From the UHGV virus genome UHGV-1366828: a stretch of 64,000 bases of DNA; one strand, given 5' to 3'. The DNA comes from a virus. Both the position numbers and the translations under genes were made by a program. Below are positions 1 to 64,000 of this stretch, one piece after another (position 1 is the first letter of the stretch; every line of letters begins with the position of its first letter). Below the pieces are notes generated by a model that was given only the letters and a program-made list of their open reading frames with translations, had not been told where the DNA came from and searched no databases.

Positions 1-3000
1 CTGTACCACTGTTTACTATAGGAGCGGAATCCTGCCAAGTAAACGACACTGTTACTTCTTCAGCATCACCAACTTTGTTTTTGTACTCACCTGTAGGAAC
101 AACAGAAGAATCATTCTCGTCATATACAACGGTGGGAGCAGAGACAAATGTAACATTGTCGACAGTTAACATGTACCAACTCTTTAAAGAGCTAGTATCA
201 TTCAAATCTTTAATTGTAACTTCGGATAATGTTAATGTTTTTGAAGAAGATACAACTTTACAGATTATTACAACTTGACCTCTAACATCAGTTCTAGTTA
301 CTGTAACTTTATCCGACGTAGATGTAAGATATTGAATTAGGATTATACTTTCATCTGCAGGGGCTGTATTGAATTTAATTGTATCTTTATCAACAACTGT
401 AAATTCTGTAGTAGTAGTTCCGTTTATTGTAATTTCTACTTTAGGACTTGTCGTTGCATTTAAAATGTCAAGACCTAAGTCAAATGTTGTTGATGTTCCA
501 TTTCCAGTAAACCGCTCTTTAGCAAACCAGTTTAACTGTCCTATTGTTGTAGCCCCGTCTTTTACAACACCTGTAGCACTTACTGTTAGTTGTTTAACTC
601 CGAGATAAACATCTGCACTCAATGTTGTAGACATAGCTTTTGCATTGAATAGTGTCCCGTTATCTGCTTGAATTTCTACAGACAGAACGCTGTCTCCATA
701 TACACCGATGATTAAAGCATCTGTTACCGAACCAGACGTGTCGCCATTTGTATAAGTTATTACAGAATAGTTCCAGAGGTATCTATTGGTGGCATCCATT
801 GACGGAAGGTTCGTAGACCATCCTGTTGTTGGTCGAGTTGTTGTGGCACTAAGCGCGTAATACTCAACAATGCTAGTTATTCCAACACCAGCAGAACCTG
901 GTTCGCCTTGTGAGCCATATGCGCCTATAATACACGGGTCTGTATATGTCGATACTGTGTTGCTGTATTTAACCTCTTCATAATTCCATAAATAAGGTTT
1001 GTCAGAACTTATTGTCTGGATATCTGTTGTCCAGCCTTCCGTGTCTCTTGTTACACCTGTACTTACATTGGTTGCTAGATAATAATTTAGGACTGCTGTA
1101 ATACTTGTTCCATCTGCGCCGTCTTGACCATTCTGCACTAGAATTACAGGTGTTGCCCATTCGTCTGGAGTAATTGTGTCTGTATTTTCTACAGACGCTG
1201 CTGTTGCCGCTGTAACATATAACGGGTCTGTTCCTGAAGGGATTGTAGAACTCCACCCAGTAGGAACAGTTGTAAGCTTCTTTGTCGTAAAGTTGTAAGT
1301 TAGGGTAGTAGTCCAGTTAATTGTTGCAGTAGTTGCGCTACGTTTGTACAAGTATACAATGGCAGTATTAACACCATTAGTACCATCTGTACCGTCTTTA
1401 CCGTCTGTGCCATTTTGGCCCGGTGCGCCGTCTTCAACTAATTTAACAATTGAGCTCCATTCAGAAGGGAGTATTGTGTCAGTAGCTTCAGAACTTACAG
1501 CTGTTGCTTGAATTGAAAAGCACGGATTTCCATCAGATGCGGGAATTGTTCTTGACCATCCTGCAAGATTTCCTGACAGTTCTCCTGTAGCAAAAGTATA
1601 TGTTAAATTGACTGTTGGTTTAGTCAATCCCGTGTCTGTAGAAGCTCTCTTGTAAAGAAATATAGAAGCGGTATTCAGACCATTTGTGCCGTCAGTTCCT
1701 GGTGCACCATCCTGACCATTCTGCCCATTTTGCGCAAGTATAACAGGTGTTGCCCACTCAGATGAGGGAATTGAATCGTTACTGGTGTTGGAAGATGCAG
1801 TAGCTGCTGTTACAAAAATCGGAGCTGTGCCAGACGGTATTTCTTCATACCAACCTTTAGGAACATTGGTTATTGACTTTGTGTCAAAGTTGTATATTAA
1901 ATCATTTGTCCAGTCAATTGTTGCGGAGTCAGCTCTCTTGTAAAGATATACAACAGCGGAGTTTCTACCGTCAGTTCCGTCTTTACCGTCAATACCATTG
2001 GTGCCATTTCTGCTTACTGAGTAGGAGGTAGAGCTTGTATCATCTGTATATTCAATGACTGTTCGTGTCCATAAGTACTGACCCGACCCAGTAGCATCAA
2101 TTGTATCCTTCCATCCTGTTTGTGGAATATCCGTTCCACTATCCGAAACAACATATGAAATTGTTGTCTGTTTGATGCCTACACCGTCAGCACCCGGACT
2201 ACCGTCAGTACCATTTACGCCATTCTTACTTACAGAATAAGATACGGAAGATGTGTTATTTGTATACTCAATGGTTGTCCTTGTCCACAAGAATTTACCT
2301 TGAGCAACTTCTGGAATGTCCGCCTGCCAACCTGATTGAGGAAACTGAACACCATTATCAAAAACAGCATACTCAATAGTAGTGGTTTTAATTCCGATGC
2401 CTGCTTCGCCGTCTTTACCATCTGTACCATTTTTACCATCTGAAACTAACTCAGTAATACTGCTCCACTCTGACGGAGAAATTGTATCTGTCTCGCCTGT
2501 GCCGATGGCTGTCGCCTGTATAACAAAACAAGGATTTCCGTCGGAGGCAGGAATTGATTGTTTCCATCCACCGAGTTGTCCTGATAAAGTTCCTGTTGCG
2601 AATGTATATGTTAGTGTTCCTGTAGGCTTTGTAATACTGCTAGCAGATGCAGCTCGCTGGTAAAGAAAAACAGCAGCTGCACTTAATCCAGGAGCACCCT
2701 CCTCACCAGGTGCAGAATACATCGAGATTACTGTAGGAGTTGTTTCTTTACTGTCTCCTGTTGTGTAGTGAATAATCTCGTACTTCCACAAATACTTATT
2801 CTGTGGTGTAGGAGTAATAGGGTTGTCTCCCCAAACCGCTGAACCTTTGGCGGGAGGATTTTCGGGGTCGTTGTTCAAGGCGAACTTGTCTTCTATGTCT
2901 TGAATACCTTTTCCCGTTTCTGCAAAGGTTGTTATAATATGAGGACTTGTTTTTATATATCCCGATATAGTATAATGTGTAACCTCTGCATTCCACAGAT

Positions 3001-4432
3001 ATTTATTGCTTGCAGAAAGTTCGAGAGAACTCATGTCCTGAGTCCAACCAAGATCCGTCCATTCAGTTTCTACTTCAATGTCCGCCGTAGGAGAGGTTGG
3101 GGTGTTAGTATTGTTTGTTACAATATACCAATCTACTACAGGTTGGTCAATGTAATCAGAGTTACCATCTTTAGCTAACACTGTTGGAGCGGACCACGAA
3201 TTCTTTTGAATCGTATAAGTATCTCCATATCCGATAGCTGTTGCTTGTGTCACATAACAAGGATTGCCGTCCGTATTAGGAATGGTTAACGACCAGCCAT
3301 CAGGAGAGGTAGGTTGAATAGCTCCGGTACTAAATGTATAGGTCACTGCAGTTGAAGGAGTTGCAGGGGTACTTCCATAACGCTTATATAAGAGAACTGT
3401 TTTGGAATTAAGACCACTGGTACTAAATAAGGTAGGAATTGACCATTCTGCTGGAAGGATAGTTGCTTGAGCTGTTATAGAACTTGCAGTTGCTGCTGTT
3501 ACGTATAAAGGCTCTGAGCCAGAAGGAATCTCTTCACTCCAGCCTGCTGGTGCTGCAGTTAATTTTTTGTTATCAAAATCGTATGTAAGATTCTCTGTCC
3601 AATCAATTGCTGTAATCTCATCGACAGAACGTTTATATAGATATACTATTGCAGAGTTTGTACTTACACGGGAGACACCAAACGCACTATTTGTTTTACC
3701 ATCTGAAAATCTAGTGTACGTCCATGACCATAAGTAAGGGTTAACATCTGTTGTTTTTGGGGGGTTAGGAAACCATATTCCGCTTTGTGTAATATCAGGA
3801 GGAGTTGTACCGTTACTACTTATAGCATACTTAACATACGTTTCTTCGATTGTAGCACCTGAACCTGCAGAACCTTGTGCTCCTTGTATACAGGTCATAC
3901 TACGCATGATAGTTCCATCTTCATATGTGACAGTTGTTCTTTGCCACATAAACTTTCCAGGCCAATACTGAGGTGCTTGCTCAGACCAATTACTAAAGCT
4001 GTCGTAGTGGTCTTGATAGTTAGACAATGAGTATTGAATTGAAATTGCTTTTACATTGTTGGAATACTTATCGTTCAGCTTTTTCAGGGAATCCGGAGTG
4101 ACTTCACCTATCAGCGTATTTTCTGATAGATTTGTATTTACATTTACTACAAGAGAGTCTGCTGTGATGTCGGTAGACCCTTCAGGCATACCTTCACGAT
4201 AAAGTAATCCAATTATGATTGGGAATGAAAGATCGTCATTCTCAAAATCAACAATAACAACATCGCCCTCTTGATAGTTAGGGCTACAACCAGGTAAGGT
4301 TTGGATTGTAGCTGTGTATAATTCATTTGTAGGGGTAGCTGTAGGATCGGACTTTACTTTATTGTATACTGGTATCCGAACCTTCATGGAATACTTATCT
4401 AGTTTCTTTTCAATAATTGCTTTCTGTAACAT
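1..4432 (-). CDS. giant tail fibre / receptor-binding protein with collagen-like Gly-X-Y runs; partial because the C-terminal end lies beyond the window edge
   Basis: ATG at 4432-4430 preceded by GAGAGGG, then one open minus frame with no stop down to position 1 (>1,470 codons), so it is absent from the ORF track. Six Gly-X-Y runs (e.g. DGKNGTDGKDGEAGIGIK, QNGQNGQDGAPGTDGTNG) alternate with recurring '..YLYKRA..W..L.Y.F.T..GW...IP....P.YVTAATA.S......EW..P' modules; the other two minus frames here hold only short ORFs. Confidence 0.7.
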   Translation of the reverse strand, partial: MLQKAIIEKKLDKYSMKVRIPVYNKVKSDPTATPTNELYTATIQTLPGCSPNYQEGDVVIVDFENDDLSFPIIIGLLYREGMPEGSTDITADSLVVNVNTNLSENTLIGEVTPDSLKKLNDKYSNNVKAISIQYSLSNYQDHYDSFSNWSEQAPQYWPGKFMWQRTTVTYEDGTIMRSMTCIQGAQGSAGSGATIEETYVKYAISSNGTTPPDITQSGIWFPNPPKTTDVNPYLWSWTYTRFSDGKTNSAFGVSRVSTNSAIVYLYKRSVDEITAIDWTENLTYDFDNKKLTAAPAGWSEEIPSGSEPLYVTAATASSITAQATILPAEWSIPTLFSTSGLNSKTVLLYKRYGSTPATPSTAVTYTFSTGAIQPTSPDGWSLTIPNTDGNPCYVTQATAIGYGDTYTIQKNSWSAPTVLAKDGNSDYIDQPVVDWYIVTNNTNTPTSPTADIEVETEWTDLGWTQDMSSLELSASNKYLWNAEVTHYTISGYIKTSPHIITTFAETGKGIQDIEDKFALNNDPENPPAKGSAVWGDNPITPTPQNKYLWKYEIIHYTTGDSKETTPTVISMYSAPGEEGAPGLSAAAVFLYQRAASASSITKPTGTLTYTFATGTLSGQLGGWKQSIPASDGNPCFVIQATAIGTGETDTISPSEWSSITELVSDGKNGTDGKDGEAGIGIKTTTIEYAVFDNGVQFPQSGWQADIPEVAQGKFLWTRTTIEYTNNTSSVSYSVSKNGVNGTDGSPGADGVGIKQTTISYVVSDSGTDIPQTGWKDTIDATGSGQYLWTRTVIEYTDDTSSTSYSVSRNGTNGIDGKDGTDGRNSAVVYLYKRADSATIDWTNDLIYNFDTKSITNVPKGWYEEIPSGTAPIFVTAATASSNTSNDSIPSSEWATPVILAQNGQNGQDGAPGTDGTNGLNTASIFLYKRASTDTGLTKPTVNLTYTFATGELSGNLAGWSRTIPASDGNPCFSIQATAVSSEATDTILPSEWSSIVKLVEDGAPGQNGTDGKDGTDGTNGVNTAIVYLYKRSATTATINWTTTLTYNFTTKKLTTVPTGWSSTIPSGTDPLYVTAATAASVENTDTITPDEWATPVILVQNGQDGADGTSITAVLNYYLATNVSTGVTRDTEGWTTDIQTISSDKPYLWNYEEVKYSNTVSTYTDPCIIGAYGSQGEPGSAGVGITSIVEYYALSATTTRPTTGWSTNLPSMDATNRYLWNYSVITYTNGDTSGSVTDALIIGVYGDSVLSVEIQADNGTLFNAKAMSTTLSADVYLGVKQLTVSATGVVKDGATTIGQLNWFAKERFTGNGTSTTFDLGLDILNATTSPKVEITINGTTTTEFTVVDKDTIKFNTAPADESIILIQYLTSTSDKVTVTRTDVRGQVVIICKVVSSSKTLTLSEVTIKDLNDTSSLKSWYMLTVDNVTFVSAPTVVYDENDSSVVPTGEYKNKVGDAEEVTVSFTWQDSAPIVNSGT

Positions 4433-4449
4433 CTATGCTAGCCCTCTCT

Positions 4450-4695
4450 TCAAAATGTCCTTACTTTAATTGTGTTACTGTTAATAAAGAAGGTTCCCGT
4501 TCTTATTGAAACTTTTCCGTAGTAAGTGTTTATCTGTTGGCAGGCTGTGTCGGAACTTAACTGCCCTGCAAACCTTGTTAGATTTGAATCAAAATAATAG
4601 GGAGTAAAAGCAGGGCAGTATACATAATTTATTATTTTATTCTTATTTTGAAGTATTGTTGTAATACGTTGCGTATTTATAACTTTTACGCTCAA
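4450..4695 (-). CDS. hypothetical small tail-region protein
   Basis: 81 aa minus-strand ORF between the tail lysin and the fibre gene, same orientation. Confidence 0.35.
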   Translation of the reverse strand: MSVKVINTQRITTILQNKNKIINYVYCPAFTPYYFDSNLTRFAGQLSSDTACQQINTYYGKVSIRTGTFFINSNTIKVRTF

Positions 4696-4707
4696 CTACA
4701 TCACCTC

Positions 4708-7296
4708 TTAATTGGAAGTGGTAAAGGTTAAAGTATTGTCACCTGTAACTCTTGTTAGCGAAAGAATTGTTCTGTAACCACTTGCATCTACAATATCTTG
4801 TTGCTTTGTTATTACATACAATCCGCTAGACACGTGACGTTGACCATAGAATAAGGAGTTTATTCTAACATAGCTCATTAACATAGCAGGACGTAACAGA
4901 CCTTTAAGTGTTAACTTCGCTTTGACAGGGAATTGTGTCATCTGTGTCCACCAAGTTTTCTGTGCCTGCGTAGTTTTATGATATCTGCTAGAAGTTGTTG
5001 AGTTAGGTGAGTATTCCGTTGTAACATTTCCTGCGTTGTCTATGTTGTATACATAATCTTCTGTAGGAATCTGTTGAGAATATTTGTATAGTAGACTCCA
5101 CGAATCATCATTTTCTATCTGGAAATTCATAACATAGTTACTTGGTGTGTCTCCTACATATCCGGAATATCCAACATCTACTTCATATACATCAGAGCCA
5201 CTTAACGATTCCGCAGAAGCGTCTGCTGTAACTTTTACAACTCTAAAGTATGGTCCATTGTATTCGTTTGTTATATCATCAACAATGGTTAAGTGATATG
5301 TAGATTTTCCTAGAGACGTAGTTTGGTCACCAGAGGGGGACATTTCCGATACAAGATAGTTTAGATATGTTATCGGGCTCATTCCCTCTTTAGGTTCTAG
5401 ATGTGTCTCTCTGTCGTCACCAGCTATAAGTCTTCTAGCAATGGTCTTATTCTTCATTCCAGTGAAGACTTGTCGCAAGCCATATTTTTCAGAGAACAAG
5501 ATTTCAATTATCTTGTCGCTGGGCTTACAAACAACTCCAGGGAAGTTATAAGAACGAGATGCTAACTGTAAAGCATTGCTAGTACAGAACAGAGTATATG
5601 TTATTCTCGAAGAAGAAAAATCAATGTTTGAAGTCAGTTTAGTTATGATAGCTTCTTCTTCTCTGAATATGAAGGATGGCGAGCTGTAATCACCATAACT
5701 TATTTTTATTTTACCGTAGCCAACACTACTAAATATCTTGTCCAGTAGATTTGGGTCTTGACCAGGTTCAATCTGATATACCATGTTGATTGTGTACTGA
5801 TTTACTGTACCGTTTACTTTTACTATATTGATACTTTGCATATAGTTAGGATAATCAACCCTGACAGTATTTTCAGACTTTCTATATTTATATGTACCAA
5901 ATGTGTAGTTTCCTATTTGTAAAGTGATAAACGGACTTTCAACAAATGTTCCTACACTCAGTAGTCCTGTAGAACGCTGTGTAGAAATGTTTGTAGGAGT
6001 TTCATTTATTGTAACTCTTCTCACAACTTCTGCTTCGTCTACGGGACCAGCACTTCTTAATCTACGCTGTGCTTCAACATATTCTGCATAAGAGGAGTAT
6101 TTTTTATTTAAATCAGTGTCATTATCAAATTGTTGTTTGCTAATAATGTTAGAGATTGTTTTCTTCCAGTTGTCAATGGTTCCGCTTATTGCGTTGCCTA
6201 ATTTATTAACACCTTCATTGAAAGCATTTTCAACGGAAGAGCCTGTTGACTCGGAATTTTCGGGTCCTATAACTCCTGTAGCTGCATCTCTGTAACGAAG
6301 AACAACTTGCCAAGAACATTCTCTGTAATAATTTCTAGTTGCTATACCGGTTGGAGTACACTCGACCATTCTACCATTTCCAATAAACATTGCAGTATGT
6401 CCGTTAGCTCCTGCACCAGATGTGCCCGTAGCATTCCAGACAAGGACGTCTCCGGCTCGCATTCCGGTTCCGTTATCAATGTTTACCATGGAACGAACAT
6501 CGGTGAACCCGTTCGCTACAAAACAACGTTTCATGTCGCCTGTATAAGAAGCGCCTGTTTGAACGCCTGCTTTGTTCCATGCAGAAATAATAAAAGCAGA
6601 ACAGTCATATGAGGTGGGTCCCCATCTATTTGTCATGCTGTACGTATAACCTTTATTGCACTGAGCAACTGCCCACTGGATTGCTTTGTCTGTTGCAGTG
6701 GGTTGACTTGTTCCGTATAATGAATTTGTTGAAGATGTATAAGGAGCAGTGTACCCACTGTACTTGTTATAGAAAGCATACGCATGAGATCTACGAACAT
6801 CATAATTATAAACAGCAGGACGTTCATATTGCTCAAGGACTAAGTCACAAGCAGCACGAACGTCCGTAGCTCTCTTTAATTGATTTCCCCAAGATGCATT
6901 ACTAAAGGCATTGTCAGCAAAGGTTAACTGTGTGTCAAGATTTCCAACTGAAGTACCACGTTGTTTTGCAAGCTCATAAAGGTCTCTTTTATATGTCCAC
7001 CAAGTCCATTGAGCAAGTCCGTATCCTATAGAATCGTGAACAAATTTATCTTTGGAGTATGCTCCACTATCTACCTGTTGAGTATAGTCAGCATCAGACC
7101 AACCATATCCGTTTTGAACATTGTTTGCAATAAGTGCACTTTCTGCTTGGAAGTTGCCCATTATACCGGCGATGCCTTCAGAGCTGTACCCTTTAGACCG
7201 GAAAAATGACCATATCTGTTGTTCAACTGTTTGATTTGTTCTGTTTATAGCGTTAGCTCTTAGTCCGCTGCCCTCAATGTCTTGATATACTTGCAT
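4708..7296 (-). CDS. tail-associated peptidoglycan hydrolase (lysozyme-like domain + NlpC/P60/CHAP-like cysteine peptidase domain + C-terminal structural region)
   Basis: 862 aa. N-terminal 'GIAGIMGNFQAESAL...GYGLAQWT' matches the lysozyme-like motif also present in the endolysin at 48510..50048. 'YDCSAFIISAWNKAG...GHTAMFIGNG' is Cys/His peptidase-like. Located directly downstream of the tape measure/baseplate genes. Confidence 0.7.
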   Translation of the reverse strand: MQVYQDIEGSGLRANAINRTNQTVEQQIWSFFRSKGYSSEGIAGIMGNFQAESALIANNVQNGYGWSDADYTQQVDSGAYSKDKFVHDSIGYGLAQWTWWTYKRDLYELAKQRGTSVGNLDTQLTFADNAFSNASWGNQLKRATDVRAACDLVLEQYERPAVYNYDVRRSHAYAFYNKYSGYTAPYTSSTNSLYGTSQPTATDKAIQWAVAQCNKGYTYSMTNRWGPTSYDCSAFIISAWNKAGVQTGASYTGDMKRCFVANGFTDVRSMVNIDNGTGMRAGDVLVWNATGTSGAGANGHTAMFIGNGRMVECTPTGIATRNYYRECSWQVVLRYRDAATGVIGPENSESTGSSVENAFNEGVNKLGNAISGTIDNWKKTISNIISKQQFDNDTDLNKKYSSYAEYVEAQRRLRSAGPVDEAEVVRRVTINETPTNISTQRSTGLLSVGTFVESPFITLQIGNYTFGTYKYRKSENTVRVDYPNYMQSINIVKVNGTVNQYTINMVYQIEPGQDPNLLDKIFSSVGYGKIKISYGDYSSPSFIFREEEAIITKLTSNIDFSSSRITYTLFCTSNALQLASRSYNFPGVVCKPSDKIIEILFSEKYGLRQVFTGMKNKTIARRLIAGDDRETHLEPKEGMSPITYLNYLVSEMSPSGDQTTSLGKSTYHLTIVDDITNEYNGPYFRVVKVTADASAESLSGSDVYEVDVGYSGYVGDTPSNYVMNFQIENDDSWSLLYKYSQQIPTEDYVYNIDNAGNVTTEYSPNSTTSSRYHKTTQAQKTWWTQMTQFPVKAKLTLKGLLRPAMLMSYVRINSLFYGQRHVSSGLYVITKQQDIVDASGYRTILSLTRVTGDNTLTFTTSN

Positions 7297-7306
7297 AGGC
7301 TAATCC

Positions 7307-7621
7307 TCACTGAAATTCAATACTCGACAGAATTGGAATATTTAATGTACTTCCTTCAACAGGCTTTCTAAATGGGTCTGATATGTTATTAAAATCACAT
7401 ATTGCCCAAAAGTATACAGGAGAGTTATAAAAAGCAAGAGATAGAGAGTCATATGTGTCATTCTTTTTTACAACATATGCTGTATACGGAGTTGTTTTGT
7501 CGAGGTGTCGTGTAGTTCCGTAGATATATTTTCCATCTGACTTGTTATAGTAATAAGGAAATGAGCTATATCTAGAAACTCTTTTATAACTCTTATAAGT
7601 TTTGTTAGTTAATTTATCCAT
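7307..7621 (-). CDS. LysM-like tail/baseplate protein
   Basis: 104 aa; 'YTAYVVKKNDTYDSLSLAFYNSPVYFWAICDFNNISDP' resembles the LysM consensus (YxVkxGDTLxxIAxxY...I...N). Confidence 0.45.
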   Translation of the reverse strand: MDKLTNKTYKSYKRVSRYSSFPYYYNKSDGKYIYGTTRHLDKTTPYTAYVVKKNDTYDSLSLAFYNSPVYFWAICDFNNISDPFRKPVEGSTLNIPILSSIEFQ

Positions 7622-7632
7622 ACACCGCTACC

Positions 7633-8286
7633 TCATCTCGGATTAGAATAAGCAGAAAAGGGCTGTGCTGCTACGTACAGATTTCTTGCAAGAGATGTGT
7701 TTAGCCCTCTGGAACTGCCCATTTGTGCAGCTATAAGGGCATCGTAAGGCTCTGTTTCGGTTACTCCAAAGGCGACGTCAACTAATGCATACTTACCGTC
7801 GCTTAGAATTGGATAACGATAAGTAACGCCTACAGAACCTGTTATAACACCTTTTATAAACAGGTCTTGACCTAGTCTTAAAGCAACCTGAGGAGGATTT
7901 ACCATCTTCTTTGCTACTTCATATGTAGGAAGAGCGGCTGCTTGAATATATTTAATTAAAAGGTCTGTGTAATCATCGTTGCTGTTGTTTTCAATCATCG
8001 CTGTGCTAACACCGTAGTTGATCTGCTTCATCATATCTCTGTGTAGATTGAATGATACCTGTAAAGTACGAGGACCCGAACTGGAATAAGAATAGATTGG
8101 GGCAGACCTTGCAAGGGGTGTAGACGAGTTGAAGTTAACATTCTGGGTATCAGTTACTGAGTCAGCGTAAGCTGGCAGCAAAATACATACACCCATTGTA
8201 CCTTTGTTATTTGGCACATGATATAGATACAGATAGTTGTCTGGCATGACATATCTACTATATCTGTTGTTATATGTTACAGCCAT
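7633..8286 (-). CDS. hypothetical tail/baseplate protein
   Basis: 217 aa ORF, start overlaps the upstream stop by 1 nt (8286); position between tape measure and tail lysin. Confidence 0.4.
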   Translation of the reverse strand: MAVTYNNRYSRYVMPDNYLYLYHVPNNKGTMGVCILLPAYADSVTDTQNVNFNSSTPLARSAPIYSYSSSGPRTLQVSFNLHRDMMKQINYGVSTAMIENNSNDDYTDLLIKYIQAAALPTYEVAKKMVNPPQVALRLGQDLFIKGVITGSVGVTYRYPILSDGKYALVDVAFGVTETEPYDALIAAQMGSSRGLNTSLARNLYVAAQPFSAYSNPR

Positions 8287-9458
8287 TACATGTATCCTTT
8301 CATTATTGCATTTTCGACATCTTTATCAACATATCCGGTGATGTCAATTTTTCTTGTGTGTTTACTTAAAAGATAGTCTCTATAAACAGCTCTTCGTAAA
8401 TTATTATCCCAAACACCTGTTTGTGTCATTCTATTTCGTTGGGCAATCTTTATGTCAAGAGAACATTCATCTCTTGGAGTAATCACATTGTTAAGAAGAT
8501 ACTCAATCAGTCTGTTTGAAAACGGACGTTGCTCCTTGTTACTAAATTGTAACAAATCGAGTTCCGTTAGCATCATCTTGTCCAATTCAGGAGGGGAAAT
8601 CTCATTCTTTTCCTGTTTTACTTTATCGTCATACGACACATCTAACACAGGCTCGAAGTTGTAAATCTCATTACAAGATAGGTTTGTGTAGTCTCCTTCA
8701 AGAACCATAAGACTCGTCTCTACAGTAGACATAAACTGAATTAGAAGGTATAAGAATTTTTCGTTACGTTGATGTACCTTTGCGTTTCTGTCTCCTTCAT
8801 GATTCTTTACCTCTACAGTGAATGGACGTCTGAAGGAGCAAGACAGCTCTTTGTGTACATTAACGTACTCATTACGAGAACAAAGGTCACTGGTCAAGTC
8901 AAACGAAACTGAACCCGACCAGGCAGGAACAAGCTGATTATTTTCTTGATATATTGGAGCAATCATTACAGCAGAGCTAGAGTCGGCTGCGATTGTATAT
9001 TTTCGGTTAAACTTTATTGGAACCATTGCCACTTTATATGATGAGTTATCACCTTGTACAACTCCTGTTGAGTCAATGTAGTAATTAGAAATGTACTGTT
9101 TTCCCCAGCAGTTATAAAATGGCATTAAATCTATATTAAAACAATCTCGAATAGTTCGTAGATAATTTCCTAATTGACGATGTGTTTTTACATCATAGTA
9201 TAGGTTATCTGATTTGAAAGGCTCTGTAAACTTTGGATAATAATCTCCAAAAGAGTAGTGCTGTAATACTTGAACTTCCGCATCTTCAGAGAATCGCCCA
9301 CTCTTTGTACACTTGAATATGTTACATCTGTTTATGTAGATAAAGGGAGAAAGAATATAATCTCCCTCCCGTACTGTGTCGCAAATCGGAAGAGGAGTAT
9401 TACTGAGTAAGTTTTTTATCAGTTTACTCTCAATAGTGTTAGTGTAGTACTCACTCAT
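8286..9458 (-). CDS. hypothetical tail/baseplate protein (immediately downstream of tape measure)
   Basis: 390 aa ORF, tightly coupled to neighbours. Confidence 0.4.
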   Translation of the reverse strand: MSEYYTNTIESKLIKNLLSNTPLPICDTVREGDYILSPFIYINRCNIFKCTKSGRFSEDAEVQVLQHYSFGDYYPKFTEPFKSDNLYYDVKTHRQLGNYLRTIRDCFNIDLMPFYNCWGKQYISNYYIDSTGVVQGDNSSYKVAMVPIKFNRKYTIAADSSSAVMIAPIYQENNQLVPAWSGSVSFDLTSDLCSRNEYVNVHKELSCSFRRPFTVEVKNHEGDRNAKVHQRNEKFLYLLIQFMSTVETSLMVLEGDYTNLSCNEIYNFEPVLDVSYDDKVKQEKNEISPPELDKMMLTELDLLQFSNKEQRPFSNRLIEYLLNNVITPRDECSLDIKIAQRNRMTQTGVWDNNLRRAVYRDYLLSKHTRKIDITGYVDKDVENAIMKGYM

Positions 9459-9460
9459 AA

Positions 9461-12082
9461 TTATAATCTCCTAACTGTGTCAAGTATCTGCATCATATAG
9501 GTTGCGCTGTTGTCATTTGTTGGAATTGTGTTCTGAATCTGTTGTAAAAGAATCTTCATTCCTTCGGGGTCTAGTTGAAGTATTAAGTTGCTGAGCTGGT
9601 CAAATGAAGATTTTTCTAACTCTGCCAACTTTACTCTAATCGGATTTGATTGTGTTTCAAATAGCTCTTTGTAAATGTCATTGGCACCTGTATTTATCTG
9701 CTCGCTCATTCCTGTAATTGCTGTTGTTGCATTTGCAAGGTTTGTAGCGTTAGTTACCAAGTTATTTATTGTGCTGCTTGCTCCTGTTGTATTGTAGTAA
9801 GCACTTGAGCTAAGTCCTTCCACAACAGGGGCTTCATATCCGAATGTAGACCCAGTAATGACAACATCATTATAACTCTGCTGTGCAGCTCTGTAGCTAC
9901 CAGTTAATCCACCGACACCTCCGGAGTATGTAACTCCTCTAATACCTTGTGTATAGTCGGTTCCTCTCATTGTGAACGGGTCCCAATCAAATCCCATAAG
10001 AGATTTATTCTGGCCTGCCATCGTGTCAAACATATTACCGACAGCCGAGCCCAATGCACTCGCAATATTAAACGGAAGAGTAAGTATATTTCCTAGAGAG
10101 CCGAGGACGCCCATTATGCCTCCGCCGCTTGTGTTGAAAGCAAAGCTAGTATTAGAAATATCCCCAAGAGTTTCAGACAAACTCGAAAGCATCGGAAGAG
10201 CACTAATAACCTTGGTAATCATACCAACTGTGCTGTTCTGTAATCCTACAGCACCTAACAATTGGTCTACAAACTGTGTAGCGTACCACGTCATGTACTG
10301 GGCATCATTCTGTGCCATATTCATTCCCCAGTTAAACATGAAGTTGTCTGCCATGGTCTGCACTCTTTCAGAGGCAGCAGTTCTTCCTACTACTGTTTGA
10401 AGTTGATTTTTCGTTTCATTTATCGACTGGTCATATGTAGTATTTGACCTGTATATAGCAGAAATATCATTGTTTGTAAGGTTACTAACAGCTCTTAAGT
10501 CTGTTAATGTTATTCCTAAAACATCAGACCACTGTGAACGTAATACCTGATTGTCTGTTGTATTTTCTGCAATTGTTCCCAAATAGTCAACCATTGAACG
10601 CATTAAATCATTAACATTGGAAGCATTCAATCCCTGCGTTAACAAATCAGAATATGACAGCCCAGCATTCGTCGCTGACATATTCATTAAAACTGATAAT
10701 GGTTGGTTACCGTTTAAGGTATTTATGTTACCTGATGCAAGAGCGTTGATGCCGGATGCAATCGAGGCAACAGCCTGGTCTGATAATCCTACACTATACA
10801 AAGATGCAAGCCATTTTTGCACCGCATATGTAAATGATGTAGCATTATTCTTATCCATGCTAGAGATGGAATCTGTTAAAGCAGCTAACACGCTGTCATA
10901 CATTGTGTTAAGATATGATGTATCTTCAAACTGGCTGTTTAAGAATTTTGTTAACTGAGCTTCTGAACCCAACTGTGACATTGTAAGGTCTGCTTGTTGA
11001 ATTCGAATCATACGTTGTAAAGTGTTGTCAAGAACATCAAATGTTGTCACCATTTTGTCCGACAATGTAGCTAACATAGCTCTTTGTTCTATGTTGTAAG
11101 CAATGCCATTTTCAGTTAACTTTGCAACATTCTGCAGTAATTCTTTCTGAGAAACAAATCTACTTGCACCAATTGTATTCTGAACATCGTCTGTTATCTG
11201 TTTAAAGAACCCTGTTTGAGCTTCCTCACTTTGTAGCCGAGCATCAACTTTACCCATATACTGGTTCTGGAAGTTTGCTGCTTGAGTAAAGTTTTGTGAC
11301 ATTTTTTTGCTAATGCCAGACACAACATCAAGAATCTTACCAAAGGTAGAAAGTCCTTCTGCAGAACTTGCAGAGGAGAACCCAGACTCTGCTAATGCCG
11401 AGGCATTTCGAGTCTCGTTATCTTTTTGTTCTTGGGCAATACGTTCTCTTGCGGCAGCTCTTTCTTCTTCCGTACTAGCAGTATCTTCAATAATTGCTTG
11501 ATTTTCACGAAGAATACGTTGATGAAGTTTTTGGTTTTCTTTCTGTTTCTCTACAAACTTGTTAGCTCTTTGTTGTGCATTAGCAAACCGTTCTGCTCTT
11601 GTTGCATTTTCCTGTGCGCCTTTTGCTATATGCTCGTCTATTTTTACTTGACGTTTCTTTGCATTTTCAAGCAGCAGTTGTGTGCTAAGAGACTGTTGGT
11701 CTAGAGCTTTCAGTTTCTCATTTATTTCAGCACGTTGATTTTCATCTTCTACTTGGTCTCTTTGCAATTTCAGCATATACTCTTTTTGCTGTTGCTGTTT
11801 CTGTTGGTTTTGTAAGTATTCTATATTCTGTTTATTTATTGCAGCCTGTTGATTTAGCTCAAGGTTTGCTAATTGATAACGTTGACGAGCTCTCACAGCA
11901 CGCTCTATTTCAAACTTCTGCGTATCCGTCAATGTTTTACCAATCTTTTCTTGTAGCTTTGCCTGGTCCGCCAACGCCTTGTTAATCATTTGTTGTGTCT
12001 TAGCTTCAGAAGCAAAGTCAGCAGCTTTTCGTTGGTTGGAGGCTTCTATTCGATCCATCAAATCGTCTACATTAAAGGCCAT
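9461..12082 (-). CDS. tail tape measure protein
   Basis: 873 aa. N-terminal Q/E/K-rich predicted coiled coil, C-terminal Gly/Ala/Ser-rich hydrophobic segment (FNTSGGGIMGVLGSLGNILTLPFNIASALGSAVGNMF). Largest gene of the tail module, AGGTGA RBS. Confidence 0.7.
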   Translation of the reverse strand: MAFNVDDLMDRIEASNQRKAADFASEAKTQQMINKALADQAKLQEKIGKTLTDTQKFEIERAVRARQRYQLANLELNQQAAINKQNIEYLQNQQKQQQQKEYMLKLQRDQVEDENQRAEINEKLKALDQQSLSTQLLLENAKKRQVKIDEHIAKGAQENATRAERFANAQQRANKFVEKQKENQKLHQRILRENQAIIEDTASTEEERAAARERIAQEQKDNETRNASALAESGFSSASSAEGLSTFGKILDVVSGISKKMSQNFTQAANFQNQYMGKVDARLQSEEAQTGFFKQITDDVQNTIGASRFVSQKELLQNVAKLTENGIAYNIEQRAMLATLSDKMVTTFDVLDNTLQRMIRIQQADLTMSQLGSEAQLTKFLNSQFEDTSYLNTMYDSVLAALTDSISSMDKNNATSFTYAVQKWLASLYSVGLSDQAVASIASGINALASGNINTLNGNQPLSVLMNMSATNAGLSYSDLLTQGLNASNVNDLMRSMVDYLGTIAENTTDNQVLRSQWSDVLGITLTDLRAVSNLTNNDISAIYRSNTTYDQSINETKNQLQTVVGRTAASERVQTMADNFMFNWGMNMAQNDAQYMTWYATQFVDQLLGAVGLQNSTVGMITKVISALPMLSSLSETLGDISNTSFAFNTSGGGIMGVLGSLGNILTLPFNIASALGSAVGNMFDTMAGQNKSLMGFDWDPFTMRGTDYTQGIRGVTYSGGVGGLTGSYRAAQQSYNDVVITGSTFGYEAPVVEGLSSSAYYNTTGASSTINNLVTNATNLANATTAITGMSEQINTGANDIYKELFETQSNPIRVKLAELEKSSFDQLSNLILQLDPEGMKILLQQIQNTIPTNDNSATYMMQILDTVRRL

Positions 12083-12319
12083 CTATATATCACCTGCCGT
12101 GGCTAACGTTTATTTTTGCTTGCGGCTTCTCGTTTATGTTTCTCAATCAATTCTTGTTGCTGTTGTAAATCTTGAATAATCAGTTGTAACAGAATTTCTC
12201 TTTCTGTGGGTGTTATGTCTTTTGTGTCGTTATATGAAGTGTGTGTATTTTTTGAAATCAGATAACGTTCGTTTACGATGTCTCTAAATCTTACTGGGGC
12301 ATATAACTTATTCTCCTTT

Positions 12320-13096
12320 TCAGATATCCAGAGAGGGTCGAAAAAACTCTCTGTCAGCTCTTAGGCTGACGTTATAATCAAGACCGCAGACATCGCACAT
12401 ACAATGAAGTGTGTTGTCTACACCGAAAGAGCTGTTTGCTTTGTCTGCATATACAAGTATTGTATTGGTGTCCGCCATTGGAAGATTCTTCACCCATTCA
12501 GTAATCTTTACTGGGTTTACGGGAGATCCATCAATACTCTTTATCAACTCTTGAATTGTAAACACCGTTGTGTAGTCAACTGTTTGTCCGCTCTTCTTCC
12601 GATACTCTTTTGCGTTATACTGCGCGCTGTCTACCATACGAGGGGTCTGTAGATATATTTCAATCTTACTTTTTGTCATTGGAAGTTCAAACGAAAGGTA
12701 CTTTGAAACCTCTTCTTGGTTGTATGCTTTTAACGGTAATTTTGTAAGATCTATGGTATCTACATTACCACAGCCACAATAAGGACAAGTTGTGCTTAGC
12801 TTATAGTTATTTCCGTATGTAACTACACGGAGCATATACAACAAAAATCGGTAGTCCGCAAGACACATATCGCGACTTGAAATGTTACAAGGAGAAATAA
12901 TACAGTCGTCGATAATCTCACAAATGTTCTTATATGGCATATCAGAAGGAGAGAGTCGTTTCATCTCTTCTTGTGTTGTCATAGAACGAAGTGTGATGTC
13001 TGGGCCTACCAGTTCACTATATATTTTACCTTCACTGGGAAGAGTAAAAGTCTGATTGATTGTGTAATCTTTTTGATTCATTTGACCATTCTCCAT
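12320..13096 (-). CDS. hypothetical protein with Cys-pair (Zn-ribbon-like) motifs
   Basis: 258 aa; CPYCGCGN and CMCDVCG motifs; preceded by an AT-rich intergenic region containing direct repeats. Confidence 0.4.
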   Translation of the reverse strand: MENGQMNQKDYTINQTFTLPSEGKIYSELVGPDITLRSMTTQEEMKRLSPSDMPYKNICEIIDDCIISPCNISSRDMCLADYRFLLYMLRVVTYGNNYKLSTTCPYCGCGNVDTIDLTKLPLKAYNQEEVSKYLSFELPMTKSKIEIYLQTPRMVDSAQYNAKEYRKKSGQTVDYTTVFTIQELIKSIDGSPVNPVKITEWVKNLPMADTNTILVYADKANSSFGVDNTLHCMCDVCGLDYNVSLRADREFFRPSLDI

Positions 13097-13122
13097 ATAA
13101 AATAATATTTAGTTAAATAAAT

Positions 13123-13180
13123 TATCTTATATATCAATGTCAAATGTTATCTTAACAATTTATAACGTTATCTTGATATA
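13123..13180 (-). repeat. three direct repeats TTATCTT(A/G)A(T/C)A in the intergenic region upstream of the 258 aa gene
   Basis: ttatcttatata (13123-13134), ttatcttaacaa (13147-13158), ttatcttgatata (13168-13180), spaced 21-24 nt. Confidence 0.5.
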
Positions 13181-13252
13181 TAAAATAATAGGTAATCCCT
13201 TAAGGAAATCATATTCATGACTGTCCCTATTACTTTATACAATTTAATTCAA

Positions 13253-13861
13253 TTAGATGTCAGCATCCAACTTAGCGTGGTCATACTGAATTGTTGCAGA
13301 AACTTTACGAGCAGAGTTGCCATTGTCGCTGTCAAAGTCGTCTTCTGACAGACCGCTAATCCAGCAACCGTAAAGTGTCCAGCTTCTAACAACTTGATAA
13401 TCAGGGCTATACTCAATAAGAGTACAATTCTTCTTGTAGTCCTGAACCAGGCCCACCTTTTCCGTAATTACATTGTAGGAAAGGTTCTGCCATGCCATTA
13501 AGTAGTCTTTTGTTCCAGCTCCGATGTAATCGTTTACAATCAGGCTTCCTTCTCCGAATGTCGGGACTCCCGCGTACTTCAGGAGGTTGTTACCTCTACG
13601 AACCTGAATTACTTCCTGCGTGAAGTGAGGAACAGATGCTCTAGTAACTGACATACGAATAATCTCTTGACCCTTTTGCAGCTTCGTCATGTTACTGTCG
13701 TTACTGCTAGCAGGTTGAAGGTTGTCAAAATCAGAGATTAGAAACTCGAAGTTATTAGAACGAGCAATTTCGTATAGGTTCGGATTGTCTGCAAGATTGT
13801 AAGTACCGATAGCAAAATTGGAGCTAACATCAACTGTACTGGGATTGTATTTGATACTCAT
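13253..13861 (-). CDS. putative tail tube protein
   Basis: 202 aa ORF immediately downstream of the putative sheath gene; assignment by gene order only. Confidence 0.3.
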   Translation of the reverse strand: MSIKYNPSTVDVSSNFAIGTYNLADNPNLYEIARSNNFEFLISDFDNLQPASSNDSNMTKLQKGQEIIRMSVTRASVPHFTQEVIQVRRGNNLLKYAGVPTFGEGSLIVNDYIGAGTKDYLMAWQNLSYNVITEKVGLVQDYKKNCTLIEYSPDYQVVRSWTLYGCWISGLSEDDFDSDNGNSARKVSATIQYDHAKLDADI

Positions 13862-13884
13862 ATTATTCTATCCTCCTTATCCCG

Positions 13885-15225
13885 TTACGCCACAGTCACG
13901 TCATCGTCGGTCATGTAAACCGTGATATCAAAGCTCTCAACAGCGTAAATCGGATAAATGCGAATCGATGCGCTAATCTTCGTCGGACTGTCGGAAGTAT
14001 TACGGATAATTCTATATCCAGAAATTCCACTACCAGAAACCATCTGGTCAAGCAGCGGAGTCAGATAAGACTTGAAGTTTGTCCACAGTGTAGCGGTATT
14101 CTGCTCGTACAGAAGATTGATGCAAGCAGTGTAAATCTGCTTCTTAACATCACACGTAAGGTTACGAAGATTCAGATAAGACATTGCCTGAAGGCCTAAT
14201 GTACCGTTCTGTCTGAGAGTTCTGTTACCCCAGATGCAATATCCATAAGGCTTGATACGAGTGATGGCGTTAACATAGATGCCGTTAAGAGATGTGCTAG
14301 TACCGAAATTCTGATAGCCATCTGCAATAGCATTTGTTAACACTTCATTTGTATGAAGTTCTTTAAGTCCCGGAACAAGTCCTCTGCTAACACCCGCCAC
14401 GACATTCCAGTTATAGTTGGTTTGAAGTGATTGAGCAAGAGATGTCAGATAAGCAAATGAACCAGGAAGACTTACTGCTGAATAGTTGTCGTTTGTGTAA
14501 ACTGCTTGCGGATAAATCGCCCAAGGAGTAAACATTGCTCCGAATGCGCCGTTAGTGAAGCTATTTGAGTAAGTATTATTCAATGCGTAAACAACAGAGG
14601 TTGTTGCTGATGCACTTAATGCTCTTCCAGGATTGTCTGTATGGTCAATGAGAGCGACAGCATCTCCACGAGTGGCACAGATACTTAGCATATCAATAAC
14701 AATACTGTTAGTCTCGTACTCGAATACAGGATATCCGCCTGAGGTCAGATACTTGAAATCAAAGTCGCCTTTACTGATTAGATTTGTTGTAGCTGCTGCA
14801 TACAGTGTTGACAGCTGAGCATAAAGGTCTTTTGCAGTTCCTGTAAACTTACCATTTTCATTGATCTGCTCATCTGTATTTATCTTACAGTAGACAACCT
14901 GTAACCCCTGAGACAGAAGCTTGGCTGCATAAATCCAAGACGGATCAGGTTCATCTGCATCAAATAGATTACCTTCTGCGGGAACAGCGTTTGTTGCAAA
15001 ACCTTTTAAGTCGCCAAACACATCATAAGCAGACGCTGCATTAAACAACACCGGGAAAGAACCGAAGGCGGTGTAGAACTCTGAAAGCGTGCTGCAAGCA
15101 ACAGGAGCATACTGTTCAACGGTTTTTACAGAAGACAATCCAGGGATAAAAACAATGTCTGTATTAGAAAGGGCTTCAACCGATTGTGTTAAGTCCTTTT
15201 CAGAAATATTTATTCTGAGAGCCAT
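13885..15225 (-). CDS. putative tail sheath / major tail protein
   Basis: 446 aa; between neck-region small ORFs and the tube/tape measure genes; GC-richer, codon-optimised composition like the capsid gene. Assignment by order and size only. Confidence 0.35.
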   Translation of the reverse strand: MALRINISEKDLTQSVEALSNTDIVFIPGLSSVKTVEQYAPVACSTLSEFYTAFGSFPVLFNAASAYDVFGDLKGFATNAVPAEGNLFDADEPDPSWIYAAKLLSQGLQVVYCKINTDEQINENGKFTGTAKDLYAQLSTLYAAATTNLISKGDFDFKYLTSGGYPVFEYETNSIVIDMLSICATRGDAVALIDHTDNPGRALSASATTSVVYALNNTYSNSFTNGAFGAMFTPWAIYPQAVYTNDNYSAVSLPGSFAYLTSLAQSLQTNYNWNVVAGVSRGLVPGLKELHTNEVLTNAIADGYQNFGTSTSLNGIYVNAITRIKPYGYCIWGNRTLRQNGTLGLQAMSYLNLRNLTCDVKKQIYTACINLLYEQNTATLWTNFKSYLTPLLDQMVSGSGISGYRIIRNTSDSPTKISASIRIYPIYAVESFDITVYMTDDDVTVA

Positions 15226-15236
15226 TTATTGTCTCC

Positions 15237-15875
15237 TTAATCTATATTGATTGTTTCTTTAATAAAAGTTTTCTCGTCCGGGTTTCTTACGTATAGCATA
15301 TTTTCATCTTCAATTGTGAGGTTATTTGCTACACGAAGATCCCACAGATAAGCGTCGTCTATATTTACTGTAACAGATAATCTAGTAAACTGTCCGTTAA
15401 ATAAACGAATAGAAGTATTCGATGTATCCATTACGTCAGAGTTAATTCGTATGTTGGCGTTATGTTTGAAATTTATGTCCCTATACGGAATGATAATACT
15501 TAGGGTGGGGTAGTTGATAATATTAAATACAAGATTTCTCATGTACATATCAGCTTCTTTTTGATACCGAGTATATATATCAAATTGATACTGAATGTTT
15601 ATAGGTACCTGAGCCAACATAGAAGCTGTCTTTTCTCCTTGGACAACTTTTATGCCGTTATACGTTGTAGGCTTCTTATTTGTATTTGATATTGTATATC
15701 CCTTGGGTCTTGTTACTGTAAGTATTGGAAGTTTTATAGGGCTGTCCTTAGTCTCATCTGCAACAACTTGAAAAAGGTCTCGAATTTCATCAACACCATA
15801 TACGTGGAGGTTTGTTTTTTCTGTCCAATACTTTATCTTACTTAGTAAAGCATCGTCATACAGATATACGCTCAT
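15237..15875 (-). CDS. hypothetical head-tail joining region protein
   Basis: 212 aa; stop/start overlaps the upstream gene by 4 nt (ATGA). Confidence 0.4.
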   Translation of the reverse strand: MSVYLYDDALLSKIKYWTEKTNLHVYGVDEIRDLFQVVADETKDSPIKLPILTVTRPKGYTISNTNKKPTTYNGIKVVQGEKTASMLAQVPINIQYQFDIYTRYQKEADMYMRNLVFNIINYPTLSIIIPYRDINFKHNANIRINSDVMDTSNTSIRLFNGQFTRLSVTVNIDDAYLWDLRVANNLTIEDENMLYVRNPDEKTFIKETINID

Positions 15876-16414
15876 TTACCCTCCTCGTTAAATGTTGGAT
15901 ATTCAAACATTGAATCATTCTCCTGATTTAGAAGATTGAAACTTGAATCAGAATAATCTTCAATTTCCGTCTTCACTAGTGTATCTTCATACTCTGGAGC
16001 GATTTCACAAGCTACTGAAGAGGGAAAAATCATAATGTTTGAAATCTTTATTACTCTAAACAATCTGCCTTCACTGTTATCAAGTCCTCCCGGAACAACA
16101 AATAAAGCTCCTTGTTGTAAATCTGGCAAGTCATATCTAACATGAATAATAGAGCTTGTATCTTGTAATTCAGATACCCAACCTAATTTCTTCAATGTTT
16201 GTTGCGATGGGTAGTCTTCAAAGATGCAATATTCCAACATAGGCTTCTGGTAGTTACTTTCTATTTCAGCATATGTTGTATAGTGTTTATCTTTAGCAGG
16301 AGCTCTATAGATAACACGTATTCCAAGAAGTTTTGCCATTTCTTTGAAATACATACGATGTAGTTTTGTATTAGAATTAACTAATAACCCATAATTTTCA
16401 TCATACGGGGTCAT
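15872..16414 (-). CDS. hypothetical head-tail joining region protein
   Basis: 180 aa ORF, operon-coupled. Confidence 0.4.
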   Translation of the reverse strand: MTPYDENYGLLVNSNTKLHRMYFKEMAKLLGIRVIYRAPAKDKHYTTYAEIESNYQKPMLEYCIFEDYPSQQTLKKLGWVSELQDTSSIIHVRYDLPDLQQGALFVVPGGLDNSEGRLFRVIKISNIMIFPSSVACEIAPEYEDTLVKTEIEDYSDSSFNLLNQENDSMFEYPTFNEEGK

Positions 16415-16463
16415 CTATAACACCTACCTTACTAAATTAAAATCTCTTTGTAAATAGTTAACG

Positions 16464-17783
16464 TCACTTAGAATTGGCGCCTGTTTTTCTCTTAGAATCG
16501 GGGGACCGTTGACCTTCGCCCGCAAGAATAAAATCATACACATATTTCAAAGCTGCATAATGATTTTTCTTTGCTTGAAGAACCTGAAGGAACTGCTGCG
16601 CCTTTGCGCCACCCTTATCAGCGAGAATGTCCCGGCAAGCCTTTACCAGCTCTTCTTTAGAAGCTGCACCGTCAATTGCTTCCTTGTTGTCTAGAAGAAG
16701 CTTATTGATGCTGTTTCCTTTTTCAGACAAGTTAACTTCTTGAGCTTCTGTAAGAGAATTAGTTTTTAAAGTCCCGTAAATTCTAGTTGATTTACCAGCT
16801 TCGTTCTTTGTCATATAGTTGTAATTGAATCTTTCAGTAATGAATGATTTATTCTCATTAAGTGTGCCCGTAAGGGTAAATGCTTTACGACCTCTGGTAA
16901 TATTCTTATTCTCGCCAATGAAACGTAACTTGTTATTCTTTGTAGCAGTTTTTGCTTCAAAGACAAACTTTGTGGGCTTCATCTTACCAGAGTTGAACTT
17001 AATCAAACCTTCAACAACTAATGTATTTCCCTGTGAAGAAACGTCTGTTGTTTTATATGAACTCACGTTTTCATAAACGGCTTTAAGATACGCTTCTCCT
17101 AACTCATCAAAAGAATCTGAATCAAAATCTTCAACATCGTAGTCAACTTCATCTTCAGGCCAAGGACTTTCCTCAGTTTCCTCAATCGTGTCCGCTACTT
17201 CTGTTGGAACAGGAGCAAGAACTTCTGCTTCTTCTTCAGTATCTTTAACAGGTTCAGCTTCAATTGTAAGTTTTCCGTCATCATCAGCATCCAGTGTAAC
17301 CTTTTGATCTTCAGTAGCGACTTCTACGGTTTCAAATTCTTCTGTGAGTTCTTCGTCAACATGTTCTTCGGACTCTTTTTCTTCTTCAGAAGAGTCCTCC
17401 TTCTCATCTTCCTGTTCGTCTTCTTCGTCTTTTCCCTCTTCGAACGGACTTACAATACCAATTACTTTAAAGCCCTCGGAAGTGTAACAATAGGGGCATT
17501 CTTCCCCAACATTGACAAGCTCTTCTACGTCGTCCTTAACAATATCCTCCAGCTTTTTATATACCATGGAGTTACAAACAGGGCAGTGAAGAATTACTTT
17601 CCCGATATAAGTATCTTGCAATTCATCCTCAGTTTCCGCCTCTGGATCAATTACGTCTTGAGAGGGAGTACCGGGGTCTGCTAAAAGTTGCCCCATATCG
17701 TCAATGGAGTCAGTATTATATAGCGAAAAGTCCTCTTCCGTAAGAAAGTCTAATTTCTTGAAAGCTTCGCTCAGATAATTCAT
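16464..17783 (-). CDS. highly acidic protein with CxxC...CxxC zinc ribbon; candidate virion internal/ejection protein
   Basis: 439 aa. ~60-residue D/E tract (DEEDEQEDEKEDSSEEEKESEEHVDEELTEEFE). HCPVCNS...CPYCYT. N-terminus MNYLSEAFKKLDFLTEEDFS closely matches the N-terminus of the methyltransferase at 27441..28070. Confidence 0.5.
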   Translation of the reverse strand: MNYLSEAFKKLDFLTEEDFSLYNTDSIDDMGQLLADPGTPSQDVIDPEAETEDELQDTYIGKVILHCPVCNSMVYKKLEDIVKDDVEELVNVGEECPYCYTSEGFKVIGIVSPFEEGKDEEDEQEDEKEDSSEEEKESEEHVDEELTEEFETVEVATEDQKVTLDADDDGKLTIEAEPVKDTEEEAEVLAPVPTEVADTIEETEESPWPEDEVDYDVEDFDSDSFDELGEAYLKAVYENVSSYKTTDVSSQGNTLVVEGLIKFNSGKMKPTKFVFEAKTATKNNKLRFIGENKNITRGRKAFTLTGTLNENKSFITERFNYNYMTKNEAGKSTRIYGTLKTNSLTEAQEVNLSEKGNSINKLLLDNKEAIDGAASKEELVKACRDILADKGGAKAQQFLQVLQAKKNHYAALKYVYDFILAGEGQRSPDSKRKTGANSK

Positions 17784-17829
17784 TTATTAAATCTCCTCGT
17801 CTATTTATCCGAATAATTATCCGACGTCA

Positions 17830-18567
17830 TCAATCAACCGCATTGTAGAAAAGGGCTGTGTTTGACGACAACGTTTGTCTTAACTCTTGCAGCTCAGAGG
17901 TTCCTTCAGCTAGAATATCTCGACCGTCTTGCGTCCATATTGCATTCGACTGTGTGTACCTACTACGAACTCTTCCTGCTACAATCTTTGTTTTAGCTAC
18001 AGCCATCCGTATCAAAACATCCGTCCAATAATCTGAAGTGATTTCAGACACATCTTGATAGATTGGTATATATTCTACAGTTATATTACTTGGAGCATTA
18101 CTTGCAACATTTATATACAATTTTTGTGAGTCTCTGTCGTATATATATGCCAGATCCGTACTAGTCGTATTTCTCATCTGAAGGATAGTGTTATACGACA
18201 TGTAATTCAGCATATAATCCTGAAAGCCTCTCATGTTACCTGTTCCCGAGATTAACTGCCACTGTGCTGCTTGCATCGGATCTACAGCTTTTGTCAACGA
18301 TGTACTAGCCTCTCCGTACCCTTCTGTACGATAAACTCTAAATACATTGCTGACGTATATCTTCTGGTCATTAGTTTGCTTTGGATCCGATAAGTCAATA
18401 CAACGACTAAAAGGAATGGTTACAATCTTTGTACTGGTTATGTAGCGTTGTAATTCTCGTAGAGAGCTAGCTATGATGCTGTCTACAGTAGTTGGGGTTA
18501 ATTCTAATTCAAGTAGTTGACCTGTGAGCATCAATGTGACTTCGTCACGAACTTGATCCTGTGTCAT
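17830..18567 (-). CDS. hypothetical structural protein
   Basis: 245 aa ORF. Confidence 0.4.
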   Translation of the reverse strand: MTQDQVRDEVTLMLTGQLLELELTPTTVDSIIASSLRELQRYITSTKIVTIPFSRCIDLSDPKQTNDQKIYVSNVFRVYRTEGYGEASTSLTKAVDPMQAAQWQLISGTGNMRGFQDYMLNYMSYNTILQMRNTTSTDLAYIYDRDSQKLYINVASNAPSNITVEYIPIYQDVSEITSDYWTDVLIRMAVAKTKIVAGRVRSRYTQSNAIWTQDGRDILAEGTSELQELRQTLSSNTALFYNAVD

Positions 18568-18645
18568 TGATTATACTCACCTCACATCTTAACATATACG
18601 CTTATAGGGGCAAGGTATAACACTTGCCCCTTTGATATGTCTATT

Positions 18646-18816
18646 TTAAGTATTGATGTCAGTTCCTTCTACTTGAATGTGAACCTTATCTGCGTTGTCT
18701 TTATAGATGCATACATCGGGAGTTCCAGACGTTGGCATCTGGCTATTCTGGAACATAATGTTCAAGCACTCAACTTCAACACCGCTCACTAATTTCTTTC
18801 CTTCATATATAAACAT
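18646..18816 (-). CDS. hypothetical small protein (56 aa, below ORF-track cutoff)
   Basis: ATG at 18816 with AGAGGT 12 nt upstream; MFIYEGKKLVSGVEVECLNIMFQNSQMPTSGTPDVCIYKDNADKVHIQVEGTDINT; fills a 284 nt gap. Confidence 0.3.
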   Translation of the reverse strand: MFIYEGKKLVSGVEVECLNIMFQNSQMPTSGTPDVCIYKDNADKVHIQVEGTDINT

Positions 18817-18851
18817 ATGTCAAATACCTCTTATAAGTCTATTTTTGATTG

Positions 18852-19271
18852 TCAGGTTTCTGCAGCAGCTGTCACAGTAAACGTAACATCAACAGAATCA
18901 TTGTCATCTGAAACAGTGTAAATCCATGTGCCCGCTGTTGCATCTGCTGTTGCGGTCACAGTGATTTCATTACCACTGATGGTTTTAGTTAGCCCTGTAG
19001 ACGTTGATCCTTCAGCTTTCTTAATACACTTCAGGGTTCCTGTCACATTACTTGCTGTAAGTTTAACAGTACTTCCTCCGGCTGTAATATTTGCTGTTGT
19101 GGGAGTAACTTTGAGAGCTCCGTTAGTATCTAGAGCCTTATTCCCGATTAAAATTTCAACTTTACCGGATTCCTTTGTGAGAGTAATGTCAGGACTCGAT
19201 AAATCTAAATTTTCTTGTGCTCCTTGTTCTAAGATGAACATTAGGGCGCCGTCTTTTTCATATATGAGCAT
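18852..19271 (-). CDS. Ig-like (Big_2-type) domain protein, probable decoration or tail-surface protein
   Basis: 139 aa, Thr/Val-rich beta pattern 'TVKLTASNVTGTLKCIKKAEGSTSTGLTKTISGNEITVTATADATAGTWIYTVSDDNDSVDVTFTVTAA'. Confidence 0.45.
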   Translation of the reverse strand: MLIYEKDGALMFILEQGAQENLDLSSPDITLTKESGKVEILIGNKALDTNGALKVTPTTANITAGGSTVKLTASNVTGTLKCIKKAEGSTSTGLTKTISGNEITVTATADATAGTWIYTVSDDNDSVDVTFTVTAAAET

Positions 19272-20879
19272 TTAGGTTTCCTCTCTTTTCAGAAGAGCAT
19301 CAATTTCATTGTTTGCTCTGTCAATTCTAGCTTTTGAATTTTGATTTGCATCATCATAATACTTCTTTAGAGAATCAATTCGACTTTCGTATTGTGCTTT
19401 TAGCTTATTTATTTTAGCATCTTGTTCTGCTTGTGAATTGTCTACGAACTGTTGTGCTTCTTTTCTTCTCTGTAAAATGTCTTTCATGTTACGAACATTT
19501 TTTGTCATTTGCTGGTTATCAGCTATACGTTCCATTCGTTGATACTTCGTACTATTCCAGTACTCGTCATTATTAACTTGGTGTTCTCTTTCATAATCAG
19601 GAGCCGGGGAAAAGTAGTCACCTACAAACCGATTAGCGTTTTCTCCGCGTTCTGGGCGTTTTCTTGCGCGATCTGCATAATTGATTTTGTCAAAACGTCT
19701 GTAGATACCTCCTGTTTTTGAATCTATTCTGGGTACTACATCGTCTCTATTAAAGATATACACGTTATTATTAGGAATGTCGCGTCTTACTGAGCCAACA
19801 TTCTTTATATATGTGTCTCTTCCTAAATTGTATTTCTGTAATACTGCTTTCTCCTCGGGAGTTAGAGATGCGTTGGCTCTCTCTTGTGTCTTTCTAAAAA
19901 TCTGTTTTAGAATTTCAGAGTCATGTTTGTCTTCGTCTGACATTTCAGCTTCATTTAAAGAGTTCAGTTTTTCTTCAATAGCACGTCTAAGAGATTCTTT
20001 TCTTAGCAGCTTGTTAATTTTGCTGGTTGCATCAGCTACACCTTGCTGACCTCTTTCAGACTCTTTCTGTCTTTGCTCATCAGCATATGCCATCGCATCA
20101 TCGAATCTTCTGCGAGCATCAGCAACATTTCTTGCATAATTCAAATTGACATTATCAAGATCTTTCTGATTTTCTTTTCTAGATGCTAAGGCCGCTTTCA
20201 TATCTCTTACTGGCTGAGACATCTGTTTATTTACTGCAACACGGTCCTTTTCTACATCGGTTAAATCCGCATCTGCGCCGCCGTTTCCTGCAATTGTAGC
20301 CGGCCTGTTATGCTCCTTATCCCACTGGTCCTGACCAAATCTTCCGGTATTATCATGCGTAAATGTATTGTCCCCAAAAGTGTCAACATCCGTAACTGGT
20401 GCATAATGAGACACTTTACGATACGGACGATCTTGAGCGGGACCTTTTTCTTTACGCTTTCTGATAAAGTCCGCAATATTAGTTTCTTTGTTAACTTTAA
20501 CTCTGTCAAGATCCCCTGCTAAGGTACGAATCTGCCTGTTTAGTCCAGATCCTCTCTCATAATCAACATCATTATCTTTGATAGGAGTGATGTCCCTGGC
20601 ACCATTCCACCTCTTAGTTCTTTGTGGAAGTGTTAGATTATATTTGTCTGCAATATCTAATTCTTGAGGTGTCCACCTAATAGCTCTTCGTTTATCATAA
20701 CTAAAATCTCTAGCTTTTGAAAGTATCTGACGAAGCACTTCATTGTCTCTTCTGTCTTCATCAGACATAGTAGCTTCCTTAAGTGTATTCAAGATAGAAG
20801 TTATCTGATTAACTACGCTTTCTTGAAGAACGTTGAATTGGTTTAATTCAAATCCTTCGTTTAGAAATTTTAAACTCAT
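19272..20879 (-). CDS. hypothetical protein with internal tandem duplication
   Basis: 535 aa. Two homologous halves (MSDEDRRDNEVLRQILSKARDFSYDKRRAIRWTPQELDIADKYNL... vs MSDEDKHDSEILKQIFRKTQERANASLTPEEKAVLQKYNL...). N-terminus MSLKFLNEGFELNQF resembles the shared N-terminal motif. Confidence 0.5.
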   Translation of the reverse strand: MSLKFLNEGFELNQFNVLQESVVNQITSILNTLKEATMSDEDRRDNEVLRQILSKARDFSYDKRRAIRWTPQELDIADKYNLTLPQRTKRWNGARDITPIKDNDVDYERGSGLNRQIRTLAGDLDRVKVNKETNIADFIRKRKEKGPAQDRPYRKVSHYAPVTDVDTFGDNTFTHDNTGRFGQDQWDKEHNRPATIAGNGGADADLTDVEKDRVAVNKQMSQPVRDMKAALASRKENQKDLDNVNLNYARNVADARRRFDDAMAYADEQRQKESERGQQGVADATSKINKLLRKESLRRAIEEKLNSLNEAEMSDEDKHDSEILKQIFRKTQERANASLTPEEKAVLQKYNLGRDTYIKNVGSVRRDIPNNNVYIFNRDDVVPRIDSKTGGIYRRFDKINYADRARKRPERGENANRFVGDYFSPAPDYEREHQVNNDEYWNSTKYQRMERIADNQQMTKNVRNMKDILQRRKEAQQFVDNSQAEQDAKINKLKAQYESRIDSLKKYYDDANQNSKARIDRANNEIDALLKREET

Positions 20880-20948
20880 AAATAACTTTCTCCATTTAAT
20901 TTAATACGGTAGGGATTACTTATAGTAGTATATACAATATATCTGTTT

Positions 20949-21908
20949 TTACTCTAGTATCAATTGGTTGATGTAAGTTTTGTAATTTCCTACACCTTGT
21001 AACTGCCCTCCTACACTTATAATTTGATTTCCTGTAATGTCAGATAAATCCATGGTGTATGTAGTATCTGAGCTATTGAGTTGTACATACTTTGTGTATG
21101 TAGTATTGGTCGTAGAAGTATTACTTTGTCCTATCCCTACTAAGCCATAAGCGTTACCACTAGTGGTAGCATGACCTACAATGGTCAATGTAGAATACTC
21201 AGTCAGGTCAATTTCAGAAGAGTTAGCGCGGGCAGTGTACGTTCCGCTTCCCCTAACAACATAAAAGTATGCGTACAAATAACCATCAGAGTTCAGAGCA
21301 TACCCGTCTAAGCCGTTGTTTGTAAACGCTACACCGGCTGTACCATTGTTATAAACATAAAACTTTTCTTTCTTAGGAATCCACTCTCCGTTGACTTTAA
21401 GGTAAACCCCACTGGACTGTTGCCAAACTCCGTTTACCTTAACATACACAGCGTCTGCTAACTTCCATACACCGCCTACCTTAACATAAACTTCATTGGC
21501 AGTAACTTTTTCTGGCACAGTTAACGTAACGGAGCTTGCTGTATGCCCGCTTGAGCCGTCTTCCACCCCAGCACGTATTGTTGCCTCACTGTAAGATGCG
21601 GGAAACACTGCATACCAAGTAAATTTCAGACTGAAACCGTCACCTACGAGATATCTTTCTGAAGGAGACTCACTGTCTCCAGCCCATGCATGAAAGTAAA
21701 ACTGTTGAGTAGCATTGTAACCGGCGTAATTGGATGTGTACAACTTTACCCGAACGCACAGCTCATTATTCCGTAACCTTGCAATGGCGCATGCCGAATA
21801 AAACCTATACCCATAACTACCCTTTTTATATCTATAAACCACTGTACCACTAGTTTCTGTAGACCATGAAACTACATTACTTGGTTCAGTTGTCTTCCAT
21901 GTTGGCAT
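20949..21908 (-). CDS. hypothetical fibre-associated protein
   Basis: 319 aa, beta-rich, downstream of the tail fibre gene. Confidence 0.4.
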   Translation of the reverse strand: MPTWKTTEPSNVVSWSTETSGTVVYRYKKGSYGYRFYSACAIARLRNNELCVRVKLYTSNYAGYNATQQFYFHAWAGDSESPSERYLVGDGFSLKFTWYAVFPASYSEATIRAGVEDGSSGHTASSVTLTVPEKVTANEVYVKVGGVWKLADAVYVKVNGVWQQSSGVYLKVNGEWIPKKEKFYVYNNGTAGVAFTNNGLDGYALNSDGYLYAYFYVVRGSGTYTARANSSEIDLTEYSTLTIVGHATTSGNAYGLVGIGQSNTSTTNTTYTKYVQLNSSDTTYTMDLSDITGNQIISVGGQLQGVGNYKTYINQLILE

Positions 21909-21919
21909 AATAACACTCC

Positions 21920-23521
21920 TTATGTAGTAGGGTATTTAATATATATGTCTCCGTTATTTCCTGTCGAATTGTCAGGGACATCTGTGCCTTCTAGTATTGG
22001 ATGATATTCTTGTTGGTTTATGTATAACACACCCTCATTTACTCCAATCATCCATTTGTTCGTAACATAGGAAAATATACCGTGCCAAGAGTTATTTGAC
22101 TCGGGGCCTACATACATCGAAACAGACGTGTCAGGATTCGTACTGTGTACTCCCGGCAGATAATTAGAGTTGATATACAAAATATGTTTATGTAGTTCTC
22201 CGTCGGGAGAGATCTGCATCAGCAATATACTATCATCCTTATTATTATTATTTGCAGCTTGATAAAACTTATAGCAGCCACCAGTTTCATAGAAGTCTAT
22301 GCTATTATGGTCATGGTACCCGAAATCTATTGCATGGTTGTATCCGTCCGCACCTTCATTACGAAGTCTTCTAGCAGTAAGATACCCCGTATCGTTGTCT
22401 CCCGTACTCAGGTGAGGAGCCACGATAGATCCCGTTGCTGTACCTCCGGAAAGGGGCAGAAACATATTTCCTTCGACGATTAACAATGGCTCAGTTCCGC
22501 GCTTGCGGATTGTTATTGAATCACCCACACGCGTAAGTTCGATACTTCCGCCGGTAAGCTCGAACCACTCATTGTTCATTGCGTATACGACATTCATGTC
22601 ATTCAGCCATGAAAACGTGAATTTTCCAGCATACATATACTTAACAACGGTAAAGGAAAAGTCGGCGGGCAGAGCATTTAATTCGGTCAAGCCGCAGGTA
22701 AATAGGACGTCATTTGCAGATGTGTCGGCATAAACTATGCCCCCGTTGAAAGGTACTACATTTACAAATGTATAATTGCTATTGATCGACCAAGAAGGAG
22801 GCGTTTTTGCATCGTTTGCAAATTTCGCTCGAGTTACAATACCATCAGCAATATTATTCGTACCAACAGCCCCTGCATCAGAAGAGAGAGCACCCACATC
22901 TGCAGCGCCAAGATTTACTTCGCCCGTTTTCCCATTTACACTTGTAACAGGAGCAGACTGTAATGCAGTGTCTGCTTTTCCAAGGGACGCTTGAACTGCA
23001 TCCGATAAATCAGTTTTCGGAATTCCGCCCGCAGGTTTTGAATAAGTTCCAGTATTTTTTGTAAACCCTTTTGCAGCAACATCTTCTTCAAGAGTGGCTT
23101 TATCCTGTTTTCCACTTATGTCTTGATGTTGAGTAAGAAAGCCGGAGTCATTCTGTAACTCACTTGTCTTTGAAGGAATCGTGGGCTTATCGCTTAAATC
23201 AGTATAACTCCCACTAAAATTTGATGTTCCTGCACCTATTGCAGCTCTAGCCCCCGCAGCAGTACTTGCCCCTGTTCCGCCTGAGTCAAGGGGTAGTGGT
23301 GTTGTTTTAAAGGCTGCTCTAATAAATGTTTCAATCTTTGATTTTATTTCTGACCACAGAGTCTTCTTTGTTACTCCTGCACTTTTATCAAACTGTACAA
23401 GATAATCGTTGTCTTGTAATTCAGTTGTGATTGTGGCATACTGAATCTTACCTTCTTTATCAGACAAGTCTGTATAGACTACGGGGTCGTAATCTGAAGA
23501 TCTTTTACCTAAATATTTCAT
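21920..23521 (-). CDS. tail fibre protein
   Basis: 533 aa; repeated 'TDLSDKPTIPSKTSELQNDSGF...KTDLSDAVQASLGKADTALQS' motifs typical of phage fibre shafts; Gly/Ser/Thr-rich. Confidence 0.55.
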   Translation of the reverse strand: MKYLGKRSSDYDPVVYTDLSDKEGKIQYATITTELQDNDYLVQFDKSAGVTKKTLWSEIKSKIETFIRAAFKTTPLPLDSGGTGASTAAGARAAIGAGTSNFSGSYTDLSDKPTIPSKTSELQNDSGFLTQHQDISGKQDKATLEEDVAAKGFTKNTGTYSKPAGGIPKTDLSDAVQASLGKADTALQSAPVTSVNGKTGEVNLGAADVGALSSDAGAVGTNNIADGIVTRAKFANDAKTPPSWSINSNYTFVNVVPFNGGIVYADTSANDVLFTCGLTELNALPADFSFTVVKYMYAGKFTFSWLNDMNVVYAMNNEWFELTGGSIELTRVGDSITIRKRGTEPLLIVEGNMFLPLSGGTATGSIVAPHLSTGDNDTGYLTARRLRNEGADGYNHAIDFGYHDHNSIDFYETGGCYKFYQAANNNNKDDSILLMQISPDGELHKHILYINSNYLPGVHSTNPDTSVSMYVGPESNNSWHGIFSYVTNKWMIGVNEGVLYINQQEYHPILEGTDVPDNSTGNNGDIYIKYPTT

Positions 23522-24037
23522 TTAACTTTTCACTCCATATATAAGGCAGTACCAATAAGTTCCTATAAACGAGATATACCCTGTCGCATTAACCACTCCA
23601 TTTTCAACATTTATGTATGAATTACTGTTTGTATTCGATTCGATGATCCACACATCTCGTATGACACCACCAGCTGATGCAACAGGTGCCGCATTACTGA
23701 AATACCCGAACGATTTTTTAGAAGTAAAAAACAACTGCTGAATACTAGCAGGAATATCTTCCCGAACATTCCAGTAATTTGTACACAGGAGATATCCTGC
23801 CAGTATATTATCTGATTTAGGCAGTGTCCATGTTGTAGCTGAGGTATTGAACGTTACGGTTCCAGTAAGTATCTCCGTGAAGGGTGCTACATCTGCAACA
23901 TTCAAGGAAGAGATCTCTTGTGGCATCTGATTCAATGTCATTGTAGAAGTTTTTCCGGACTTACTACGTATTGCATCAGCAACGGACGTTAATTTACTGT
24001 CGAATGCTGTTGAATCTATTGCTTTGTCAATTGCCAT
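23522..24037 (-). CDS. hypothetical fibre-region protein
   Basis: 171 aa ORF abutting the fibre gene (stop/start adjacent). Confidence 0.4.
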   Translation of the reverse strand: MAIDKAIDSTAFDSKLTSVADAIRSKSGKTSTMTLNQMPQEISSLNVADVAPFTEILTGTVTFNTSATTWTLPKSDNILAGYLLCTNYWNVREDIPASIQQLFFTSKKSFGYFSNAAPVASAGGVIRDVWIIESNTNSNSYINVENGVVNATGYISFIGTYWYCLIYGVKS

Positions 24038-24087
24038 TAGTAGTTACCCCCCCCCGTGTATACTGGTAGCTGATTTAGCATTGCTTG

Positions 24088-24798
24088 TTATACTGCTGCG
24101 GGTGTTTGTACGGGTCCGATTATTATAACTCTGAATTCTCCTGCGGGAATATTCGTACCGGAAGGGGCTCGAAAAGCATATGTGGAGATGCTCATATCAT
24201 AATACAACCCAACAGTAACACTGTAGTCAGTGGGGGAAACTTTTACGTCACCTAGTACCTGTTCCCCCGTTGACTTATATATCGAAACCAATACATTGTT
24301 AGAGCTGAACCCGTGGTCAGACGCAGGAATTGTCCAAGTAAAATAACCATAGTCATCTCCAAAAGTTTCAGGATTCTCCGCAGAATATACCGTACAAGGA
24401 ACCAACGTACCCGTAATTGTTTCCCCCTTTGCATTATGTGCTGTTGTTCCTAGCAGTAATGTTTCTGGCGATACTGTGTCAGAGGTTAAGTCCAACACAG
24501 TAACGCCGTTTAGATCTACTTTATTCACATTGGAGGCCGGAAGTAGCATTGCATTACTTCTTAGAAATTGAAGTAAGCTACCCACAGGATAGTCATCCAT
24601 CTCGATAATTTTATACCCATCGTTTGTCCACCCTGATGAAGCGCTGTATGCAACATATTGACCGTCTGAAACATATAGTAATGTATTAGCGGTTACACTG
24701 ATTTGTTGAAATGTTTTTCCATTGCTCCTAAATGGAATATAATAACTACCTGTAGGAGATAACGTTAAAACATCTTTAAACTTCCATTTGTAAGACAA
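24088..24798 (-). CDS. hypothetical structural protein
   Basis: 236 aa ORF. Confidence 0.4.
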   Translation of the reverse strand: MSYKWKFKDVLTLSPTGSYYIPFRSNGKTFQQISVTANTLLYVSDGQYVAYSASSGWTNDGYKIIEMDDYPVGSLLQFLRSNAMLLPASNVNKVDLNGVTVLDLTSDTVSPETLLLGTTAHNAKGETITGTLVPCTVYSAENPETFGDDYGYFTWTIPASDHGFSSNNVLVSIYKSTGEQVLGDVKVSPTDYSVTVGLYYDMSISTYAFRAPSGTNIPAGEFRVIIIGPVQTPAAV

Positions 24799-24804
24799 GC
24801 GTCA

Positions 24805-25395
24805 TCACGCTCCGATCTTCAGTGTCTGACCTCCAGCTTCGTTGTCAGTGTAAGTAACAGGAATTGCATTGACTGTGACAGATGACAGGTAGTTGTAATC
24901 AGGACTGTCAGGTGTAACCTCTTGAGCTTCAAATGTTGGGGTTACAGTTTTTGCTTGAGGCTTTGCATCTTCTGTTCCTGACATTGTACCCGTTACACCA
25001 AGGATTGCAATACCGTCACGAATATTTTCAGGAATGATCTTTGCAGCTTCTGTCGGGTCAATCTGAGCCTTACCGGAGCCATCGTGGAAGCCCATCGGAA
25101 TTGTTACAGGCGTTGCCTTCTTTGTTATGTTAAGTGTCTTAGCGCCGTTGTTCGGCATCGTACCGGTAATTTTTGCACCGGCCTTGTAAGCTGTTTTACC
25201 TAAAAGAATCTCTGCTGCAGTAGCAGTAGCGTCTTTCGTATCAGCGTCAAACGTACTAGTACCTACAATAGGTGCGCCTGACTTGTCGTGAGCCTTTATA
25301 CCTTTTGCAAGTTTTTCAGGTGTAATATCGTCTTGCGTAAGGTCAAATTTTACTTCTTCGCCAACAATAAGTTTATTGATATATGTATTTGGCAT
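24805..25395 (-). CDS. hypothetical structural protein (Ig-like/fibre-like)
   Basis: 196 aa; Gly/Thr/Ala-rich beta pattern. Confidence 0.4.
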   Translation of the reverse strand: MPNTYINKLIVGEEVKFDLTQDDITPEKLAKGIKAHDKSGAPIVGTSTFDADTKDATATAAEILLGKTAYKAGAKITGTMPNNGAKTLNITKKATPVTIPMGFHDGSGKAQIDPTEAAKIIPENIRDGIAILGVTGTMSGTEDAKPQAKTVTPTFEAQEVTPDSPDYNYLSSVTVNAIPVTYTDNEAGGQTLKIGA

Positions 25396-25396
25396 A

Positions 25397-25672
25397 TTAG
25401 TCTACTCCTAATATAAGTGTTTTTCCCCCAGCGTCATTTCCGACTTCATACTGGGGAATCTTTAATACAGTTATGTCATCTTTAGGAACTGTTCCCTTTG
25501 TTGGTAATTCGATATCTTGATATAACTTAGGTGTTACTTCATATGGACCTTTGTAAGGTAACCCTGTACCGGTTACTAATGCAGCTTGAAACTCAAAATC
25601 TAATGGGTTTATTGGTGTTGCTTCAAACGATATCTTCGGCGTATTTATCTCAAAAGAGACAACAGGTCTCAT
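25397..25672 (-). CDS. hypothetical protein
   Basis: 91 aa, overlaps upstream gene by 4 nt. Confidence 0.35.
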   Translation of the reverse strand: MRPVVSFEINTPKISFEATPINPLDFEFQAALVTGTGLPYKGPYEVTPKLYQDIELPTKGTVPKDDITVLKIPQYEVGNDAGGKTLILGVD

Positions 25673-25977
25673 ATAATCTCCTTAGATAACGATACGTCAA
25701 CATCTATTTTTTGAGTAGGAGTTTTAAACACATCGCCATTCTCAAACTTTATTCGAGCCTGAGCCTCTACAATTCTAGGAAGCGAAAACGTCTCTTCCTG
25801 TGTTACAGGGAAGAAAAACGTACCGTCCGAAAACGAAACTTCATCCGGATACATCCGTGTTGTATCGTGCAATGTAAATTCAATCTTTTCAACATTTGAA
25901 ACATCTAGTGGTTCATCGTTGAATTTAATTGTCATTGCTATGTTATATTGGTCTCCCTGAGAAATTCTACCGGACAT
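25669..25977 (-). CDS. hypothetical protein
   Basis: 102 aa ORF. Confidence 0.35.
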   Translation of the reverse strand: MSGRISQGDQYNIAMTIKFNDEPLDVSNVEKIEFTLHDTTRMYPDEVSFSDGTFFFPVTQEETFSLPRIVEAQARIKFENGDVFKTPTQKIDVDVSLSKEII

Positions 25978-26024
25978 CGCATCACCTCCTTAATGTTATA
26001 TTACTTCATCGTAAAGCAACACAG

Positions 26025-26555
26025 TTATTTGTTCTTGTCCCACTTCTTGTCATACCAGGAAGGAGCATCGTATTCAACTAGCCCTGATTTCAATAACGCG
26101 ATTTCTGTGACTGTCTTTCCGCCGACACTAAATTGAACAAGAATGCCATCATAGCCCTGTTCTCTAGCTATCTTGTGATAAAATACTTGTAAATCATCCA
26201 GACCCGTGGACATTCTATAGAAAGAATCTTTATACTTAATATATACAAAATTTCCTTCTTTAGTACGTTCACGAGCAATTATTCGTGTTCCAAGAATATC
26301 GTTCAAGTCATTTCCTAAATACACACTGGTTACATCAGGCTGTTTTCCAAGGTCTATGAGATTGACTTTATCTAAATCTATTACAGAGGTTAACAGGGCT
26401 CCTTCGTCATCTGTACCGTCTTGCCAATATGATGTAGCCTCGTCTTTGGAAACAGTCCACCACTCAGCTCTTCCGTCCCCTTCTACATTCGGCTGTAGAC
26501 CTTTAATAACCCCTCTATAGACTGGAATTTTTTCTTCACGTAGTAAAAATCTCAT
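26025..26555 (-). CDS. hypothetical protein
   Basis: 176 aa; overlaps the SWIM protein gene by 4 nt. Confidence 0.4.
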   Translation of the reverse strand: MRFLLREEKIPVYRGVIKGLQPNVEGDGRAEWWTVSKDEATSYWQDGTDDEGALLTSVIDLDKVNLIDLGKQPDVTSVYLGNDLNDILGTRIIARERTKEGNFVYIKYKDSFYRMSTGLDDLQVFYHKIAREQGYDGILVQFSVGGKTVTEIALLKSGLVEYDAPSWYDKKWDKNK

Positions 26556-27415
26556 TCGGCGTTCTCCGAATCTGAAATTAGATTATCAAAATCAATCTGT
26601 CGTTTCATTGGCCTGTTCTGCTTTTGGAATCTGTACTCGTTACCCTTCTGGAACTGTGTCTTAGTTCTTGCCCACTTGTTGGCAACATTAAGTAGATCTT
26701 TATCTGCACTAACTGAGATGTCGGGTTGTCCTTCTTCTGGTTTCTCCTCAGGCGGCTGTAGTTGTAGCTGAACATCGCCCGTATACTCACGTTGATATAT
26801 CGCAGGATATATTACATCTGCATACATGTTAGGGTAATGTTGTTCCATGTATCTGATGTAATTAAAGATTACAGAAGCTACTTTAGTTAGCCAACTATTA
26901 TTTGACAACACTAACAGTATATGTTTGCAACCCCTGCCCTTGGTGTCATTTGGGTTTGTAATATTAGAAGGCCTAGTTTCCTTGTCTCCTACAATAATGT
27001 CATGCACGCTTAGATAATAGCCAAATCTATACTGAAAATCGGGACAACTACATCTAACGTAAACATTCTCCCCGTTAAAGGAGCTTACAAGAGCTCTGAT
27101 AACACACCGTAGGTTTAATACGTCATTGTTTGCTGCTAGTTGTTTGTGTATTTGGTCAAGTACTTCTCCAAAACTGATTCGAACAATATAATCGTTAGTT
27201 TCTCCTCTTACTTTTACGTCTACGTCAAGAATGTTATTCTGGAAGAACTTATTCATATCAATGGAATTCATTTCTCTTACAGAATTAGCAACTCTGCTAT
27301 GTAGACGTCTTTCATAACGATTCTTTCCACGAAACTGATTTTCAGGAGCATAATTATCTGCGTGTTTTGAGTTTGAAATCAGCTCTTGTCTCTTATCTTC
27401 TAAAAGTTTGTTCAC
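26552..27415 (-). CDS. SWIM zinc-finger domain protein
   Basis: 287 aa; 'RCSCPDFQYRFGYYLSVHDI...GRGCKHILLVL' fits the SWIM CxCx(n)CxH signature (C-x-C-P-x-F ... C-K-H-I). Confidence 0.55.
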   Translation of the reverse strand: MNKLLEDKRQELISNSKHADNYAPENQFRGKNRYERRLHSRVANSVREMNSIDMNKFFQNNILDVDVKVRGETNDYIVRISFGEVLDQIHKQLAANNDVLNLRCVIRALVSSFNGENVYVRCSCPDFQYRFGYYLSVHDIIVGDKETRPSNITNPNDTKGRGCKHILLVLSNNSWLTKVASVIFNYIRYMEQHYPNMYADVIYPAIYQREYTGDVQLQLQPPEEKPEEGQPDISVSADKDLLNVANKWARTKTQFQKGNEYRFQKQNRPMKRQIDFDNLISDSENAE

Positions 27416-27440
27416 AGAATAATTATACCTCCTTCTTTAA

Positions 27441-28070
27441 TTATTTTGTAGCTACGATTAGTTTTCCTTTTACTTCAACATTATCTTGACCAAACACTTC
27501 GCCAATCTCTTCAGCGTAGTCCTCAAGCTTCATAAATGTTTGATACTTATCTCCGCCAGTAGGTCTACCTTGACCTGTACCAGCACCCGCACCACAACCA
27601 ACATATACATCAAAATAAGCAGTTCCACCAGGCTTCAAAATTGAGTAAATATTTGCTATGATTTCATTTACTCTAATGTCTTTTTCTTTTACAACATTCA
27701 GAACATTAGCGCAAGTTGCTGTGTCAGTGTGTCCGCCGACTTCGTCGAGTTTGTCAAGAGAAGCACTCTGCTCTTCTGCACTTTGATTATACTTATCAAA
27801 CCCAATATAGTCTACGCCCTTTTCAGCTAAGAAATTAGCAATCTGAGCCTGAGTTGTTGCTTCCCCACAACCGTAGTCAAAATTAACAGTCCCGGGCTTC
27901 CAGTTACGAACGTTCTTGAATAGAGCAGGGACTCTACCCATTCCTTTATTTGCTACGCCGTTACCATGAGCAGTTGACTTGGAAGTGAACTCCTGTTCCT
28001 TGTCATAGGAAAATCTTCCTTCTTCCAAGGCCTTTAGCTTGTCGAAAGCTTCACTAATAATATAGTTCAT
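27441..28070 (-). CDS. class I SAM-dependent methyltransferase (substrate unknown; no DPPY/NPPY)
   Basis: 209 aa; motif I 'NFDYGCGEA', acidic post-I 'YIGFDKY', 'CANVLNVV', 'LKPGGTAYFDV'. N-terminus MNYIISEAFDKLKALEEGRFS shares the N-terminal motif. Confidence 0.65.
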   Translation of the reverse strand: MNYIISEAFDKLKALEEGRFSYDKEQEFTSKSTAHGNGVANKGMGRVPALFKNVRNWKPGTVNFDYGCGEATTQAQIANFLAEKGVDYIGFDKYNQSAEEQSASLDKLDEVGGHTDTATCANVLNVVKEKDIRVNEIIANIYSILKPGGTAYFDVYVGCGAGAGTGQGRPTGGDKYQTFMKLEDYAEEIGEVFGQDNVEVKGKLIVATK

Positions 28071-28092
28071 TTATGACCTCACACGTTAACAA

Positions 28093-28410
28093 TCAAGAAT
28101 TATAGAATAGTCTACGTAGCTGTGCCTTAACAAGGGCAGTAACAAGCTGGTCAGCAACTGAAAATTGATCCTTGTAATCTGCTGTGTCATAATCCTCTTT
28201 GGCCCACTTTGCGTCATATTCACGCACCAAGGTCTGAATGTCTTCAGGGTCAACATAAAGGCCGGGGCTGTCAAGAAATTCCGAAACCTGGTCCTCATAA
28301 AAGTCTTCAAGAATGCCGTAAACCTTATTACGAGCCTGTCGATAATCCTTTTCAAGCTCCTCAGCTTCATTCAGTTTACGAAAAGATTCATTTACTAATG
28401 CTTTATTCAT
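28093..28410 (-). CDS. small acidic protein sharing the N-terminal motif
   Basis: 105 aa; MNKALVNESFRKLNEAEELEKDY...; the overlapping alternative frame 28086..28370 is rejected. Confidence 0.45.
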   Translation of the reverse strand: MNKALVNESFRKLNEAEELEKDYRQARNKVYGILEDFYEDQVSEFLDSPGLYVDPEDIQTLVREYDAKWAKEDYDTADYKDQFSVADQLVTALVKAQLRRLFYNS

Positions 28411-28415
28411 ATTAT

Positions 28416-29153
28416 TTACTCCTCAAATAGATTTATAAACTTCCCTGTGTATATGTAATGTTCAAGGGACAATTTTCTTGACAAACAATTCGTTAACGCT
28501 TCCTTCAATAAAGAAAGCTCTCCTCGGTCACGTAACGTTTTAAAGATTTCATTCCCTCTACCGTATTCTCCTTCAATAGAAATTGAATTCTTTCGCATTA
28601 AGTAGAGGGCATCTAAAACATCAGTAATCTGCTCGTAGTCCTTTGACGTAATTGCCGCGTGAATTCTTTCAGTCCAAGCATCTAATTCTTGTGTTAGATC
28701 TCGCTTCTCAATCGTAATTGGTTTGGGTTCTTTCACCCACTTATTTCTACGAATAGAATAAATACCGTTAGATTGAACGGACGAATGTAAATCTTCAACA
28801 TAGAGTTCAACAGGAATTTCTTTTATCTTTATGTCAAATTCTTTATTGAAAGCTGTCTTCTTTAGATTAAAGACTAACGTCTGTATATCTTCAGGAACAC
28901 CTTCTGTTAGTTCAGTGTTAACAATTAAGTGAACATCGATGTCGGAATGCTGTGTATAGTTGTAAGATGCATTACTTCCTACCAAAACTACATCTACAAT
29001 ATGCATCGGTATTTCAACATACTCTTCAAAATTGTCTGCAATTTCAAGTAGCTTTTGTCTAACTTCAGGTATCAATGTGTTATCTTTCCATAACTTTGGG
29101 TTTAAAGTTTCATGCAACTGAAAATCTTCAAGTACGTTCTTCATATGTCTCAT
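28416..29153 (-). CDS. Pol-beta superfamily nucleotidyltransferase (KNTase/ANT(4')-like fold)
   Basis: 245 aa; 'VVLVGSNASYNYTQHSDIDVHLIV' matches the hG[GS]x9-13Dh[DE]h motif. Size and N-terminal helix resemble kanamycin nucleotidyltransferase. Start overlaps the upstream small ORF by ATGA. Confidence 0.6.
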   Translation of the reverse strand: MRHMKNVLEDFQLHETLNPKLWKDNTLIPEVRQKLLEIADNFEEYVEIPMHIVDVVLVGSNASYNYTQHSDIDVHLIVNTELTEGVPEDIQTLVFNLKKTAFNKEFDIKIKEIPVELYVEDLHSSVQSNGIYSIRRNKWVKEPKPITIEKRDLTQELDAWTERIHAAITSKDYEQITDVLDALYLMRKNSISIEGEYGRGNEIFKTLRDRGELSLLKEALTNCLSRKLSLEHYIYTGKFINLFEE

Positions 29154-29419
29154 AAAAGATCCGCCAATCTAATAATGTCTGAACTAGAAATCTTATTATT
29201 ATGGTGAAGAGCAGTATGTGCGCTGCTTCCGTGTTCAGAGCTTTTTCTTACCAGACTAAGATTAGTTATACTATAATTAGAGTGGTCTTTATCTTCATGA
29301 TGTAACACCCAATCATCAGGGTCAATTGAAACTCCTGTAAGATACTGTACTAAAGCACACACTACTTTTTTGGCTTCGGTCTGCCCTCTAAATCCTTCTT
29401 CTAGTAATTTAAATCTCAT
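29150..29419 (-). CDS. small protein translationally coupled to the nucleotidyltransferase
   Basis: Probable start at internal ATG 29419 (MRFKLLEEGFRGQTEAKK..., 89 aa); the longer 135 aa ORF would overlap the QueH-like gene by ~150 nt. Confidence 0.35.
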   Translation of the reverse strand: MRFKLLEEGFRGQTEAKKVVCALVQYLTGVSIDPDDWVLHHEDKDHSNYSITNLSLVRKSSEHGSSAHTALHHNNKISSSDIIRLADLL

Positions 29420-29939
29420 TCTTTGAATACTCACACCCACAATAATTCTGTTGATATAAATTATACTTCTCGCACAGTTGCAATGATCTAGGAAACAGAT
29501 ATCCGAAATCAAACGGCATATACATAACTCCCACAGACCCGCCAACAGCGGTTCCAATACTGTTTATAACAGCTGAATCTTTATACGGACTGATTGTTAA
29601 TGTAGTTGAAAAATATCCAAATCCATTATTGTTTGCATATATTGCAGCACCCTTCAATCTCTGACCGATACATACCTTGCATCTTTTTCCACCCTCGGGT
29701 TCATTACTTAAAGAAGAACATGCGTTATAATATTCCTCCGGATAGAAATCTGCAATAACTACCGGTACATTATAAAGTTTACCGAGTCGGATAAGCTCGT
29801 CGGATCTTTTATAGTATTCAATTTCATCTGTAATACAAGGATTGTAATAATACAACGTTATATCAAAATACTTTGAGTACTCATCAATAACAGCACTACT
29901 ACAGGGTGCGCAACAAGCATGAAGTAATAATTTATCCAT
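29409..29939 (-). CDS. queH: QueH-family (DUF208) epoxyqueuosine reductase homolog
   Basis: 176 aa from ATG 29939 (GGAGG 11 nt upstream). 'MDKLLLHACCAPCSS...YYNPCI...EPEGGKRCKVCIGQRL...TTLTISPYK...LYQQNYCGCEYS' matches conserved QueH Cys motifs (LLLHxCCAPCS, EPEGGxRC, NYCGC). Confidence 0.65.
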   Translation of the reverse strand: MDKLLLHACCAPCSSAVIDEYSKYFDITLYYYNPCITDEIEYYKRSDELIRLGKLYNVPVVIADFYPEEYYNACSSLSNEPEGGKRCKVCIGQRLKGAAIYANNNGFGYFSTTLTISPYKDSAVINSIGTAVGGSVGVMYMPFDFGYLFPRSLQLCEKYNLYQQNYCGCEYSKNEI

Positions 29940-29956
29940 CTGTTCAGTTCCTCCGA

Positions 29957-31369
29957 TCAATTCTTTTTCCACATGTAACATGACTGACCACAATCATATA
30001 TCTCTACAAAACTGTGTGCGATCATTAACTCATCGTTTGATGTTCCTTTACCATAATGTGTTCCAAATAGCTGGTCAAAGCCTCTTTGTCTTAACAGGTT
30101 GTCTGTAATATGTTGACCCGTGTTTATGTTAAACCAGTGTCGTGTTGGAATACCATAATCGCGAAGTTCAAACCCCAAGGAAGTATAAACGTCGCCGTTA
30201 AATTTACTGTTATCACAATAGGATATAATGGACGACGGAGAATAGTTCTTTACAAAATAACTAAATAACTTTTCAGCTCCGCCAACTACATATCTGTGAG
30301 AACAGTATCTTATAAGCTCGTATTCGTAATTCTTGTTATATCTTGGACGACCGAACGTCATAATTGAAACTAGTTCATCATTACAGTAAAGTCCCAAATC
30401 AATTGTGCTTTTAGCATAACCTTGTAGATGATATTTGTTCAGATAATTTATACAATCTTTCTTGTTGACTTGTTTTACAACACAGTTACGAGCATATACT
30501 TTTTCTCTGGGCAGAAGCAAAGAAACAATTTTATCCCAATCATCCCAATCCCAAACATGAATACATCTATAGCCGTTATCTTGAGCTACTTTACTCTTCT
30601 TATAATGATAATCTTTCTGAAGTGTTGTTGACCCAGGAATAGGACAGAATGTCACGTTGTGACAAGGCCAAGGATTTATTTCTATAAGAATGTCGTTTAC
30701 TTTGAAGTCGTATTTAAAATGTTTGTTGTCATATCCGATGTAGAATTCTCTTGTATATTCAATTCCTGCAGTATCCAACAATTCTGAAAACTTGGCGTTA
30801 GGCTTACTATCATTTGTATATTTTGCAAGGGCAAAAGAATTTACAACTCCATACTTGTCAAGGTTTGTAGCTGACCTTGCATGTTTAGCATGCTCAATCT
30901 TTTCTGGAACATTGAAATAATGTTTGTATCGTTCTTCAATTAGATGTTGTAATTCTTCATGAGATTTTTTACCCCATGCAGCTTTACAACCTTCCGACAC
31001 CTTTTCATAATGTTCTTCTTTTGTTATCCCCTTGCTTTGTAGATTGGCAAGCATCGTAGCGTAAACTTGTTTGTCATATTTTTCTTTGCTTCCTGCATTC
31101 TTATACTTAGTTTTAAGAACTAACCTTGCAGACTGCTTGCGTGGCTTTCTTATACCGTATTCTTTTATGACTTTATCTAATGTCCAAGATGTAATGTTGT
31201 ACTTCTTCATCAGAAAGTCATAAGTACAGTTTTTATTCAAATATAAATCCGTAATTTCTTCACGTGGAATTTTTGACAATACATTCTTTTCAAACTTTTC
31301 TCTGTTAATTCTTTTAAGAGTTTCTGATGTTCCATTAGACATTTTACTGTTACTCCTGTGTGTAAACAA
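29957..31369 (-). CDS. free-standing homing-endonuclease-like protein (N-terminal repeated DNA-binding modules, Vsr/PD-(D/E)xK-like core, conserved C-terminal domain)
   Basis: 470 aa; paralog of 31457..32959 (C-terminal ~190 aa clearly alignable: KVYARNCVVKQV...YHLQGY...MTFGRPRY..YEYELIRYCS..GGAEKLF). Core 'DFKVNDILIEINP...GYRCIHVWDWDD' resembles the nuclease segment of the fragment at 63416..63709. Confidence 0.5.
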   Translation of the reverse strand: MFTHRSNSKMSNGTSETLKRINREKFEKNVLSKIPREEITDLYLNKNCTYDFLMKKYNITSWTLDKVIKEYGIRKPRKQSARLVLKTKYKNAGSKEKYDKQVYATMLANLQSKGITKEEHYEKVSEGCKAAWGKKSHEELQHLIEERYKHYFNVPEKIEHAKHARSATNLDKYGVVNSFALAKYTNDSKPNAKFSELLDTAGIEYTREFYIGYDNKHFKYDFKVNDILIEINPWPCHNVTFCPIPGSTTLQKDYHYKKSKVAQDNGYRCIHVWDWDDWDKIVSLLLPREKVYARNCVVKQVNKKDCINYLNKYHLQGYAKSTIDLGLYCNDELVSIMTFGRPRYNKNYEYELIRYCSHRYVVGGAEKLFSYFVKNYSPSSIISYCDNSKFNGDVYTSLGFELRDYGIPTRHWFNINTGQHITDNLLRQRGFDQLFGTHYGKGTSNDELMIAHSFVEIYDCGQSCYMWKKN

Positions 31370-31375
31370 ATAAAA

Positions 31376-31410
31376 AAATATGGAGAAGGGAGCTAAAGTC
31401 CCCTCCCCAT
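31376..31410 (-). terminator. candidate intrinsic terminator between the two tandem homing-endonuclease-like genes
   Basis: Minus strand GGAGGGGACTTTAGCTCCCTTCTCC followed by ATATTTTTTTATTTG; contains the 11-nt motif AAGGGAGCTAA also found at 34810-34820. Confidence 0.35.
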
Positions 31411-31456
31411 AATATATTATAAGGTGTTTCTAAATTGTAAACAACTTGACCGTCTC

Positions 31457-32959
31457 TCAACTGAAAAATGTGTACTTGGCTTGACCCGCATCATATACCT
31501 CTACAAAACCGTGTTGAATCATCAGTTCTCTATTTGATGTGCCTTTACCATAATTGGTATGAAACAGATTGTCAAAGCCCACTTTGTTTACAGAAGAATC
31601 TAGTATATGTTGTTTACTATTCATGTTGTACCAGTGTTTACTAATATTTATACTTTCCAAGGTCATGTTTAATTTCTGGTACACATTACCAGAAAATTTG
31701 CTCATATCACAGTAGGAAACAACCGATTTTGGAGAATACTTCTTTACAAAATAATCAAACAGTTTCTCCGCTCCTCCAATAACAGACTTACAACTACAAT
31801 AACGAATCAACTCGTATTCATACTTATCTGTATACCGAGGTTTACCAAACGTCATCAAAGAGATTAAATCGTCATTGTAAAATAGACCGACTGCTATGTC
31901 CGAAGATATATAACCTTGTAAATGATAGTTATTTAGAAACTCTTTCGTTTCTTCTTTAGGTAGTTCTTTAACAGTACATTTTCTGGCATATACTTTTTCT
32001 TGAGGACGAAGTAAAGAAATTATCTTCCCCTTATCATCCCAGTCCCAAATATGAATACACCTGTAACCATTCTGAGAAGCTAACCTAGATTTGTCTCTAT
32101 GATATGTAGGACTTTTAACGTTATCATCACCAAAAGGTGACCATGTTGAATTGTGTGTAGCAGAAGGATTTACTTCTACTAGTATATTTTGTCCTGTTAA
32201 TTCAAAATCAAAACTTTTGTTAATAAGTGTTTTTTCTCTACTGAATTCTATGTTGTTATCAGACAACAATATTCCAAATTCTTGATTAGGAGAAGATAGA
32301 CTGCTGTTCCCCTTACTAAATTGACATTGAGGAAGCAATGTAGGAAACTCTACTCCATACTTTTCTAAGCATGTTTGCTTCATGCTCTCTATAGCTTTTT
32401 CACGACTGCCAGGAAGCTGAGAAACATTTGTTATACCGTATCGTTCAATCAAGTTATTTTTCTGAGATTCTGCTATATGATCATAGGCTGCAGAAATTGA
32501 ACCATAAGTTCTAATAAAACCTTCTTGAACTAGGTCAACACGTTGAAAAGGATTGTCTACACCATATCGTTCTTGGCAAGTCTTTTTAATTTTCTTCCGA
32601 ATATCTGTGTTACCCGAAGCTGATGGTGTCCCGTATCTTTCAATACACGTTTCCTTAATCTTTTCTGTGTTGTTGTAATTAGGGTCTCCATATCTAGACT
32701 CTTTGGATTGCTTTATCCGATTCTTTATCGTATCGGATTTTGACGGATTGTCTACACCGTACTTCTCTATGCAGGTATATCTAGTTTCCTGTTGTCTACT
32801 ATGAATCGGAATGCCTTGTTTCTCAAGAGCATTAACAACTACATACTTTGACGTATTATAATGTTTAGAAATATAATCCGCAGAGTGCGAACTATACAAC
32901 CTTTCCAGTTCTTCTTTGTTTACAAAATCAAGAAATAGCTGTGTTTTATTTTTTCTCAT
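31457..32959 (-). CDS. free-standing homing-endonuclease-like protein (paralog of 29957..31369)
   Basis: 500 aa; N-terminal repeated ~25 aa 'YGVDNPxQ...I(K/R)xT' modules (at least 5); core 'FDFELTGQNILVEVNP...GYRCIHIWDWDD'; conserved C-terminal domain. Confidence 0.5.
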   Translation of the reverse strand: MRKNKTQLFLDFVNKEELERLYSSHSADYISKHYNTSKYVVVNALEKQGIPIHSRQQETRYTCIEKYGVDNPSKSDTIKNRIKQSKESRYGDPNYNNTEKIKETCIERYGTPSASGNTDIRKKIKKTCQERYGVDNPFQRVDLVQEGFIRTYGSISAAYDHIAESQKNNLIERYGITNVSQLPGSREKAIESMKQTCLEKYGVEFPTLLPQCQFSKGNSSLSSPNQEFGILLSDNNIEFSREKTLINKSFDFELTGQNILVEVNPSATHNSTWSPFGDDNVKSPTYHRDKSRLASQNGYRCIHIWDWDDKGKIISLLRPQEKVYARKCTVKELPKEETKEFLNNYHLQGYISSDIAVGLFYNDDLISLMTFGKPRYTDKYEYELIRYCSCKSVIGGAEKLFDYFVKKYSPKSVVSYCDMSKFSGNVYQKLNMTLESINISKHWYNMNSKQHILDSSVNKVGFDNLFHTNYGKGTSNRELMIQHGFVEVYDAGQAKYTFFS

Positions 32960-33108
32960 CTAGCTGTCTCCTTACAGACATATAAGTAAATCAAGCAGTA
33001 ATCTTGAAGTAAGGTTCAAGAAACAGTTTCGAACCTGCTGTCCTGCTTGATGTGTAACACTTTATACAATTTTGCTAGAGGGTCTGTTCCTTTGAGTATT
33101 ATTTATCC

Positions 33109-34131
33109 TCAGGCCTTGATCTTACCCGCTACCAGGAGGCTAGGATTGAGAAGCTTCAGGTCGTACATCGTACTCCAGCCTTGTGTGGTTCCACCATCGG
33201 CGAACTGAAGCAGCTGAGTAGGAACAACGCTCATGTAAGGAGCATAAACAGCGGCGGAGCTCATTAAATCGCTGCCGTTGACACCTACAATGAACTTACC
33301 AGCTTCAAGAGCAGGAGAAACGAACACCTTAAGAGAACCGAGAGTACCAGCGAAGTAAGGACCGTTAACATCGCTCACAGGAGCAGGAGTCCAGTCACGA
33401 ATGAAAGCAAACACCGGAAGAAGGTCGCTGGCGCAAATCATGTAGTTAGGAACAAATTTCTTTGTACGGTCGTACACTACGCGCTTGGCATCTTCAACAG
33501 TTTCCATGAATCCCTGATAGTGCTCTGTTTTGGAAACACCTACATTAGGAGTCTTGCTCCATTCAAGGGTTGTGTCGGTCGGGGTATTGTCGATAAGAAG
33601 CTGAACAACTTCTGTGTCGATTTCATATTCGAGCTGACCAACAGCCTTCTCTGCAAGCTGGTCACCAAGGTCGAAACCGTAGTCGGTCTTAGCCTGGAAA
33701 GCAGCAATCTGAGAGTAGTAAACAGCGATACGACGAGCCTTCGCAACAAGAGCGATATTCTTCATCTCTGCCTTGAGCATCGGAAGGTCGTTCTGAGGAA
33801 CAACTACGTTGTCGTAGTAATAAGCTACACGGTCAGTGGCAACAAGAGTTGTGGTAATTGTCTTGCCGTCAGCGCCAACATTCACATAAGTGGGATCACC
33901 AGTTGCGTGAGTAACCTTAACGTCGTACTTAACGCCGTCCTTCTCAAACGCGCCCTTAACAACAGGAGTCCAGGAAAGAGCAAGAGAAGCACCAGCCGTC
34001 GGAGTTTCAACAACACGGTCACCAGTGTAATCAGCATCGACATCGCCGAGAGCGAACGGGCTGTTCAGAAGCTTACCAGCAGTGGTCTGACCCTTGGTCT
34101 TACCAGCAGTATACTCAATGTAAGTTATCAA
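33109..34131 (-). CDS. major capsid protein (putative)
   Basis: 340 aa; follows the protease/scaffold-like gene in head-module order; markedly GC-richer, codon-optimised composition typical of the most abundant virion protein; strong hairpin downstream (33040-33070). Confidence 0.55.
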   Translation of the reverse strand: MITYIEYTAGKTKGQTTAGKLLNSPFALGDVDADYTGDRVVETPTAGASLALSWTPVVKGAFEKDGVKYDVKVTHATGDPTYVNVGADGKTITTTLVATDRVAYYYDNVVVPQNDLPMLKAEMKNIALVAKARRIAVYYSQIAAFQAKTDYGFDLGDQLAEKAVGQLEYEIDTEVVQLLIDNTPTDTTLEWSKTPNVGVSKTEHYQGFMETVEDAKRVVYDRTKKFVPNYMICASDLLPVFAFIRDWTPAPVSDVNGPYFAGTLGSLKVFVSPALEAGKFIVGVNGSDLMSSAAVYAPYMSVVPTQLLQFADGGTTQGWSTMYDLKLLNPSLLVAGKIKA

Positions 34132-34157
34132 ATGTGTTACGAATAATTCATCTATCT

Positions 34158-34742
34158 TTATACTAATTTTTTGAAGGGATTTGTTAACCTTCCTCTAACA
34201 TAACCTTCAGGAGGATCGCCAATAAACATATGCTCTTCTTTTCCGTTATTCCACCAACGAGAACCTTTATGTGCTTCTATACTTCTTTGTATAGAATATT
34301 CCGTGGGTTTCTGCCCTTTACTAGATTCTCTCATCTTGAGAATTGTTTCTTCTGAGCGTTTCTTACCAGTATTCGCTTTAGCTCTTTTTAGTTTAGTTTC
34401 TTCAGATTGTTTTTTTCCTGTCCAGTAAGCTAACTTGTACCTTAATTCTGGAACAAGATTAACATTACCGTCTCCACCATCAGTTAGATTATACCCATTA
34501 GGATATCTACACTGTAGCGTTTCAATCCAGAAACTTTCTTTTTCGTTTAATTCTTCAAGAGTTTCAGCTGTATCAATAAGCTCTCGCGAAAAATTTTCTA
34601 GCCCATAGAACTTAATGCTACTTTTAATATAAGTTCCGCTAGTAATGTAATTCTCATCAAGTTTTGGAAAAGAATATTTATGTTTACCAACATACACTTT
34701 ATGTGTAATCAGGTTTGTTAGTTTATACACATAACCATACAT
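34158..34742 (-). CDS. GIY-YIG homing endonuclease with NUMOD3-like repeats
   Basis: 194 aa; N-terminal 'YGYVYKLTNLITHKVYVGKH...' matches GIY-(x10-11)-YIG; C-terminal 'TGKKQSEETKLKRAKANTGKKRSEETILKMRESSKGQKPTE' are NUMOD3-type repeats as in I-TevI/Seg proteins. Confidence 0.75.
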   Translation of the reverse strand: MYGYVYKLTNLITHKVYVGKHKYSFPKLDENYITSGTYIKSSIKFYGLENFSRELIDTAETLEELNEKESFWIETLQCRYPNGYNLTDGGDGNVNLVPELRYKLAYWTGKKQSEETKLKRAKANTGKKRSEETILKMRESSKGQKPTEYSIQRSIEAHKGSRWWNNGKEEHMFIGDPPEGYVRGRLTNPFKKLV

Positions 34743-35120
34743 ATTTTAATCTCCTCTAAAGATAAAATATATTAAAAAGTAGTAATTCAAATATTAGAGG
34801 TATTTGAAAAAGGGAGCTAACCTCTGTCCTACTTTATAACTAAGTTATAAAGATATCAAATTATTCTCTTTATGTTACCATAAAGTTCAGACTATATCAT
34901 CATCCTATATTGTTTTATCCTCTATAGGACGCCTCGCACTTGGACCTCATTTGAGGTCTACTCTACTCTTTTACTCGCATAAGTTTTTCTCTTATGCTAC
35001 AATTTCGATAGTCGTTGAGCCTTCTCTAATTATTAGAGCTTGGCTGCTGATTGTCCCGTCGGGATTTTCCAGCAATTCACGAGGTTTTTTACTATATATT
35101 ACTATATAGGGATTCTAAAC

Positions 35121-35411
35121 TTAAAATCCAGACATAGAGCTCATCGGGTGGACAATTACTAGCTCATTAGCAATTAAGTTAGGAAGAGCAACAGTTGTAA
35201 GGTTCAGGCAGAATTTCTTATAGAGTCCGAGATCTGAACGCTGTGTGCCAGAAGCAGCATCAAAAGCTTCAGAAAGGAACTTTGAAGTATTGTCAAGCAC
35301 CTTAGCAATAACTAGCTTCTTGTGGTTATCCATCTTCTCGCCGTTGTGAGTTCTGCCGTAAACGGATTCAGAAACTGCAAGACGACCTTTGTATTGTTCT
35401 AAAAGATTCAT
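35121..35411 (-). CDS. hypothetical head protein
   Basis: 96 aa ORF between the scaffold-like gene and a 380 nt non-coding stretch. Confidence 0.35.
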   Translation of the reverse strand: MNLLEQYKGRLAVSESVYGRTHNGEKMDNHKKLVIAKVLDNTSKFLSEAFDAASGTQRSDLGLYKKFCLNLTTVALPNLIANELVIVHPMSSMSGF

Positions 35412-35431
35412 TATATTTACCTCTTTATATT

Positions 35432-36952
35432 TTATTTAAGTCGTGCTAGAGACAGTAAGTCATCGTCTACTAAATCGTCTTGAACGAAAGGAATTATTTC
35501 CTTCTTAGGAGACGTAATCTTAGCACTTAACTTCTCCTGTAGTTGCATTGACTGAAATGGTAACTTACTTAAGTTAAGATTTACAGACTGTAGACTTTCG
35601 CATACAGAATCAATATCGTCAAATGTGTAACTATCAGGCAATCTATTTAAAATTTCATTCTTCGATACACCAAGTCTCACTGATTGCGATTCAACATAAC
35701 GGTTAACCGCACCAGCGGCTATCTTCTTGTACTTTTCAACAAGATTGTTTGAAGCACTTAACTTCTTGGTGTATTCTGTCTTCTTTTGAGCTAAGTCTTT
35801 CTGAACTGTCGAAAGTTTTTCAGTTAAAGAAGTGATTTCTTTACTGCTATCTTCATTAGCAATCTTCAGCTGTTCGGTTAGTTCCGCAACTTTACTTCTG
35901 CTCGAAGTAACTGATTCAGCTAACGCCTTAGAACGTTCAGTTAAACTATTCTTAGACTTAATAGCTTCATATTTAGCGGAAGCTAACTGTTCGTTTAACT
36001 GACTAACTTGCTGCTCATAATTACTTAACTTCTCTTGTAGAGAAACAACTTTCTTCGCTTCCTCTGATAACTTCAGAATCGCTTGTTTGTACTTAGTCAT
36101 CTTTTCGTTACATGACGCTTCTTTAGTATAACTAACTGACAACTTCTCCTGTAACTCAATTAGCTGCTGTTCTTTCTCTTTATTTTCTTTCAAGGAGGCT
36201 TGAAGCTGTTCTAACAAATCTGCTTCGGTAGTATCGACTGCAACGCCTTCGTTAACAACTTCTTTATAATTAACAGAAGAAGGTTTTTCTACATTTTCTT
36301 CTTCTGGGGTATATTCAATCTGGAGAGTATTCAATGTCTCCTGCATAATTTTTCTGTCTGACGCAGACGCTTTTTCTAGAGATTCCTGTAATGCCTTTTT
36401 TAACGGAATAGTGGAATTTCCAACAGACTCCGTAACGTATTCCATACGAGCAGCCTTTACTGCGGGTAGAAGAACAACGTCAAAGCAACTAAAATCATAT
36501 GTGTCTTCGTCTACAGATTCATTTCCATCAATATCTGTTGACACATCTCCTGAACCTCTAGAGGAGATTCCCATCTTATATCCATAGTCGCAAAGGGTCT
36601 TTAAGATGCGACCATTCGGAGTGTCAAGAATGTCAAAAGAGCTAATCAGCTGCCCTTTATTATTCTTCTGAGGAGGATTGGGCATACAAATAGCAATCTT
36701 CTCCATGTCAATCTCTTGACGGTCAGCAGGGTGACCAAGTTCTCCGAAATATCCACCATTTTCAAATGTTTCCTGAGCTATAGGACTGTTAAAAACATTC
36801 TCCCAAAGCTGTTCAGAATATTTTCTTCCATTACGAGTAGGATTTATAATGTCAGCAACTGGTCCGGACAGACGACCTAATATAGGGCTGCCTTTTTCGC
36901 TGACTAGAGCTGATCTGTCAAAGGTCAACTCTTCGTTTGACTTTCTATCCAT
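35432..36952 (-). CDS. putative prohead protease / scaffolding fusion protein
   Basis: 506 aa. N-terminal ~150 aa globular region, then a long heptad-rich coiled coil (LQEKLSNYEQQVSQLNEQLASAKYEAIKSKNSL...). Position between portal region and capsid gene. Protease assignment is not motif-verified. Confidence 0.4.
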   Translation of the reverse strand: MDRKSNEELTFDRSALVSEKGSPILGRLSGPVADIINPTRNGRKYSEQLWENVFNSPIAQETFENGGYFGELGHPADRQEIDMEKIAICMPNPPQKNNKGQLISSFDILDTPNGRILKTLCDYGYKMGISSRGSGDVSTDIDGNESVDEDTYDFSCFDVVLLPAVKAARMEYVTESVGNSTIPLKKALQESLEKASASDRKIMQETLNTLQIEYTPEEENVEKPSSVNYKEVVNEGVAVDTTEADLLEQLQASLKENKEKEQQLIELQEKLSVSYTKEASCNEKMTKYKQAILKLSEEAKKVVSLQEKLSNYEQQVSQLNEQLASAKYEAIKSKNSLTERSKALAESVTSSRSKVAELTEQLKIANEDSSKEITSLTEKLSTVQKDLAQKKTEYTKKLSASNNLVEKYKKIAAGAVNRYVESQSVRLGVSKNEILNRLPDSYTFDDIDSVCESLQSVNLNLSKLPFQSMQLQEKLSAKITSPKKEIIPFVQDDLVDDDLLSLARLK

Positions 36953-37099
36953 CTATATTCCTTTCAACACATCATTTCTAATCTAACACGAACATTCTGT
37001 AGCTGCCCTATCTACAGCTGTTTTCACCGGGATCAATTTGTATTGACTGTATAAATTTAGCACTAAAGTTTTGATAAAATAAGTTTTTCTACAAATTAC

Positions 37100-38050
37100 T
37101 TAAAAAACAATCTTATCGTCAATCTTAGGCGGGTCATTTTTAATCTCTTTTCTTGTAATAGCTGTATATGCAGGCTTTGCTGCTGTATTCACATAAGTTT
37201 CAGAAACGGGATAAAAATCTCTATAACCTCTTGCCCATGTTTGTTTGACAATTTCTCTTGCTAAATCAGTTCTGCCCTTTGCATACTGCAAAAGATGTTC
37301 TAGTCTCATCTTCCATTGGGTGACATTTATTGATTTATACAATTTCTGATCCACTAAATAATTGTTTACATATTCAGCAAGATCTGTATCAGAGATAAGT
37401 TCAAAAGTTAAATCAGTACACTGTTCTAGATTAGATTTCTTCTTTGGCTTTGTAGCTATCTGTTTAGTTTCATTTTCTAAAAGATTAGATACTTTTCCTG
37501 AATTGTTAATAAACGGTGTAGCTGTTAAAACTATATTGTTATTTTTATTTGTTAATGGTATATTGTTATTATTTGTCTTTACTGAGTTAAGATCTTGTTC
37601 TTTACTTTCTTTACTACTTGCTGTTAACTCAGTTAAGCACTTATCACAAGTTTCTTTACTACTTGTTGAGTCCTGGTCGTTATTATTATCTTCATCGTCT
37701 TCAAGCAATATAGCGTAGAACTGTTCTTCATTGATGCGAAAGTATCTTTTAGCAGGCATTCCTGCTACTTTAACATCAAGTATTTTCAATTCTACAAGAT
37801 GCTTAATAATTGAACGTTGTTGATAATCAGACAACGTTGTCGATTCCATGACATTTTCAACAGTGCTATAGAAATAGCCGTCATCTGTCAGGCTGTGCAT
37901 TTTATTCCAGTAGTCATACTCTGAAATAATTTCGCCAAGAAAAATACTCTCGTGGAGTCCTATCTTCTTGGCGAGTGTTTTATTATATAGCCCGTAATTG
38001 TTACTGGCGAATTGTGTTAGCAATTTCTTTTCTCTGATTGAAAGCCCCAT
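37100..38050 (-). CDS. hypothetical protein with N-terminal helix-turn-helix-like region and acidic/Asn-rich linker
   Basis: 316 aa ORF. Confidence 0.4.
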   Translation of the reverse strand: MGLSIREKKLLTQFASNNYGLYNKTLAKKIGLHESIFLGEIISEYDYWNKMHSLTDDGYFYSTVENVMESTTLSDYQQRSIIKHLVELKILDVKVAGMPAKRYFRINEEQFYAILLEDDEDNNNDQDSTSSKETCDKCLTELTASSKESKEQDLNSVKTNNNNIPLTNKNNNIVLTATPFINNSGKVSNLLENETKQIATKPKKKSNLEQCTDLTFELISDTDLAEYVNNYLVDQKLYKSINVTQWKMRLEHLLQYAKGRTDLAREIVKQTWARGYRDFYPVSETYVNTAAKPAYTAITRKEIKNDPPKIDDKIVF

Positions 38051-38075
38051 AATCTGTTCTCCTTAGTTTAAAATA

Positions 38076-38273
38076 TTATCTGTTGTTACGACGTTCGTCA
38101 ACGTACTGCTTCAGCATTTCAAGTGTTTCGGGAGTATTCTTGAAAATGAAGTCACAATAACGAGGGTTCTGAACGTTTACTTTCTTTCCTTCGCAACGGA
38201 TTCCCGCATTGACCAATCTGTCAGCGAGTTTAAGACTATGAATGTATAGATATTCTGATTCAATATGATCCAT
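38076..38273 (-). CDS. hypothetical small protein
   Basis: 65 aa ORF. Confidence 0.3.
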   Translation of the reverse strand: MDHIESEYLYIHSLKLADRLVNAGIRCEGKKVNVQNPRYCDFIFKNTPETLEMLKQYVDERRNNR

Positions 38274-38341
38274 TTGGATTACATACCTCCGTAATTTTAT
38301 ATTTTATATTATAGTTAATTCTAGGTGATTATTCAACTTTG

Positions 38342-38803
38342 TTATCTGTAGCATGTTTCAAGAACTTTTATGTCCGCCTTTATCATGGACAATAGCTTTA
38401 TACAAGGAGTCAAGTCATATGTTTTTGTGTAGTAATACAAACACTGATACACTTCTTGTAGTCTTGAGAATCTATAAAACATCTGTTTATTCTGAAGTTG
38501 TTCAGAAAACAGTGTTGCCTGTAAGGAGTAAGAATTCAAGGTTGATAAAACTTTGTTTATATTTTCAGGGTCGGGGTCTTTCATTAAGTTTATATATAAT
38601 GTTGATTTCTTGTTGTTGTAACTCTTGCGTAGCTTTTCGTAGAACATTGCTAAATCAAGAGGCCGGTTGTCGTTTATGAATTTCAGTACCTCTACAGTAG
38701 GACCGGAAGATCTCAACAATGTTTTTACTTCATTCGAGCAATCAATACCCGATTCTTGAAGTTCATTCAGTAGTATTAAACAGTCTGTTTTTGATATTGC
38801 CAT
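38342..38803 (-). CDS. hypothetical protein
   Basis: 153 aa ORF downstream of portal. Confidence 0.35.
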   Translation of the reverse strand: MAISKTDCLILLNELQESGIDCSNEVKTLLRSSGPTVEVLKFINDNRPLDLAMFYEKLRKSYNNKKSTLYINLMKDPDPENINKVLSTLNSYSLQATLFSEQLQNKQMFYRFSRLQEVYQCLYYYTKTYDLTPCIKLLSMIKADIKVLETCYR

Positions 38804-38833
38804 ACTTTGTCCTTTCCAATATTATTGGCTAAT

Positions 38834-40753
38834 TTATAGGTTTGCTGTGTTTGTCATGTCAATTCCTAGATCTGCGGGAGAAGGTAGAGGAGCAATAGTT
38901 TCTTCCTCTGCGGGAGCAGGAGGCATTTCATCAGCAGAATCTTCAGTAGGAACAGGAAGTTCTACATCTCCTGCGTGTCCTCCGGATCGAGGCATTCTAA
39001 CATTTACATCAATGTCCCTGTCATCAGGTTCGTTATTTTCTTCTTCTGCCAGTGCTCCTTCTTCTTCCATTTTATCAATTTCTTCTTGAATGACATTTAT
39101 TACTTCTGGATTATCAATAATCTCAGCAAGTAAGATCTTAAGAATACGAAGCCTCTGAGACGGGTCCTCTACATCAGACAGTAGGTTCATAACATCTTGT
39201 GTAATTCCTACCTTTGATGACAGATTGTCTCGTCTATCAATTTCTTCTTGAGTTGTCGGAGGTTGCATCTTGATAGTGAATTTGTTTACATAAGAAACTA
39301 GTCCTTTATCAAGAAGCAGAAGATTAATCAGGTCAGTAACTAACTGAATAAGTGTGTTCTGAATACGTTTAATAGTTTTTGCGTATCTAGCAGAAATCAG
39401 TGACAGAGAAGCTCCGCCATTGAAGCCGGCTCCGTCCTCAGTGTCTCCCATATACTGTTTCGGAATTTTTAATCCGCCGAAAAGTTTATTCTTAAAGTAG
39501 TCTATGTCAGTAAGACCCTTTACATCAACGTCTCCGCCGATTTGCTGAGTGGATATGCTTCCTATTCCGTTGTGCATCGGAACGTATATACAGTTTTCCA
39601 TTGGTCCTGGATTTGTATACTCGGACATAATATTACCAGTGTCAAGAGACGCTTTTCGTTCAAATAGCGCCTTTATGCCCATCATATGTTTTCCAACATT
39701 CTCTTGTGGCATATCGCCTACTTCAACATTGATAACTCTTAATATAGAACTCTTAGTAAGGCGATTCAGAAGTAGTGAGTTCTCAAGTAGTGTAAGAGTT
39801 CTCCATAGTTTGTATACAGAGTATAGAATAGATTGTCCGTGTCGCACAGTATAACTTAACTTATTTGTGTCATCGGAGGTGTTCATATCGTTATTGAGAA
39901 AGATGTCTACTAATTCAGGAAAACGTTGAAAATCATCTTCTAAAGAGGCGTGAACAAAGGCAGTTGCATCGTACAAGGTTACATCAGAACGATTAAACCG
40001 ATATCTCCAAGAAGGAATATCAATTGAAGATTGCTTCTGTTGTAGACCCGATCTAACAGGCGCTTTGATGTAGGCATATGTTTTGCCGAATTTAGTTAAC
40101 TCAAACATTTCAGCGGGATTAGACACCATCTCTACGTATTGAGCATAACGGTCATCTTTTGAATTAGCGTGTACCATAACTGATTCGTCTAGTTTAGAGT
40201 TTTCTCTGTTTTCGTGAATCTTTTCCAGTTCTTCTTTAAGATACTTTTTCTTGTCGGAAACATCGTCGGAATTGAATAACCCGTCTTCTATATCAGAGTT
40301 ACGGTACATACGAAGATAAACGTCCCCGTACTTACACAAACAGTAAGCCCATTTAAAGATGTTCTTGTCCACATTCAAAACATCTAACAGATATGTTATA
40401 TACTTTAAAACATCTTCGTCGTCTGATTGGCAACAAACAATGCGACCATTCTCGGAAAGCTCTGTTGAATCTTCTGTGTATATTTCAAGTGCAGAAGCTA
40501 TCGTAGTGTCTTCACACATAGTGTCAATGACTTCATAAAGAAGTTCTCTGTTCTGTGAAACTTGAGTAAAGGATTCTAACTTACTGATGTCCATCATACT
40601 GGACTTAACACCATTTATCAGAGCATCATAAAACTCTCCGTCTGTGTCTATGCCAATATTTCTTTTCGGAGTAGGTACGGGGTTTAATTTTGTTCCGTAC
40701 AAATCCGTTGCATCAGCAAATACAGACTCACTATTTTTTAAATCGTTTTCCAT
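38834..40753 (-). CDS. portal protein (putative)
   Basis: 639 aa; immediately downstream of the terminase large subunit gene; acidic C-terminal tail; size typical of portals. Confidence 0.5.
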   Translation of the reverse strand: MENDLKNSESVFADATDLYGTKLNPVPTPKRNIGIDTDGEFYDALINGVKSSMMDISKLESFTQVSQNRELLYEVIDTMCEDTTIASALEIYTEDSTELSENGRIVCCQSDDEDVLKYITYLLDVLNVDKNIFKWAYCLCKYGDVYLRMYRNSDIEDGLFNSDDVSDKKKYLKEELEKIHENRENSKLDESVMVHANSKDDRYAQYVEMVSNPAEMFELTKFGKTYAYIKAPVRSGLQQKQSSIDIPSWRYRFNRSDVTLYDATAFVHASLEDDFQRFPELVDIFLNNDMNTSDDTNKLSYTVRHGQSILYSVYKLWRTLTLLENSLLLNRLTKSSILRVINVEVGDMPQENVGKHMMGIKALFERKASLDTGNIMSEYTNPGPMENCIYVPMHNGIGSISTQQIGGDVDVKGLTDIDYFKNKLFGGLKIPKQYMGDTEDGAGFNGGASLSLISARYAKTIKRIQNTLIQLVTDLINLLLLDKGLVSYVNKFTIKMQPPTTQEEIDRRDNLSSKVGITQDVMNLLSDVEDPSQRLRILKILLAEIIDNPEVINVIQEEIDKMEEEGALAEEENNEPDDRDIDVNVRMPRSGGHAGDVELPVPTEDSADEMPPAPAEEETIAPLPSPADLGIDMTNTANL

Positions 40754-40775
40754 ATTTACCCCTTTGTAAAACTAT

Positions 40776-42284
40776 TTATAAAACAATACCATTTGCAAGA
40801 TAGCTGGAATACAGTTCGCTTGCTTTCCCCATTCCAAAATCAAGAAATGTTGATTTATAGGGTTGTATTGAGTCTAATTTTTTAAGCTCTTCTTCAAAGT
40901 TTAATACAATTTGTGCTCGGTCCACTTCCGTTGTTGCTTGACTTACATCGATTGTTGTTTGTATCGTTTCTCCCCAGTCAAAAGAAAATTCTTCCGCATG
41001 TTGTGAAGCATTGTAGAGAGCTCCGCATACACCGTCTGCCGCGTCTTTTCTGCCCATGGGAGTGTGGTCAATTTTTCCGTTTCCGTCTTTTTCAAGATCA
41101 AGAAGTTCCTCTACAAGTTCCGTTGTAGGATACATATCAAATCGTTCTTCGTAGATTGCATTCTTAAACGTCAGATATGGTAAACACACCTTCTGTTCTC
41201 TATCTACTCGGTCAACAGATATAATTGAAGTGTTAAAATGTTCTCCCTTTAACACTTGTAATAAATCATAGGACTGGAAGGTATCTGCGGATACGCCTTT
41301 AATGTTAAATCCTTCTTGACGTAGCCAACGAATGAAGTTTCTGTTCTTTTCAAATGATACTTGACAACCTTTAGGAGCTTTTATACTTACATGAAATGCT
41401 AGAGTGTAATACAAATCTTTTGACGGGTCTTCTCCTGGCTTTGTTGGTTTCTTTCCGTTAATCCAAACTCCTCCGATACCTGTAGCGTCTCCTGACACTG
41501 ACATATCAAGGTGTATGTACAACGGACGAGATTTTAGTTTTGGATCTATACGAGTTTTATCAATAAAGTCTGAATATTGTGTCTTGTCATCTGCCCCGTC
41601 TCCGACAGATATGATTTCTTTTGTAAATAGATTTTTGCGTTTTTCATTTCTGACAGCCGCAATTCTATTTCCTGCAAAATATTTAGTTGTTCCTGAAGTA
41701 GAGATGCCTGCAATATCTGTCAAAGCAATGTTGATATCATCTATAAAGTTCTCGTAATATCCCATAGGGACATCTATGAGGGTGTATCCTCGGTCTCTAT
41801 ATGTTTGTAAATCTTCCTCGGTAGAATTCAGCGGAACTACTTCACTGTTAAGAAATTTATTACCTACAGCTACTTTGAATTTTACTGCGCTGTCTTTATC
41901 AGTTCTTATCACCCACTGAGGCTCATCAACTATGTATGTTGTTTTACTGTCGTTATTCTTTTTTCCTTCAATGAACGTTTCCATGTAAGACTGCTCAGTT
42001 CGTTTTGACGATGCAAGAATAAGCAATGTAGGATTGTGTTCTCCATGCATAAAACGAGATTGCATACGAGCACTTGCTGTGTTAACAAGGTCTTTTGCTT
42101 TCTTTTTCTGCATTTCTACGTCTTGTGTTGGTACAAAAGAGACCTCGTCGCAGAAACAGTTGTGAGAAACTACGTACGAGGAATTTGTTTTAACAAGAAA
42201 ATTATTGTACGGATTAGCATTTATAACATCATAGAATTTTTTTGGTGTAGTTAAAGTAATTCGGGTTATACTTTTTATTTTCAT
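40776..42284 (-). CDS. terL: terminase large subunit C-terminal part (nuclease domain) preceded by a ~42 aa C-intein fragment
   Basis: From ATG 42284 (AGAGGA upstream; the ORF track used TTG at 42335): 'MKIKSITRITLTTPKKFYDVINANPYNNFLVKTNSSYVVSHN|CFCDEVSF...'. Intein blocks F/G with terminal HN followed by Cys+1; downstream 'DMSVSGDATGIGGV' is a terminase nuclease-like motif. Confidence 0.7.
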   Translation of the reverse strand: MKIKSITRITLTTPKKFYDVINANPYNNFLVKTNSSYVVSHNCFCDEVSFVPTQDVEMQKKKAKDLVNTASARMQSRFMHGEHNPTLLILASSKRTEQSYMETFIEGKKNNDSKTTYIVDEPQWVIRTDKDSAVKFKVAVGNKFLNSEVVPLNSTEEDLQTYRDRGYTLIDVPMGYYENFIDDINIALTDIAGISTSGTTKYFAGNRIAAVRNEKRKNLFTKEIISVGDGADDKTQYSDFIDKTRIDPKLKSRPLYIHLDMSVSGDATGIGGVWINGKKPTKPGEDPSKDLYYTLAFHVSIKAPKGCQVSFEKNRNFIRWLRQEGFNIKGVSADTFQSYDLLQVLKGEHFNTSIISVDRVDREQKVCLPYLTFKNAIYEERFDMYPTTELVEELLDLEKDGNGKIDHTPMGRKDAADGVCGALYNASQHAEEFSFDWGETIQTTIDVSQATTEVDRAQIVLNFEEELKKLDSIQPYKSTFLDFGMGKASELYSSYLANGIVL

Positions 42285-42475
42285 TGATCGTATATGTCCT
42301 CTCGTAATCCAACATACTTTTCTTTCATCTTCCAACTTAGATTATCAATAACATACTGAAATTTATTTTTTATACAAGTACCGTATTCATTATAGAATAA
42401 TTTATAATTAACAGCTTGTGATAAGGCACATTGTCTCCTAAGTTTGCAAGTCTCAAGCTCCCTGTTAAATACTAT

Positions 42476-43414
42476 TTAATTAAATACAATATCTTCTAGT
42501 TCATCTTCCATTGTAAGGTCTTGCGCTTCTTTATACTCACCATTCTTAAGCATGAATCTATGATTCGGTGTACAGTGTATAACAGTGCCGTCTTCTAGTT
42601 CTATTTCATACTCCTCTGTAAAAACACCTGTTTCTTTAACAGTACACTCTTCGCTTAACGTCAGTGTATGTTCATCCGATATAGTCGGAACACGAATAAT
42701 TTTATTTTCTAAATCACGAATCTTGGCTTCCCCGTTTTCTGTCATGATCAGTGTATCGCCATCAAGACAAGAAAACACAGCTCTTCCGAGTATATGTCGA
42801 GGTAATGAACCATAAAGCAGGTCAATACCTTTTGGAGGAACCCAGACAATGTTTGTGCTACCTGACAAAGAACCATTCTTCATAAACCAAGGAGAATTTT
42901 GTAACAGCTCTTGACATTTTTGCCAGCCTACACCAGCAGCTGCATCCATTGTTATGTTGATGAATGCAAAAGTAATTTTATCAATAGGCTGTAACCCATA
43001 GTGTAAGTAAGGGTCTTTAAGGCACATCATTCTATATAATTGATAAAGGATGCAAAGAACAGCCATGAAAGATTTACCAATACCAATTGAACCAGTCAAT
43101 GCAAGAGTATTATATGCTGTGTCAACATTTGTAGGAAAAATCTTTTTCAGTGTATCAACCCAGTATGGATATACAGTTTTCCTGCCTTCAGCATCTATAA
43201 GACTCTTTCCTAGATAGTATTCGTTGTAAAGAAATGTTTCTATATCCACAGGAATTTCTTCGTAGTCTTGATATACCAAATCTTGATAAACATCGGAAGA
43301 CCCCGACTGTGAATACTGTTTTAGTATTTCAATGGCAACTTTCTTTTCATCCTCTGTTAGGTTGTTTAGTTCTTTCTGAATGTCTGAACTTATAAAACTT
43401 AAAGTGTCAGGCAC
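42476..43414 (-). CDS. terL: terminase large subunit N-terminal ATPase part followed by a ~97 aa N-intein fragment
   Basis: 312 aa; Walker A 'LTGSIGIGKSFMA'; extein ends '...GRAVFS' then 'CLDGDTLIMTENGEAKIRDL...HCTPNHRFM...IVFN*' (intein blocks A/B). Joining the exteins gives 'AVFS-CFCDE', a Walker B hhhhDE motif. Confidence 0.7.
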   Translation of the reverse strand: MPDTLSFISSDIQKELNNLTEDEKKVAIEILKQYSQSGSSDVYQDLVYQDYEEIPVDIETFLYNEYYLGKSLIDAEGRKTVYPYWVDTLKKIFPTNVDTAYNTLALTGSIGIGKSFMAVLCILYQLYRMMCLKDPYLHYGLQPIDKITFAFINITMDAAAGVGWQKCQELLQNSPWFMKNGSLSGSTNIVWVPPKGIDLLYGSLPRHILGRAVFSCLDGDTLIMTENGEAKIRDLENKIIRVPTISDEHTLTLSEECTVKETGVFTEEYEIELEDGTVIHCTPNHRFMLKNGEYKEAQDLTMEDELEDIVFN

Positions 43415-43435
43415 AGTCTGCTCACCCCTTTTATC

Positions 43436-43882
43436 TTACCATATTCTGTTACTGTAATCGTCCTCTATAACATAAAAGTCTTTTCTATTTGTAACTGTTT
43501 TTAATACAAGATTACCAGAGCTGTCTTTTACTTTAACTCTGATCTGATATTTGTATTGTCCAGGGAAGATTTTCATTGTGTCTTCCTCAGTTAATGTGAC
43601 AATAATATTTCCTTTATCGTCAATGTTATTTAGTACTTTTGTAGTAGAGGCTTTATCATTACTAAACTCTGTAATAACACTCCCGTCAGTACTAAATGTC
43701 TTTTTCATTACAAATTCATAGTTAATGGAATTAGGAATGAAAATATAGAAAAACAGCATACAACCGTCGTTTTTCTCAAACTTGTATGCTGTTTCACTAT
43801 TGTCGACATAAACAGGAAATGTATAACTGAAATCGTCTCCGCGACTCAAATATATATTCTTGTGTTGGTCAACTCTATACAT
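43436..43882 (-). CDS. hypothetical protein
   Basis: 148 aa ORF. Confidence 0.4.
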   Translation of the reverse strand: MYRVDQHKNIYLSRGDDFSYTFPVYVDNSETAYKFEKNDGCMLFFYIFIPNSINYEFVMKKTFSTDGSVITEFSNDKASTTKVLNNIDDKGNIIVTLTEEDTMKIFPGQYKYQIRVKVKDSSGNLVLKTVTNRKDFYVIEDDYSNRIW

Positions 43883-43890
43883 ATTGCACC

Positions 43891-45033
43891 TTATTCTTCG
43901 TCTGGAAGATTATCTAGAACTTTTTCCGCCTCTTCCATAGTGTATCCTTCTGGAATGTAGATGGTGCAAGCAAACGCTTGGTTCTTATTCCGAGTGCTTC
44001 CGAGACCAACTTTGAACTTAAGCCCATATGCTTCAGCAACATTGATTGCATTCTGAAGTTTGTCTTTTACAGGAGCATATACAGTAATGTTGCCATCTGC
44101 GTCGGTTGACAGGGCATTATATGTGTATCTCTGAGAAGCTTTCTTATTCACACGATTTTTAGATCCGTCAGTGTCTTTCTCTAGTTCATTGTAAATAATT
44201 CCCCAGAGTGAACTATTCATTTCATCTTCGTCGCGTTTCTGTTCAGGAGTCAGAACTTCTCTATTCTTACGACCATCTTCGTTGAGAGCTTCTTCAACCT
44301 TTTCATCAACAACGGAGTCCATGATGTGTTCCTTTACTTCGTTGATGCCCTGGATAGCGTCGTCATATGTATTGTACTTCTGCATGAAGATTCTTTGTGG
44401 ATTGGGGTTACCTGTATCTTCTGTAACATCAACCCAGATGTAATCAGGAGTTTCAACAGAGCCTCTAGGAGAAATTACAAAAGTGTACTGTTTGTTGTTA
44501 AAATCTCGAATAGTGTGCAGAGCGGTCTTTCGGTTTTTAATTTTTTCTACAAGATCTGCAGGATCAAACTCTTCAAGTGTTCCGTTGATAAACGTAAACT
44601 GTCCCGCTTCAGTAAGCTGCTCGTCAAGTTCTGTTATAGCGTCTGCGGAATCAATGAGCTCATTTGCAAGGTCTTTCACTATATCAGCTAATTCCTCATA
44701 AGTTTCTGCTCCGTGAGTAGCGTAGCTACCTCTAACACAGTTGTCAATTTCGTACTTAACATCAGCCAGTTTTTCTAAAACCTGTACTAGGTCAGAGTCT
44801 TCTAGATCCCATCCATCGCTATCGTAGTCTTCAGTAAGCCCTTTGTTTTCCTCAATCTTATCGTCTTTTGTCCCAAGAACGGGCTTTTCCATAGGTTCGG
44901 TTTCTTTCTCGAAGTTCTTTTGTGTTTTCTTTGACATTGCAACAGCATCTCCCATAATAGGATTCAAGGAGGTAACTTTATTTTCAGCTTCGTCAAAGTT
45001 GTTAATATTTTCAGTAAGTTTTCTAATTTTCAT
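43891..45033 (-). CDS. hypothetical acidic protein
   Basis: 380 aa ORF, D/E-rich. Confidence 0.4.
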   Translation of the reverse strand: MKIRKLTENINNFDEAENKVTSLNPIMGDAVAMSKKTQKNFEKETEPMEKPVLGTKDDKIEENKGLTEDYDSDGWDLEDSDLVQVLEKLADVKYEIDNCVRGSYATHGAETYEELADIVKDLANELIDSADAITELDEQLTEAGQFTFINGTLEEFDPADLVEKIKNRKTALHTIRDFNNKQYTFVISPRGSVETPDYIWVDVTEDTGNPNPQRIFMQKYNTYDDAIQGINEVKEHIMDSVVDEKVEEALNEDGRKNREVLTPEQKRDEDEMNSSLWGIIYNELEKDTDGSKNRVNKKASQRYTYNALSTDADGNITVYAPVKDKLQNAINVAEAYGLKFKVGLGSTRNKNQAFACTIYIPEGYTMEEAEKVLDNLPDEE

Positions 45034-45045
45034 TACACGTTCCCC

Positions 45046-45999
45046 TTAAGAAAAATACATATTATATTCATTTCGAGGAGTTTCTCCTCCCTCATACACG
45101 CTGTAAACGAACATACTGTTCTCTACTCTTACTCCATCTAGCTCCCAAGGAACTGTCCAGCTCTTGGCTCCAGGAGCATAATCTTGCGGAGGTCCCATGA
45201 CAGTAACGTCAACACCTTCGTCAGCAAGTTCCCCAAACATCTTGCCGATGGCAGCAGGATCTTGCCAACCGTTGTATCGGTTAACAATGGAGTTCAGTTT
45301 ACGACGAATACGTTCATTTATTTTGCCCGTACGCTCTAAATTGTTATGCTCTTTCTCAGTTAGCTCTTCATTTACAACGTTCAGCTGTTGAGCTGCTTCA
45401 GACTCCCCTGCTGCAATATTCTCAACATTAGGAGAAAGCATAGCAAGAGCAGCTTGAAGTCTACCAATATGATTGTTAATGTCAGCAACAATGTCTTTTG
45501 CCAGATTAGCAATATTGGGTTGATTATTTGCATCGGCGTTTACAATAAGGTCGGTGTAGGCGCTGTTCATACCCCAATTCTGAATAATCAAATTGTTAAT
45601 AAGGCCTGCTACTCCTGCATCGGGACCCGCTGTAACAGTTTCTTTACTAGGCTCTACATCTGCAACAATTTCAATTTCTTCAGATGGGAGAACATCGTTG
45701 ATGTCTTCTAAAACAGTATTGACGCATTCGTCAAGGTCTTCGTCTTCGAAACCATTATAGTTGTTGTACCACTCAGTTGCTTCGTCGTTAGTGTCACAAG
45801 TCCAGTCAGCATTGTATGGATCGGGTCCGTACACATCTTCATCACCGAATATAAAGAAATAATTATCCTCATCGGGATTATAGTACATCGTATAATCCGT
45901 ATAAAATCCGTCGCTGTCCATTACTTGTTTGGAAATTATTCTCTGATACTTACCGGTGTCGAAAGTTTCTTCCAAAATCATTACTGTTGTTCCTCCCAC
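45046..45999 (-). CDS. hypothetical acidic protein
   Basis: 317 aa ORF, D/E-rich N-terminus. Confidence 0.4.
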   Translation of the reverse strand: MGGTTVMILEETFDTGKYQRIISKQVMDSDGFYTDYTMYYNPDEDNYFFIFGDEDVYGPDPYNADWTCDTNDEATEWYNNYNGFEDEDLDECVNTVLEDINDVLPSEEIEIVADVEPSKETVTAGPDAGVAGLINNLIIQNWGMNSAYTDLIVNADANNQPNIANLAKDIVADINNHIGRLQAALAMLSPNVENIAAGESEAAQQLNVVNEELTEKEHNNLERTGKINERIRRKLNSIVNRYNGWQDPAAIGKMFGELADEGVDVTVMGPPQDYAPGAKSWTVPWELDGVRVENSMFVYSVYEGGETPRNEYNMYFS

Positions 46000-47282
46000 G
46001 CTTTAATTGCTGCGTCAAATGTAGTCTTTAGCTTTTCGTACAAACGAATAAATTCATCTGTTTCCCAATCTTCAAGTCTCGGGGCAAGACGTTTGTCAAC
46101 TTCATATAGACGTTTATAGTCAGACAGAAGATTCTGTGCACTTTCAACGGAGTCAACAGCGACTGAAAATTGTGTGTCGTCCATCCAATCTTCCCAGTTC
46201 TGATAGATATATCCGTCAGGAAAATCCCACTCCATGGAATTTGCAAAGTCAAGGAACTCTATCACTGCCTTCTTCAGTTTGTTGAACAACTGGTCTGTAT
46301 AATCTTCTTTAAGATTCTCGTCCTTCTGTTTGTACTTTCCATTAAGGTAAGCGGAAATAATCTCAGGGTCATTTGTAGAATTTACTACTTTACGAAGTTC
46401 CTCTTTCTCATCCGGCGTCATGTTGGGAGTGACTGCTTCAAAAAGATTTCTTAAGTCAAGGTAATTTCCGTTGTCCAAACAAGCTTCATCCATACGACTT
46501 AACTTCTGTCTTACTGTAAGGCTTTCCTCATATGTCTCATCAGGAATATCGTATTCAGCATCATATGCTTTCTGCTCAGCTTGTCTATTACGAGTCTCAG
46601 CAAACTCACGCATTACATCTTCAATGTCAGCAGCATCTTGAAGTCTATTAGCAATACGGAAAAGTTGCTGATCCGTATATTTATCAAAGTCATAATTCTT
46701 TCCGAAAGATCTAATCTTCTGAATAAGATTGGTTCTGTCAGCGTTTTCAGTTTTTGCTTCACATATATTTTTACGACTGTAATTTTCGTTCATCATTCCG
46801 TCCACCGCATTTACATATTTTCTACCAGAAGTTTCATCGGGGAAATACAGAAACAGACCCGTTGGTGTGTTTTCTGCAACAAGATGCGCACCAAACATTT
46901 CATATTCAACTGCATTTTCTTTTCCTTTATATACAGGCCCAATCTTCTGACCAACTTCTGTCATGTAGTATTTTGGGTCATACTCGTTGTTACGGTCAAG
47001 CATGACGACAAGGTCGTCCATATTTCGTACACGAAGTTTACGAGCAATACGAGCAAACAATTTCAAATCAGCATCAAGTTGGTCTTCGGACATATTTGCC
47101 ATAAGGTCATCTAACATATCAGACATGTATCGAACGTCTTTATGTGCCCAATCTTCCGACATCGCAGTAATATTTACATCGTCTCCTGTTGAGTTGTTAA
47201 ATCGTTCTGCGTTCTTTTCTGGGTCTCCTGCATCAAGTGTTGCAAAATAACTTAAAGCGCCTTTCTTTTTCTTAACGTTCAT
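45981..47282 (-). CDS. hypothetical protein
   Basis: 433 aa ORF. Confidence 0.4.
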   Translation of the reverse strand: MNVKKKKGALSYFATLDAGDPEKNAERFNNSTGDDVNITAMSEDWAHKDVRYMSDMLDDLMANMSEDQLDADLKLFARIARKLRVRNMDDLVVMLDRNNEYDPKYYMTEVGQKIGPVYKGKENAVEYEMFGAHLVAENTPTGLFLYFPDETSGRKYVNAVDGMMNENYSRKNICEAKTENADRTNLIQKIRSFGKNYDFDKYTDQQLFRIANRLQDAADIEDVMREFAETRNRQAEQKAYDAEYDIPDETYEESLTVRQKLSRMDEACLDNGNYLDLRNLFEAVTPNMTPDEKEELRKVVNSTNDPEIISAYLNGKYKQKDENLKEDYTDQLFNKLKKAVIEFLDFANSMEWDFPDGYIYQNWEDWMDDTQFSVAVDSVESAQNLLSDYKRLYEVDKRLAPRLEDWETDEFIRLYEKLKTTFDAAIKAWEEQQ

Positions 47283-47296
47283 TTGTGTCTCCTTAC

Positions 47297-47689
47297 TTAA
47301 ACAAAGTCTTTATATGACATTCCGGACCCGTTGTCATCACCATAGTCCGCTTCTTCAGTATATTCATCTACTGCATCATCATAGAAGAAGTCATACGCAT
47401 CTTCATCGAACAAGTCGGTATTTTCTGCGACACTTTGAACTAGTTCAGAAAATTTTTCTTCTGAGGTTAGTTCGTCATATCCTTCTGGGAGTCCGTCTAC
47501 ATCTCTTAAAGCATCTTCTAGCTCTGCAACATAGCCTTTGTCATAATAGTCGTTTACTAAATATTTTGCAAAACGATAATTATCTTCGATAGAAGGTTCA
47601 AATTCATATTCTACTTCACCAGCACCGTCCCAAGAAGGAAATAGCGTATAGTGAATAGTTGTTAAGTTTTCGTTCAGTTTAAATTTCAT
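47297..47689 (-). CDS. hypothetical very acidic protein
   Basis: 130 aa, ~30% D/E. Confidence 0.4.
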   Translation of the reverse strand: MKFKLNENLTTIHYTLFPSWDGAGEVEYEFEPSIEDNYRFAKYLVNDYYDKGYVAELEDALRDVDGLPEGYDELTSEEKFSELVQSVAENTDLFDEDAYDFFYDDAVDEYTEEADYGDDNGSGMSYKDFV

Positions 47690-47721
47690 ATTTCAATACC
47701 TCTTACTTATGTATACAATAT

Positions 47722-47755
47722 GTTATAATTTAGCAGAAAATAATACAATATTCAA
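47722..47755 (-). promoter_or_regulatory. candidate sigma70-like promoter for the operon starting at 47689
   Basis: Minus strand TTGAAT (-35, 47755-47750), 17 nt spacer, TAAATT (-10, 47732-47727). Confidence 0.25.
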
Positions 47756-47769
47756 CTGTTATTTAATTT

Positions 47770-47806
47770 TATTAAATTAAAAACGCCCTCTAATACAGAG
47801 AGCGTT
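47770..47806 (-). terminator. rho-independent terminator after the lysis cassette
   Basis: Minus strand AACGCTCTCTGTATTAGAGGGCGTT hairpin followed by TTTTAATTTAAT. Confidence 0.45.
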
Positions 47807-47826
47807 CTAATCAGGATAACACGATA

Positions 47827-48138
47827 TTACTCTGTCTTAAGCTGTTTATGAAGTTTAAGTACTTCAGCTTCAATCATGTTTTCAAGAGTTTCCATGTCAA
47901 CTGTGAGACCTTGCTTCTTAAGCATTTCGGTAAGATAGTTAACAACATACTCTTTCTTTGCTTTACCTTCGTCAGTAGCAAATAGCTGGTCTGCAGCGTG
48001 CACAGCAATTTCTACATAGGTCATTACTTTGTTTAGCTTCTCTTGACCAAACTTCTGTTTAAGCAGGGGAATAACGAATGTTGCTACAAGGGCATAAATT
48101 AGCAGAATTACAAGCTGAAAAATGTTGGTGATGTCCAT
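47827..48138 (-). CDS. holin-like protein
   Basis: 103 aa; N-terminal hydrophobic helix (IFQLVILLIYALVATFVIPLL) then charged C-terminus; adjacent to endolysin. Confidence 0.45.
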   Translation of the reverse strand: MDITNIFQLVILLIYALVATFVIPLLKQKFGQEKLNKVMTYVEIAVHAADQLFATDEGKAKKEYVVNYLTEMLKKQGLTVDMETLENMIEAEVLKLHKQLKTE

Positions 48139-48161
48139 GATGTTTTCTTCTCCTTAATTTA

Positions 48162-48494
48162 TTATAGATGTTTTCCTTCATACTTAGGGCGTTGCTGATT
48201 AAATTCATTACATTGCTCTTCTATAAGCATTTTTATCTCTAGGTCTGTAATAACAATACTCTTATTTGCCAGAATCTCTTTTATGGATTCAACCGCCTTT
48301 GCGTATTTCTCTGCGCCTAACATTTCTGGGTAGAGTTGTTCTACAGCTCTTACACAAGTTTTAACAGTGTCTCTCTTTTGTTTTTCTTGGCAGTTTTTCT
48401 GATACTTTTTTCCAATCCATGCTCCAACAGCTGTTATAATACCTGTTAGTATGGTGTAAAGTATCTGGTTACCATATAATACAAGAAATTGCAT
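48162..48494 (-). CDS. holin-like protein
   Basis: 110 aa; N-terminal TM (LYTILTGIITAVGAWIG), charged C-terminus; between endolysin and the second holin-like gene. Confidence 0.45.
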   Translation of the reverse strand: MQFLVLYGNQILYTILTGIITAVGAWIGKKYQKNCQEKQKRDTVKTCVRAVEQLYPEMLGAEKYAKAVESIKEILANKSIVITDLEIKMLIEEQCNEFNQQRPKYEGKHL

Positions 48495-48509
48495 ACTTTG
48501 TCCTCTTTA

Positions 48510-50048
48510 TTAAAATGTTCCAGAATCTACCCAACCATAAACTGTTGAACCCTGCCCCGGAACCTTAACTAAATGATACGGGTGTTTACCGTTACGGTTA
48601 ATAGCTGTAATTGTAGCCTTTCCTGGTCTGCATCTAAATCCAAATGCAAATGCTGATGAACTTGTATAGTGTGTGTTACCCTTAAAATTGACTACATCGC
48701 CCACTTCAGCAACTTTTGGAGCAACAGGAGTTGCAGGAGTCGGCGTAGGGGCAGGGGTTACATTTCCGTACTTTTTTAGGAATGTTTCTCCCATATTGGC
48801 TCTTGCCGCTTTCACTGCCTCGGACTGGTTTGCAGGTCGTTCGTAGTTTACTAAAATGAAGTCCGATGCTGCACGAACATCTTTTGCATTCTTTATTGTG
48901 TCGACTAGACCTTGATAACCTGCCATTTCGGAAACCATAAATTCCAACTGCATCTTCGGGTCGCCAATTGATCTGTTATTGGACTTAGCGTAGTTGTATA
49001 GTGCTTTCTTCCGTGACCAGTATGTCCACTGTACTAGACCATAGCCAACAGCATCGTTAACAAAGTTTGTGTACGTACCATTGTCTACGCTTTCAGTATA
49101 TGTCTTGTCGTTGTACCCCAAAGCTGCTTCGTAGGAATTCTGCATATTATTTGCTTGTAAAGCACTTTCTGCATAAAGGTTTCCCATGATTGCAGCTACA
49201 CCATACGGATTGTTGTAAACAGACATTAGGTAGTCCCACATCTGTTTTTCTGTCATTGCAGTTGTATTTCCAACCGGAACAGCAGGAATAATATTCGATA
49301 CATCGGTTGTTGTAGAACCTTCTGCAAGTACAATGTCCTTGATGTTAATCGGTGACATGATGCTGTTTGTACCGCTTGCATTCTTATCGATAACTACGCG
49401 GTCACCGTTTATAGCTAATACAACCCAGACGTCATTCTTTACAAAATCAGGAATAAATCCTCCAGTGTACCAGGTATTTCCAATAACTTTAACTTTACTT
49501 CCAACCTGAATATTCGTGTTAGGAACAGTTATTGAAGGTGCGGCAGGAACACTTGTAGCAGCATCATCATATTTCGGAAGTCCATATCCTCTAATATATC
49601 TGCTGTTAACTTGTCTGTTGGTAAATGCAACTGAATTATTGCAGTTTCCTTCAATAATTGTCATGTTCGTTCCCACAACAGAATAAACAATTCCTACGTG
49701 GTCAGCTACTCCTGTATTGTCTCCAAAGCCAGAATCTTGCCAATCATAGAAGATAATATCTCCTGGCTTTGGAGTATACGAATCATCTTCCATCCAACGG
49801 TTATGTTGCTGGAATAGTTGGATCATTCTAGGACAACTACATTCTGGGTAGATAATATCAGTGGCTCCGACCTTTTGTGCCACAGCAGATACAAATGTTG
49901 CACACCAAGGGTCAGTGTACGTCATTCTATAGCCTGCAGGTAACGGGGTTATAGTATTATAAGTATCAATTATAACACGATGTGTGCCATCTGATTCTCT
50001 ACGACCTAACCAAGCATTAGCTGCCTGTAAAACAGTACTTCTATCCAA
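48510..50048 (-). CDS. endolysin: CHAP peptidase + lysozyme-like domain + C-terminal SH3b-like binding domain
   Basis: 512 aa; CHAP 'WCATFVSAVAQ...DHVGIV'; central 'GVAAIMGNLYAESAL...GYGLVQWTYW' paralogous to the tail lysin domain; C-terminal 'GDVVNFKGNTHYTSS...HLVKVPGQGSTVYGWV' SH3_5-like. Confidence 0.8.
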   Translation of the reverse strand: MDRSTVLQAANAWLGRRESDGTHRVIIDTYNTITPLPAGYRMTYTDPWCATFVSAVAQKVGATDIIYPECSCPRMIQLFQQHNRWMEDDSYTPKPGDIIFYDWQDSGFGDNTGVADHVGIVYSVVGTNMTIIEGNCNNSVAFTNRQVNSRYIRGYGLPKYDDAATSVPAAPSITVPNTNIQVGSKVKVIGNTWYTGGFIPDFVKNDVWVVLAINGDRVVIDKNASGTNSIMSPINIKDIVLAEGSTTTDVSNIIPAVPVGNTTAMTEKQMWDYLMSVYNNPYGVAAIMGNLYAESALQANNMQNSYEAALGYNDKTYTESVDNGTYTNFVNDAVGYGLVQWTYWSRKKALYNYAKSNNRSIGDPKMQLEFMVSEMAGYQGLVDTIKNAKDVRAASDFILVNYERPANQSEAVKAARANMGETFLKKYGNVTPAPTPTPATPVAPKVAEVGDVVNFKGNTHYTSSSAFAFGFRCRPGKATITAINRNGKHPYHLVKVPGQGSTVYGWVDSGTF

Positions 50049-50066
50049 TACTCAATTCCTCCTGTC

Positions 50067-50543
50067 TTATAGAAACTTATTCTCTTTCAAACATTTCTGA
50101 TAAGTTTCAGTAACAAAACTTATTGCCGCAACAGCTTGCATGTTTTTAAACTGCGGGTGTTCTCGGCAGAAATTATCATAAAAAGATATGTCACTTAAAA
50201 CGTCCCTGAAGTACTCATGTGAGTGTTCAATGCCCAATCGTAATTCATCGGATGCTCGAAGTATTCTTCTTCGTGCGTCTTTTGCTTCGCATTCTTCTTG
50301 ATAATACATGAATTTTCTTCGGGCTTCTTCAATGTCGTCTAGTCTCTTATCAGTTATTTTCTGATATTTTAACTGAGATTCTTTTAACTCTGTTACGCTC
50401 TGTAATACGTCGTGGTTCAGTGCTTTTCCAATTACTCTTCCTAACCAACTCCAGGGGTTTATCTTTAAAGGGCTTATCTGTACCAGTGTTAGTAGGATCA
50501 ACAGCCCTCCTCCGCTGTATCTAAAAATCTGTTCTAATGGCAT
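50067..50543 (-). CDS. membrane protein of the lysis region (N-terminal TM)
   Basis: 158 aa; 'GGGLLILLTLVQISPL' TM then coiled-coil-like charged region. Confidence 0.4.
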   Translation of the reverse strand: MPLEQIFRYSGGGLLILLTLVQISPLKINPWSWLGRVIGKALNHDVLQSVTELKESQLKYQKITDKRLDDIEEARRKFMYYQEECEAKDARRRILRASDELRLGIEHSHEYFRDVLSDISFYDNFCREHPQFKNMQAVAAISFVTETYQKCLKENKFL

Positions 50544-50609
50544 TTGTATACATTTCCTTTACTTTATTTTACATGACAGCTACCTCGGTCTTCTTCAGTT
50601 CTTTGTTGA

Positions 50610-50636
50610 TTTATACAATAATTTTAGCGTTGACAA
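50610..50636 (-). promoter_or_regulatory. candidate sigma70-like promoter for the lysis operon
   Basis: Minus strand TTGTCA (50636-50631), 15 nt spacer, TATAAA (50615-50610). Confidence 0.3.
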
Positions 50637-50659
50637 TATTACAGATAGTAGGTTTACTT

Positions 50660-50703
50660 TTTATAATAAAAAATGCTCAGAGCCTGTTTTAGCCCTGAGC
50701 ATT
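50660..50703 (-). terminator. rho-independent terminator downstream of the SHMT gene
   Basis: Minus strand ATGCTCAGGGCTAAAACAGGCTCTGAGCAT (about 11 bp stem) followed by TTTTTTATTATAAAAAG. Confidence 0.55.
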
Positions 50704-50725
50704 AGTATAATAGTTAAACTTGAGT

Positions 50726-51919
50726 TTACTTCTTCCGTTCTTGCATTTCCTTAATCACTTTGTCAATATCGTGTGCAACTTTTATGAAATCGTTTTTCTT
50801 GTATCCCTTAGTTGTCATAGCTGCTGTTCCAATACGAACACCTGAAGCCTGTTGAGGAGAACGAGTTTCTGTTGGGACACAATTCTTATTTAAAGTAATA
50901 TGATGTTTGTCCAATTCGTCTTGTACTTCTTTTCCTGTTAGGCCTGTTGCAGTTAAATCAACAAGGAATAGATGATTGTCTGTACCTCCAGTAACTATCT
51001 TATACCCCATAGAGATAAACTCGTAGCACATCGCCTTGCAGTTACCTACAACGTCGTGTATGTAATTCTTAAACTCTTCTGTACAAGCCTCTTCTGCGGC
51101 CACAGCCTTTCCGGCAATTACGTGTTCAAGCGGCCCACCTTGTGTACCAGGGAAAATTGTACTGTCAACTTTCTTAGCAAGTTCTGGCTTACAGAAAATA
51201 AGACCTCCGCGTGGGCCTCGAAGTGTTTTGTGAGTTGTTGTAGTAATAATGTCGGCAAGACCAAACGGTGAGGGGTGATCTCCTGCAGCTATAAGACCTG
51301 CAATATGCGCCATGTCGACCATAAAGTATGCGCCGACAGATTTAGCAATCTCTGCAAACTTTTCAAAATCAATTATACGACTGTAAGCGGAAGCTCCAGC
51401 AAGAATAAGCTTCGGACGAAACTCTTCTGCCTTACTCTTAACATCATTGAAATCAATAAATCCTTCGGCATCAACATCATAAAATTTCATGTTGAATAGC
51501 TTTCCGCTGAAGTTAACAGAAGAGCCATGAGTAAGATGACCACCGTTATTAAGTGACATAGCAAGAATAGTGTCTCCAGGCTTAAGAACACTCATGTATG
51601 CAGCAAGATTAGCACTAGAACCGCTGTGAGGTTGAACATTTACATGATAATCAGTGTTAAATACCTTACGCCACATATCACAGCAGTATTCTTCAAGTTC
51701 GTCAATATATTCACAACCACCGTAATATCTGCCCTTACTTCCCGATTTGTGATTTGCTGGGTAGCCTTCAGAATACTTATTTGTCAAACATGAACCGACA
51801 GCCTTTAAAACATTTTCACTTACAAAGTTTTCACTAGCAATCAATTCAACTGTCGTATCTTGACGGTGCTTCTCTTTTTCAATGATGTCAAATACTTTGG
51901 AATCCAATTTTACCTCCAC
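50726..51919 (-). CDS. glyA: serine hydroxymethyltransferase
   Basis: 397 aa; 'VELIASENFVSENVLKAVGSCLTNKYSEGYP', 'VQPHSGSSANLAAY', and the PLP-lysine region 'TTTTHKTLRGPRGG' are canonical SHMT motifs. Confidence 0.85.
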   Translation of the reverse strand: MEVKLDSKVFDIIEKEKHRQDTTVELIASENFVSENVLKAVGSCLTNKYSEGYPANHKSGSKGRYYGGCEYIDELEEYCCDMWRKVFNTDYHVNVQPHSGSSANLAAYMSVLKPGDTILAMSLNNGGHLTHGSSVNFSGKLFNMKFYDVDAEGFIDFNDVKSKAEEFRPKLILAGASAYSRIIDFEKFAEIAKSVGAYFMVDMAHIAGLIAAGDHPSPFGLADIITTTTHKTLRGPRGGLIFCKPELAKKVDSTIFPGTQGGPLEHVIAGKAVAAEEACTEEFKNYIHDVVGNCKAMCYEFISMGYKIVTGGTDNHLFLVDLTATGLTGKEVQDELDKHHITLNKNCVPTETRSPQQASGVRIGTAAMTTKGYKKNDFIKVAHDIDKVIKEMQERKK

Positions 51920-51987
51920 GAGCTTTACGCTCTTATAAAATAATTATTGTGTGGCTTTTCAAGACGTTGCAATAGGGGTGCAAGCAA

Positions 51988-52173
51988 TTATTTATTCTTA
52001 TCGATATATAGTAATAAGAGAGCCGGAATTGCTGGGCATACCCCAAGCAAACAAGCAAGCATAAATGACAAAGTATATCTATTGTTTGTTACGATAGCAT
52101 ATACAATATTAAACAGAAGAAATGCAATGACAAAACATTGCATCATCTTCTGCCATACAACTTTCTTACTCAT
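51988..52173 (-). CDS. small membrane protein
   Basis: 61 aa, two hydrophobic helices. Confidence 0.3.
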   Translation of the reverse strand: MSKKVVWQKMMQCFVIAFLLFNIVYAIVTNNRYTLSFMLACLLGVCPAIPALLLLYIDKNK

Positions 52174-52181
52174 ACAGATAT

Positions 52182-52463
52182 TTAATCGCAGTACGGTTCA
52201 CGCACAGTATACTTATATCCGTCATCAAGCTTCTCCAGACTGTAACAACCTCGGAAGTAATATGCGGCATCATGGGCTTTTTCTGCACCGTACTGGATAT
52301 TAGCAGACCATTCCCCCGAGGAAGGAAGATCTTTATTGAATACATTTTCTTTAATGTATTTCAGAACTTCATCAAGGCTTTCTCCGTCTGTAGTAATCTT
52401 CCATACTCGAAAAGTGTCACCATACCGTTTATACTGCCCCGCATGAATCAGTTCGGATTTCAT
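52182..52463 (-). CDS. hypothetical protein
   Basis: 93 aa ORF. Confidence 0.35.
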   Translation of the reverse strand: MKSELIHAGQYKRYGDTFRVWKITTDGESLDEVLKYIKENVFNKDLPSSGEWSANIQYGAEKAHDAAYYFRGCYSLEKLDDGYKYTVREPYCD

Positions 52464-52467
52464 ATGT

Positions 52468-53094
52468 TTAATTCTCCTTTTCTGTATTTGTTTTTCCTGT
52501 TATAAATTCTGAGTGAGGCAATGTTTCAAGCCACTGACAAAACTCTCTCCACTCAGGAAGGCGGTGATCTTTACGCTGTGCATAGATAGTTTTAAGCTGA
52601 CGATAATTTGTCGTAATACCCGCAGTTAACTGAAACCCTGCCGGATTACTATAAAGAATTTCAAGGTACATCTCTTTTAGCTGTTCTTTGGTCATAGTTT
52701 CTAAAAGAGTATTATACTTCTCAATCTTCTTTTTCATAATGTTGATAATCTTAGGGTCTACATACTTAATGTACTGTTTATCAACATCAAATTTTGTAAT
52801 ACGGTGCATGGTACTCTGACTACTTACAAAATCAAAGAAGTGATATCGTTCAGCTTCTGTCCAGGCCTTAACAGTGAACGTTAAATCAAACTGAACAACA
52901 ATACCTGTAAGAAACTGGTCATGCCCTGCACCCTTTTCTGCAGCAGCAAGTTTTGCTATCCGAGGTGTAAGTTCGGCGGTAAGTGTCTTTGTGTCAACTG
53001 CCATTGGATATTTAGCTCTAACTAAAGATTCATCCAGCCCATATACACAAGCATGTTCAACACAACGACAGTTTGGAACGAAATAACAACTCAT
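52468..53094 (-). CDS. divergent ThyX-like (flavin-dependent thymidylate synthase-like) protein, paralog 1
   Basis: 208 aa; 'ITTNYRQLKTIYAQRKDHRLPEW' resembles the ThyX C-terminal '[23 protein letters not shown]' region; 'STMHRITKF' sits where ThyX has RHRxxS. Paralogous to 59362..60126 (shared 'EW(R/H)xFCxW(L/I)ETLP(H/Y)SE(F/L)ITGK'). Confidence 0.35.
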   Translation of the reverse strand: MSCYFVPNCRCVEHACVYGLDESLVRAKYPMAVDTKTLTAELTPRIAKLAAAEKGAGHDQFLTGIVVQFDLTFTVKAWTEAERYHFFDFVSSQSTMHRITKFDVDKQYIKYVDPKIINIMKKKIEKYNTLLETMTKEQLKEMYLEILYSNPAGFQLTAGITTNYRQLKTIYAQRKDHRLPEWREFCQWLETLPHSEFITGKTNTEKEN

Positions 53095-53129
53095 GTAGTA
53101 TATCTCCTATTAGTCTTATTTAAACTTCA

Positions 53130-53351
53130 TTACTTAATGACAAGGTCTGCATCAATAACGGCAACATTGTCAGTGTCTTTAAACGTCATTAGAAGTCCTT
53201 CCTTCAGTGTGGCAGCGTTATAGCGAATACCATCATAGGATTTGACTTGCTGAATTCTCATATACTCGATGCCGTTAAACAGAAATACGTCGCCTGTTGT
53301 GATCATACGAAACTCACATAAATTCTGTTTGTTATTATAAACAATATTCAT
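53130..53351 (-). CDS. small protein, paralog family member 1 of 4
   Basis: 73 aa; MNIVYNNK...GDVFLFNG.EYMR...YNAATL..G....F.D...V.VIDADLVIK. Confidence 0.5.
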   Translation of the reverse strand: MNIVYNNKQNLCEFRMITTGDVFLFNGIEYMRIQQVKSYDGIRYNAATLKEGLLMTFKDTDNVAVIDADLVIK

Positions 53352-53398
53352 ACTATTTTACGTCCTCTTTTCAACATAAAGTTGTTGCATATTATCCG

Positions 53399-53614
53399 TT
53401 AATAAATCTCAGAAACAGCCCACCTGTTTTTCACAAATGACAGAAGAAATACCCTGCCTCCACTGACACTGCATTTGAATCGGATATTGTTTTCTTCTGT
53501 TCTTGTTGTTTCGGTGATTTTATTCACATATAGAGAGTTTCTATGACAATCAGTTATTCCCAACGGAATAATCTCTCCATTCGGATAAAAATCTGCTCTG
53601 ACAATATACTCCAT
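53399..53614 (-). CDS. hypothetical small protein
   Basis: 71 aa ORF. Confidence 0.3.
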   Translation of the reverse strand: MEYIVRADFYPNGEIIPLGITDCHRNSLYVNKITETTRTEENNIRFKCSVSGGRVFLLSFVKNRWAVSEIY

Positions 53615-53656
53615 TTAAGTCAGCCCTTTTCCTGTTTAATAATCCGTATTCTATAC

Positions 53657-53824
53657 TTAGTAGTAAATGTCGTACTCCATCATGTCTACTTTGTAATCGT
53701 CCTGAATACAAACAAATTCGGGTTCTTCAAAATGAAAGTAAGCAATCTGATCAGCACTGTCGATACTGTTAGCTATCACATAGAAATACTCTCCGGTCTG
53801 ATTGTCATAATACAAACAATTCAT
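53657..53824 (-). CDS. hypothetical small protein (55 aa, below ORF-track cutoff)
   Basis: ATG 53824 ... TAA 53657; MNCLYYDNQTGEYFYVIANSIDSADQIAYFHFEEPEFVCIQDDYKVDMMEYDIYY. Confidence 0.25.
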   Translation of the reverse strand: MNCLYYDNQTGEYFYVIANSIDSADQIAYFHFEEPEFVCIQDDYKVDMMEYDIYY

Positions 53825-53836
53825 ATTAGTACCCTT

Positions 53837-54058
53837 TCAAGAAACAACAAGCTGAGCTTTTACCGGAGTCACTTCATCGTTGTCGTTGAAGTAGGCGAAA
53901 CCATCAATATCCAAGCTAACAGCATTGTAGGGCTCTCCAGTGCTTTTAGAGATAACCTCCGGCGTACTCATATACAGAGTACCAGTATAAGAAAATACAT
54001 CTCCGATAGCAATCGCTTTGAATGCAATTCTGTCCTTTTTCTTATAAACAATATCCAT
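53837..54058 (-). CDS. small protein, paralog family member 2 of 4
   Basis: Start taken at internal ATG 54058 (MDIVYKKKDRIAFKAIAIGDVFSYTGTLYM...VKAQLVVS) to match family length and start motif. Confidence 0.45.
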   Translation of the reverse strand: MDIVYKKKDRIAFKAIAIGDVFSYTGTLYMSTPEVISKSTGEPYNAVSLDIDGFAYFNDNDEVTPVKAQLVVS

Positions 54059-54096
54059 TTCTATATCCTCCTTTATAATTGGTGCAGAGTTGCGCA

Positions 54097-54312
54097 TTAG
54101 TGTATTACAAGGTCAGCATCGACCAACCGAACCAATTCATCGCCAATAAAACAGGTAATTATGCCATTCTCAAGACAGATTGCATTATATACATGGCCAT
54201 TAGAAGCGGTATTTTCGAACTTCATAAAAATGTTATTTCTGTATTCAAAAATTTCACCTACACCTGCTTCATCAAAGAGACGCTCGTCATTATTTTTTCT
54301 GACAATATTCAT
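54097..54312 (-). CDS. small protein, paralog family member 3 of 4
   Basis: Start taken at internal ATG 54312 (MNIVRKNNDERLFDEAGVGEIFEY...VDADLVIH); avoids overlap with the next paralog. Confidence 0.45.
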   Translation of the reverse strand: MNIVRKNNDERLFDEAGVGEIFEYRNNIFMKFENTASNGHVYNAICLENGIITCFIGDELVRLVDADLVIH

Positions 54313-54355
54313 AACTTTTGACCTCCATTGGTTTAGAATATGATACCGTTTGTCA

Positions 54356-54574
54356 TCAACGAATAATAAGTTCTGCATCGAGTTTTTCAACACAGTCGGG
54401 GTTCTCAAAAAAGGCAAACTCGCCATCCACAACACTTACTGTATTGCATAAAACATCGCTTGACTTGCAAAGCCTCGTACGCATATAAAGTTCGCCTCCC
54501 CAAGAAAAAACTTCTCCAATTCCAACAGATTCAAATGTAGTATTATTCTTTACTCTCTTATCACTGACTTGCAT
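54356..54574 (-). CDS. small protein, paralog family member 4 of 4
   Basis: 72 aa; ...ESVGIGEVFSWGGELYMR...CNTVSVVDGEFAFFENPDCVEKLDAELIIR. Confidence 0.5.
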   Translation of the reverse strand: MQVSDKRVKNNTTFESVGIGEVFSWGGELYMRTRLCKSSDVLCNTVSVVDGEFAFFENPDCVEKLDAELIIR

Positions 54575-54612
54575 TATATATCTCCTTTTATAGGTTGAAA
54601 AGGTGAGGAAGA

Positions 54613-54885
54613 TTACTCCTCTTCGTCTTTCATGAACTGAACCATATACGGTTTATACGTATCACGACTATTGGCCTTATCATACGCCCAGAATCCAAAA
54701 TCTTCTTTTGCTTTGTCTCGGTCTGCGTCAGTGAAGTTGAACAGCTCGATGGGACTATATTTTTCTTCAAGGAATGACTTGAACTTGTCGTCGGTCTGCC
54801 AACTGTCTACAAGGGCATCAAAATATTTCTTATGCGCATAGTCAGACAGAATGTCATTATTGCGAGAACTATACCATACTTTCAT
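54613..54885 (-). CDS. hypothetical protein
   Basis: 90 aa ORF. Confidence 0.35.
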   Translation of the reverse strand: MKVWYSSRNNDILSDYAHKKYFDALVDSWQTDDKFKSFLEEKYSPIELFNFTDADRDKAKEDFGFWAYDKANSRDTYKPYMVQFMKDEEE

Positions 54886-54903
54886 TTCCGTATCCTCCGT
54901 TTA

Positions 54904-55200
54904 TTATTTATTATTTATCAATATAAAGTCGTCAAGTGAAATCTGCCCCTCTAAAACCTCTTCAGGCTCTTTAGGCGGAACACATTCGTAAAGAACTTCT
55001 CCCGTAGTAAGATCCTCAATGTAGATCTTCTTACAATTGATACAAGTCCTATTACAAGGGGTTAACAAGGAATTCCCCCGTTCAAACTGTAACTGTTCTT
55101 CTGCAAAAGCAGCCATCGCCTTAATCGTCACGTCATCAGAAAATAGAGCAATAGTATATTCACTTGCATCTGTAACAATATTTGCACAGTACTTGGTCAT
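54904..55200 (-). CDS. hypothetical Cys-rich protein
   Basis: 98 aa; TPCNRTCINCKK...YECVPP suggests a Zn-binding motif. Confidence 0.35.
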   Translation of the reverse strand: MTKYCANIVTDASEYTIALFSDDVTIKAMAAFAEEQLQFERGNSLLTPCNRTCINCKKIYIEDLTTGEVLYECVPPKEPEEVLEGQISLDDFILINNK

Positions 55201-55281
55201 TGTCCGTTCCTTTCTATAGTTTAATCTTTATATAATACAATAGGCATGCTGAATAAACACGCCTATAATCTTCAATTCTTA

Positions 55282-55788
55282 TCACCGAGTGTAAGGAGTG
55301 AGCTGGTAGTCACCGACCTTGTAGATGTTGTCAATCTTGATTGTGGCGATAGGACGAGACTTCTCATTGAAGTAAGAATCACGAACCATCTCGCGCATCT
55401 CTTCGTCCAGGTCGTTAAAGTGATATTCCGAATGACCAGGAGTTACCAGTATGTAGGACACCTTCTTGTTGGTGCCTTTCTTTGTGGGGAATACCCGAAG
55501 GTACATCTGCTCCGTATCAGTGTTCTGATAGATACGACCTCTCTGAACAGGAACAATGTGATTCTTACGAGTATGAGTGACTTCCGAACGACCTTCGCGT
55601 TCCTCAACGACAGACTTAATCTTGCCGTAGTTAACACCGGTACGAACAGTGGACTCAGTCTTTTTAAGGATCTTCCAGCCTTCTTTGGCATAAGCAGCCT
55701 TCACGGGCAGCTCAGTAATATAACCGATACGGAAGAAAGTGCCAGACCGGATGCCGCCCAGGGCTTCTTCAAGAAACGAGTAAGTCAT
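55282..55788 (-). CDS. hypothetical basic protein, compositionally GC-rich (probably highly expressed)
   Basis: 168 aa; the antisense +strand ORF 55246..55791 is rejected; Lys/Arg-rich. Confidence 0.45.
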   Translation of the reverse strand: MTYSFLEEALGGIRSGTFFRIGYITELPVKAAYAKEGWKILKKTESTVRTGVNYGKIKSVVEEREGRSEVTHTRKNHIVPVQRGRIYQNTDTEQMYLRVFPTKKGTNKKVSYILVTPGHSEYHFNDLDEEMREMVRDSYFNEKSRPIATIKIDNIYKVGDYQLTPYTR

Positions 55789-55813
55789 TGAAAACTCCTC
55801 CTGTTAATTGATG

Positions 55814-55848
55814 TTTACACATTCATTTTAATATAAAATGAATGTAAA
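55814..55848. repeat. perfect 12-3-12 inverted repeat (ACATTCATTTTA-ATA-TAAAATGAATGT) with flanking TTTAC/GTAAA
   Basis: Read directly at 55819-55845 in the 71 nt intergenic gap between genes at 55788 and 55860. Confidence 0.6.
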
Positions 55849-55859
55849 TTCAACTAACC

Positions 55860-56108
55860 TTACTTGTCAAGTTTCTTGATATCTCCACAGTAAAGGAGAA
55901 ATTCAAAATGTTTATCAACAAAGCTGGCTCCATAATAGCCTGGGGCAGTAAGAGTTACAAATCCGTCGCTGCCGTTCTTCAGACTTGCTTCTGTATATAC
56001 GGTATCTTCTACCCTGGCAGCCCTAAACGGAATATTGTCCGGAATTAACTTGACAAGATACTTCACATCTTCGGGAAAACGTATATAATTTTCCTTCTTC
56101 TTTGCCAT
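55860..56108 (-). CDS. hypothetical protein
   Basis: 82 aa ORF. Confidence 0.35.
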   Translation of the reverse strand: MAKKKENYIRFPEDVKYLVKLIPDNIPFRAARVEDTVYTEASLKNGSDGFVTLTAPGYYGASFVDKHFEFLLYCGDIKKLDK

Positions 56109-56111
56109 CTG

Positions 56112-56498
56112 TCAATCCTCCAAAGGAACGGGTATTTTCATTAACTTAGGATTCTTCTTTAGTAGCCACTTATCAATCAGGTCACTCAGTTCTTTTGAAC
56201 AGTTATAACACACTGATAATTTCGTGCTAGTTGCTTCCCTAAAATATTCTGCTTTCCCTGTTATTCTTCCTATATGTAAGATGCAAGGATTGGCGTATAT
56301 AGGACTACCACATATCTCACAAATAGATGAAACTTTAACAGCGGGCGTTGCAACGTCTTGTACAACCGCTGTGTTATTTTCTTTATACGTTTCTTTAACA
56401 ACAGGAGTAGAAGGAGGAGAAACTTCTGGGATATCAAGAAGGTTCATCTTTTCAAGTGTTGTTTTGTTCTTACTTCCCTTTGGTCTACCACGAGGCAT
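56112..56498 (-). CDS. AT-hook + zinc-ribbon DNA-binding protein
   Basis: 128 aa; N-terminal 'MPRGRPKGSKNK' is a canonical AT-hook; 'CEICGSPIYANPCILH...CYNCSKE' has two Cys pairs. Confidence 0.5.
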   Translation of the reverse strand: MPRGRPKGSKNKTTLEKMNLLDIPEVSPPSTPVVKETYKENNTAVVQDVATPAVKVSSICEICGSPIYANPCILHIGRITGKAEYFREATSTKLSVCYNCSKELSDLIDKWLLKKNPKLMKIPVPLED

Positions 56499-56519
56499 CT
56501 GTATTCTCCTCCTATAATG

Positions 56520-56876
56520 TTACATATAAATTGTACTGTCGAAATTCAGCCCTTTGCTCAGAATGGAAGAGATAAGAAACTTACGAGCAAACTCTCCTCG
56601 TTCTTCTGTCCAAGAATCATCCCTCTGAAAAACTTCGACTTCAATCGGAGGAGGGAACATCTGACGAGCTATTGTAGCAACTCTTTCTCCGAGAAGGTCT
56701 CCCTCCAGAATGTTGCCGTCCCTATCTTTCTTCTCTGACTCAGAAGGGTAACTAAAGGAGATATGAAACGGCTCGCCCTTATCGTCAGTGTCGAACTTGT
56801 TCATAACAACACCTAGAGTAGCAAACATAACAAGAAACAGGTTGGTAGAAATAATGGATTTAGGACGATTGGACAT
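56520..56876 (-). CDS. secreted/membrane-anchored protein (N-terminal signal/TM)
   Basis: 118 aa; 'IISTNLFLVMFATLGVVM' hydrophobic N-terminus. Confidence 0.4.
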   Translation of the reverse strand: MSNRPKSIISTNLFLVMFATLGVVMNKFDTDDKGEPFHISFSYPSESEKKDRDGNILEGDLLGERVATIARQMFPPPIEVEVFQRDDSWTEERGEFARKFLISSILSKGLNFDSTIYM

Positions 56877-56891
56877 TGTATGCTCCTCCTT

Positions 56892-57860
56892 TTATTTTCT
56901 TCCGCGTTTCCAGCCGTCGGAAAGATAATTATCTAGCTCTATAGAATCTATCATCTTTATTACACCGTCTCTATTTACAGTTAATTTTCCCAGATGAGCT
57001 AATCTGTTTTTATTTTTTGCCTCTTCAGAATGTGCCTTTCCAAGAAACGTCCCTTGATGAGTCTCATAGTATTTTTTAATACTTTCTCGCTGCCTCTTAA
57101 TACTTTCTAATGAATGAGTTTTACCAGTATTTGTTTCTGAGAGTTTTTTTATATATTCTGGGGAAGTGTAACTGCCGTTCTGCTTTCTTGTCTCGGAAGC
57201 TTTAGCACATTTTCTCTTCGCCTCAATACTGTGTTTAAAAAGCCTGCCTAATTCAAATCCCTCTGATAAATACATTGCAACTTCATCCACCGGTACCATA
57301 TAGTCTTTCTGGCCTTTATGAACCCAACGTCTGCCTTTTGTCGGAGAACCATATTCTAGGATTCTATTCCTTGAAGCATCTCGCATTCTAGTAAGAGTTT
57401 CTTCGGATACTTTTATTCCCTTTCTGTGATTAGGAGCAGCTTCTATTGCCTCTTCATATAAAACGGAATAATCGTTTCTTTCATATATGCATCTAACAGC
57501 TTCTTCGTCTTCGACAGAAAAGGTGTGCCCCGACATAAGAAATAAACTATAAAGATTCCAGTATCTATATCGTCCTTTTGTACATCCACTAAGATAAAGA
57601 TGAGCTAGAAGATGGTCTTTGAAATAGAGTGTTACAATATTTGCTTTGCTGTTGTCTACTTTCTGCTTAGTATTGATAAAGTAATGAACGGGTATTATGT
57701 GATGATTATTTGTTCTGAATTGTTCTTTTACTGAACAATTATTACTAGTTACTAGTTCAAGATACTTTTGAAAATATTCATTCTCTATGAAATAGCCTGT
57801 TGAAAGTAATTTTTCTTTAAGTTCCAATTTATATTTCCTCCCGTGCCAAATTATATTCAC
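56892..57860 (-). CDS. HNH homing endonuclease with NUMOD3-like C-terminal repeats
   Basis: 322 aa; 'NNHHIIPVHYF...KANIVTLYFKDHLLAHLYL' HNH core; C-terminal 'GKTHSLESIKRQRESIK' and 'GKAHSEEAKNKNRLAH' repeats. Confidence 0.65.
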   Translation of the reverse strand: MNIIWHGRKYKLELKEKLLSTGYFIENEYFQKYLELVTSNNCSVKEQFRTNNHHIIPVHYFINTKQKVDNSKANIVTLYFKDHLLAHLYLSGCTKGRYRYWNLYSLFLMSGHTFSVEDEEAVRCIYERNDYSVLYEEAIEAAPNHRKGIKVSEETLTRMRDASRNRILEYGSPTKGRRWVHKGQKDYMVPVDEVAMYLSEGFELGRLFKHSIEAKRKCAKASETRKQNGSYTSPEYIKKLSETNTGKTHSLESIKRQRESIKKYYETHQGTFLGKAHSEEAKNKNRLAHLGKLTVNRDGVIKMIDSIELDNYLSDGWKRGRK

Positions 57861-57911
57861 CCCGGTGTGAGTGGATTGTTGTTATAATTTAGCACGGGGT
57901 TCAGAGGATAT

Positions 57912-58862
57912 TTAATTCACGGTTTTTAACTGTGAATAGAATGCATCCAGAATGGGGTGACCATTCATAATTTTATCCCAGTTATTTTCCCTATAACTTT
58001 CGGTGTTACGGATGGGAGAAGTGTGGCACACAAAGTCAGAAGCGGCGTTAATGACGCCCCAGGCGGTTCCTTCAAACTTCGTAATGTCAGGCGCCTTCAA
58101 GCAATTGAAAAACGCATTCTTCATTGTTTCAACATTCTTAATCTTCCGAGCTGTATCCTTTTCATAATTGACAGGGAAGATACTATCGAAAATAAACTCT
58201 GTTGTTGCTTCATCAACCTTGGTGTCGGAAAGAATACGAGCTTCGTCACTCAGGCACTCCGTATAACGGGCAGCAAGTTTAAGGACACGCTGTGCTTCGA
58301 GAATTTTATCACTCATATTTCCAATGTGACGAGTGGACCATTTACGAGAAGCAGTACTGAGGGCAAGATTTAAAGTATTGTTACAACAGACACGTGTGTT
58401 TGTCATGCAAACCTTAACCGACCCGGTACCGTCATGCGTGTTAGTGAAACAGATGTAAGTGTCGAACTTATCATCAAGAATGTACTTCTCAGGAAGCTTG
58501 GCAAGAAGCCAAACACGACGACCATCGTTCAGGCTACCTGCCGTTTCATATCGGACATCTCCTGCTACAAGCTCGTCTGTGAAGCTGAAGGCCTCACGAT
58601 TCTGGACGATGGAATAACGACCAGACACAATACCGAGAGTGCTGTTGTCAGAGCTACGAGAGGTACGGAAGTACTTCGGGATCTGGATACCATTCTCATT
58701 GAAGATAGGCTTCTTCTCCACTTCCCAATCAAGCCCCGCAATCTTCAGGGCTTCTTCACTGGTCAGGGCTTCTTCAACAGCAGTGCCAAGACCGTGCCAA
58801 GGGACAAAACGACCGTTCTCCTCATTAGAAGTATAGAACATGGATTCGACAAGAGCAGGCAT
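57912..58862 (-). CDS. DUF932-like (phage/plasmid-related) protein
   Basis: 316 aa; 'FVPWHGLGT', 'RVWLLAKLP', 'CFTNTHDGTGSVKV' resemble the DUF932/TIGR03299 family; GC-richer composition. Confidence 0.5.
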   Translation of the reverse strand: MPALVESMFYTSNEENGRFVPWHGLGTAVEEALTSEEALKIAGLDWEVEKKPIFNENGIQIPKYFRTSRSSDNSTLGIVSGRYSIVQNREAFSFTDELVAGDVRYETAGSLNDGRRVWLLAKLPEKYILDDKFDTYICFTNTHDGTGSVKVCMTNTRVCCNNTLNLALSTASRKWSTRHIGNMSDKILEAQRVLKLAARYTECLSDEARILSDTKVDEATTEFIFDSIFPVNYEKDTARKIKNVETMKNAFFNCLKAPDITKFEGTAWGVINAASDFVCHTSPIRNTESYRENNWDKIMNGHPILDAFYSQLKTVN

Positions 58863-58931
58863 TTTTGTATCTCCTTTACAAAATATTTTTTATTGATTAT
58901 AGTCTGATTATATTATGTCGTAAGGGTGAAA

Positions 58932-59255
58932 TCAACTAATATAAGTGTTAACAAGTTTGTCGCACACCATCCGGACGATATCTTCGTCTGTGTGAAAACA
59001 ATATGTATGATGATGAAGGCCCGGGAGCTTCTTATAAGTTTCCTCAAGCATGTTGCGGAACTTGTCTGCCTCGACGAAATCGAGAAACCACCCCTGCCGA
59101 TGTTCGAAGGATCCGTCAACGGGAGATTCCCAAACACAAACCACCAGCCACATATCATTGGCTCGGGAAGCAAGGTCTTTCAGAAGAGCCCTATTGTACT
59201 CTCTTCTCTTCTGGAGCTGTTCGTTGTCTTTCTGAAACTGGTCGTCGGTGTACAT
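58932..59255 (-). CDS. hypothetical protein
   Basis: 107 aa; chosen over four overlapping alternative-frame/antisense ORFs because of orientation and non-repetitive protein-like sequence. Confidence 0.35.
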   Translation of the reverse strand: MYTDDQFQKDNEQLQKRREYNRALLKDLASRANDMWLVVCVWESPVDGSFEHRQGWFLDFVEADKFRNMLEETYKKLPGLHHHTYCFHTDEDIVRMVCDKLVNTYIS

Positions 59256-59361
59256 GTTGTGTACCTCCTGTGTAATTTATTTTACACTTACATTATAAAA
59301 TATTGTTAAAGGGATTTCAACTAACGCTTATTTTACTTTTCTGTTCCCTTTTTGACAGTGT

Positions 59362-60126
59362 TTATTGTAATTCATTGACGGCATCCTTTCCCGTAATCAG
59401 CTCTGAATATGGAAGTGTTTCAATCCAGTCACAGAACGTATGCCACTCGTCGAGCTTGTGGTTCCGAAGAGACTTGTATATGTTTGCCAAAACCTTGTAG
59501 TTCATCATAACCGTACGCTTCTGGTTGTAAGAGCTCGGAAGAAGCTGGATGAGCTGCCACCAGTATTTCTTGTCCATTGTTTGCAAATATAAGTTTCGGT
59601 ATTGATTGAGTGTCTGAATTGTGCGATGTATAAGCCATATAGCATTAGGAGGTTCCATAGCATCTACACTAGCATCTACACTTTCGGCTAAAGGCTTTTC
59701 TCTTGCAATTAAATGCTCATGACTAAAATCATCCAGTGTAAACTCCTTATCAGCAATCCTGTGCATCAAGCTGCAAGAGTTTGTAACAATGTCTATTTTA
59801 TGAGTGTCAAACTCCTTCCACCAATACAGCGGCGCCGTAATATCAAGGTACACGGTAATCATCTGCATAAACTTGCGATTGTTTGTGTCGGTATTGCGGA
59901 GAAGCATCATGAGGTCGAGATCCTTGGGACCGATACAGAAAGCTGAATCATCCGTATTTAGCCTTGGACAATACTTACGATGATCGAGATAACAGTAACC
60001 AAACTCAGTTCCGTTTGGGCACATGCCGCTGTCACTCTTCCCCCAAGAGATCTTTGAATACCGCATTTCACGAATAGCTGCTTCCCAGCCTACAACCTCT
60101 GTGTTTTCAATATTCAGCATCATCAA
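59362..60126 (-). CDS. divergent ThyX-like protein, paralog 2
   Basis: 254 aa; 'VMMNYKVLANIYKSLRNHKLDEWHTFCDWIETLPYSELITGK' and 'SCSLMHRIADKEF' parallel paralog 1. Confidence 0.35.
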   Translation of the reverse strand: MMMLNIENTEVVGWEAAIREMRYSKISWGKSDSGMCPNGTEFGYCYLDHRKYCPRLNTDDSAFCIGPKDLDLMMLLRNTDTNNRKFMQMITVYLDITAPLYWWKEFDTHKIDIVTNSCSLMHRIADKEFTLDDFSHEHLIAREKPLAESVDASVDAMEPPNAIWLIHRTIQTLNQYRNLYLQTMDKKYWWQLIQLLPSSYNQKRTVMMNYKVLANIYKSLRNHKLDEWHTFCDWIETLPYSELITGKDAVNELQ

Positions 60127-60291
60127 TATTCTCTATATAGCAGTTGGTAGCCAAGCTCCTTAAGAACCTTACACGCGCCTTCGACATTGTAGTCATTTAC
60201 AATAATATCAAGAACGCGCCTTCCGTTTTCATAAGCTTTGATCTCGCTATTGCCAATATATGCTTCTGTAATCTCAAAGGTCTTATTCATT
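60123..60291 (-). CDS. hypothetical small protein (55 aa)
   Basis: ATG 60291; stop TGA overlaps the downstream gene start (ATGA at 60123-60126). Confidence 0.25.
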
Positions 60292-60344
60292 ATTATTCTC
60301 CTTTTCGGGTTATTATTGGGGGCTGGAGATTGTCACAACCGATT

Positions 60345-60617
60345 TTAGCATTTTTCGGCCTCCTCCTTGCAGGCTCCATATGCTTCCCGCATCCAGTACG
60401 TTGTACCTTCCTCTTCCGGAACAGAGATTGTCAAAATACCTTTATAAGTCTCCGGATGATTCTTCATATACTGAAGCCGATAGATTCCTACCTTACATTC
60501 TATAGGAGTCTTACAAGTGTAATGCTCTCCGTCTGCAAACAGAATCTGAAAAGCACCAAAATTGTTGGAAAACTTACGGGCAGTGTTGATCATAAGGTCC
60601 ATGTTGATGTTGTTCAT
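60345..60617 (-). CDS. hypothetical protein
   Basis: 90 aa minus ORF preferred over the antisense + ORF 60144..60626. Confidence 0.3.
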   Translation of the reverse strand: MNNINMDLMINTARKFSNNFGAFQILFADGEHYTCKTPIECKVGIYRLQYMKNHPETYKGILTISVPEEEGTTYWMREAYGACKEEAEKC

Positions 60618-60665
60618 TTTGTATAATTCTCCTTCAAAATTTTTTCTTGTTAACTTCTTCTTAGG

Positions 60666-60920
60666 TTAGTCAATGTGTTCGGCGACAACAGAGCAAGCAA
60701 GGTGATATTCTGCTTTGCTTCTCGGCTGCCACGGAACATACCAGTAATCATCTTCACCTGTACGGAAGATATTATCAGTTTTAATGCCCTCTTGTTCTAG
60801 ATGCTTCTTGCAGAGTTCAGCATTATACCGAAACTTGAATGCAGTGTCACGCCATTTCATCGTGTGTCCTCCACTGTAGTATATTTCTTTATCGCCTACA
60901 GCACAATTGTATAATAACAC
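60666..60920 (-). CDS. hypothetical protein
   Basis: 84 aa ORF. Confidence 0.3.
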   Translation of the reverse strand: MLLYNCAVGDKEIYYSGGHTMKWRDTAFKFRYNAELCKKHLEQEGIKTDNIFRTGEDDYWYVPWQPRSKAEYHLACSVVAEHID

Positions 60921-60985
60921 TTAATATAAATCAACTAATAAAAAAAGCTGCCGAATTTCTTCGACAGCAATTAACATATAATGTG

Positions 60986-61327
60986 TTATTTTTCTTTGTC
61001 TTCAAGAACCCAAATATCTCCACGACGTTCTATAACAGTATATTTTTCATAAACATCTTCCATGCCCACTGATTTATCAATCAAACACTCATATTGATTA
61101 TGTGCGTTTGCCTTCCTGTCCTTGTCCATATTAACTCCAACAACAATTGAAAGTGCAAGGAGTGTGACAGTAAATATTCCATATAAAACACATTGTTTAG
61201 TGTCAGTAGATAGCAGCAGATTTACTGTGTTTACAATTGCCCCTATCATTAGAAAAATTAAGGCTACAAGTAACAGTGTAGAATTTTCTGACACTTCCGT
61301 AACATTAAGAATTGTTATTCCGTCCAT
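60986..61327 (-). CDS. membrane protein (two TM helices)
   Basis: Start at internal ATG 61327 (AAGGAG 12 nt upstream) rather than 61435; 'LLLVALIFLMIGAIV' and 'VLYGIFTVTLLALSIVVGV'. Confidence 0.4.
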   Translation of the reverse strand: MDGITILNVTEVSENSTLLLVALIFLMIGAIVNTVNLLLSTDTKQCVLYGIFTVTLLALSIVVGVNMDKDRKANAHNQYECLIDKSVGMEDVYEKYTVIERRGDIWVLEDKEK

Positions 61328-61331
61328 ACCG

Positions 61332-61583
61332 TTACTTCGCTCCTTTATACCATCGAATAGCTTTGAACATAATTTCTGAAAATGAATAACAAACTCCGAA
61401 TATATTGCCTTCGCTGTCATTTGCTGACCAAACAAACATCGAAGGCTTTACATATTGAATTGTTATGTTGTTATGAGAAGTGCTCTCTGTTCTGTAGACA
61501 CGTATTCTGTTTGGCTCTCTAGTGGTGCACCAGGGAATATTACTCTTCGTAAGCAGGCACGAAAGAGAATCAAGATTACCCAT
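61332..61583 (-). CDS. hypothetical protein
   Basis: 83 aa ORF abutting the dUTPase gene. Confidence 0.3.
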   Translation of the reverse strand: MGNLDSLSCLLTKSNIPWCTTREPNRIRVYRTESTSHNNITIQYVKPSMFVWSANDSEGNIFGVCYSFSEIMFKAIRWYKGAK

Positions 61584-61585
61584 AT

Positions 61586-62326
61586 TTAAACCCCCGAGCT
61601 TCCAAAACCACCGGCACCTCGGTCAGTGTCATCGAGATTGTCTACTTCAATAAGCTCTGTTGTGATACAAGGAAGGATTGTAAACTGAGCAATACGGTCA
61701 CCATGATGAATGACCTGAGGCTCGTCACTGTCGTTCCGAAGAACAACCATCCATTCCCCTCGATAGTCACAGTCAATTATTCCGGTACTATTTGCAAGAC
61801 GAAGGCCTCGCTTACAGCCCATGCCGCTACGAGCATAAACAGCAGCAAAATATCCCTTCGGAATAGCTGTTGTAAAACCAGTGTGAAAAGAGAAAGAGCC
61901 ATGAGGAGGAACAGTTTCAGCAAGAGCTGCACTAGAACCCAGGTCAGCGTAAATGTCAAAACACGCATCTGTTTCATGCGCCTTTGTGGGAATTGTTGCT
62001 GTATTTGAACACTTCTTAATATGCATACTAACAAGAGGAGACACTTCATTTGTTATGTACTTAGTTATATATGACATAAACCCTGTTTCCAGATCGTCTA
62101 CAGCATCTTCATTCTTGTTAGCCTGATATCTCTTTCGATATTCAGCAACTGTGCAATGATTTGCGCTAGAATACTGTTCCGGAAGTACTGCACCATCAAA
62201 CTCCCAGTTACAGTTATCACAGATCCAAAAAGAATCCAACGTAGGTTCTCCACAGATAGGACACTTAACAATAGTGTACCCATACTTCTGAAATTCTTCA
62301 GTTTTCTTCAGCTCTTCAACTGTCAT
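61586..62326 (-). CDS. dut: dUTP diphosphatase with N-terminal zinc-ribbon extension
   Basis: 246 aa; N-terminal 'CPICGEP...CDNCNW'; dUTPase motifs 'ACFDIYAD', 'RSG', 'GIIDCDYRGEWMVVLRN', 'RIAQ', C-terminal 'RGAGGFGSSG'. Confidence 0.85.
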   Translation of the reverse strand: MTVEELKKTEEFQKYGYTIVKCPICGEPTLDSFWICDNCNWEFDGAVLPEQYSSANHCTVAEYRKRYQANKNEDAVDDLETGFMSYITKYITNEVSPLVSMHIKKCSNTATIPTKAHETDACFDIYADLGSSAALAETVPPHGSFSFHTGFTTAIPKGYFAAVYARSGMGCKRGLRLANSTGIIDCDYRGEWMVVLRNDSDEPQVIHHGDRIAQFTILPCITTELIEVDNLDDTDRGAGGFGSSGV

Positions 62327-62341
62327 CTTTATACCCCTTTC

Positions 62342-62725
62342 TTATTCTGTTGCTGGAAGCTCGTCTACATATTCAAGTGCTTTCTTCCCAGTAAACTCTC
62401 TTAAAGGCCTGTGGTAGAAAGTTACAATAATAGGCTCTCCTTCGGGACTTCTGTGATATACAACATACTCTTCTGTTTTAGTGTTGTACTTAATGTACGC
62501 CTGTTGCCCTTTATTATCAACAGCTACATACCCAAGAATACTTCTGTAATCAACACGACTATTTGCAAGGCGATCTGCTGCCTGCTCATAACTTTCTTCT
62601 GTCATGTGTTTACCAAATTCTTTTTGGTCTACAACATGTTTTTGATATTTCTTTGATCTTACTGAAGGGCTAAGAAATTTTTCCTCCAAATCAAAGTCCT
62701 CTGTAGTTAATCGTGTAAACTTCAT
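62342..62725 (-). CDS. hypothetical protein
   Basis: 127 aa ORF. Confidence 0.35.
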   Translation of the reverse strand: MKFTRLTTEDFDLEEKFLSPSVRSKKYQKHVVDQKEFGKHMTEESYEQAADRLANSRVDYRSILGYVAVDNKGQQAYIKYNTKTEEYVVYHRSPEGEPIIVTFYHRPLREFTGKKALEYVDELPATE

Positions 62726-62727
62726 AA

Positions 62728-63132
62728 TTAACCTTTCAACAAAGAATAGTCTGGCATAGGTGTTCTTACATCAATCTTCTTCTCTGAATTATTTCTGTTC
62801 CACTCAATAAGAAGAACTTCCCAGTTTGTTTTTGTGGGCTCATCTTCAGAAGGGAGGGCTAAGAATGCACAAAGTTCTTTTCTGTCACTTGAATTAAGAA
62901 CCCCTTCTTTTCCCTGATGATGAAAATATTCAGGAGACGTTATCTTAATGCAGGTGTGAAAACTTCCTCCCTTACTATTTGAATCCCATAGGTGGAAGTG
63001 CGGAATGTTTCCTGGGTCATCGGTGTTAACAAAAGCGGTGTATCTGTTAAACTTACCGATTTGTGCCATCTCATTAAGGACTTGGTCATCGGAAATAGTT
63101 TTCAGTAATTCAAACTCTTTTTCAAAATTCAT
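62728..63132 (-). CDS. hypothetical protein
   Basis: 134 aa ORF. Confidence 0.35.
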   Translation of the reverse strand: MNFEKEFELLKTISDDQVLNEMAQIGKFNRYTAFVNTDDPGNIPHFHLWDSNSKGGSFHTCIKITSPEYFHHQGKEGVLNSSDRKELCAFLALPSEDEPTKTNWEVLLIEWNRNNSEKKIDVRTPMPDYSLLKG

Positions 63133-63161
63133 TGTTTTATTCTCATGTTATCTATCTTTTA

Positions 63162-63238
63162 TGGTACTCGGTACTGGGCTTGAACCAGCGACCCCATGCT
63201 TGTAAGGCATGTGCTCTAACCAGCTGAGCTAACCGAGT
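63162..63238 (-). tRNA. tRNA-Val (anticodon UAC), CCA encoded
   Basis: Minus strand ACTCGGT-TA-GCTC-AGCTGGTTA-GAGC-A-CATGC-CTTACAA-GCATG-GGGTC-GCTGG-TTCAAGC-CCAGT-ACCGAGT-A-CCA. Perfect 7 bp acceptor and 5 bp anticodon stem; T-stem 5 bp including one G-U; canonical D and T loops. Confidence 0.75.
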
Positions 63239-63296
63239 ATATTATCATTATATAGTAAAGTGGCAGATGAAATCAACACCCGCCACTTATTTTGTT

Positions 63297-63383
63297 TGGT
63301 GGGCCGAGCTGGAATCGAACCAGCCGAGCATTTAAGCACCTGATTTACAGTCAGGTCCGCTACCTTCTACGGAATACCGGCCC
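63297..63383 (-). tRNA. type II (long variable arm) tRNA, most likely tRNA-Tyr (anticodon GUA), CCA encoded
   Basis: Minus strand GGGCCGG...CCTGA-CTGTAAA-TCAGG-(14 nt variable arm)-GCTGG-TTCGATT-CCAGC-TCGGCCC-A-CCA. Anticodon and T arms perfect; D-arm register ambiguous by eye. Confidence 0.6.
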
Positions 63384-63415
63384 ATATAAAATGGTGGGCA
63401 GTATGGGACTTAAAA

Positions 63416-63972
63416 TTATTCTGCGAATGTATATACAAAATAATCTCTATCTACATGCCCTTGATGAATCTTATCTAGAAGTTCATCTATTGGATAATAC
63501 TCTTTTAACTGCTCTTTAATCTTTTCAATGTCTGAGTAAAACAATTCTTCAAACTCATACCCTGATGCTTCAAAAGATTCTCTTATACAATAATCTTTGC
63601 CACTGGGAATTCCCTTAATCTCTACTATCTTATTTCCTATACTAAAATCACAAATAAAAGTTTTTGCCCATCTGTTTTCTCTTACTGCAGGAACTCTTAT
63701 ATTTTCCATTTCAAATTGAATGTGATTATGAAGTAAATAAGGATATTAGCCTGTTTTGCTATTTCTGCAGAAGTTTCTTTCGTCTTACCTTTTCTATGAT
63801 GAATTGAATATTCTGCAAGTCTATTGAAGTCTTTTCGATCTGGATTTTCTTTGCATCTCACTTCATGCTGTTTAAGAGAATTTATGCTATGACATTCTTT
63901 GTTACAATATCTACAATACTGAGTAGTTAGCTTATTGAACTCAGATTTAAAAGCTTGCTTATTTGTTGGCAT
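63416..63972 (-). pseudogene. fragmented (frameshifted) homing-endonuclease-like gene: C2H2 zinc finger + NUMOD3-like segment (63697..63972) and Vsr/PD-(D/E)xK-like nuclease segment (63416..63709)
   Basis: Two ORFs in different frames overlapping by 13 nt. 'CRYCNKECHSINSLKQHEVRC' and 'HHRKGKTKETSAEIAK', then 'ICDFSIGNKIVEIKG...SGYEFEELFYSD', which resembles the nuclease core of the 470/500 aa homing-endonuclease-like ORFs. Confidence 0.4.
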
Positions 63973-64000
63973 ACTATATTATACCTTGTTGAGTTAATTG

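Follow-up and report, generated by a model that had tools for sequence, protein, structure and literature searches.

In phage T4, the capsid-targeting sequences (CTS) comprise 10-19 residues (PMC9026906), and the head-core proteins all begin with short peptides that end on [LI]xE (sequences from NC_000866). Proteases of the S77 type from T4, phiKZ and SPN3US cut after glutamate, and the SPN3US paralogues gp53 and gp54 possess an identical 15-residue N-terminus while their remainders have diverged (PMC5694885). In P1, the first 30 or fewer residues of DarB direct this large antirestriction protein as well as reporters into the capsid; the Dar proteins share no consensus N-terminus (PMC9024508). 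ArdA and ART-PolyVal are domain types of the polyvalent proteins, for which packaging and injection have been predicted (PMC5512222).

The locus described here lies in a window of 64,000 nucleotides, the whole stretch of DNA that was analysed (UHGV-1366828), which is part of the genome of an abundant uncultured gut myovirus of about 140 kb with a T4-type head. Several of its proteins begin with a related peptide, termed the tag in the following. Just like the CTS of IPI, IPII and IPIII and the head-core propeptides of T4, the tag is short, occupies the very start of proteins that are unrelated in their remaining parts and is found in a phage whose capsid is of the gp23 type and whose protease is of the gp21 family. 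Furthermore, both end on a hydrophobic residue-x-Glu with a small residue behind it, as does the cut site of the respective capsid protein (peptide and capsid site being FIAE↓A and FLTE↓A in T4, YLSE↓A and FLSE↓A here; arrows mark known or predicted cuts). Comparison of the tag with the T4 CTS (MKTYQEFIAE / MKTFKEF..., NC_000866) revealed no homology and only a loose pattern of aromatic residues, Glu and an [LI]xE end. Unlike the T4 sequences, the tag is longer (about 16-20 residues) and offers two candidate sites, and protease and scaffold form a single polypeptide. The T4 cargo consists of small basic internal proteins, whereas the candidate cargo here comprises large multidomain proteins, a methyltransferase and, in relatives, ArdA and ART domains.

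The giant phages SPN3US, phiKZ and 201phi2-1 resemble the present case in that an S77-related protease cuts after Glu at a three-residue motif and in that N-terminal propeptides are found on several head proteins. Their motifs, however, read A/S/G-x-E and their propeptides mostly exceed 100 residues, whereas in the present phage P3 is L/I/V, in agreement with T4, and a short tag is present on non-paralogous proteins. The DarB signal provides a precedent for packaged anti-defence cargo with an N-terminal signal, although the P1 head system is a different one. With the polyvalent proteins (Iyer et al., 2017) there is a link in that relatives of a 439-residue protein from the window and of its neighbours carry the class-typical ART-PolyVal and ArdA domains and are encoded among virion genes; work on this class defined no packaging signal, and the 439-residue member itself is without a recognisable effector domain. 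Leaders of the Prp/L27 type in phages of Firmicutes, e.g. 80alpha, end on ...LNLQ(F/H)(F)A↓(S/A) and are cut by the host protease Prp. Such a sequence is not present here, where the invariant residue is the Glu preceding A/S/G-F.

Head genes and the predicted maturation site of the major capsid protein

The head genes are all encoded on the minus strand. The prohead protease (35432..36952) belongs to the T4 gp21 family (Peptidase_S77, PF03420 with 35.7 bits at a cutoff of 27; phrog_207), and BLASTP aligns its catalytic motifs around His (GELGHP) and Ser (GISSRGSG) with GELNHP and GVSSRGLG of T4 gp21. Fused to it is a C-terminal half with the character of a long, scaffold-like coiled coil, enriched in [LIV]xE (16 sites versus 8.9 expected). 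A T4 gp20-like portal protein (38834..40753) matches PF07230 (Portal_T4) with 150.8 bits. The gp23-like major capsid protein (MCP) is encoded by an exon 1 (35121..35411; phrog_138) and an exon 2 region (33109..34131), and the spliced product matches PF07068 (Gp23) at 100 bits, with T4 gp23 providing the best PDB matches. The gp13-like neck protein (17830..18567; phrog_211), whose orthologues in relatives carry PF26809 (Phage_T4_gp13), served as anchor for the comparative survey described below. Searches of GenBank phages with the region, with the 439-residue protein and with a relative of 1014 residues yielded zero matches.

In the MCP, BLASTP aligns the sequence FLSE48↓AF (35262..35279, minus strand) with the known cut site of T4 gp23, FLTE65↓A; mature gp23* has 456 residues, that is 521 minus 65. 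We infer that the MCP is cut at FLSE48↓A during maturation. The site, in the form [FY][LIM]xE[AS][FY], is nearly invariant across 120 homologues of 50-100% identity. The core of the tag, [YFIL][LIV][SN]E-[AGS]F, is the same as that of the MCP site. In fact, MCP sites are the top matches of the tag profile outside the member families in 217k residues and recur as internal matches in the six-frame survey of related loci. By eye, the tag also bears a striking likeness to the extreme N-terminus of the MCP, MNLLEAYKKRLAVSES, with which it shares a Glu-Glu spacing of 10 residues. This likeness is not claimed, because it scores below 1.4 bits with the family profile.

The shared N-terminal peptide and its carriers

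The sequence-only reading had proposed that three proteins begin with a closely related motif and a fourth, more weakly, with the same one. All four open reading frames are present on the minus strand with the N-termini it quoted, and their bodies are indeed unrelated, as BLASTP finds no similarity among the four proteins at 1e-3. The motif holds far beyond chance for the 439-residue protein and the methyltransferase; the 105-residue protein is only a marginal member (7.0-7.4 bits), and the 535-residue protein fits in its core, FLNEGF, but fails to reach significance over the long motif (5.4-5.8 bits). The placement of all four in the head/neck region is roughly right, the genes for the 439- and 535-residue proteins flanking the gp13-like neck gene and those for the methyltransferase and the 105-residue protein lying between capsid and tail-fibre-like genes.

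When the first 25 residues are compared, the 439-residue protein and the methyltransferase reach a local BLOSUM62 score of 47. This is about 9 standard deviations above the background of 3403 N-terminus pairs in the window (mean 14.6, sd 3.7), in which the next scores are 33, 32 and 31. A profile built exclusively from 28 orthologues of the 439-residue protein in other phages, and thus independent, gives the methyltransferase N-terminus 18.9 bits. The expectation that the motif would stand out from shuffled N-termini was borne out, as none of 9010 shuffles reached 10 bits. At the scores of the 105-residue N-terminus about 0.8 chance matches are expected per 901 N-termini, and a model of the 439-residue protein plus the methyltransferase did not retrieve it; for the 535-residue protein 3.5 chance matches are expected. 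The 535-residue core is bridged to the methyltransferase type by the protein MSVRILNEGFDKLFNSLNEE of a relative (L017). When the whole library was searched with a profile of the three closely related N-termini, strong matches to the motif were confined to their own three families (orthologue fragments), and this search was too insensitive for the diverged orthologues found later. Two leucine-rich-repeat proteins among its hits were discarded as spurious, their repeats mimicking the pattern, as was an internal match, YLSEGFELGR, in 56892-57536, which belongs to an unrelated NUMOD-type homing-endonuclease repeat.

Each tag contains two [LIV]xE sites, the second, L-x-E, terminating the tag 10 residues after the first. 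Such sites near the N-terminus are common in the window (20/83 genes, 24%). For this reason, six adjacent genes (29419 to 26025) that all have an [LIV]xE site whose end falls at residues 6-9 are no more than a hint (P~0.01). In an 89-residue HNH-like protein (29150..29419, minus strand), the start MRFKLLEE↓GF is a weak and possibly fortuitous match to the core and is at chance level for the long motif.

The 439-residue acidic protein (16464..17783, minus strand; pI 4.3, 23% D+E) carries the tag MNYLSE↓AFKKLDFLTE↓EDFSLY (17718..17783) with two L-x-E sites, followed by an acidic linker, a Zn ribbon (CPVC...CPYC), a variable middle part and conserved C-terminal beta/helical domains. Its family is hypervariable (364-1363 residues), with conserved N- and C-terminal ends; its genes lie between neck genes and in every case directly follow that for the gp13-like protein. 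Neither Pfam nor PDB nor fold searches gave a match; the AF2 model is poor (pLDDT 45.7), and Foldseek against BFVD found sequence relatives only. The earlier suggestion of a DNA mimic was not upheld, since the protein is acidic but matches neither ArdA nor anything else.

The methyltransferase (27441..28070, minus strand) is a class I SAM-dependent enzyme of 209 residues (Pfam Methyltransf_23 with 30.2 bits at a cutoff of 27) with the tag MNYIISE↓AFDKLKALEE↓GRFSY (28005..28070). Its AF2 model (pLDDT 86.9) exhibits a confident Rossmann fold that is preceded by a tag helix at residues 2-17 (pLDDT ~60). Foldseek neighbours are small-molecule or peptide N-/C-methyltransferases and not DNA methyltransferases, and homologues in other phages reside in early or anti-defence neighbourhoods, not in structural modules. 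In other clades these homologues have other, clade-specific leaders, which are sometimes common to neighbours and occur in non-structural neighbourhoods (MKIYIRS/MKTYIKS in L024; MRFKLVES/MKFRLIED/MKFKVINED in L025). An I-x-E preceding the QEFTS core of the wider family was considered as a cut site and dismissed: it is conserved but not strictly Glu.

The 105-residue acidic protein (28093..28410, minus strand), which is conserved in close relatives, begins with MNKALVNE↓SFRKLNE↓AEELEKDY (28342..28410). As in the 439-residue protein and the methyltransferase, its body is not depleted in [LIV]xE. The basic 535-residue protein (19272..20879, minus strand; pI 9.0) consists of two tandem repeats and has a leader, MSLKFLNE↓GFELNQFNVLQE↓S (20817..20879), that shares the core only. 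It contains just five [LIV]xE sites, three in the leader (ending at residues 8, 20 and 35) and two at the repeat junction (303 and 310), LNSLNE↓AEMSDED at nt 19941-19961, and none in the body, where 4.6 are expected (P=0.007). A 287-residue SWIM zinc-finger protein (26552..27415, minus strand), a doubtful candidate for cargo, has a conserved N-terminus, (M/V)NKLLE↓DKR, and its gene travels with the tagged genes in relatives.

The survey covered 64 related phage loci, and the profile was run on 784k residues of six-frame translation from 66 loci. The tag was present at the ATG start of the gene following the gp13-like neck gene in 53/61 loci, and 70 of the 74 profile matches of at least 8 bits start at an ATG; within the first 14 residues, the density of the core is 15 times that found internally. 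The tag is conserved throughout the clade on several non-homologous proteins, representing six or more families, and in the clade sampled it is found strictly together with heads of the S77-protease and gp23 type. In one relative (L051), a tagged protein distinct from the 439-residue protein contains an ArdA domain (40.3 bits), and in another (L080) the 1363-residue member of the 439-residue family contains an ART-PolyVal domain (78.5 bits). Internal copies of the core in relatives are located at domain junctions, and linkers of the type ESL[KN]E occur 15 times versus 0.6 expected.

Origin and function of the peptide

An AT-rich N-terminal composition, or a conserved translation-initiation or RNA element, is a very improbable source of the similarity. 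The frequency of MN/MK starts and of N-terminal [LIV]xE in the genome would fit such an origin, as would the chance-level long-motif matches of the 535-residue and HNH-like proteins, but it is contradicted by the score of the 439-residue/methyltransferase pair and by the result of the shuffling. An explanation at the level of DNA or RNA was rejected, as the upstream regions are dissimilar and the start regions show no folding advantage over shuffled sequences. In addition, codons differ at 6 of the 13 residues identical between the two motifs, and the conservation is therefore one of protein and not the result of a recent DNA copy. We also consider it unlikely that a short helix was spread by descent or recombination at gene starts and serves another role, such as oligomerisation, binding of a common host or phage partner, or degradation or regulation, with a coincidental likeness to the MCP. 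The clade-specific leaders of methyltransferase homologues elsewhere would agree with this. Moreover, the N-region of the methyltransferase family may have possessed an EAF-like segment ancestrally, in which case common descent could explain part of the tag of this protein. The leaders of neighbouring genes in other phages ('MRFKL/MKFKL' and 'MKIYI/MYRYI' types), however, are at noise level by the scoring applied to the window, and descent does not account for the strict co-occurrence with S77-protease/gp23-type heads, the match to the invariant MCP site or the presence on at least six families.

Only slightly more credit is given to the idea that the peptide is an external assembly anchor, uncleaved and not internal, which docks a hypervariable neck-, collar- or whisker-like protein plus accessories onto the gp13-like neck protein or the portal. 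The constant position of the main carrier family directly after the neck gene speaks for it, as do the conserved ends and variable middle of this carrier and the acidic protein that Bacillus phage HSE3 has in the same slot. Such an anchor would leave unexplained that the core is identical to that of the internal, predicted maturation site of the MCP and the tag ends on L-x-E, that the same tag is found on methyltransferase, ArdA and ART-PolyVal proteins and that cleavage-type sites cluster at domain junctions.

The reading we favour, with somewhat better than even confidence, sees in the shared peptide a capsid-targeting or propeptide tag specific to this lineage, which acts like the T4 CTS without being homologous to it. 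This possibility had been raised on sequence grounds at the outset, and it gains indirect support from the T4-type machinery, the predicted protease site within the tag, the N-terminal specificity, the clade-wide conservation and the injected-type candidate cargo in relatives. Since the peptide contains a predicted T4-type head-protease site, it most likely is an address tag loading anti-defence proteins for injection with the DNA. As a short helix, the tag would bind the protease/scaffold core during prohead assembly, and the protein attached to it would thereby be carried into the prohead. The protease would then cut after one or both Glu residues and free the cargo inside the shell, from where it would exit with the DNA at infection. 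Packaging and cleavage of the tagged proteins are predicted here from sequence. Points that weigh against this reading are the missing homology to the T4 CTS, the location of the main carrier between neck genes and the conservation of both its ends, which would equally suit an external structural role, the early or anti-defence surroundings of the methyltransferase homologues, the possibly ancestral EAF-like segment of that family, the undepleted [LIV]xE content of three of the bodies, the commonness of [LIV]xE at N-termini and the confinement of the strong motif to three families in the whole-library search. Candidate cargo in the window would be the 439-residue Zn-ribbon protein and the SAM methyltransferase; the 535-residue tandem-repeat protein is probably cargo as well and possibly cut into two halves, and the 105-residue protein is perhaps cargo.

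Implications for phage proteins predicted to be injected

Experimental capsid-targeting tags have so far come mainly from T4 and P1, and the packaging of polyvalent anti-defence proteins is a long-standing prediction for which the sequence signal was undefined. A recognisable tag combined with a recognisable protease site links these two fields in a very abundant uncultured clade of gut phages. Because the same tag carries ArdA and ART-PolyVal in relatives, the cargo resembles an anti-defence arsenal with exchangeable items. A more general proposal, to which we give slightly less than an even chance, is that the whole clade, with its T4-type heads, relies on a single portable tag at the N-terminus which combines address and cut site and follows the model of the MCP maturation site. 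Such an arsenal would be loaded by means of this tag, its known items being large carriers of the polyprotein kind, cut at ESLKE-type linkers, besides an ArdA DNA mimic, an ART-PolyVal toxin domain and a SAM methyltransferase. If true, this would provide a sequence rule predicting which proteins are injected with the DNA, such that the proteome injected by uncultured phages could be deduced from their sequences, and concrete predicted neo-N-termini for metaproteomics. It would also offer a handle for engineered protein delivery, e.g. into gut Firmicutes, and would point to a pre-made supply of antirestriction (ArdA), ADP-ribosylation and methylation activities that enters the host together with the phage genome.

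An N-terminal peptide on otherwise unrelated proteins

The four open reading frames named in the sequence-only reading are present exactly as quoted and lie, like all genes of the window, on the minus strand: an acidic zinc-ribbon protein of 439 aa (16464-17783, N-terminus MNYLSEAFKKLDFLTEEDFSLY), a methyltransferase of 209 aa (27441-28070, MNYIISEAFDKLKALEEGRFSY), a 105-aa protein (28093-28410, MNKALVNESFRKLNEAEELEKDY) and a 535-aa protein (19272-20879, MSLKFLNEGFELNQF). Their bodies had been described as unrelated, and BLASTP between them indeed finds no similarity. With a pI of 4.3 the 439-aa protein is very acidic; it carries a zinc ribbon (CPVC...CPYC) and found no match in Pfam, the PDB or by fold comparison, while the 535-aa protein is basic and contains a tandem duplication. 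The assignment of the 209-aa protein as a class I SAM methyltransferase follows from a match to Methyltransf_23 over the Pfam cutoff, an AF2 model with a pLDDT of 86.9 and Foldseek neighbours that are small-molecule or peptide methyltransferases. Its N-terminal tag is modelled as a helix (residues 2-17) with a confidence below that of the enzyme core.

In pairwise scoring of the 25 N-terminal residues from each of the window's 83 gene-like ORFs, the 439-aa protein and the methyltransferase reached 47 against a background mean of 14.6 (sd 3.7), the runners-up being 33 (methyltransferase and 105-aa protein), 32 and 31. In leave-one-out profiles these two proteins were each recovered by the other together with the 105-aa protein; the 105-aa protein was not recovered by the model made from the two. 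Against an independent profile built exclusively from 28 orthologues of the 439-aa protein from other phages, the methyltransferase N-terminus scored 18.9 bits, and none of 9010 shuffled N-termini attained 10 bits. The 105-aa protein scored 7.0-7.4 bits (about 0.8 chance hits expected per 901 N-termini) and the 535-aa family 5.4-5.8 bits (3.5 chance hits expected). On these profile and shuffle scores, therefore, the proposed common motif is solid for the 439-aa protein and the methyltransferase and marginal for the 105-aa protein, whereas the 535-aa protein shares the core only.

The two solid motifs are identical at 13 residues, six of which are specified by different codons, and orthologues exhibit many synonymous changes at conserved tag residues. 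Neither a shared element in the upstream DNA of the tagged genes nor RNA structure at these genes was found. The constraint acts on the peptide.

The T4-type cleavage pattern [LIV]xE is common near N-termini in this genome. Six consecutive genes (26025-29419, minus strand), encoding an HNH-like protein of 89 aa, a nucleotidyltransferase, the 105-aa protein, the methyltransferase, a SWIM protein and a 176-aa protein, have it ending at residues 6-9, with a probability of about 0.01 given a background of 24%. Orthologues of the SWIM protein keep an LLEDKR start and adjoin tagged genes in relatives. A profile made from three motif sequences also matches the leucine-rich-repeat proteins P0121 and P0128, whose repeat unit PESFAQLTQLTELDLS mimics the tag pattern and is a trap for searches with the short motif.

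The tag core and the capsid maturation site

The phage is uncultured and very abundant, with more than 1500 protein clusters, and has a genome of about 135-142 kb and no close relative in GenBank. Its head proteins are of the T4 type, with a gp20-like portal (PF07230, 150.8 bits) and a gp23-like capsid protein (PF07068, 100 bits) whose best PDB hits are T4 gp23. A 506-aa protein (35432-36952) combines a Peptidase_S77 (T4 gp21) domain over the Pfam cutoff with a long coiled coil; in BLASTP its GELGHP and GISSRGSG align with GELNHP and GVSSRGLG of T4 gp21, which surround the catalytic His and Ser. Its scaffold-like half is enriched in [LIV]xE. The same pattern occurs 17 times (8.3 expected) in an acidic 380-aa protein encoded upstream of the terminase (43891-45033, minus strand), which begins MKIRKLTE↓N (arrows mark known or predicted cuts) and is a candidate for an additional prohead-core or scaffold protein.

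Proteases of the S77 type from T4, phiKZ and SPN3US cut after Glu within a three-residue motif (PMC5694885), and the N-terminal capsid targeting sequences (CTS) of T4 internal proteins, 10-19 residues long, are taken off by gp21 (PMC9026906). In the T4 genome we read MKTYQEFIAE↓A for ipII and ipIII and ...ITE↓A for ipI; other head proteins have MAKINELLRE↓S (gp24), MLKEQLIAE↓A (gp22), MEGLIE↓A (gp67), MLLIPE↓T (gp68) and ...GSFLTE65↓AEIGG (gp23). BLASTP aligned FLSE48-A of the capsid protein studied here with FLTE65-A, the known maturation site of T4 gp23, the mature gp23* having 456 aa, that is 521 minus 65. The site, [FYLW][LIM][NSTK]E[AS][FY] with the consensus KFLNEAF, is nearly invariant across 120 capsid exon-1 homologues (50-100% identity).

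The tag cores (YLSE-AF, IISE-AF, LVNE-SF, FLNE-GF) are the same string as this capsid site. Of nine occurrences of [LIVM]xE[AGS]F in real genes of the window, five lie among the first eight residues of their protein and a sixth is the capsid site itself, and a tag profile of eight sequences run over 217,000 residues had capsid sites as its best non-member matches. A second L-x-E (LTE16, LEE17, LDE16 etc.) closes the tag ten residues past the first Glu, giving a two-Glu unit of 15-20 residues, comparable in length to the T4 CTS. A likeness of the tag to the very N-terminus of the capsid protein is eye-catching but without statistical support.

The capsid gene (35121-35411 and 33109-34131) is interrupted by a group I intron (34868-35133, minus strand; Rfam RF00028, 106 bits) carrying a GIY-YIG/NUMOD3 homing-endonuclease ORF (34158-34742), and a separate capsid "exon 1" ORF of about 90-100 aa is widespread in relatives. 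Intein-splicing signatures in the terminase region are weak in the window (42476-43066, minus strand) and clear in relatives L017-L022.

In the 535-aa protein [LIV]xE is confined to the leader (ending at residues 8, 20 and 35) and the repeat junction (303 and 310), with none in the rest of the protein (4.6 expected, P=0.007), and each repeat starts directly after LN(T/S)L(K/N)E↓A(T/E)MSDED. This pattern would fit a substrate that is cut into two halves and otherwise has to survive the protease. In the 439-aa family the variable middles contain 15 ES[LFI][KNR]E linkers (0.6 expected), and Ser and Ala are enriched right after [LIV]xE.

The tag in related phages

Divergent relatives were reached via capsid exon-1 homologues and via alignment of the gp13-like neck protein, the latter yielding 64 loci of about 20 kb (43-100% identity). 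The tag, M(S)xYL[TSN]EAFKxLxxL[ND]E[ED]xF..., opens the gene directly after the neck gene in 53 of 61 loci, most exceptions being variants or an inserted gene. Across a size range of 364 to 1363 aa, proteins of this 439-aa family retain tag, acidic linker, zinc ribbon and a C-terminal domain, whereas their middle is freely swapped. In some relatives the gene is split (L006 30-1794; L030 and L031 downstream of 10783), and the C-terminal helical domain forms a separate ORF starting MKFK...NSP..LKESL.

In six-frame translations comprising 784,000 residues, 70 of 74 profile hits of at least 8 bits begin at ATG; capsid sites and a terminase N-region account for the remaining four. Within the first 14 residues a relaxed form of the core pattern reaches 15 times its density elsewhere, and many of its internal copies coincide with capsid sites or domain junctions. 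Among the other carriers of the tag are the 535-aa family, a family of 584 aa and several proteins between 116 and 490 aa long. In locus L051 a tagged 490-aa protein contains an ArdA antirestriction domain (40.3 bits), closely preceded by a copy of the core, KLTE-SFDD. A protein of the 439-aa family in L080, 1363 aa long, contains an ART-PolyVal ADP-ribosyltransferase domain (78.5 bits). Both kinds of domain are among those of the "polyvalent proteins", for which packaging into the capsid and injection along with the genome have been predicted (PMC5512222). Large ART-PolyVal proteins that relatives encode just upstream of the terminase region (L018 1-36, L020 1-2411) are further candidates for packaged effectors.

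The methyltransferase and the function of the tag

Methyltransferase homologues in other phages reside in early or anti-defence neighbourhoods and bear other leaders; judging from its sequences, an EAF-like segment may be ancestral in the family. In the close homologue P0252 the first half of the tag is N-terminal and separated from the second by an insert of about 90 aa, a single case which argues that the first half may be needed at the terminus. The enzyme is dispensable, since it is decaying in some relatives (P0122, P0124, P0125), where we found an in-frame deletion leaving nothing but the tag and the last 13 aa, a frameshift, and an odd ORF joining the methyltransferase N-terminus to a capsid-like C-terminal 19 aa. 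Similar starts are likewise shared by methyltransferase homologues and the small genes next to them in unrelated phages (MKIYIRS/MKTYIKS in L024 10001-12449; MRFKLVES/MKFRLIED/MKFKVINED in L025 8235-11019); composition, or leaders specific to those lineages, could account for this.

A homologue of the epoxyqueuosine reductase QueH (29409-29981, minus strand; PF02677, 184.7 bits) is encoded between the capsid gene and the tagged genes, a hint that the phage may have chemistry related to 7-deazaguanine or queuosine. Two large paralogous ORFs downstream of the capsid gene (29957-31342 and 31457-32959, minus strand) have common C-terminal halves, and one of them hits DUF7487 (109 bits); both resemble selfish or homing-type insertions, and similar genes occur at the corresponding position in L021 and L022. 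The minus strand also carries phage genes for tRNA-Val(TAC) (63162-63238) and tRNA-Tyr(GTA) (63297-63383).

The motif observation is thus confirmed and extends over the whole clade. An external structural role would also suit the 439-aa family, given its fixed place among the neck genes. Capsid targeting and injection, as put forward in the sequence-only reading, is nevertheless the best-supported explanation and a reasonably probable one. On present evidence from sequence comparison, the peptide rather probably works like the T4 CTS and the propeptides of S77 substrates, although it is not homologous to the CTS and would serve a different and larger set of cargo proteins.

Follow-up and report, generated by a model that had tools for sequence, protein, structure and literature searches.

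We analysed a 64,000-nucleotide stretch of the virus genome UHGV-1366828 (the window) and focused on a block of minus-strand genes between the major capsid protein gene and a gp13-like neck gene. The surroundings form a T4-type morphogenesis module, with Pfam matches to Portal_T4, Peptidase_S77, Gp23, Phage_T4_gp13, and Phage_T4_gp19. The module includes a 506-aa prohead protease of the T4 gp21 type (35432..36952, minus strand; Peptidase_S77, phrog_207, PF03420) and a 340-aa major capsid protein of the T4 gp23 type (33109..34131, minus strand; phrog_138, PF07068). The latter gene had been described as carrying homing-endonuclease insertions, but it is intact, aligning to its relatives over residues 1–340, and the endonuclease genes are free-standing and flank rather than interrupt it. 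Two of them, paralogs of 500 and 470 aa (29957..32959, minus strand; phrog_3339/559, DUF7487), vary in presence among relatives, and the interval between them contains, at 31379–31411, a strong hairpin that a terminator scan picked out as terminator-like. All ORFs listed in the original prediction were recovered on the minus strand with unchanged coordinates, and its domain assignments hold, except that the small ORF is a gene for an HNH-like endonuclease.

At the capsid side of the block lies a 176-aa homolog of the QueH family of epoxyqueuosine reductases (29409..29939, minus strand). It matches Pfam QueH (PF02677) over its full length (1–175/175, E value 1.6e-54, score 185 bits, cut-off 23.5), and its sequence shows the cysteine motifs CCAPC, CxxC, and CGC. 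While these features are typical of QueH, the setting is not, as the gene is phage-encoded and stands alone within a structural operon, with no other queuosine genes nearby. QueH is sporadic in phages, being found in 25 of 50,697 records. The window also contains a phage tRNA-Tyr with the anticodon GUA (63297..63383, minus strand; ARAGORN), which in locus L037 belongs to an array of at least 10 tRNAs. tRNA-Tyr(GUA) is one of the tRNAs carrying queuosine. Because the phage carries this tRNA, a separate, tRNA-related role is the better explanation for QueH; most likely, the enzyme would act independently of its neighbors and complete queuosine on GUN-anticodon tRNAs, both those of the host and the phage tRNA-Tyr. 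The end of QueH is overlapped by the small HNH-like ORF (89 aa; 29150..29419, minus strand), whose own stop overlaps the start of the nucleotidyltransferase gene as ATGA. The ORF has weak matches to HNH_3 (E value 5e-4, 20 bits, under the cut-off of 24.8) and to the PHROG HNH endonuclease (~4e-4), and the equivalent slot in L003 holds a longer ORF with the same MRFKLLEE start and an HNH-type motif recognized by eye. The position is a selfish-element slot and the ORF a selfish endonuclease.

Two more genes lie farther along the block. The first encodes a 105-aa acidic protein (28093..28410, minus strand; pI 4.45) with no recognized domain; its family is present between the nucleotidyltransferase and SWIM genes in L003–L009, with two copies in L009 and a 38%-identical allele in L003. 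The second encodes a 209-aa class I SAM-dependent methyltransferase (27441..28070, minus strand; Methyltransf_23, E value 4.4e-7, score 30.2 bits, cut-off 27). It shows a DYGCGEA motif and, as originally described, lacks the DPPY/NPPY tetrapeptide of DNA-methyltransferase motif IV. Among the examined loci, the methyltransferase was found in L004–L006 only, an IMG/VR scan returned the same three contigs, and the 50,697 phage records gave one weak match; it is a recent, lineage-restricted accessory gene.

The flank genes of L003–L009 are 95–99% identical to those of the window, and the turnover between them is high. QueH is present in L003–L006 and L009 but missing from L007 and L008, the methyltransferase is missing from L003 and L007–L009, and the nucleotidyltransferase has been replaced by a 67%-identical allele in relatives whose flanks are 95–99% identical. 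The idea of one five-gene module does not survive this comparison of synteny: QueH, the methyltransferase, and the acidic protein have been gained and lost one by one in a hyperplastic spot, and QueH is a variable accessory gene outside the conserved unit. Tight co-oriented packing and translational coupling could still speak for a single pathway of nucleic-acid modification, with QueH, the nucleotidyltransferase, and the methyltransferase jointly modifying tRNA or phage DNA, and nucleic acids are in principle possible substrates for all three enzymes. The presence/absence pattern, with QueH and the methyltransferase independently missing from near-identical relatives, largely refutes such a pathway and makes it very improbable. 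Moreover, the Pfam-annotated parts of the window contain no Tgt/DpdA, QueC/D/E, or FolE, QueH has an independent rationale, the methyltransferase is without motif IV, and the nucleotidyltransferase moves together with SWIM rather than with QueH or the methyltransferase.

The 245-aa nucleotidyltransferase (NTase; 28416..29153, minus strand) belongs to the Pol-beta superfamily and matches NTP_transf_2 (E value 6e-5) and phrog_36119 (E value 1.6e-44). An NTase core is followed by a C-terminal helical domain, and residues G59 S60, D71 D73, and E116 are invariant among 22 homologs. The Pol-beta fold, the GS...DxD...E motifs, and the helical domain after them are shared with KNTase/ANT enzymes, MNT antitoxins, CD-NTases, and TENT enzymes, but the protein has no family-level match (13 bits for ANT(9), where the cut-off is 340, and 13 for MntA, where it is 60) and no HEPN partner.

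The lineage-wide core of the locus is a 287-aa SWIM zinc-finger module protein (26552..27415, minus strand). Its N-terminus is basic and is followed by a CxC...CxH finger and a helical region; the tail is acidic and disordered and terminates in the conserved motif Q-x-DFD-x-L. Residues C122, C124, C163, and H165 are invariant among 27 homologs. A profile search with the ~270-aa module identified 683 clusters, and the module is an undescribed family. Among the best 150 representatives, 102 carry an N-terminal extension of 100–1100 aa ahead of a complete SWIM module, and 31 have intein-like insertions of 110–490 aa at the CxC motif; the 16 representatives whose junctions were read all showed clear intein-type junctions, at two sites within the CxC region.

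Three positional classes, in each of which the NTase directly precedes SWIM, were distinguished: from the major capsid protein to the neck, from the tube to hub258, and upstream of p312/p519/portal. In L012, the two are fused in frame into a single 499-aa ORF, and a search of the best 150 representatives with our own HMM revealed NTase–SWIM fusions in P0244, P0263, P0267, and P0363, which represent clusters distinct at 50% identity. The NTase and SWIM form the conserved unit and are functionally linked, and the region is a composite of this unit and variable genes. The functional link suggested in the original prediction thus holds for the NTase and SWIM but not for a five-gene system. The high turnover of the spot and the homing endonucleases on either side could also indicate that all the genes are unrelated accessory genes in an insertion hotspot, with no functional links. 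For QueH and the methyltransferase this is true; for the NTase and SWIM, it is contradicted by an adjacency that survives relocation to three positions and by fusion in several lineages, and as an account of the whole block it has little to recommend it. On the other hand, T4-like cyanophages carry homologs of the NTase as solo genes within their replication regions; the enzyme therefore does not need SWIM, which counts against the explanation that we favor below.

SWIM was found in every relative examined, always within the morphogenesis module, and in SP-15-like Bacillus and Listeria phages, as well as in L014–L016 and L020, it lies between neck-module genes. A lineage-wide core placed among the neck genes of SP-15-like phages would fit a structural or assembly role equally well, and SWIM could be an ordinary neck, head-completion, or DNA-end protein. 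The NTase might then act on SWIM, on another virion component, or on the phage DNA during assembly, and the enzymes fused in relatives would ride on a structural protein as toxin domains do on MuF-type (Phage_Mu_F) proteins. The insertions with intein-type junctions, which strike the site of highest conservation as they usually do in essential proteins, point in the same direction. However, SWIM occupies at least four different positions within the module, whereas true structural genes hold their synteny, and the protein showed no structural similarity to solved neck, tail, and head proteins and, in hhalign, no homology to the T4 gp2 DNA end protector. We consider an ordinary structural role unlikely, although it overlaps with the favored explanation, as an anchor ejected with the DNA would satisfy both. 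MuF (SPP1 gp7) is itself a conserved virion-associated module fused to highly variable enzymatic domains, but its polarity is the reverse: MuF is N-terminal with a variable C-terminus, while SWIM is C-terminal with a variable N-terminus. The toxins and effectors anchored by MuF in phage heads have no homology here, and our census of SWIM proteins contained no Phage_Mu_F match.

A Pfam census of 74 of the 102 extended SWIM proteins found ART-PolyVal in 16, NUDIX, SprT-like, and LRR_5 in 2 each, and NTP_transf_2 in 1; at the DNA level, an ART–SWIM protein was confirmed in L049 (768 aa) and another extended form in L021 (664 aa). The ART-PolyVal domain and the polyvalent-protein concept come from phages and conjugative elements, and according to one proposal polyvalent proteins are delivered along with the DNA and function at an early stage of infection (Iyer, Burroughs, Anand, de Souza, Aravind 2017, PMC5512222). 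Like them, the SWIM relatives are single polypeptides, joining ART-PolyVal, SprT-like zincin, NUDIX, and Pol-beta NTase domains, and are encoded beside virion morphogenesis genes. The differences are that the window encodes the domains in separate genes rather than in one protein, that the constant module is the undescribed C-terminal SWIM module and not MuF, and that the census contained none of the Pfam LPD (polyvalent-protein domain) families. The polyvalent-protein study mentions SWIM once, for SWI2/SNF2 ATPases, and the NTase it describes, which conjugative elements carry fused to ArdC-N, is a minimal MNT/NTox45-like domain (PMC5512222), in contrast to the 245-aa two-domain enzyme found here.

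Because related phages fuse SWIM to various enzymes, SWIM is probably an enzyme carrier delivered with the DNA. We give roughly even chances to a split polyvalent-protein-like effector locus in which SWIM is the carrier and the proteins are probably packaged into the capsid and injected. A search for virion proteomes of relatives found none. The NTase and SWIM genes, plus a coupled 176-aa ORF in this lineage, would make up a "split" multi-domain effector: relatives attach enzymes (ART-PolyVal, NTase, NUDIX, or SprT-like peptidase) to the N-terminus of the constant carrier, and here neighboring genes would encode them. The genes lie in the late structural operon of a phage that has a T4-type head and a gp21-type prohead protease. 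The SWIM module and its partners may become part of the prohead or bind the DNA that is packaged, may be trimmed at L/I-x-E sites, and could enter the next host with the DNA and modify host targets for takeover or counter-defense. Of the readings originally offered, virion-packaged enzymes or counter-defense is thus favored, as SWIM is the constant C-terminus of multi-domain enzyme proteins, while a joint tRNA or DNA modification pathway is unsupported.

A different possibility is that SWIM and the enzymes are not packaged but act late in the producing cell, where SWIM would tether the enzymes to DNA, RNA polymerase, or the sliding clamp via its acidic Q-x-DFD-x-L tail. The basic N-terminus, zinc finger, and acidic C-terminal motif resemble DNA- or partner-binding tails, with a possible likeness to the clamp-binding tails of T4 gp43/gp33/gp55, and the cyanophage NTase homologs lie among replication genes. 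Against this, SWIM was in the late structural operon in 46 of 46 loci, replication or transcription genes were nowhere adjacent, and the ART-PolyVal and SprT-like partners are characteristic of proteins for which delivery together with the DNA has been proposed, so that we find an unpackaged role doubtful.

For the carrier explanation, the models of delivery would be T4 Alt, the T4 internal head proteins (IPI–III), and polyvalent proteins. T4 Alt, an ADP-ribosyltransferase, is both packaged and injected. Targeting to the T4 capsid relies on a capsid targeting sequence (CTS), and gp21 cuts after Glu, among other places at both Alt termini (PMC9026906). The parallels are a T4-type capsid, portal, and Peptidase_S77 protease, a similarly polymorphic locus, ART domains as the commonest partner of the SWIM module, and N-terminal leaders ending in L/I-x-E; there is, however, no sequence homology to IPI–III or Alt, and T4 has no SWIM carrier. 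Short leaders are shared by otherwise unrelated proteins: in L047, three consecutive ORFs beside SWIM have a 16-aa leader in common but unrelated bodies, and in L017 and L045 a 22-aa leader is all that is shared. Extended SWIM proteins contained [LI]xE within the first 12 residues in 40 of 102 cases against 14% expected, and a conserved L-x-E-x-L-L-x-E junction precedes the SWIM module (bins of 30, 58, and 100 against ~8 expected). Compared with the T4 CTS, the leader motif is not locus-specific, and cleavage and packaging are predictions from sequence. The N-terminal [LIV]xE motif, defined post hoc, was found in 26 of 188 ORFs within 3 kb of SWIM and in 31 of 263 farther away in the same loci, as well as in a baseplate-hub-like protein, and hints at best weakly at a targeting signal.

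The 176-aa ORF (26025..26555, minus strand) is ATGA-coupled to SWIM and retained after it in L003–L009; it lies within the range of the original prediction, which left it undescribed. Its family is narrow, with 20 proteins, and it has no match in Pfam. In hhalign, its alignment with the ART-PolyVal domains that relatives fuse to SWIM spanned 132 collinear columns (E value 0.0017, probability 15%), and it was the best of 41 window proteins against that ART HMM (E value 0.0018). These weak similarities make a divergent ART-like domain possible.

All genes at 26025-29939 lie on the minus strand and are packed tightly. In the direction of transcription these are QueH (29409-29939; Pfam QueH positions 1-175 of 175, E 1.6e-54), an 89-aa HNH-like ORF (29150-29419; HNH_3, E 5e-4, and PHROG HNH endonucleases) whose stop codon overlaps the start of the next gene as ATGA, a 245-aa Pol-beta nucleotidyltransferase (NTase; 28416-29153; NTP_transf_2, and phrog_36119 with E 1.6e-44), a 105-aa acidic protein of pI 4.45 (28093-28410), a 209-aa class I SAM methyltransferase (27441-28070; Methyltransf_23, 30.2 bits against a cut-off of 27), a 287-aa SWIM zinc-finger protein with a CxC...CxH signature (26552-27415) and, ATGA-coupled to the last, a 176-aa ORF (26025-26555). 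The module around them is T4-like, with Portal_T4, Peptidase_S77 prohead protease, Gp23 capsid and gp13-like neck proteins, and with sheath, gp19 tube and T4_baseplate genes as further neighbours. An enzyme cluster inside the morphogenesis module, as the original prediction had it, is thus present: profile searches upheld the domains of QueH, the NTase, the methyltransferase and the SWIM protein, and gave the small ORF, through a weak match, an HNH-like identity.

That the five predicted genes form one module did not hold. We compared 28 window proteins with 28 related IMG/VR loci by tblastn and found that, in the closest relatives (L003-L006), the flanks are 95-99% identical to the window. 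In L003 the acidic protein is only 38% identical, the methyltransferase is missing, and the HNH slot is occupied by a different, longer ORF sharing the first eight residues and carrying an HNH-type motif read by eye. L007 and L008 lack both QueH and the methyltransferase, while L009 has QueH, two copies of the acidic protein and no methyltransferase. Synteny in the near relatives therefore does not keep the five-gene block, and what is kept across positions is the NTase-SWIM pair. Judged by sequence comparison, the block is a hyperplastic spot rather than a fixed module of five genes. Genes of a phage structural operon may be tightly packed and ATGA-coupled without amounting to a "system"; here it was the near-identical relatives that separated a single conserved pair from interchangeable accessory genes.

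The pair persists over much greater distances. In all 46 loci the SWIM gene lies inside the morphogenesis module, but its place there varies among at least four: after the capsid gene, in the gap from tail tube to hub, between two neck-region genes, and upstream of the genes preceding the portal. In SP-15-like Bacillus and Listeria phages, whose SWIM homolog is short, it likewise sits between two neck-region genes. The NTase lies directly upstream of SWIM in three of these positional classes. In one related locus (L012) the two are read as a single ORF of 499 aa, uninterrupted by a stop, and, searching with our own HMM, we found NTase-SWIM fusions in four distant protein clusters among the best 150 representatives, two of them also with insertions at the intein sites described below. 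An adjacency that survives relocation, together with repeated fusion, is strong evidence for a functional link between NTase and SWIM.

The SWIM zinc finger itself is borderline in Pfam (PF04434, 20.1 bits against 19.6), and its predicted identity is borne out by the signature residues C122, C124...C163 and H165, which do not vary among 27 sequences or among 74 extended relatives. The protein is basic at its N-terminus (pI 9.9), continues with a helical region and ends in a disordered acidic tail that closes with a conserved Q-x-DFD-x-L motif. We found 578 close homologs, and a profile search returned 683 clusters at 50% identity, a family not assigned in Pfam, PHROG or PDB. Homology to T4 gp2, the DNA end protector (L079 2062-2886), was rejected with an hhalign probability of 0.4%; close to its N-terminus gp2 carries I-N-E-S (MAIFQIINEST), and it has no SWIM-module homology.

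Among the 150 best representatives of the 683 clusters, 102 have the complete SWIM module at the C-terminus, behind an N-terminal extension of 100-1100 aa. A Pfam census of 74 of the extended proteins found ART-PolyVal in 16, NUDIX, SprT-like and LRR_5 in 2 each and NTP_transf_2 in 1, most extensions having no known domain; the extended forms in L021 and L049, the latter ART-SWIM, were confirmed on DNA. The methyltransferase, QueH, the acidic protein and the 176-aa ORF gave no significant match as SWIM-fused domains among the same best 150 representatives. The extended architecture is that of the polyvalent proteins (Iyer et al. 2017, PMC5512222), where the SWIM module is not described. Signature domains of polyvalent proteins, such as ART-PolyVal, a zincin peptidase or an NTase, occur in the SWIM family (ART-PolyVal, SprT-like, NUDIX and NTP_transf_2) but not in the window's SWIM protein. 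While the relatives (L012, L021, L049 and the 102 extended representatives) are multi-domain polypeptides, each domain in the window is a separate gene, so that the single polypeptide of a polyvalent protein is lacking there. Our verdict is that the locus is split polyvalent-protein-like, built on an undescribed, putative SWIM carrier module. The NTase-SWIM pair would then be a case of gene fission and fusion, a polyvalent protein split into adjoining genes and re-fused.

The SWIM module is also split by insertions of 110-490 aa in 31 of the 150 best representatives (P0101, P0241-P0385; L060 5212-7086). Junctions were read for 16 of the insertions; all are of intein type and fall within the CxC region, at two sites (CS/C...HN/CPD and CPDF/C...HN/CYRF, slashes marking the junctions), which points to the finger as a functionally critical site. 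Such a frequency of intein-like insertions is unusually high for a protein without assigned function.

Residues G59 S60, D71 D73 and E116 of the NTase, kept without exception by 22 homologs, correspond to hG[GS]...[DE]h[DE]h...third carboxylate, and the protein has the Pol-beta-like alpha/beta fold. The Pol-beta half of the predicted Pol-beta/KNTase-like identity thus stands on catalytic motifs and fold. There is no match to a KNTase or aminoglycoside nucleotidyltransferase family (NCBIfam ANT(9) scores 13.4 bits, the cut-off being 340), and the likeness to KNTase is at the level of the fold only. Nothing in the NCBIfam scan exceeded its cut-offs, and PADLOC gave only weak generic NTase matches and no defence-system assignment. 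Solo homologs of the NTase are found in T4-like cyanophages, Lak phages, and Maribacter and Caulobacter phages. A conserved two-gene module of the NTase and a small partner was rejected, as the neighbours of the cyanophage homologs (context read in two cyanophages) are unrelated to the acidic protein. We likewise rejected a HEPN-like toxin partner: the acidic protein has neither a histidine nor Rx4-6H, and the upstream ORF is HNH-like. The evidence for the latter is weak (HNH_3 at 20 bits, below its cut-off of 24.8; PHROG HNH families, E ~4e-4), and its sequence contains HHEDKDHSNYSITNL.

The NTase is ~67% identical in those closest relatives (L003-L006) whose flanking genes are 95-99% identical, a discrepancy that argues for an allele swap; in the protein database it forms two allele groups, of 87-96% and at most 70% identity. 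Such divergence beside an HNH endonuclease slot suggests either allele replacement or diversifying selection.

The 176-aa ORF follows SWIM in L003-L009, belongs to a narrow family and has no Pfam match. Aligned by hhalign with the ART domains of SWIM-fused relatives, it gave a weak but collinear match (E 0.0017, probability 15%), with the three catalytic motifs lined up as YRG, WWT and E-I against YHG, YFT and E-I, and of 41 window proteins it scored best with that ART HMM (E 0.0018). We treat a divergent ART-like domain of the PF18760 type as a lead and not as an assignment.

What the pair might do is suggested by its setting: enzymes needing cytoplasmic substrates are encoded in a late structural operon, and their relatives are polyvalent-type fusions. 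The SWIM module may bring its partner enzymes inside the capsid, or attach them to the packaged DNA; the enzymes would then enter the next host together with the DNA. The T4 Alt enzyme and the internal head proteins IPI-III provide the model for capsid-packaged, injected proteins (PMC9026906). The genome has a gp21-type prohead protease and T4-type head genes (PF03420, PF07068, PF07230), and a T4-type head with such a protease is one of the features behind the carrier-and-injection proposal. Packaging, cleavage and injection of the SWIM protein and the NTase are steps that we infer. Of the functions originally offered for the whole block, packaged enzymes or counter-defence is the best-supported reading for the NTase-SWIM core; it does not extend to the other genes.

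In its full form, the proposal is that the ~270-aa SWIM module is a new platform for protein delivery, widespread in myophages of gut and rumen whose heads are T4-type, a proposal which as a whole we regard as possible though short of probable. Variable enzymes, fused or adjacent, would be taken into the capsid, the cargo comprising ART, NTase, NUDIX, a SprT-like protease and many domains without known identity; the gp21-type protease would cut the cargo free at L-x-E linkers before injection with the DNA. The window would represent the "unfused" state, with the NTase as a putative injected effector. Should the SWIM module indeed carry cargo, a large uncharacterised family (the 683 clusters) would thereby be named, gut and rumen phages would offer a set of candidate enzymes for host takeover or anti-defence, and phage engineering would gain a second natural tag for packaging proteins, next to the capsid targeting sequence of T4.

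Some features of the N-termini could relate to such processing. A conserved L-x-E-x-L-L-x-E junction lies just before the SWIM module, and [LI]xE occurs within the first 12 residues of 40 of the 102 extended SWIM proteins, against 14% expected. In the window, SWIM, the methyltransferase, the 176-aa ORF and the HNH ORF have L/I-x-E leaders and the NTase and the acidic protein V-x-E leaders, with conservation in homologs, and similar leaders are seen in the methyltransferase (MNYIISEAFDKL), the acidic protein (MNKALVNESFRKL) and a neck-region protein (MNYLSEAFKKL). Downstream of SWIM in L047 (11706-13681), three consecutive ORFs with unrelated bodies share a near-identical 16-aa leader, MSRIVESLYGKYNL[KN]E; two ORFs, at L017 10929 and L045 11480, are alike only in a 22-aa leader, MKL[QN]EFTDRLY.... 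The junction, the [LI]xE excess and the shared leaders are hints of protease processing or targeting, and no virion proteome of any relative was found in the literature.

As a locus-specific mark the leader was rejected. The motif was defined post hoc; [LI]xE is found in the first 14 residues of 17 of the 67 window proteins, and the leader motif is not enriched near SWIM (26 of 188 ORFs at 3 kb or less and, within the same loci, 31 of 263 farther away). Being common throughout the structural module, also on a baseplate-type protein, it cannot serve as a specific tag. An N-terminal motif, [LIV]-x-E-[SAGDN]-[FLMY] in the first 16 residues, is carried by ~13% of late-module ORFs against ~1.6% expected from the internal frequency. 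In the window it is present at 16464-17783, 19272-20879, 27441-28070, 28093-28410, 28416-29153, 29150-29419 and 55282-55788, and it is found in many ORFs of the related loci (L003-L064); it is kept within families such as the 439-aa neck-region protein. It may be a targeting signal, a processing signal or a general N-terminal preference. The linker motifs NESL-x-LNES and L[NT]EARNPENDEVNA also recur.

The remaining enzymes appear separate from the pair. The predicted QueH-family homolog is secure, with a full-length match to PF02677 that spans profile positions 1-175 of 175 and scores 185.1 bits where the cut-off is 23.5. The Fe-S cluster cysteine motifs of the family are CCxPC, CxxC and CGC, and the translation has them as HACCAPCS, RCKVCI and YCGCE. 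QueH is sporadic among phages (25 records). Genes for tRNA-Val(UAC) and tRNA-Tyr(GUA) lie at 63162-63383 and belong to an array of at least 10 tRNAs reaching just past the window (L037 98-5701), and NAY makes up ~20% of late-gene codons. With a phage tRNA-Tyr(GUA), a tRNA array and no further queuosine genes in the Pfam-annotated parts of the window, the simplest reading is a predicted, independent role of QueH in tRNA maturation.

The methyltransferase has motif I as DYGCGEA and, as originally noted, none of the DNA-methyltransferase tetrapeptide: both the (D/N/S)PP(Y/F/W) motif IV and PC(Q) are absent from its 209 aa, and domain scans gave no DNA-methyltransferase family match. It occurs in three near-identical relatives only and has almost no phage homologs.

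The capsid gene had been thought to be interrupted by endonuclease insertions, which we ruled out: the gene is complete (340 aa), aligns end to end with its relatives and is flanked by a GIY-YIG gene and two large DUF7487 homing-endonuclease genes, none inserted into it. The DUF7487 paralogs (29957-32959) are ~48% identical over the C-terminal ~350 residues; they and the GIY-YIG gene (34158-34742) are variably present in relatives. GC content is 0.478 in the capsid gene region and ~0.35 around it, and a strong terminator-like hairpin lies at 31379-31411.

The ORFs of a second variable block, at 20949-25977, measure 102, 91, 196, 236, 171, 533 and 319 aa; repeats like those of fibre or decoration proteins occur in several of them, and there is a match to phrog_13589. 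The block is flanked by the 176-aa ORF and a 535-aa protein and is missing from L007-L009. A 316-aa ORF (37100-38050) between the portal and prohead protease genes has weak PHROG "replication initiation O-like" matches; its position, odd for a replication-initiation-type protein, is kept in L003-L009. Elsewhere we noted an SHMT/aminotransferase-like PLP enzyme (50726-51919) and a dUTPase/dCTP-deaminase-like gene (61586-62326). In the SP-15-like phages, distant relatives, thymidines are hypermodified and, given these two genes, the DNA of the window phage might be hypermodified as well.

No close cultured phage came up among 50,697 phage records, none of which matched 10 kb of the window by megablast. 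Contigs with identical proteins are metagenome assemblies, one with a sample name suggesting human gut, and related contigs of 123-137 kb are found in faecal and rumen metagenome-assembled genomes. Some relatives appear to have recoded stop codons (L015, and also L014, L016 and L020; L039; L042), reading through TAG raising their ORF coverage from 0.21-0.72 to 0.87-0.98; L059 and L061 possibly show the same for TGA. The SWIM gene of L015 has three in-frame TAG codons, at least one where homologs have Gln, and the window's own code is standard.

Follow-up and report, generated by a model that had tools for sequence, protein, structure and literature searches.

A QueH (epoxyqueuosine reductase) homolog in an uncultured human-gut T4-like myovirus and its possible role in tRNA queuosine maturation

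A T4-like myovirus of the human gut encodes its own homolog of QueH, the enzyme family that performs the last step of queuosine (Q) formation on tRNA. The gene was found in a stretch of 64,000 nucleotides (UHGV-1366828; hereafter the window) that is part of the genome, ~140 kb in size, of this uncultured phage. Judged by its sequence, the ORF encodes a catalytically intact QueH that is under purifying selection and belongs to the mobile accessory genes of these phages. The protein adds a member to the already known QueH family, in a phage context that the searchable literature does not describe, although RefSeq names QueH in E. coli prophages; a literature search found no paper that discusses phage QueH, or the trio that it forms with the transporter QPTR and the DNA-modification protein DpdA. 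We hold, with moderate confidence, that the enzyme completes Q at position 34 (Q34) of host and phage tRNAs during infection. Below we discuss the evidence for this reading and weigh it against readings in which QueH serves DNA modification, evasion of defence or the salvage of free substrates.

The gene and its ribosome binding site are positioned as follows.

29409..29939, minus strand: queH, a 176-aa homolog of the epoxyqueuosine reductase QueH, belonging to a phage-specific clade (PF02677, PDB match, AF2 fold)
29950..29954, minus strand: Shine-Dalgarno sequence GGAGG, 10 nt upstream of the queH ATG, read from the sequence

The ORF has an ATG start and consists of 176 codons and a stop. A longer version, started by TTG and reaching to 29993, is a listing artefact; gene calls on metagenome contigs give 176 aa. 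The protein matches the QueH family of Pfam (PF02677) over its full length (E=1.6e-54, 185 bits against a cutoff of 23.5), with residues 4-175 aligned to profile positions 1-175, and phmmer pairs it with T. maritima QueH (7lc5) at E=1.7e-22. A search of NCBIfam gave no match at E<=0.01. The AF2 model (pLDDT 94, pTM 0.90) matches the crystal structures 7lc5, 7lc7 and 9d86 in Foldseek with TM scores of 0.90-0.91, an rmsd of 1.6 Å and E values of ~1e-15, and the next-best folds after the QueH structures have TM scores of at most 0.6. Among phage QueH orthologs dN/dS is 0.046-0.093, with dS reaching 2.7. The original prediction had identified the ORF as QueH from three Cys motifs, all of which are found in it: LLLHACCAPCS (residues 4-14), EPEGGKRC (80-87) and NYCGCEYS (165-172). 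Family, fold, ligand cysteines and purifying selection support that identification.

The residues expected at the active site are conserved. An alignment of 44 homologs shows no variation at C9, C10, C13, C87, C90, C167 and C169, and all seven align to the motifs of the T. maritima enzyme, so the cysteine ligands are retained on the careful alignment that the original prediction had called for. We take the cysteines of the CCxPC, CxxC and CxC motifs to be the ligands of the [4Fe-4S] cluster and of the adjacent iron site; Li et al. reportedly assigned in 2021 which QueH Cys binds which metal. At one position the crystallised enzyme is the outlier. Asp13 of T. maritima QueH, the residue changed in the D13N mutant structure 9dco, corresponds to Cys13 in the phage protein and in all 43 other aligned homologs, and in the first QueH alignment position 13 was Cys in 18 of the 19 other sequences, T. 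maritima being the exception. Cys13 of the phage protein agrees with the family consensus rather than with the crystallised enzyme. The phage clade does have changes of its own: two conserved Lys are lost, two residues are deleted, and the residue matching T. maritima R165 is Gln in place of Arg. All of these lie near the C-terminal Cys motif and could have altered the surface that faces the substrate.

The genes of the window are all on the minus strand. They include matches to a T4-type portal, an S77 prohead protease, the Gp23 capsid protein, tail sheath, gp19 tube and baseplate proteins, a tail lysin, two LLH holins, a CHAP/lysozyme protein and serine hydroxymethyltransferase; the anaerobic ribonucleotide reductase genes NrdD and NrdG are found in the flank. 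Eight metagenome contigs, the longest of 140 kb, encode the exact QueH protein. Contigs L001 and L013 match the window with 100% identity over the overlap. Relatives of the phage come from human gut metagenome records, and a near-DNA search of GenBank phages with the window found no relative. By portal sequence, the closest isolates are myoviruses that infect Streptococcus, Listeria and Bacillus (Firmicutes), with ~30% identity. The phage probably infects an anaerobe of the Bacillota. An exact-protein look-up for the ORF at 50726-51919 of the window gave no match.

QueH is found in other phages as well. In a neighbour-joining tree (rough, no bootstrap) the phage QueHs and 43 further metagenomic sequences form a single clade of 49, all of them short forms (one ORF is over-extended by the start-codon rule), and this clade contains none of the 80 closest QueHs of bacterial species genomes. 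The closest bacterial QueHs are from gut Clostridia and are at most 52% identical. A QueH-like gene is present in 25 of 50,697 GenBank phage records, many of which are short unannotated fragments. The complete lambdoid Escherichia phage HannyBb is one carrier, with its QueH labelled hypothetical and no genes for tRNA, DpdA, QPTR, TGT or QueA in the genome. Because all of these are missing there, the substrate of HannyBb QueH would be host tRNA only. Of 5426 complete E. coli genomes, 995 (~18%) have the HannyBb type in Qin-like prophages, where RefSeq uses the name QueH, and the PHROGs family phrog_3217 ("unknown function") is this lambdoid-type QueH. The epoxyqueuosine reductase of E. coli itself is the cobalamin-dependent QueG. 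Most of the IMG/VR matches to QueH (L022-L092; all ~37% identical, prophage calls in isolate genomes) are assumed to represent the gene of one bacterial species at prophage borders.

How might such an enzyme act in the infected cell? To our knowledge, the only known QueH reaction is the reduction of epoxyqueuosine (oQ) at position 34 of tRNA to Q34. The phage enzyme would accordingly carry out a two-electron reduction of oQ to Q at position 34 of GUN-anticodon tRNAs, and its substrates would be the tRNAs of the host together with tRNA-Tyr and tRNA-Asn of the phage (and tRNA-Asp in a relative). The preceding steps, in which bacterial TGT exchanges the base and QueA transfers the ribosyl group, would have to come from the host, since neither enzyme was found among the phage genes (~128 of ~140 kb). 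The phage has a QPTR/YhhQ transporter of its own, with a gene elsewhere in the genome, that probably imports the 7-deazaguanine precursor. Import and the final oQ-to-Q step of the salvage route of gut Bacillota would in that case both be phage functions, and Q completion would be independent of the host's supply of QueG, which requires B12, or of QueH. That QPTR and QueH represent the first and last steps of this route is one of the reasons why a role in tRNA is favoured. Most gut Bacillota use Q precursors and have bTGT but not QueDECF (PMC11130926), and Q goes up during infection by Shewanella phage 1/4 (reviewed in PMC13191261). The tRNA substrate, the reliance on TGT and QueA of the host and a benefit for decoding are what we infer.

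The phage tRNAs within the window lie near its right end.

63297..63383, minus strand: tRNA-Tyr(GTA), with U33-G34-U35 and an encoded CCA (ARAGORN; sequence)
63162..63238, minus strand: tRNA-Val(TAC), not a Q substrate, at the start of an 18-tRNA cluster that continues past the window end (ARAGORN)

The presence of tRNA-Tyr(GUA) had been predicted, and ARAGORN and Rfam both find it, the latter on the identical L013 with a score of 34.9 bits against a gathering score of 29. It is plausible that this tRNA is a candidate substrate of QueH after the TGT and QueA steps of the host. The prediction had gone further and paired QueH with its Q-target tRNA. Both genes are indeed present, but the pairing is not specific. 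The phage has 18 tRNAs, among which only Tyr(GTA) and Asn(GTT) are Q substrates, and a close relative (with ~94% identity overall and 97.8% over the part shared with the locus) has 21, with an additional Asp(GTC). A sister phage that has QueH (74% identical) carries tRNA-Leu, not tRNA-Tyr, in the slot beside tRNA-Val, and HannyBb has QueH and no tRNA at all. A specific partnership of QueH with tRNA-Tyr was for these reasons rejected.

Codons decoded by Q-containing tRNAs (NAU and NAC) make up 200 per 1000 phage codons (~20%). NAU accounts for 51-65% of the Q codon boxes, compared with a U share of 66-75% in the other two-fold boxes, a bias that is not distinctive; the capsid gene favours NAC codons. 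Several observations run against the tRNA reading. DpdA adjoins QPTR, and the transporter may serve DNA modification instead; QueH, QPTR and DpdA are retained together; residues have been lost in a clade-specific manner; the link to tRNA-Tyr is not conserved; and the Q codon boxes have, as noted, no distinctive U/C bias.

The original prediction had listed DpdA, QueC, QueD, QueE and FolE as missing from the window, and this was confirmed by phmmer with reference proteins (E<10) and by Pfam scans. The rest of the genome was covered by walking along a 133.6-kb IMG/VR contig that is 93-98% identical to the window, from NrdD to the contig end, and by adding 7 kb of a ~94%-related gut contig. Together with the window and its flanks, ~128 of ~140 kb were covered. 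Pfam matches on the walked relative include PolA, DnaB, primase, clamp loader, RecA, an RNA ligase with repair-type domains and peptide deformylase. Two genes of 7-deazaguanine metabolism were found, with coordinates given here on a related contig (L302).

L302:16118-16900: QPTR/YhhQ (Vut_1), PF02592 E=2.8e-16, 60.7 bits (cutoff 27.2), with about six hydrophobic segments
L302:17500-18420: DpdA homolog, 307 aa, phmmer with phage 9g DpdA E=1e-17, phrog_887 E=3.3e-39

The QPTR homolog of another contig, L016, scores 64.1 bits with TIGR00697 (cutoff 50.95). The DpdA ORF, two genes downstream of QPTR in L302, shares with 9g DpdA the DSG and S-x-D motifs, with D57-S58-G59 and D212 invariant. It has no match in Pfam and only a weak match to TgtA in NCBIfam, and was found solely by phmmer with phage 9g DpdA and by PHROGs; a pathway screen with Pfam alone is therefore insufficient. 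In the 93-98% identical relatives the two genes lie ~36 kb past the right end of the window.

The remainder of the pathway search was negative. E. coli Tgt and QueA gave no phmmer match at E<10 in the window, its flanks and the walked relative (~128 of ~140 kb), where PF01702 and PF02547 are also missing from the Pfam scans, and the same is true of phage 9g FolE, QueD, Gat-QueC and QueE by both methods over the ~128 of ~140 kb. QueG was not found in the phage regions examined. A 444-aa radical SAM protein was considered as QueE or as the queuine lyase QueL and rejected; it is a CXXX-repeat peptide maturase (TIGR04115, 408 bits). The search of the rest of the genome that the original prediction proposed has thus turned up DpdA, and neither TGT nor QueC, QueD, QueE or FolE, in the ~128 of ~140 kb.

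The arrangement of these genes differs between lineages. In the T4-like clade the order is PolA, QPTR, nucleoside deoxyribosyltransferase, DpdA, SDR, clamp, and QueH of the window-type genome is ~70 kb from DpdA and QPTR. A second lineage has the order PolA, DpdA, GDSL hydrolase, QPTR, clamp, Cas4-like exonuclease, [QueH], RecA, [QueH], the brackets marking alternative positions of QueH. In six related contigs a single co-directional block contains DpdA, GDSL hydrolase and QPTR and, 3-7 kb downstream of them, QueH. Neither the sister clade nor the second lineage has the nucleoside 2-deoxyribosyltransferase-family gene that is next to QPTR. QueH, QPTR and DpdA occur together in nine of the ten contigs with readable context, down to 38% PolA identity, and their joint retention hints at a single pathway.

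Such a pathway might lead to DNA rather than to tRNA. In this alternative QueH takes part in a 7-deazaguanine modification of phage DNA: QPTR imports the precursor, DpdA exchanges it into DNA and reduction by QueH yields 2'-deoxyqueuosine (dQ). The precursor could be preQ1, preQ0 or queuine, and either a QueA-type step of the host or direct insertion of the epoxy form would precede QueH. The original prediction mentioned a role in DNA modification as an alternative and downgraded it because DpdA lies outside the window. The occurrence of DpdA and QPTR in 93-98% identical genomes, together with QueH, makes the alternative stronger than was then assumed; we nevertheless consider it unlikely. The conserved DSG and S-x-D motifs of the DpdA homolog speak for it, as do the adjacency of DpdA to QPTR, the DpdA-GDSL-QPTR block close to QueH in the six contigs, the retention of the trio at only 38% PolA identity, and the loss of basic residues near the active site in the phage QueH clade. 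It would also accord with the work of Hutinet et al. (2019), who found no homolog of QueA, QueG or QueH in the viruses analysed and tied the lack of dQ in phage DNA to the lack of these three enzymes (PMC6884629). The opposing evidence begins with QueA, as no homolog was found in ~128 of ~140 kb (phmmer E<10, Pfam). We know of no QueA that acts on DNA. QueH is alone in the complete lambdoid phage, and in the window-type genome it is distant from DpdA and QPTR and moves independently of both. The protein shares ~50% identity with the ordinary tRNA QueHs of bacteria, and none of the conserved Cys has been lost. None of the 25 GenBank phage records with a QueH match is a DpdA phage named in Hutinet 2019, and all DpdA enzymes tested insert preQ0 (PMC10516641). 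The fully specified version of this alternative, in which DpdA, a precursor imported by QPTR, QueA of the host and a QueH with an altered surface put dQ in phage DNA, is in our estimate decidedly unlikely.

If QueH does act on tRNA, the benefit could be protection rather than decoding. The oQ or Q state may shield GUN tRNAs, or tRNA-Tyr and tRNA-Asn of the phage itself, from anticodon nucleases of the host, and QueH would then be a means of evading defence. Anticodon nucleases directed against Tyr, His, Asn and Asp tRNAs exist, such as colicin E5 and retron-associated effectors. Close relatives of the phage carry, besides the large tRNA set, genes of RNA-repair type (RNA ligase, cREC_REC, AAA_33 kinase, Metallophos and HD), which would suit such a role. 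However, nothing links QueH here to any defence system, nor is there a sign that oQ and Q differ in their effect on nuclease sensitivity, and we regard this explanation as improbable.

Slightly more doubtful still is that QueH acts not on a polymer but on free or salvaged oQ nucleoside or epoxyqueuine, either imported or derived from tRNA, producing Q or queuine for TGT or DpdA. The idea draws on T. maritima QueH crystal entries that contain free queuosine and GMP (PDB 9deu and 7lc7, both in the Foldseek listing), on the loss in the phage clade of basic residues that may touch the backbone of the RNA, and on the phage genes for a precursor transporter and an adjoining nucleoside 2-deoxyribosyltransferase-family protein. 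The latter gene, however, is missing in the sister clade and the second lineage, and the idea is inferential throughout. We know of no QueH activity on a free epoxy form, and of no environmental pool of that form.

The following features flank queH.

28416..29153, minus strand: nucleotidyltransferase-fold (NTase) protein, 245 aa (PF01909 E=5.9e-5, phrog_36119), downstream of queH
29150..29419, minus strand: small HNH endonuclease, 89 aa (PF13392 HNH_3 E=5e-4, below the Pfam cutoff)
29957..31369, minus strand: homing-endonuclease-like gene, 461-470 aa (phrog_3339 homing endonuclease E=5e-56), directly upstream of queH
31379..31411, minus strand: terminator-like hairpin, 13-bp stem and T-run (consensus scan only), between the two homing-endonuclease genes
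31457..32959, minus strand: second homing-endonuclease-like gene, 500 aa, DUF7487 (phrog_3339 E=7.7e-75; PF24308 on L001)
33109..34131, minus strand: Gp23-type major capsid protein, MCP (PF07068 Gp23 on L001, phrog_138), marking the late-gene insertion site of queH

The consensus terminator scan gave no terminator-like site between the hairpin and queH. The order in the window clade is MCP, homing endonuclease (variable), QueH, HNH (variable), NTase. The homing-endonuclease gene directly upstream of queH varies in presence even between near-identical genomes and is missing in L008/L181, where queH follows the MCP gene directly; its paralog at 31457..32959 is also variably present, and missing in L002/L003. 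The HNH gene, which overlaps the final 11 nt of queH, is present in L009/L195 and missing in L007/L008/L010. Two neighbours were considered as partners of QueH and rejected. The NTase gene adjoins the MCP gene even in the clade that has no queH at that site (L178-L180), and the methyltransferase-like gene MT209 is itself variably present; PDB sequence searches with these two neighbours found nothing.

QueH itself has been kept across at least three genomic positions. The sister clade has the NTase gene immediately after the MCP gene and carries QueH 37 kb away, between homologs of the window genes 55860..56108 and 55282..55788. Distant relatives (PolA 38%, RecA 39% identical) have a QueH that is 54-66% identical, located in the replication module, either after the clamp and Cas4-like exonuclease genes or after RecA. 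One further phage-like contig encodes a 205-aa QueH. That QueH is a functionless passenger of its neighbouring homing endonucleases, as the coming and going of the three flanking endonuclease genes between strains might suggest, is hardly credible, since it is contradicted by the selection data (dN/dS 0.05-0.09, catalytic Cys invariant) and since QueH is present without flanking endonucleases (L008, L011) and at other sites free of endonuclease genes (L012, L016).

The completion of Q34 on tRNA is the reading that we retain. Queuosine is a micronutrient-like tRNA modification for which gut bacteria and the human host compete. QueH is a recurrent, selected phage gene, present in a gut myovirus clade and in lambdoid prophages of ~18% of complete E. 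coli genomes. Phages appear to intervene in the 7-deazaguanine economy at import, at the last tRNA step and at the DNA step, and it is the gene set of QueH, QPTR and DpdA that is notable here. Should the tRNA reading be true, the phage would control the Q/oQ state of tRNA in infection. Should dQ be formed instead, it would be a ninth, bulkier 7-deazaguanine modification of DNA.

Among known enzymes, the phage protein is closest to bacterial QueH (PF02677/DUF208; T. maritima, PDB 7LC5), with which it shares family, length, predicted fold and the CCxPC...CxxC...CxC set. It shares 30% identity with T. maritima QueH and as much as 52% with QueHs of gut Clostridia. It is without the ~25-aa N-terminal extension of most Bacillota QueHs, as is the T. 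maritima enzyme. It differs from bacterial QueH in its 2-aa deletion with loss of the FKK lysines, in the R-to-Q change in YRQxYCGC, and in being phage-encoded and part of a phage-only clade. The cobalamin-dependent QueG performs the same reaction, oQ to Q on tRNA (PMC11130926), with an unrelated fold and a different cofactor. QueH of HannyBb and the Qin-like prophages is likewise an accessory phage gene, although a lone one, and also has Q for R in the YRQ motif; it is 37% identical, falls outside the gut-phage clade and has a temperate, lambdoid nin-region context. In their DNA-modification genes, the relatives of the window phage resemble the phage systems grouped as 'DpdA only, sometimes YhhQ' (Hutinet et al. 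2019, 2023): they too have DpdA beside YhhQ/QPTR, and no FolE, QueD, QueE or QueC. The surveys of Hutinet et al. reported QueA, QueG and QueH from no virus, whereas in the gut phages described here a Q-specific enzyme co-occurs with DpdA.

The capsid gene is surrounded by a cluster of four homing-endonuclease genes, one HNH, two DUF7487-type paralogs and one GIY-YIG, whose presence varies between genomes that are 93-99% identical. Immediately after the capsid gene, a nucleotidyltransferase-fold gene is kept with or without QueH. The homolog of window 26552..27415 contains an intein in one relative (L003 12525-14621). Window 1..4432 (minus strand), seemingly without an ORF, is the 3' portion of an 1858-aa gene extending off the window (locus L014, 12865-18441); a tail fibre or a protein of tape-measure type is its likely product.

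Features within the window
29150..29419, 29957..31369, 31457..32959, 34158..34742: homing-endonuclease genes
28416..29153, minus strand: nucleotidyltransferase-fold protein, 245 aa (phrog_36119)
50726..51919, minus strand: phage-encoded serine hydroxymethyltransferase (PF00464, E=9e-155)
61586..62326: dUTPase/dCD-like gene

Combined with genes for NT5C, DUF1599 and a nucleoside deoxyribosyltransferase that lie outside the window in the genome of a 93-98% identical relative (L247/L253/L302), the last two genes hint that the phage has a distinct metabolism for nucleotides or for DNA modification. The relative genome also carries a set of RNA-repair type (RNA ligase, a cREC_REC cyclic-phosphate domain, AAA_33 kinase, Metallophos and HD) accompanied by a peptide deformylase (L247/L253/L300/L302; Pfam), which suggests that the phage counteracts tRNA-targeting defences.

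Features outside the window
L013 (right flank of the window) 3319-10811; L210 (a close relative) 13314-20658: tRNA cluster
L210 993-2324: gene of the phage for a peptide maturase of the radical SAM/SPASM type, in the family with CXXX-repeat targets (TIGR04115, 408 bits)
L210 2334-3137: Cys-rich ORF of 268 aa after the maturase, with no family match
L302 16118-16900 and 17500-18420 (IMG/VR contig 3300045988_128299): QPTR/YhhQ and DpdA pair, ~36 kb past the right end of the window
L016 (contig of a second, distant lineage) 5709-8048; L394-L396: other QPTR/DpdA pairs
L393 (Escherichia phage HannyBb, PP925841.1) 33011-33697: queH
L310 (E. coli, NZ_CP014111.1) 7022-7687: queH of a Qin-like prophage

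The tRNA cluster comprises 18-20 genes and its composition differs from strain to strain: the relative alone has tRNAs for Asp and Phe in its cluster, and one slot is occupied by different tRNAs, assigned as Arg(ACG) and Cys(ACA) in the two strains. An 'Ile(TAT)' tRNA of unusual length and a DUF2828/DUF7788 gene also lie within the cluster. In this phage group, the gene for a queuosine-precursor transporter (QPTR/YhhQ) adjoins one for a DNA transglycosylase of the DpdA type, and the pair is next to PolA; the DpdA was missed by the Pfam search.

QueH is also found in the nin-like region of HannyBb, a complete lambdoid coliphage, and the Qin-like prophage QueH is present in 995 of 5426 complete E. 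coli genomes. The product is named "hypothetical" in the HannyBb record and QueH in RefSeq. Residues 141-163 of the window QueH (29409..29939) contain two changes common to phage-clade QueHs: a 2-aa deletion by which the conserved FKK lysines are lost (PSDFKKxxGY becomes PFDFGYL--F/Y), and replacement by Q of the R in YRQxYCGC, equivalent to T. maritima R165. The QueH of the E. coli prophage likewise has Q at the position of T. maritima R165.
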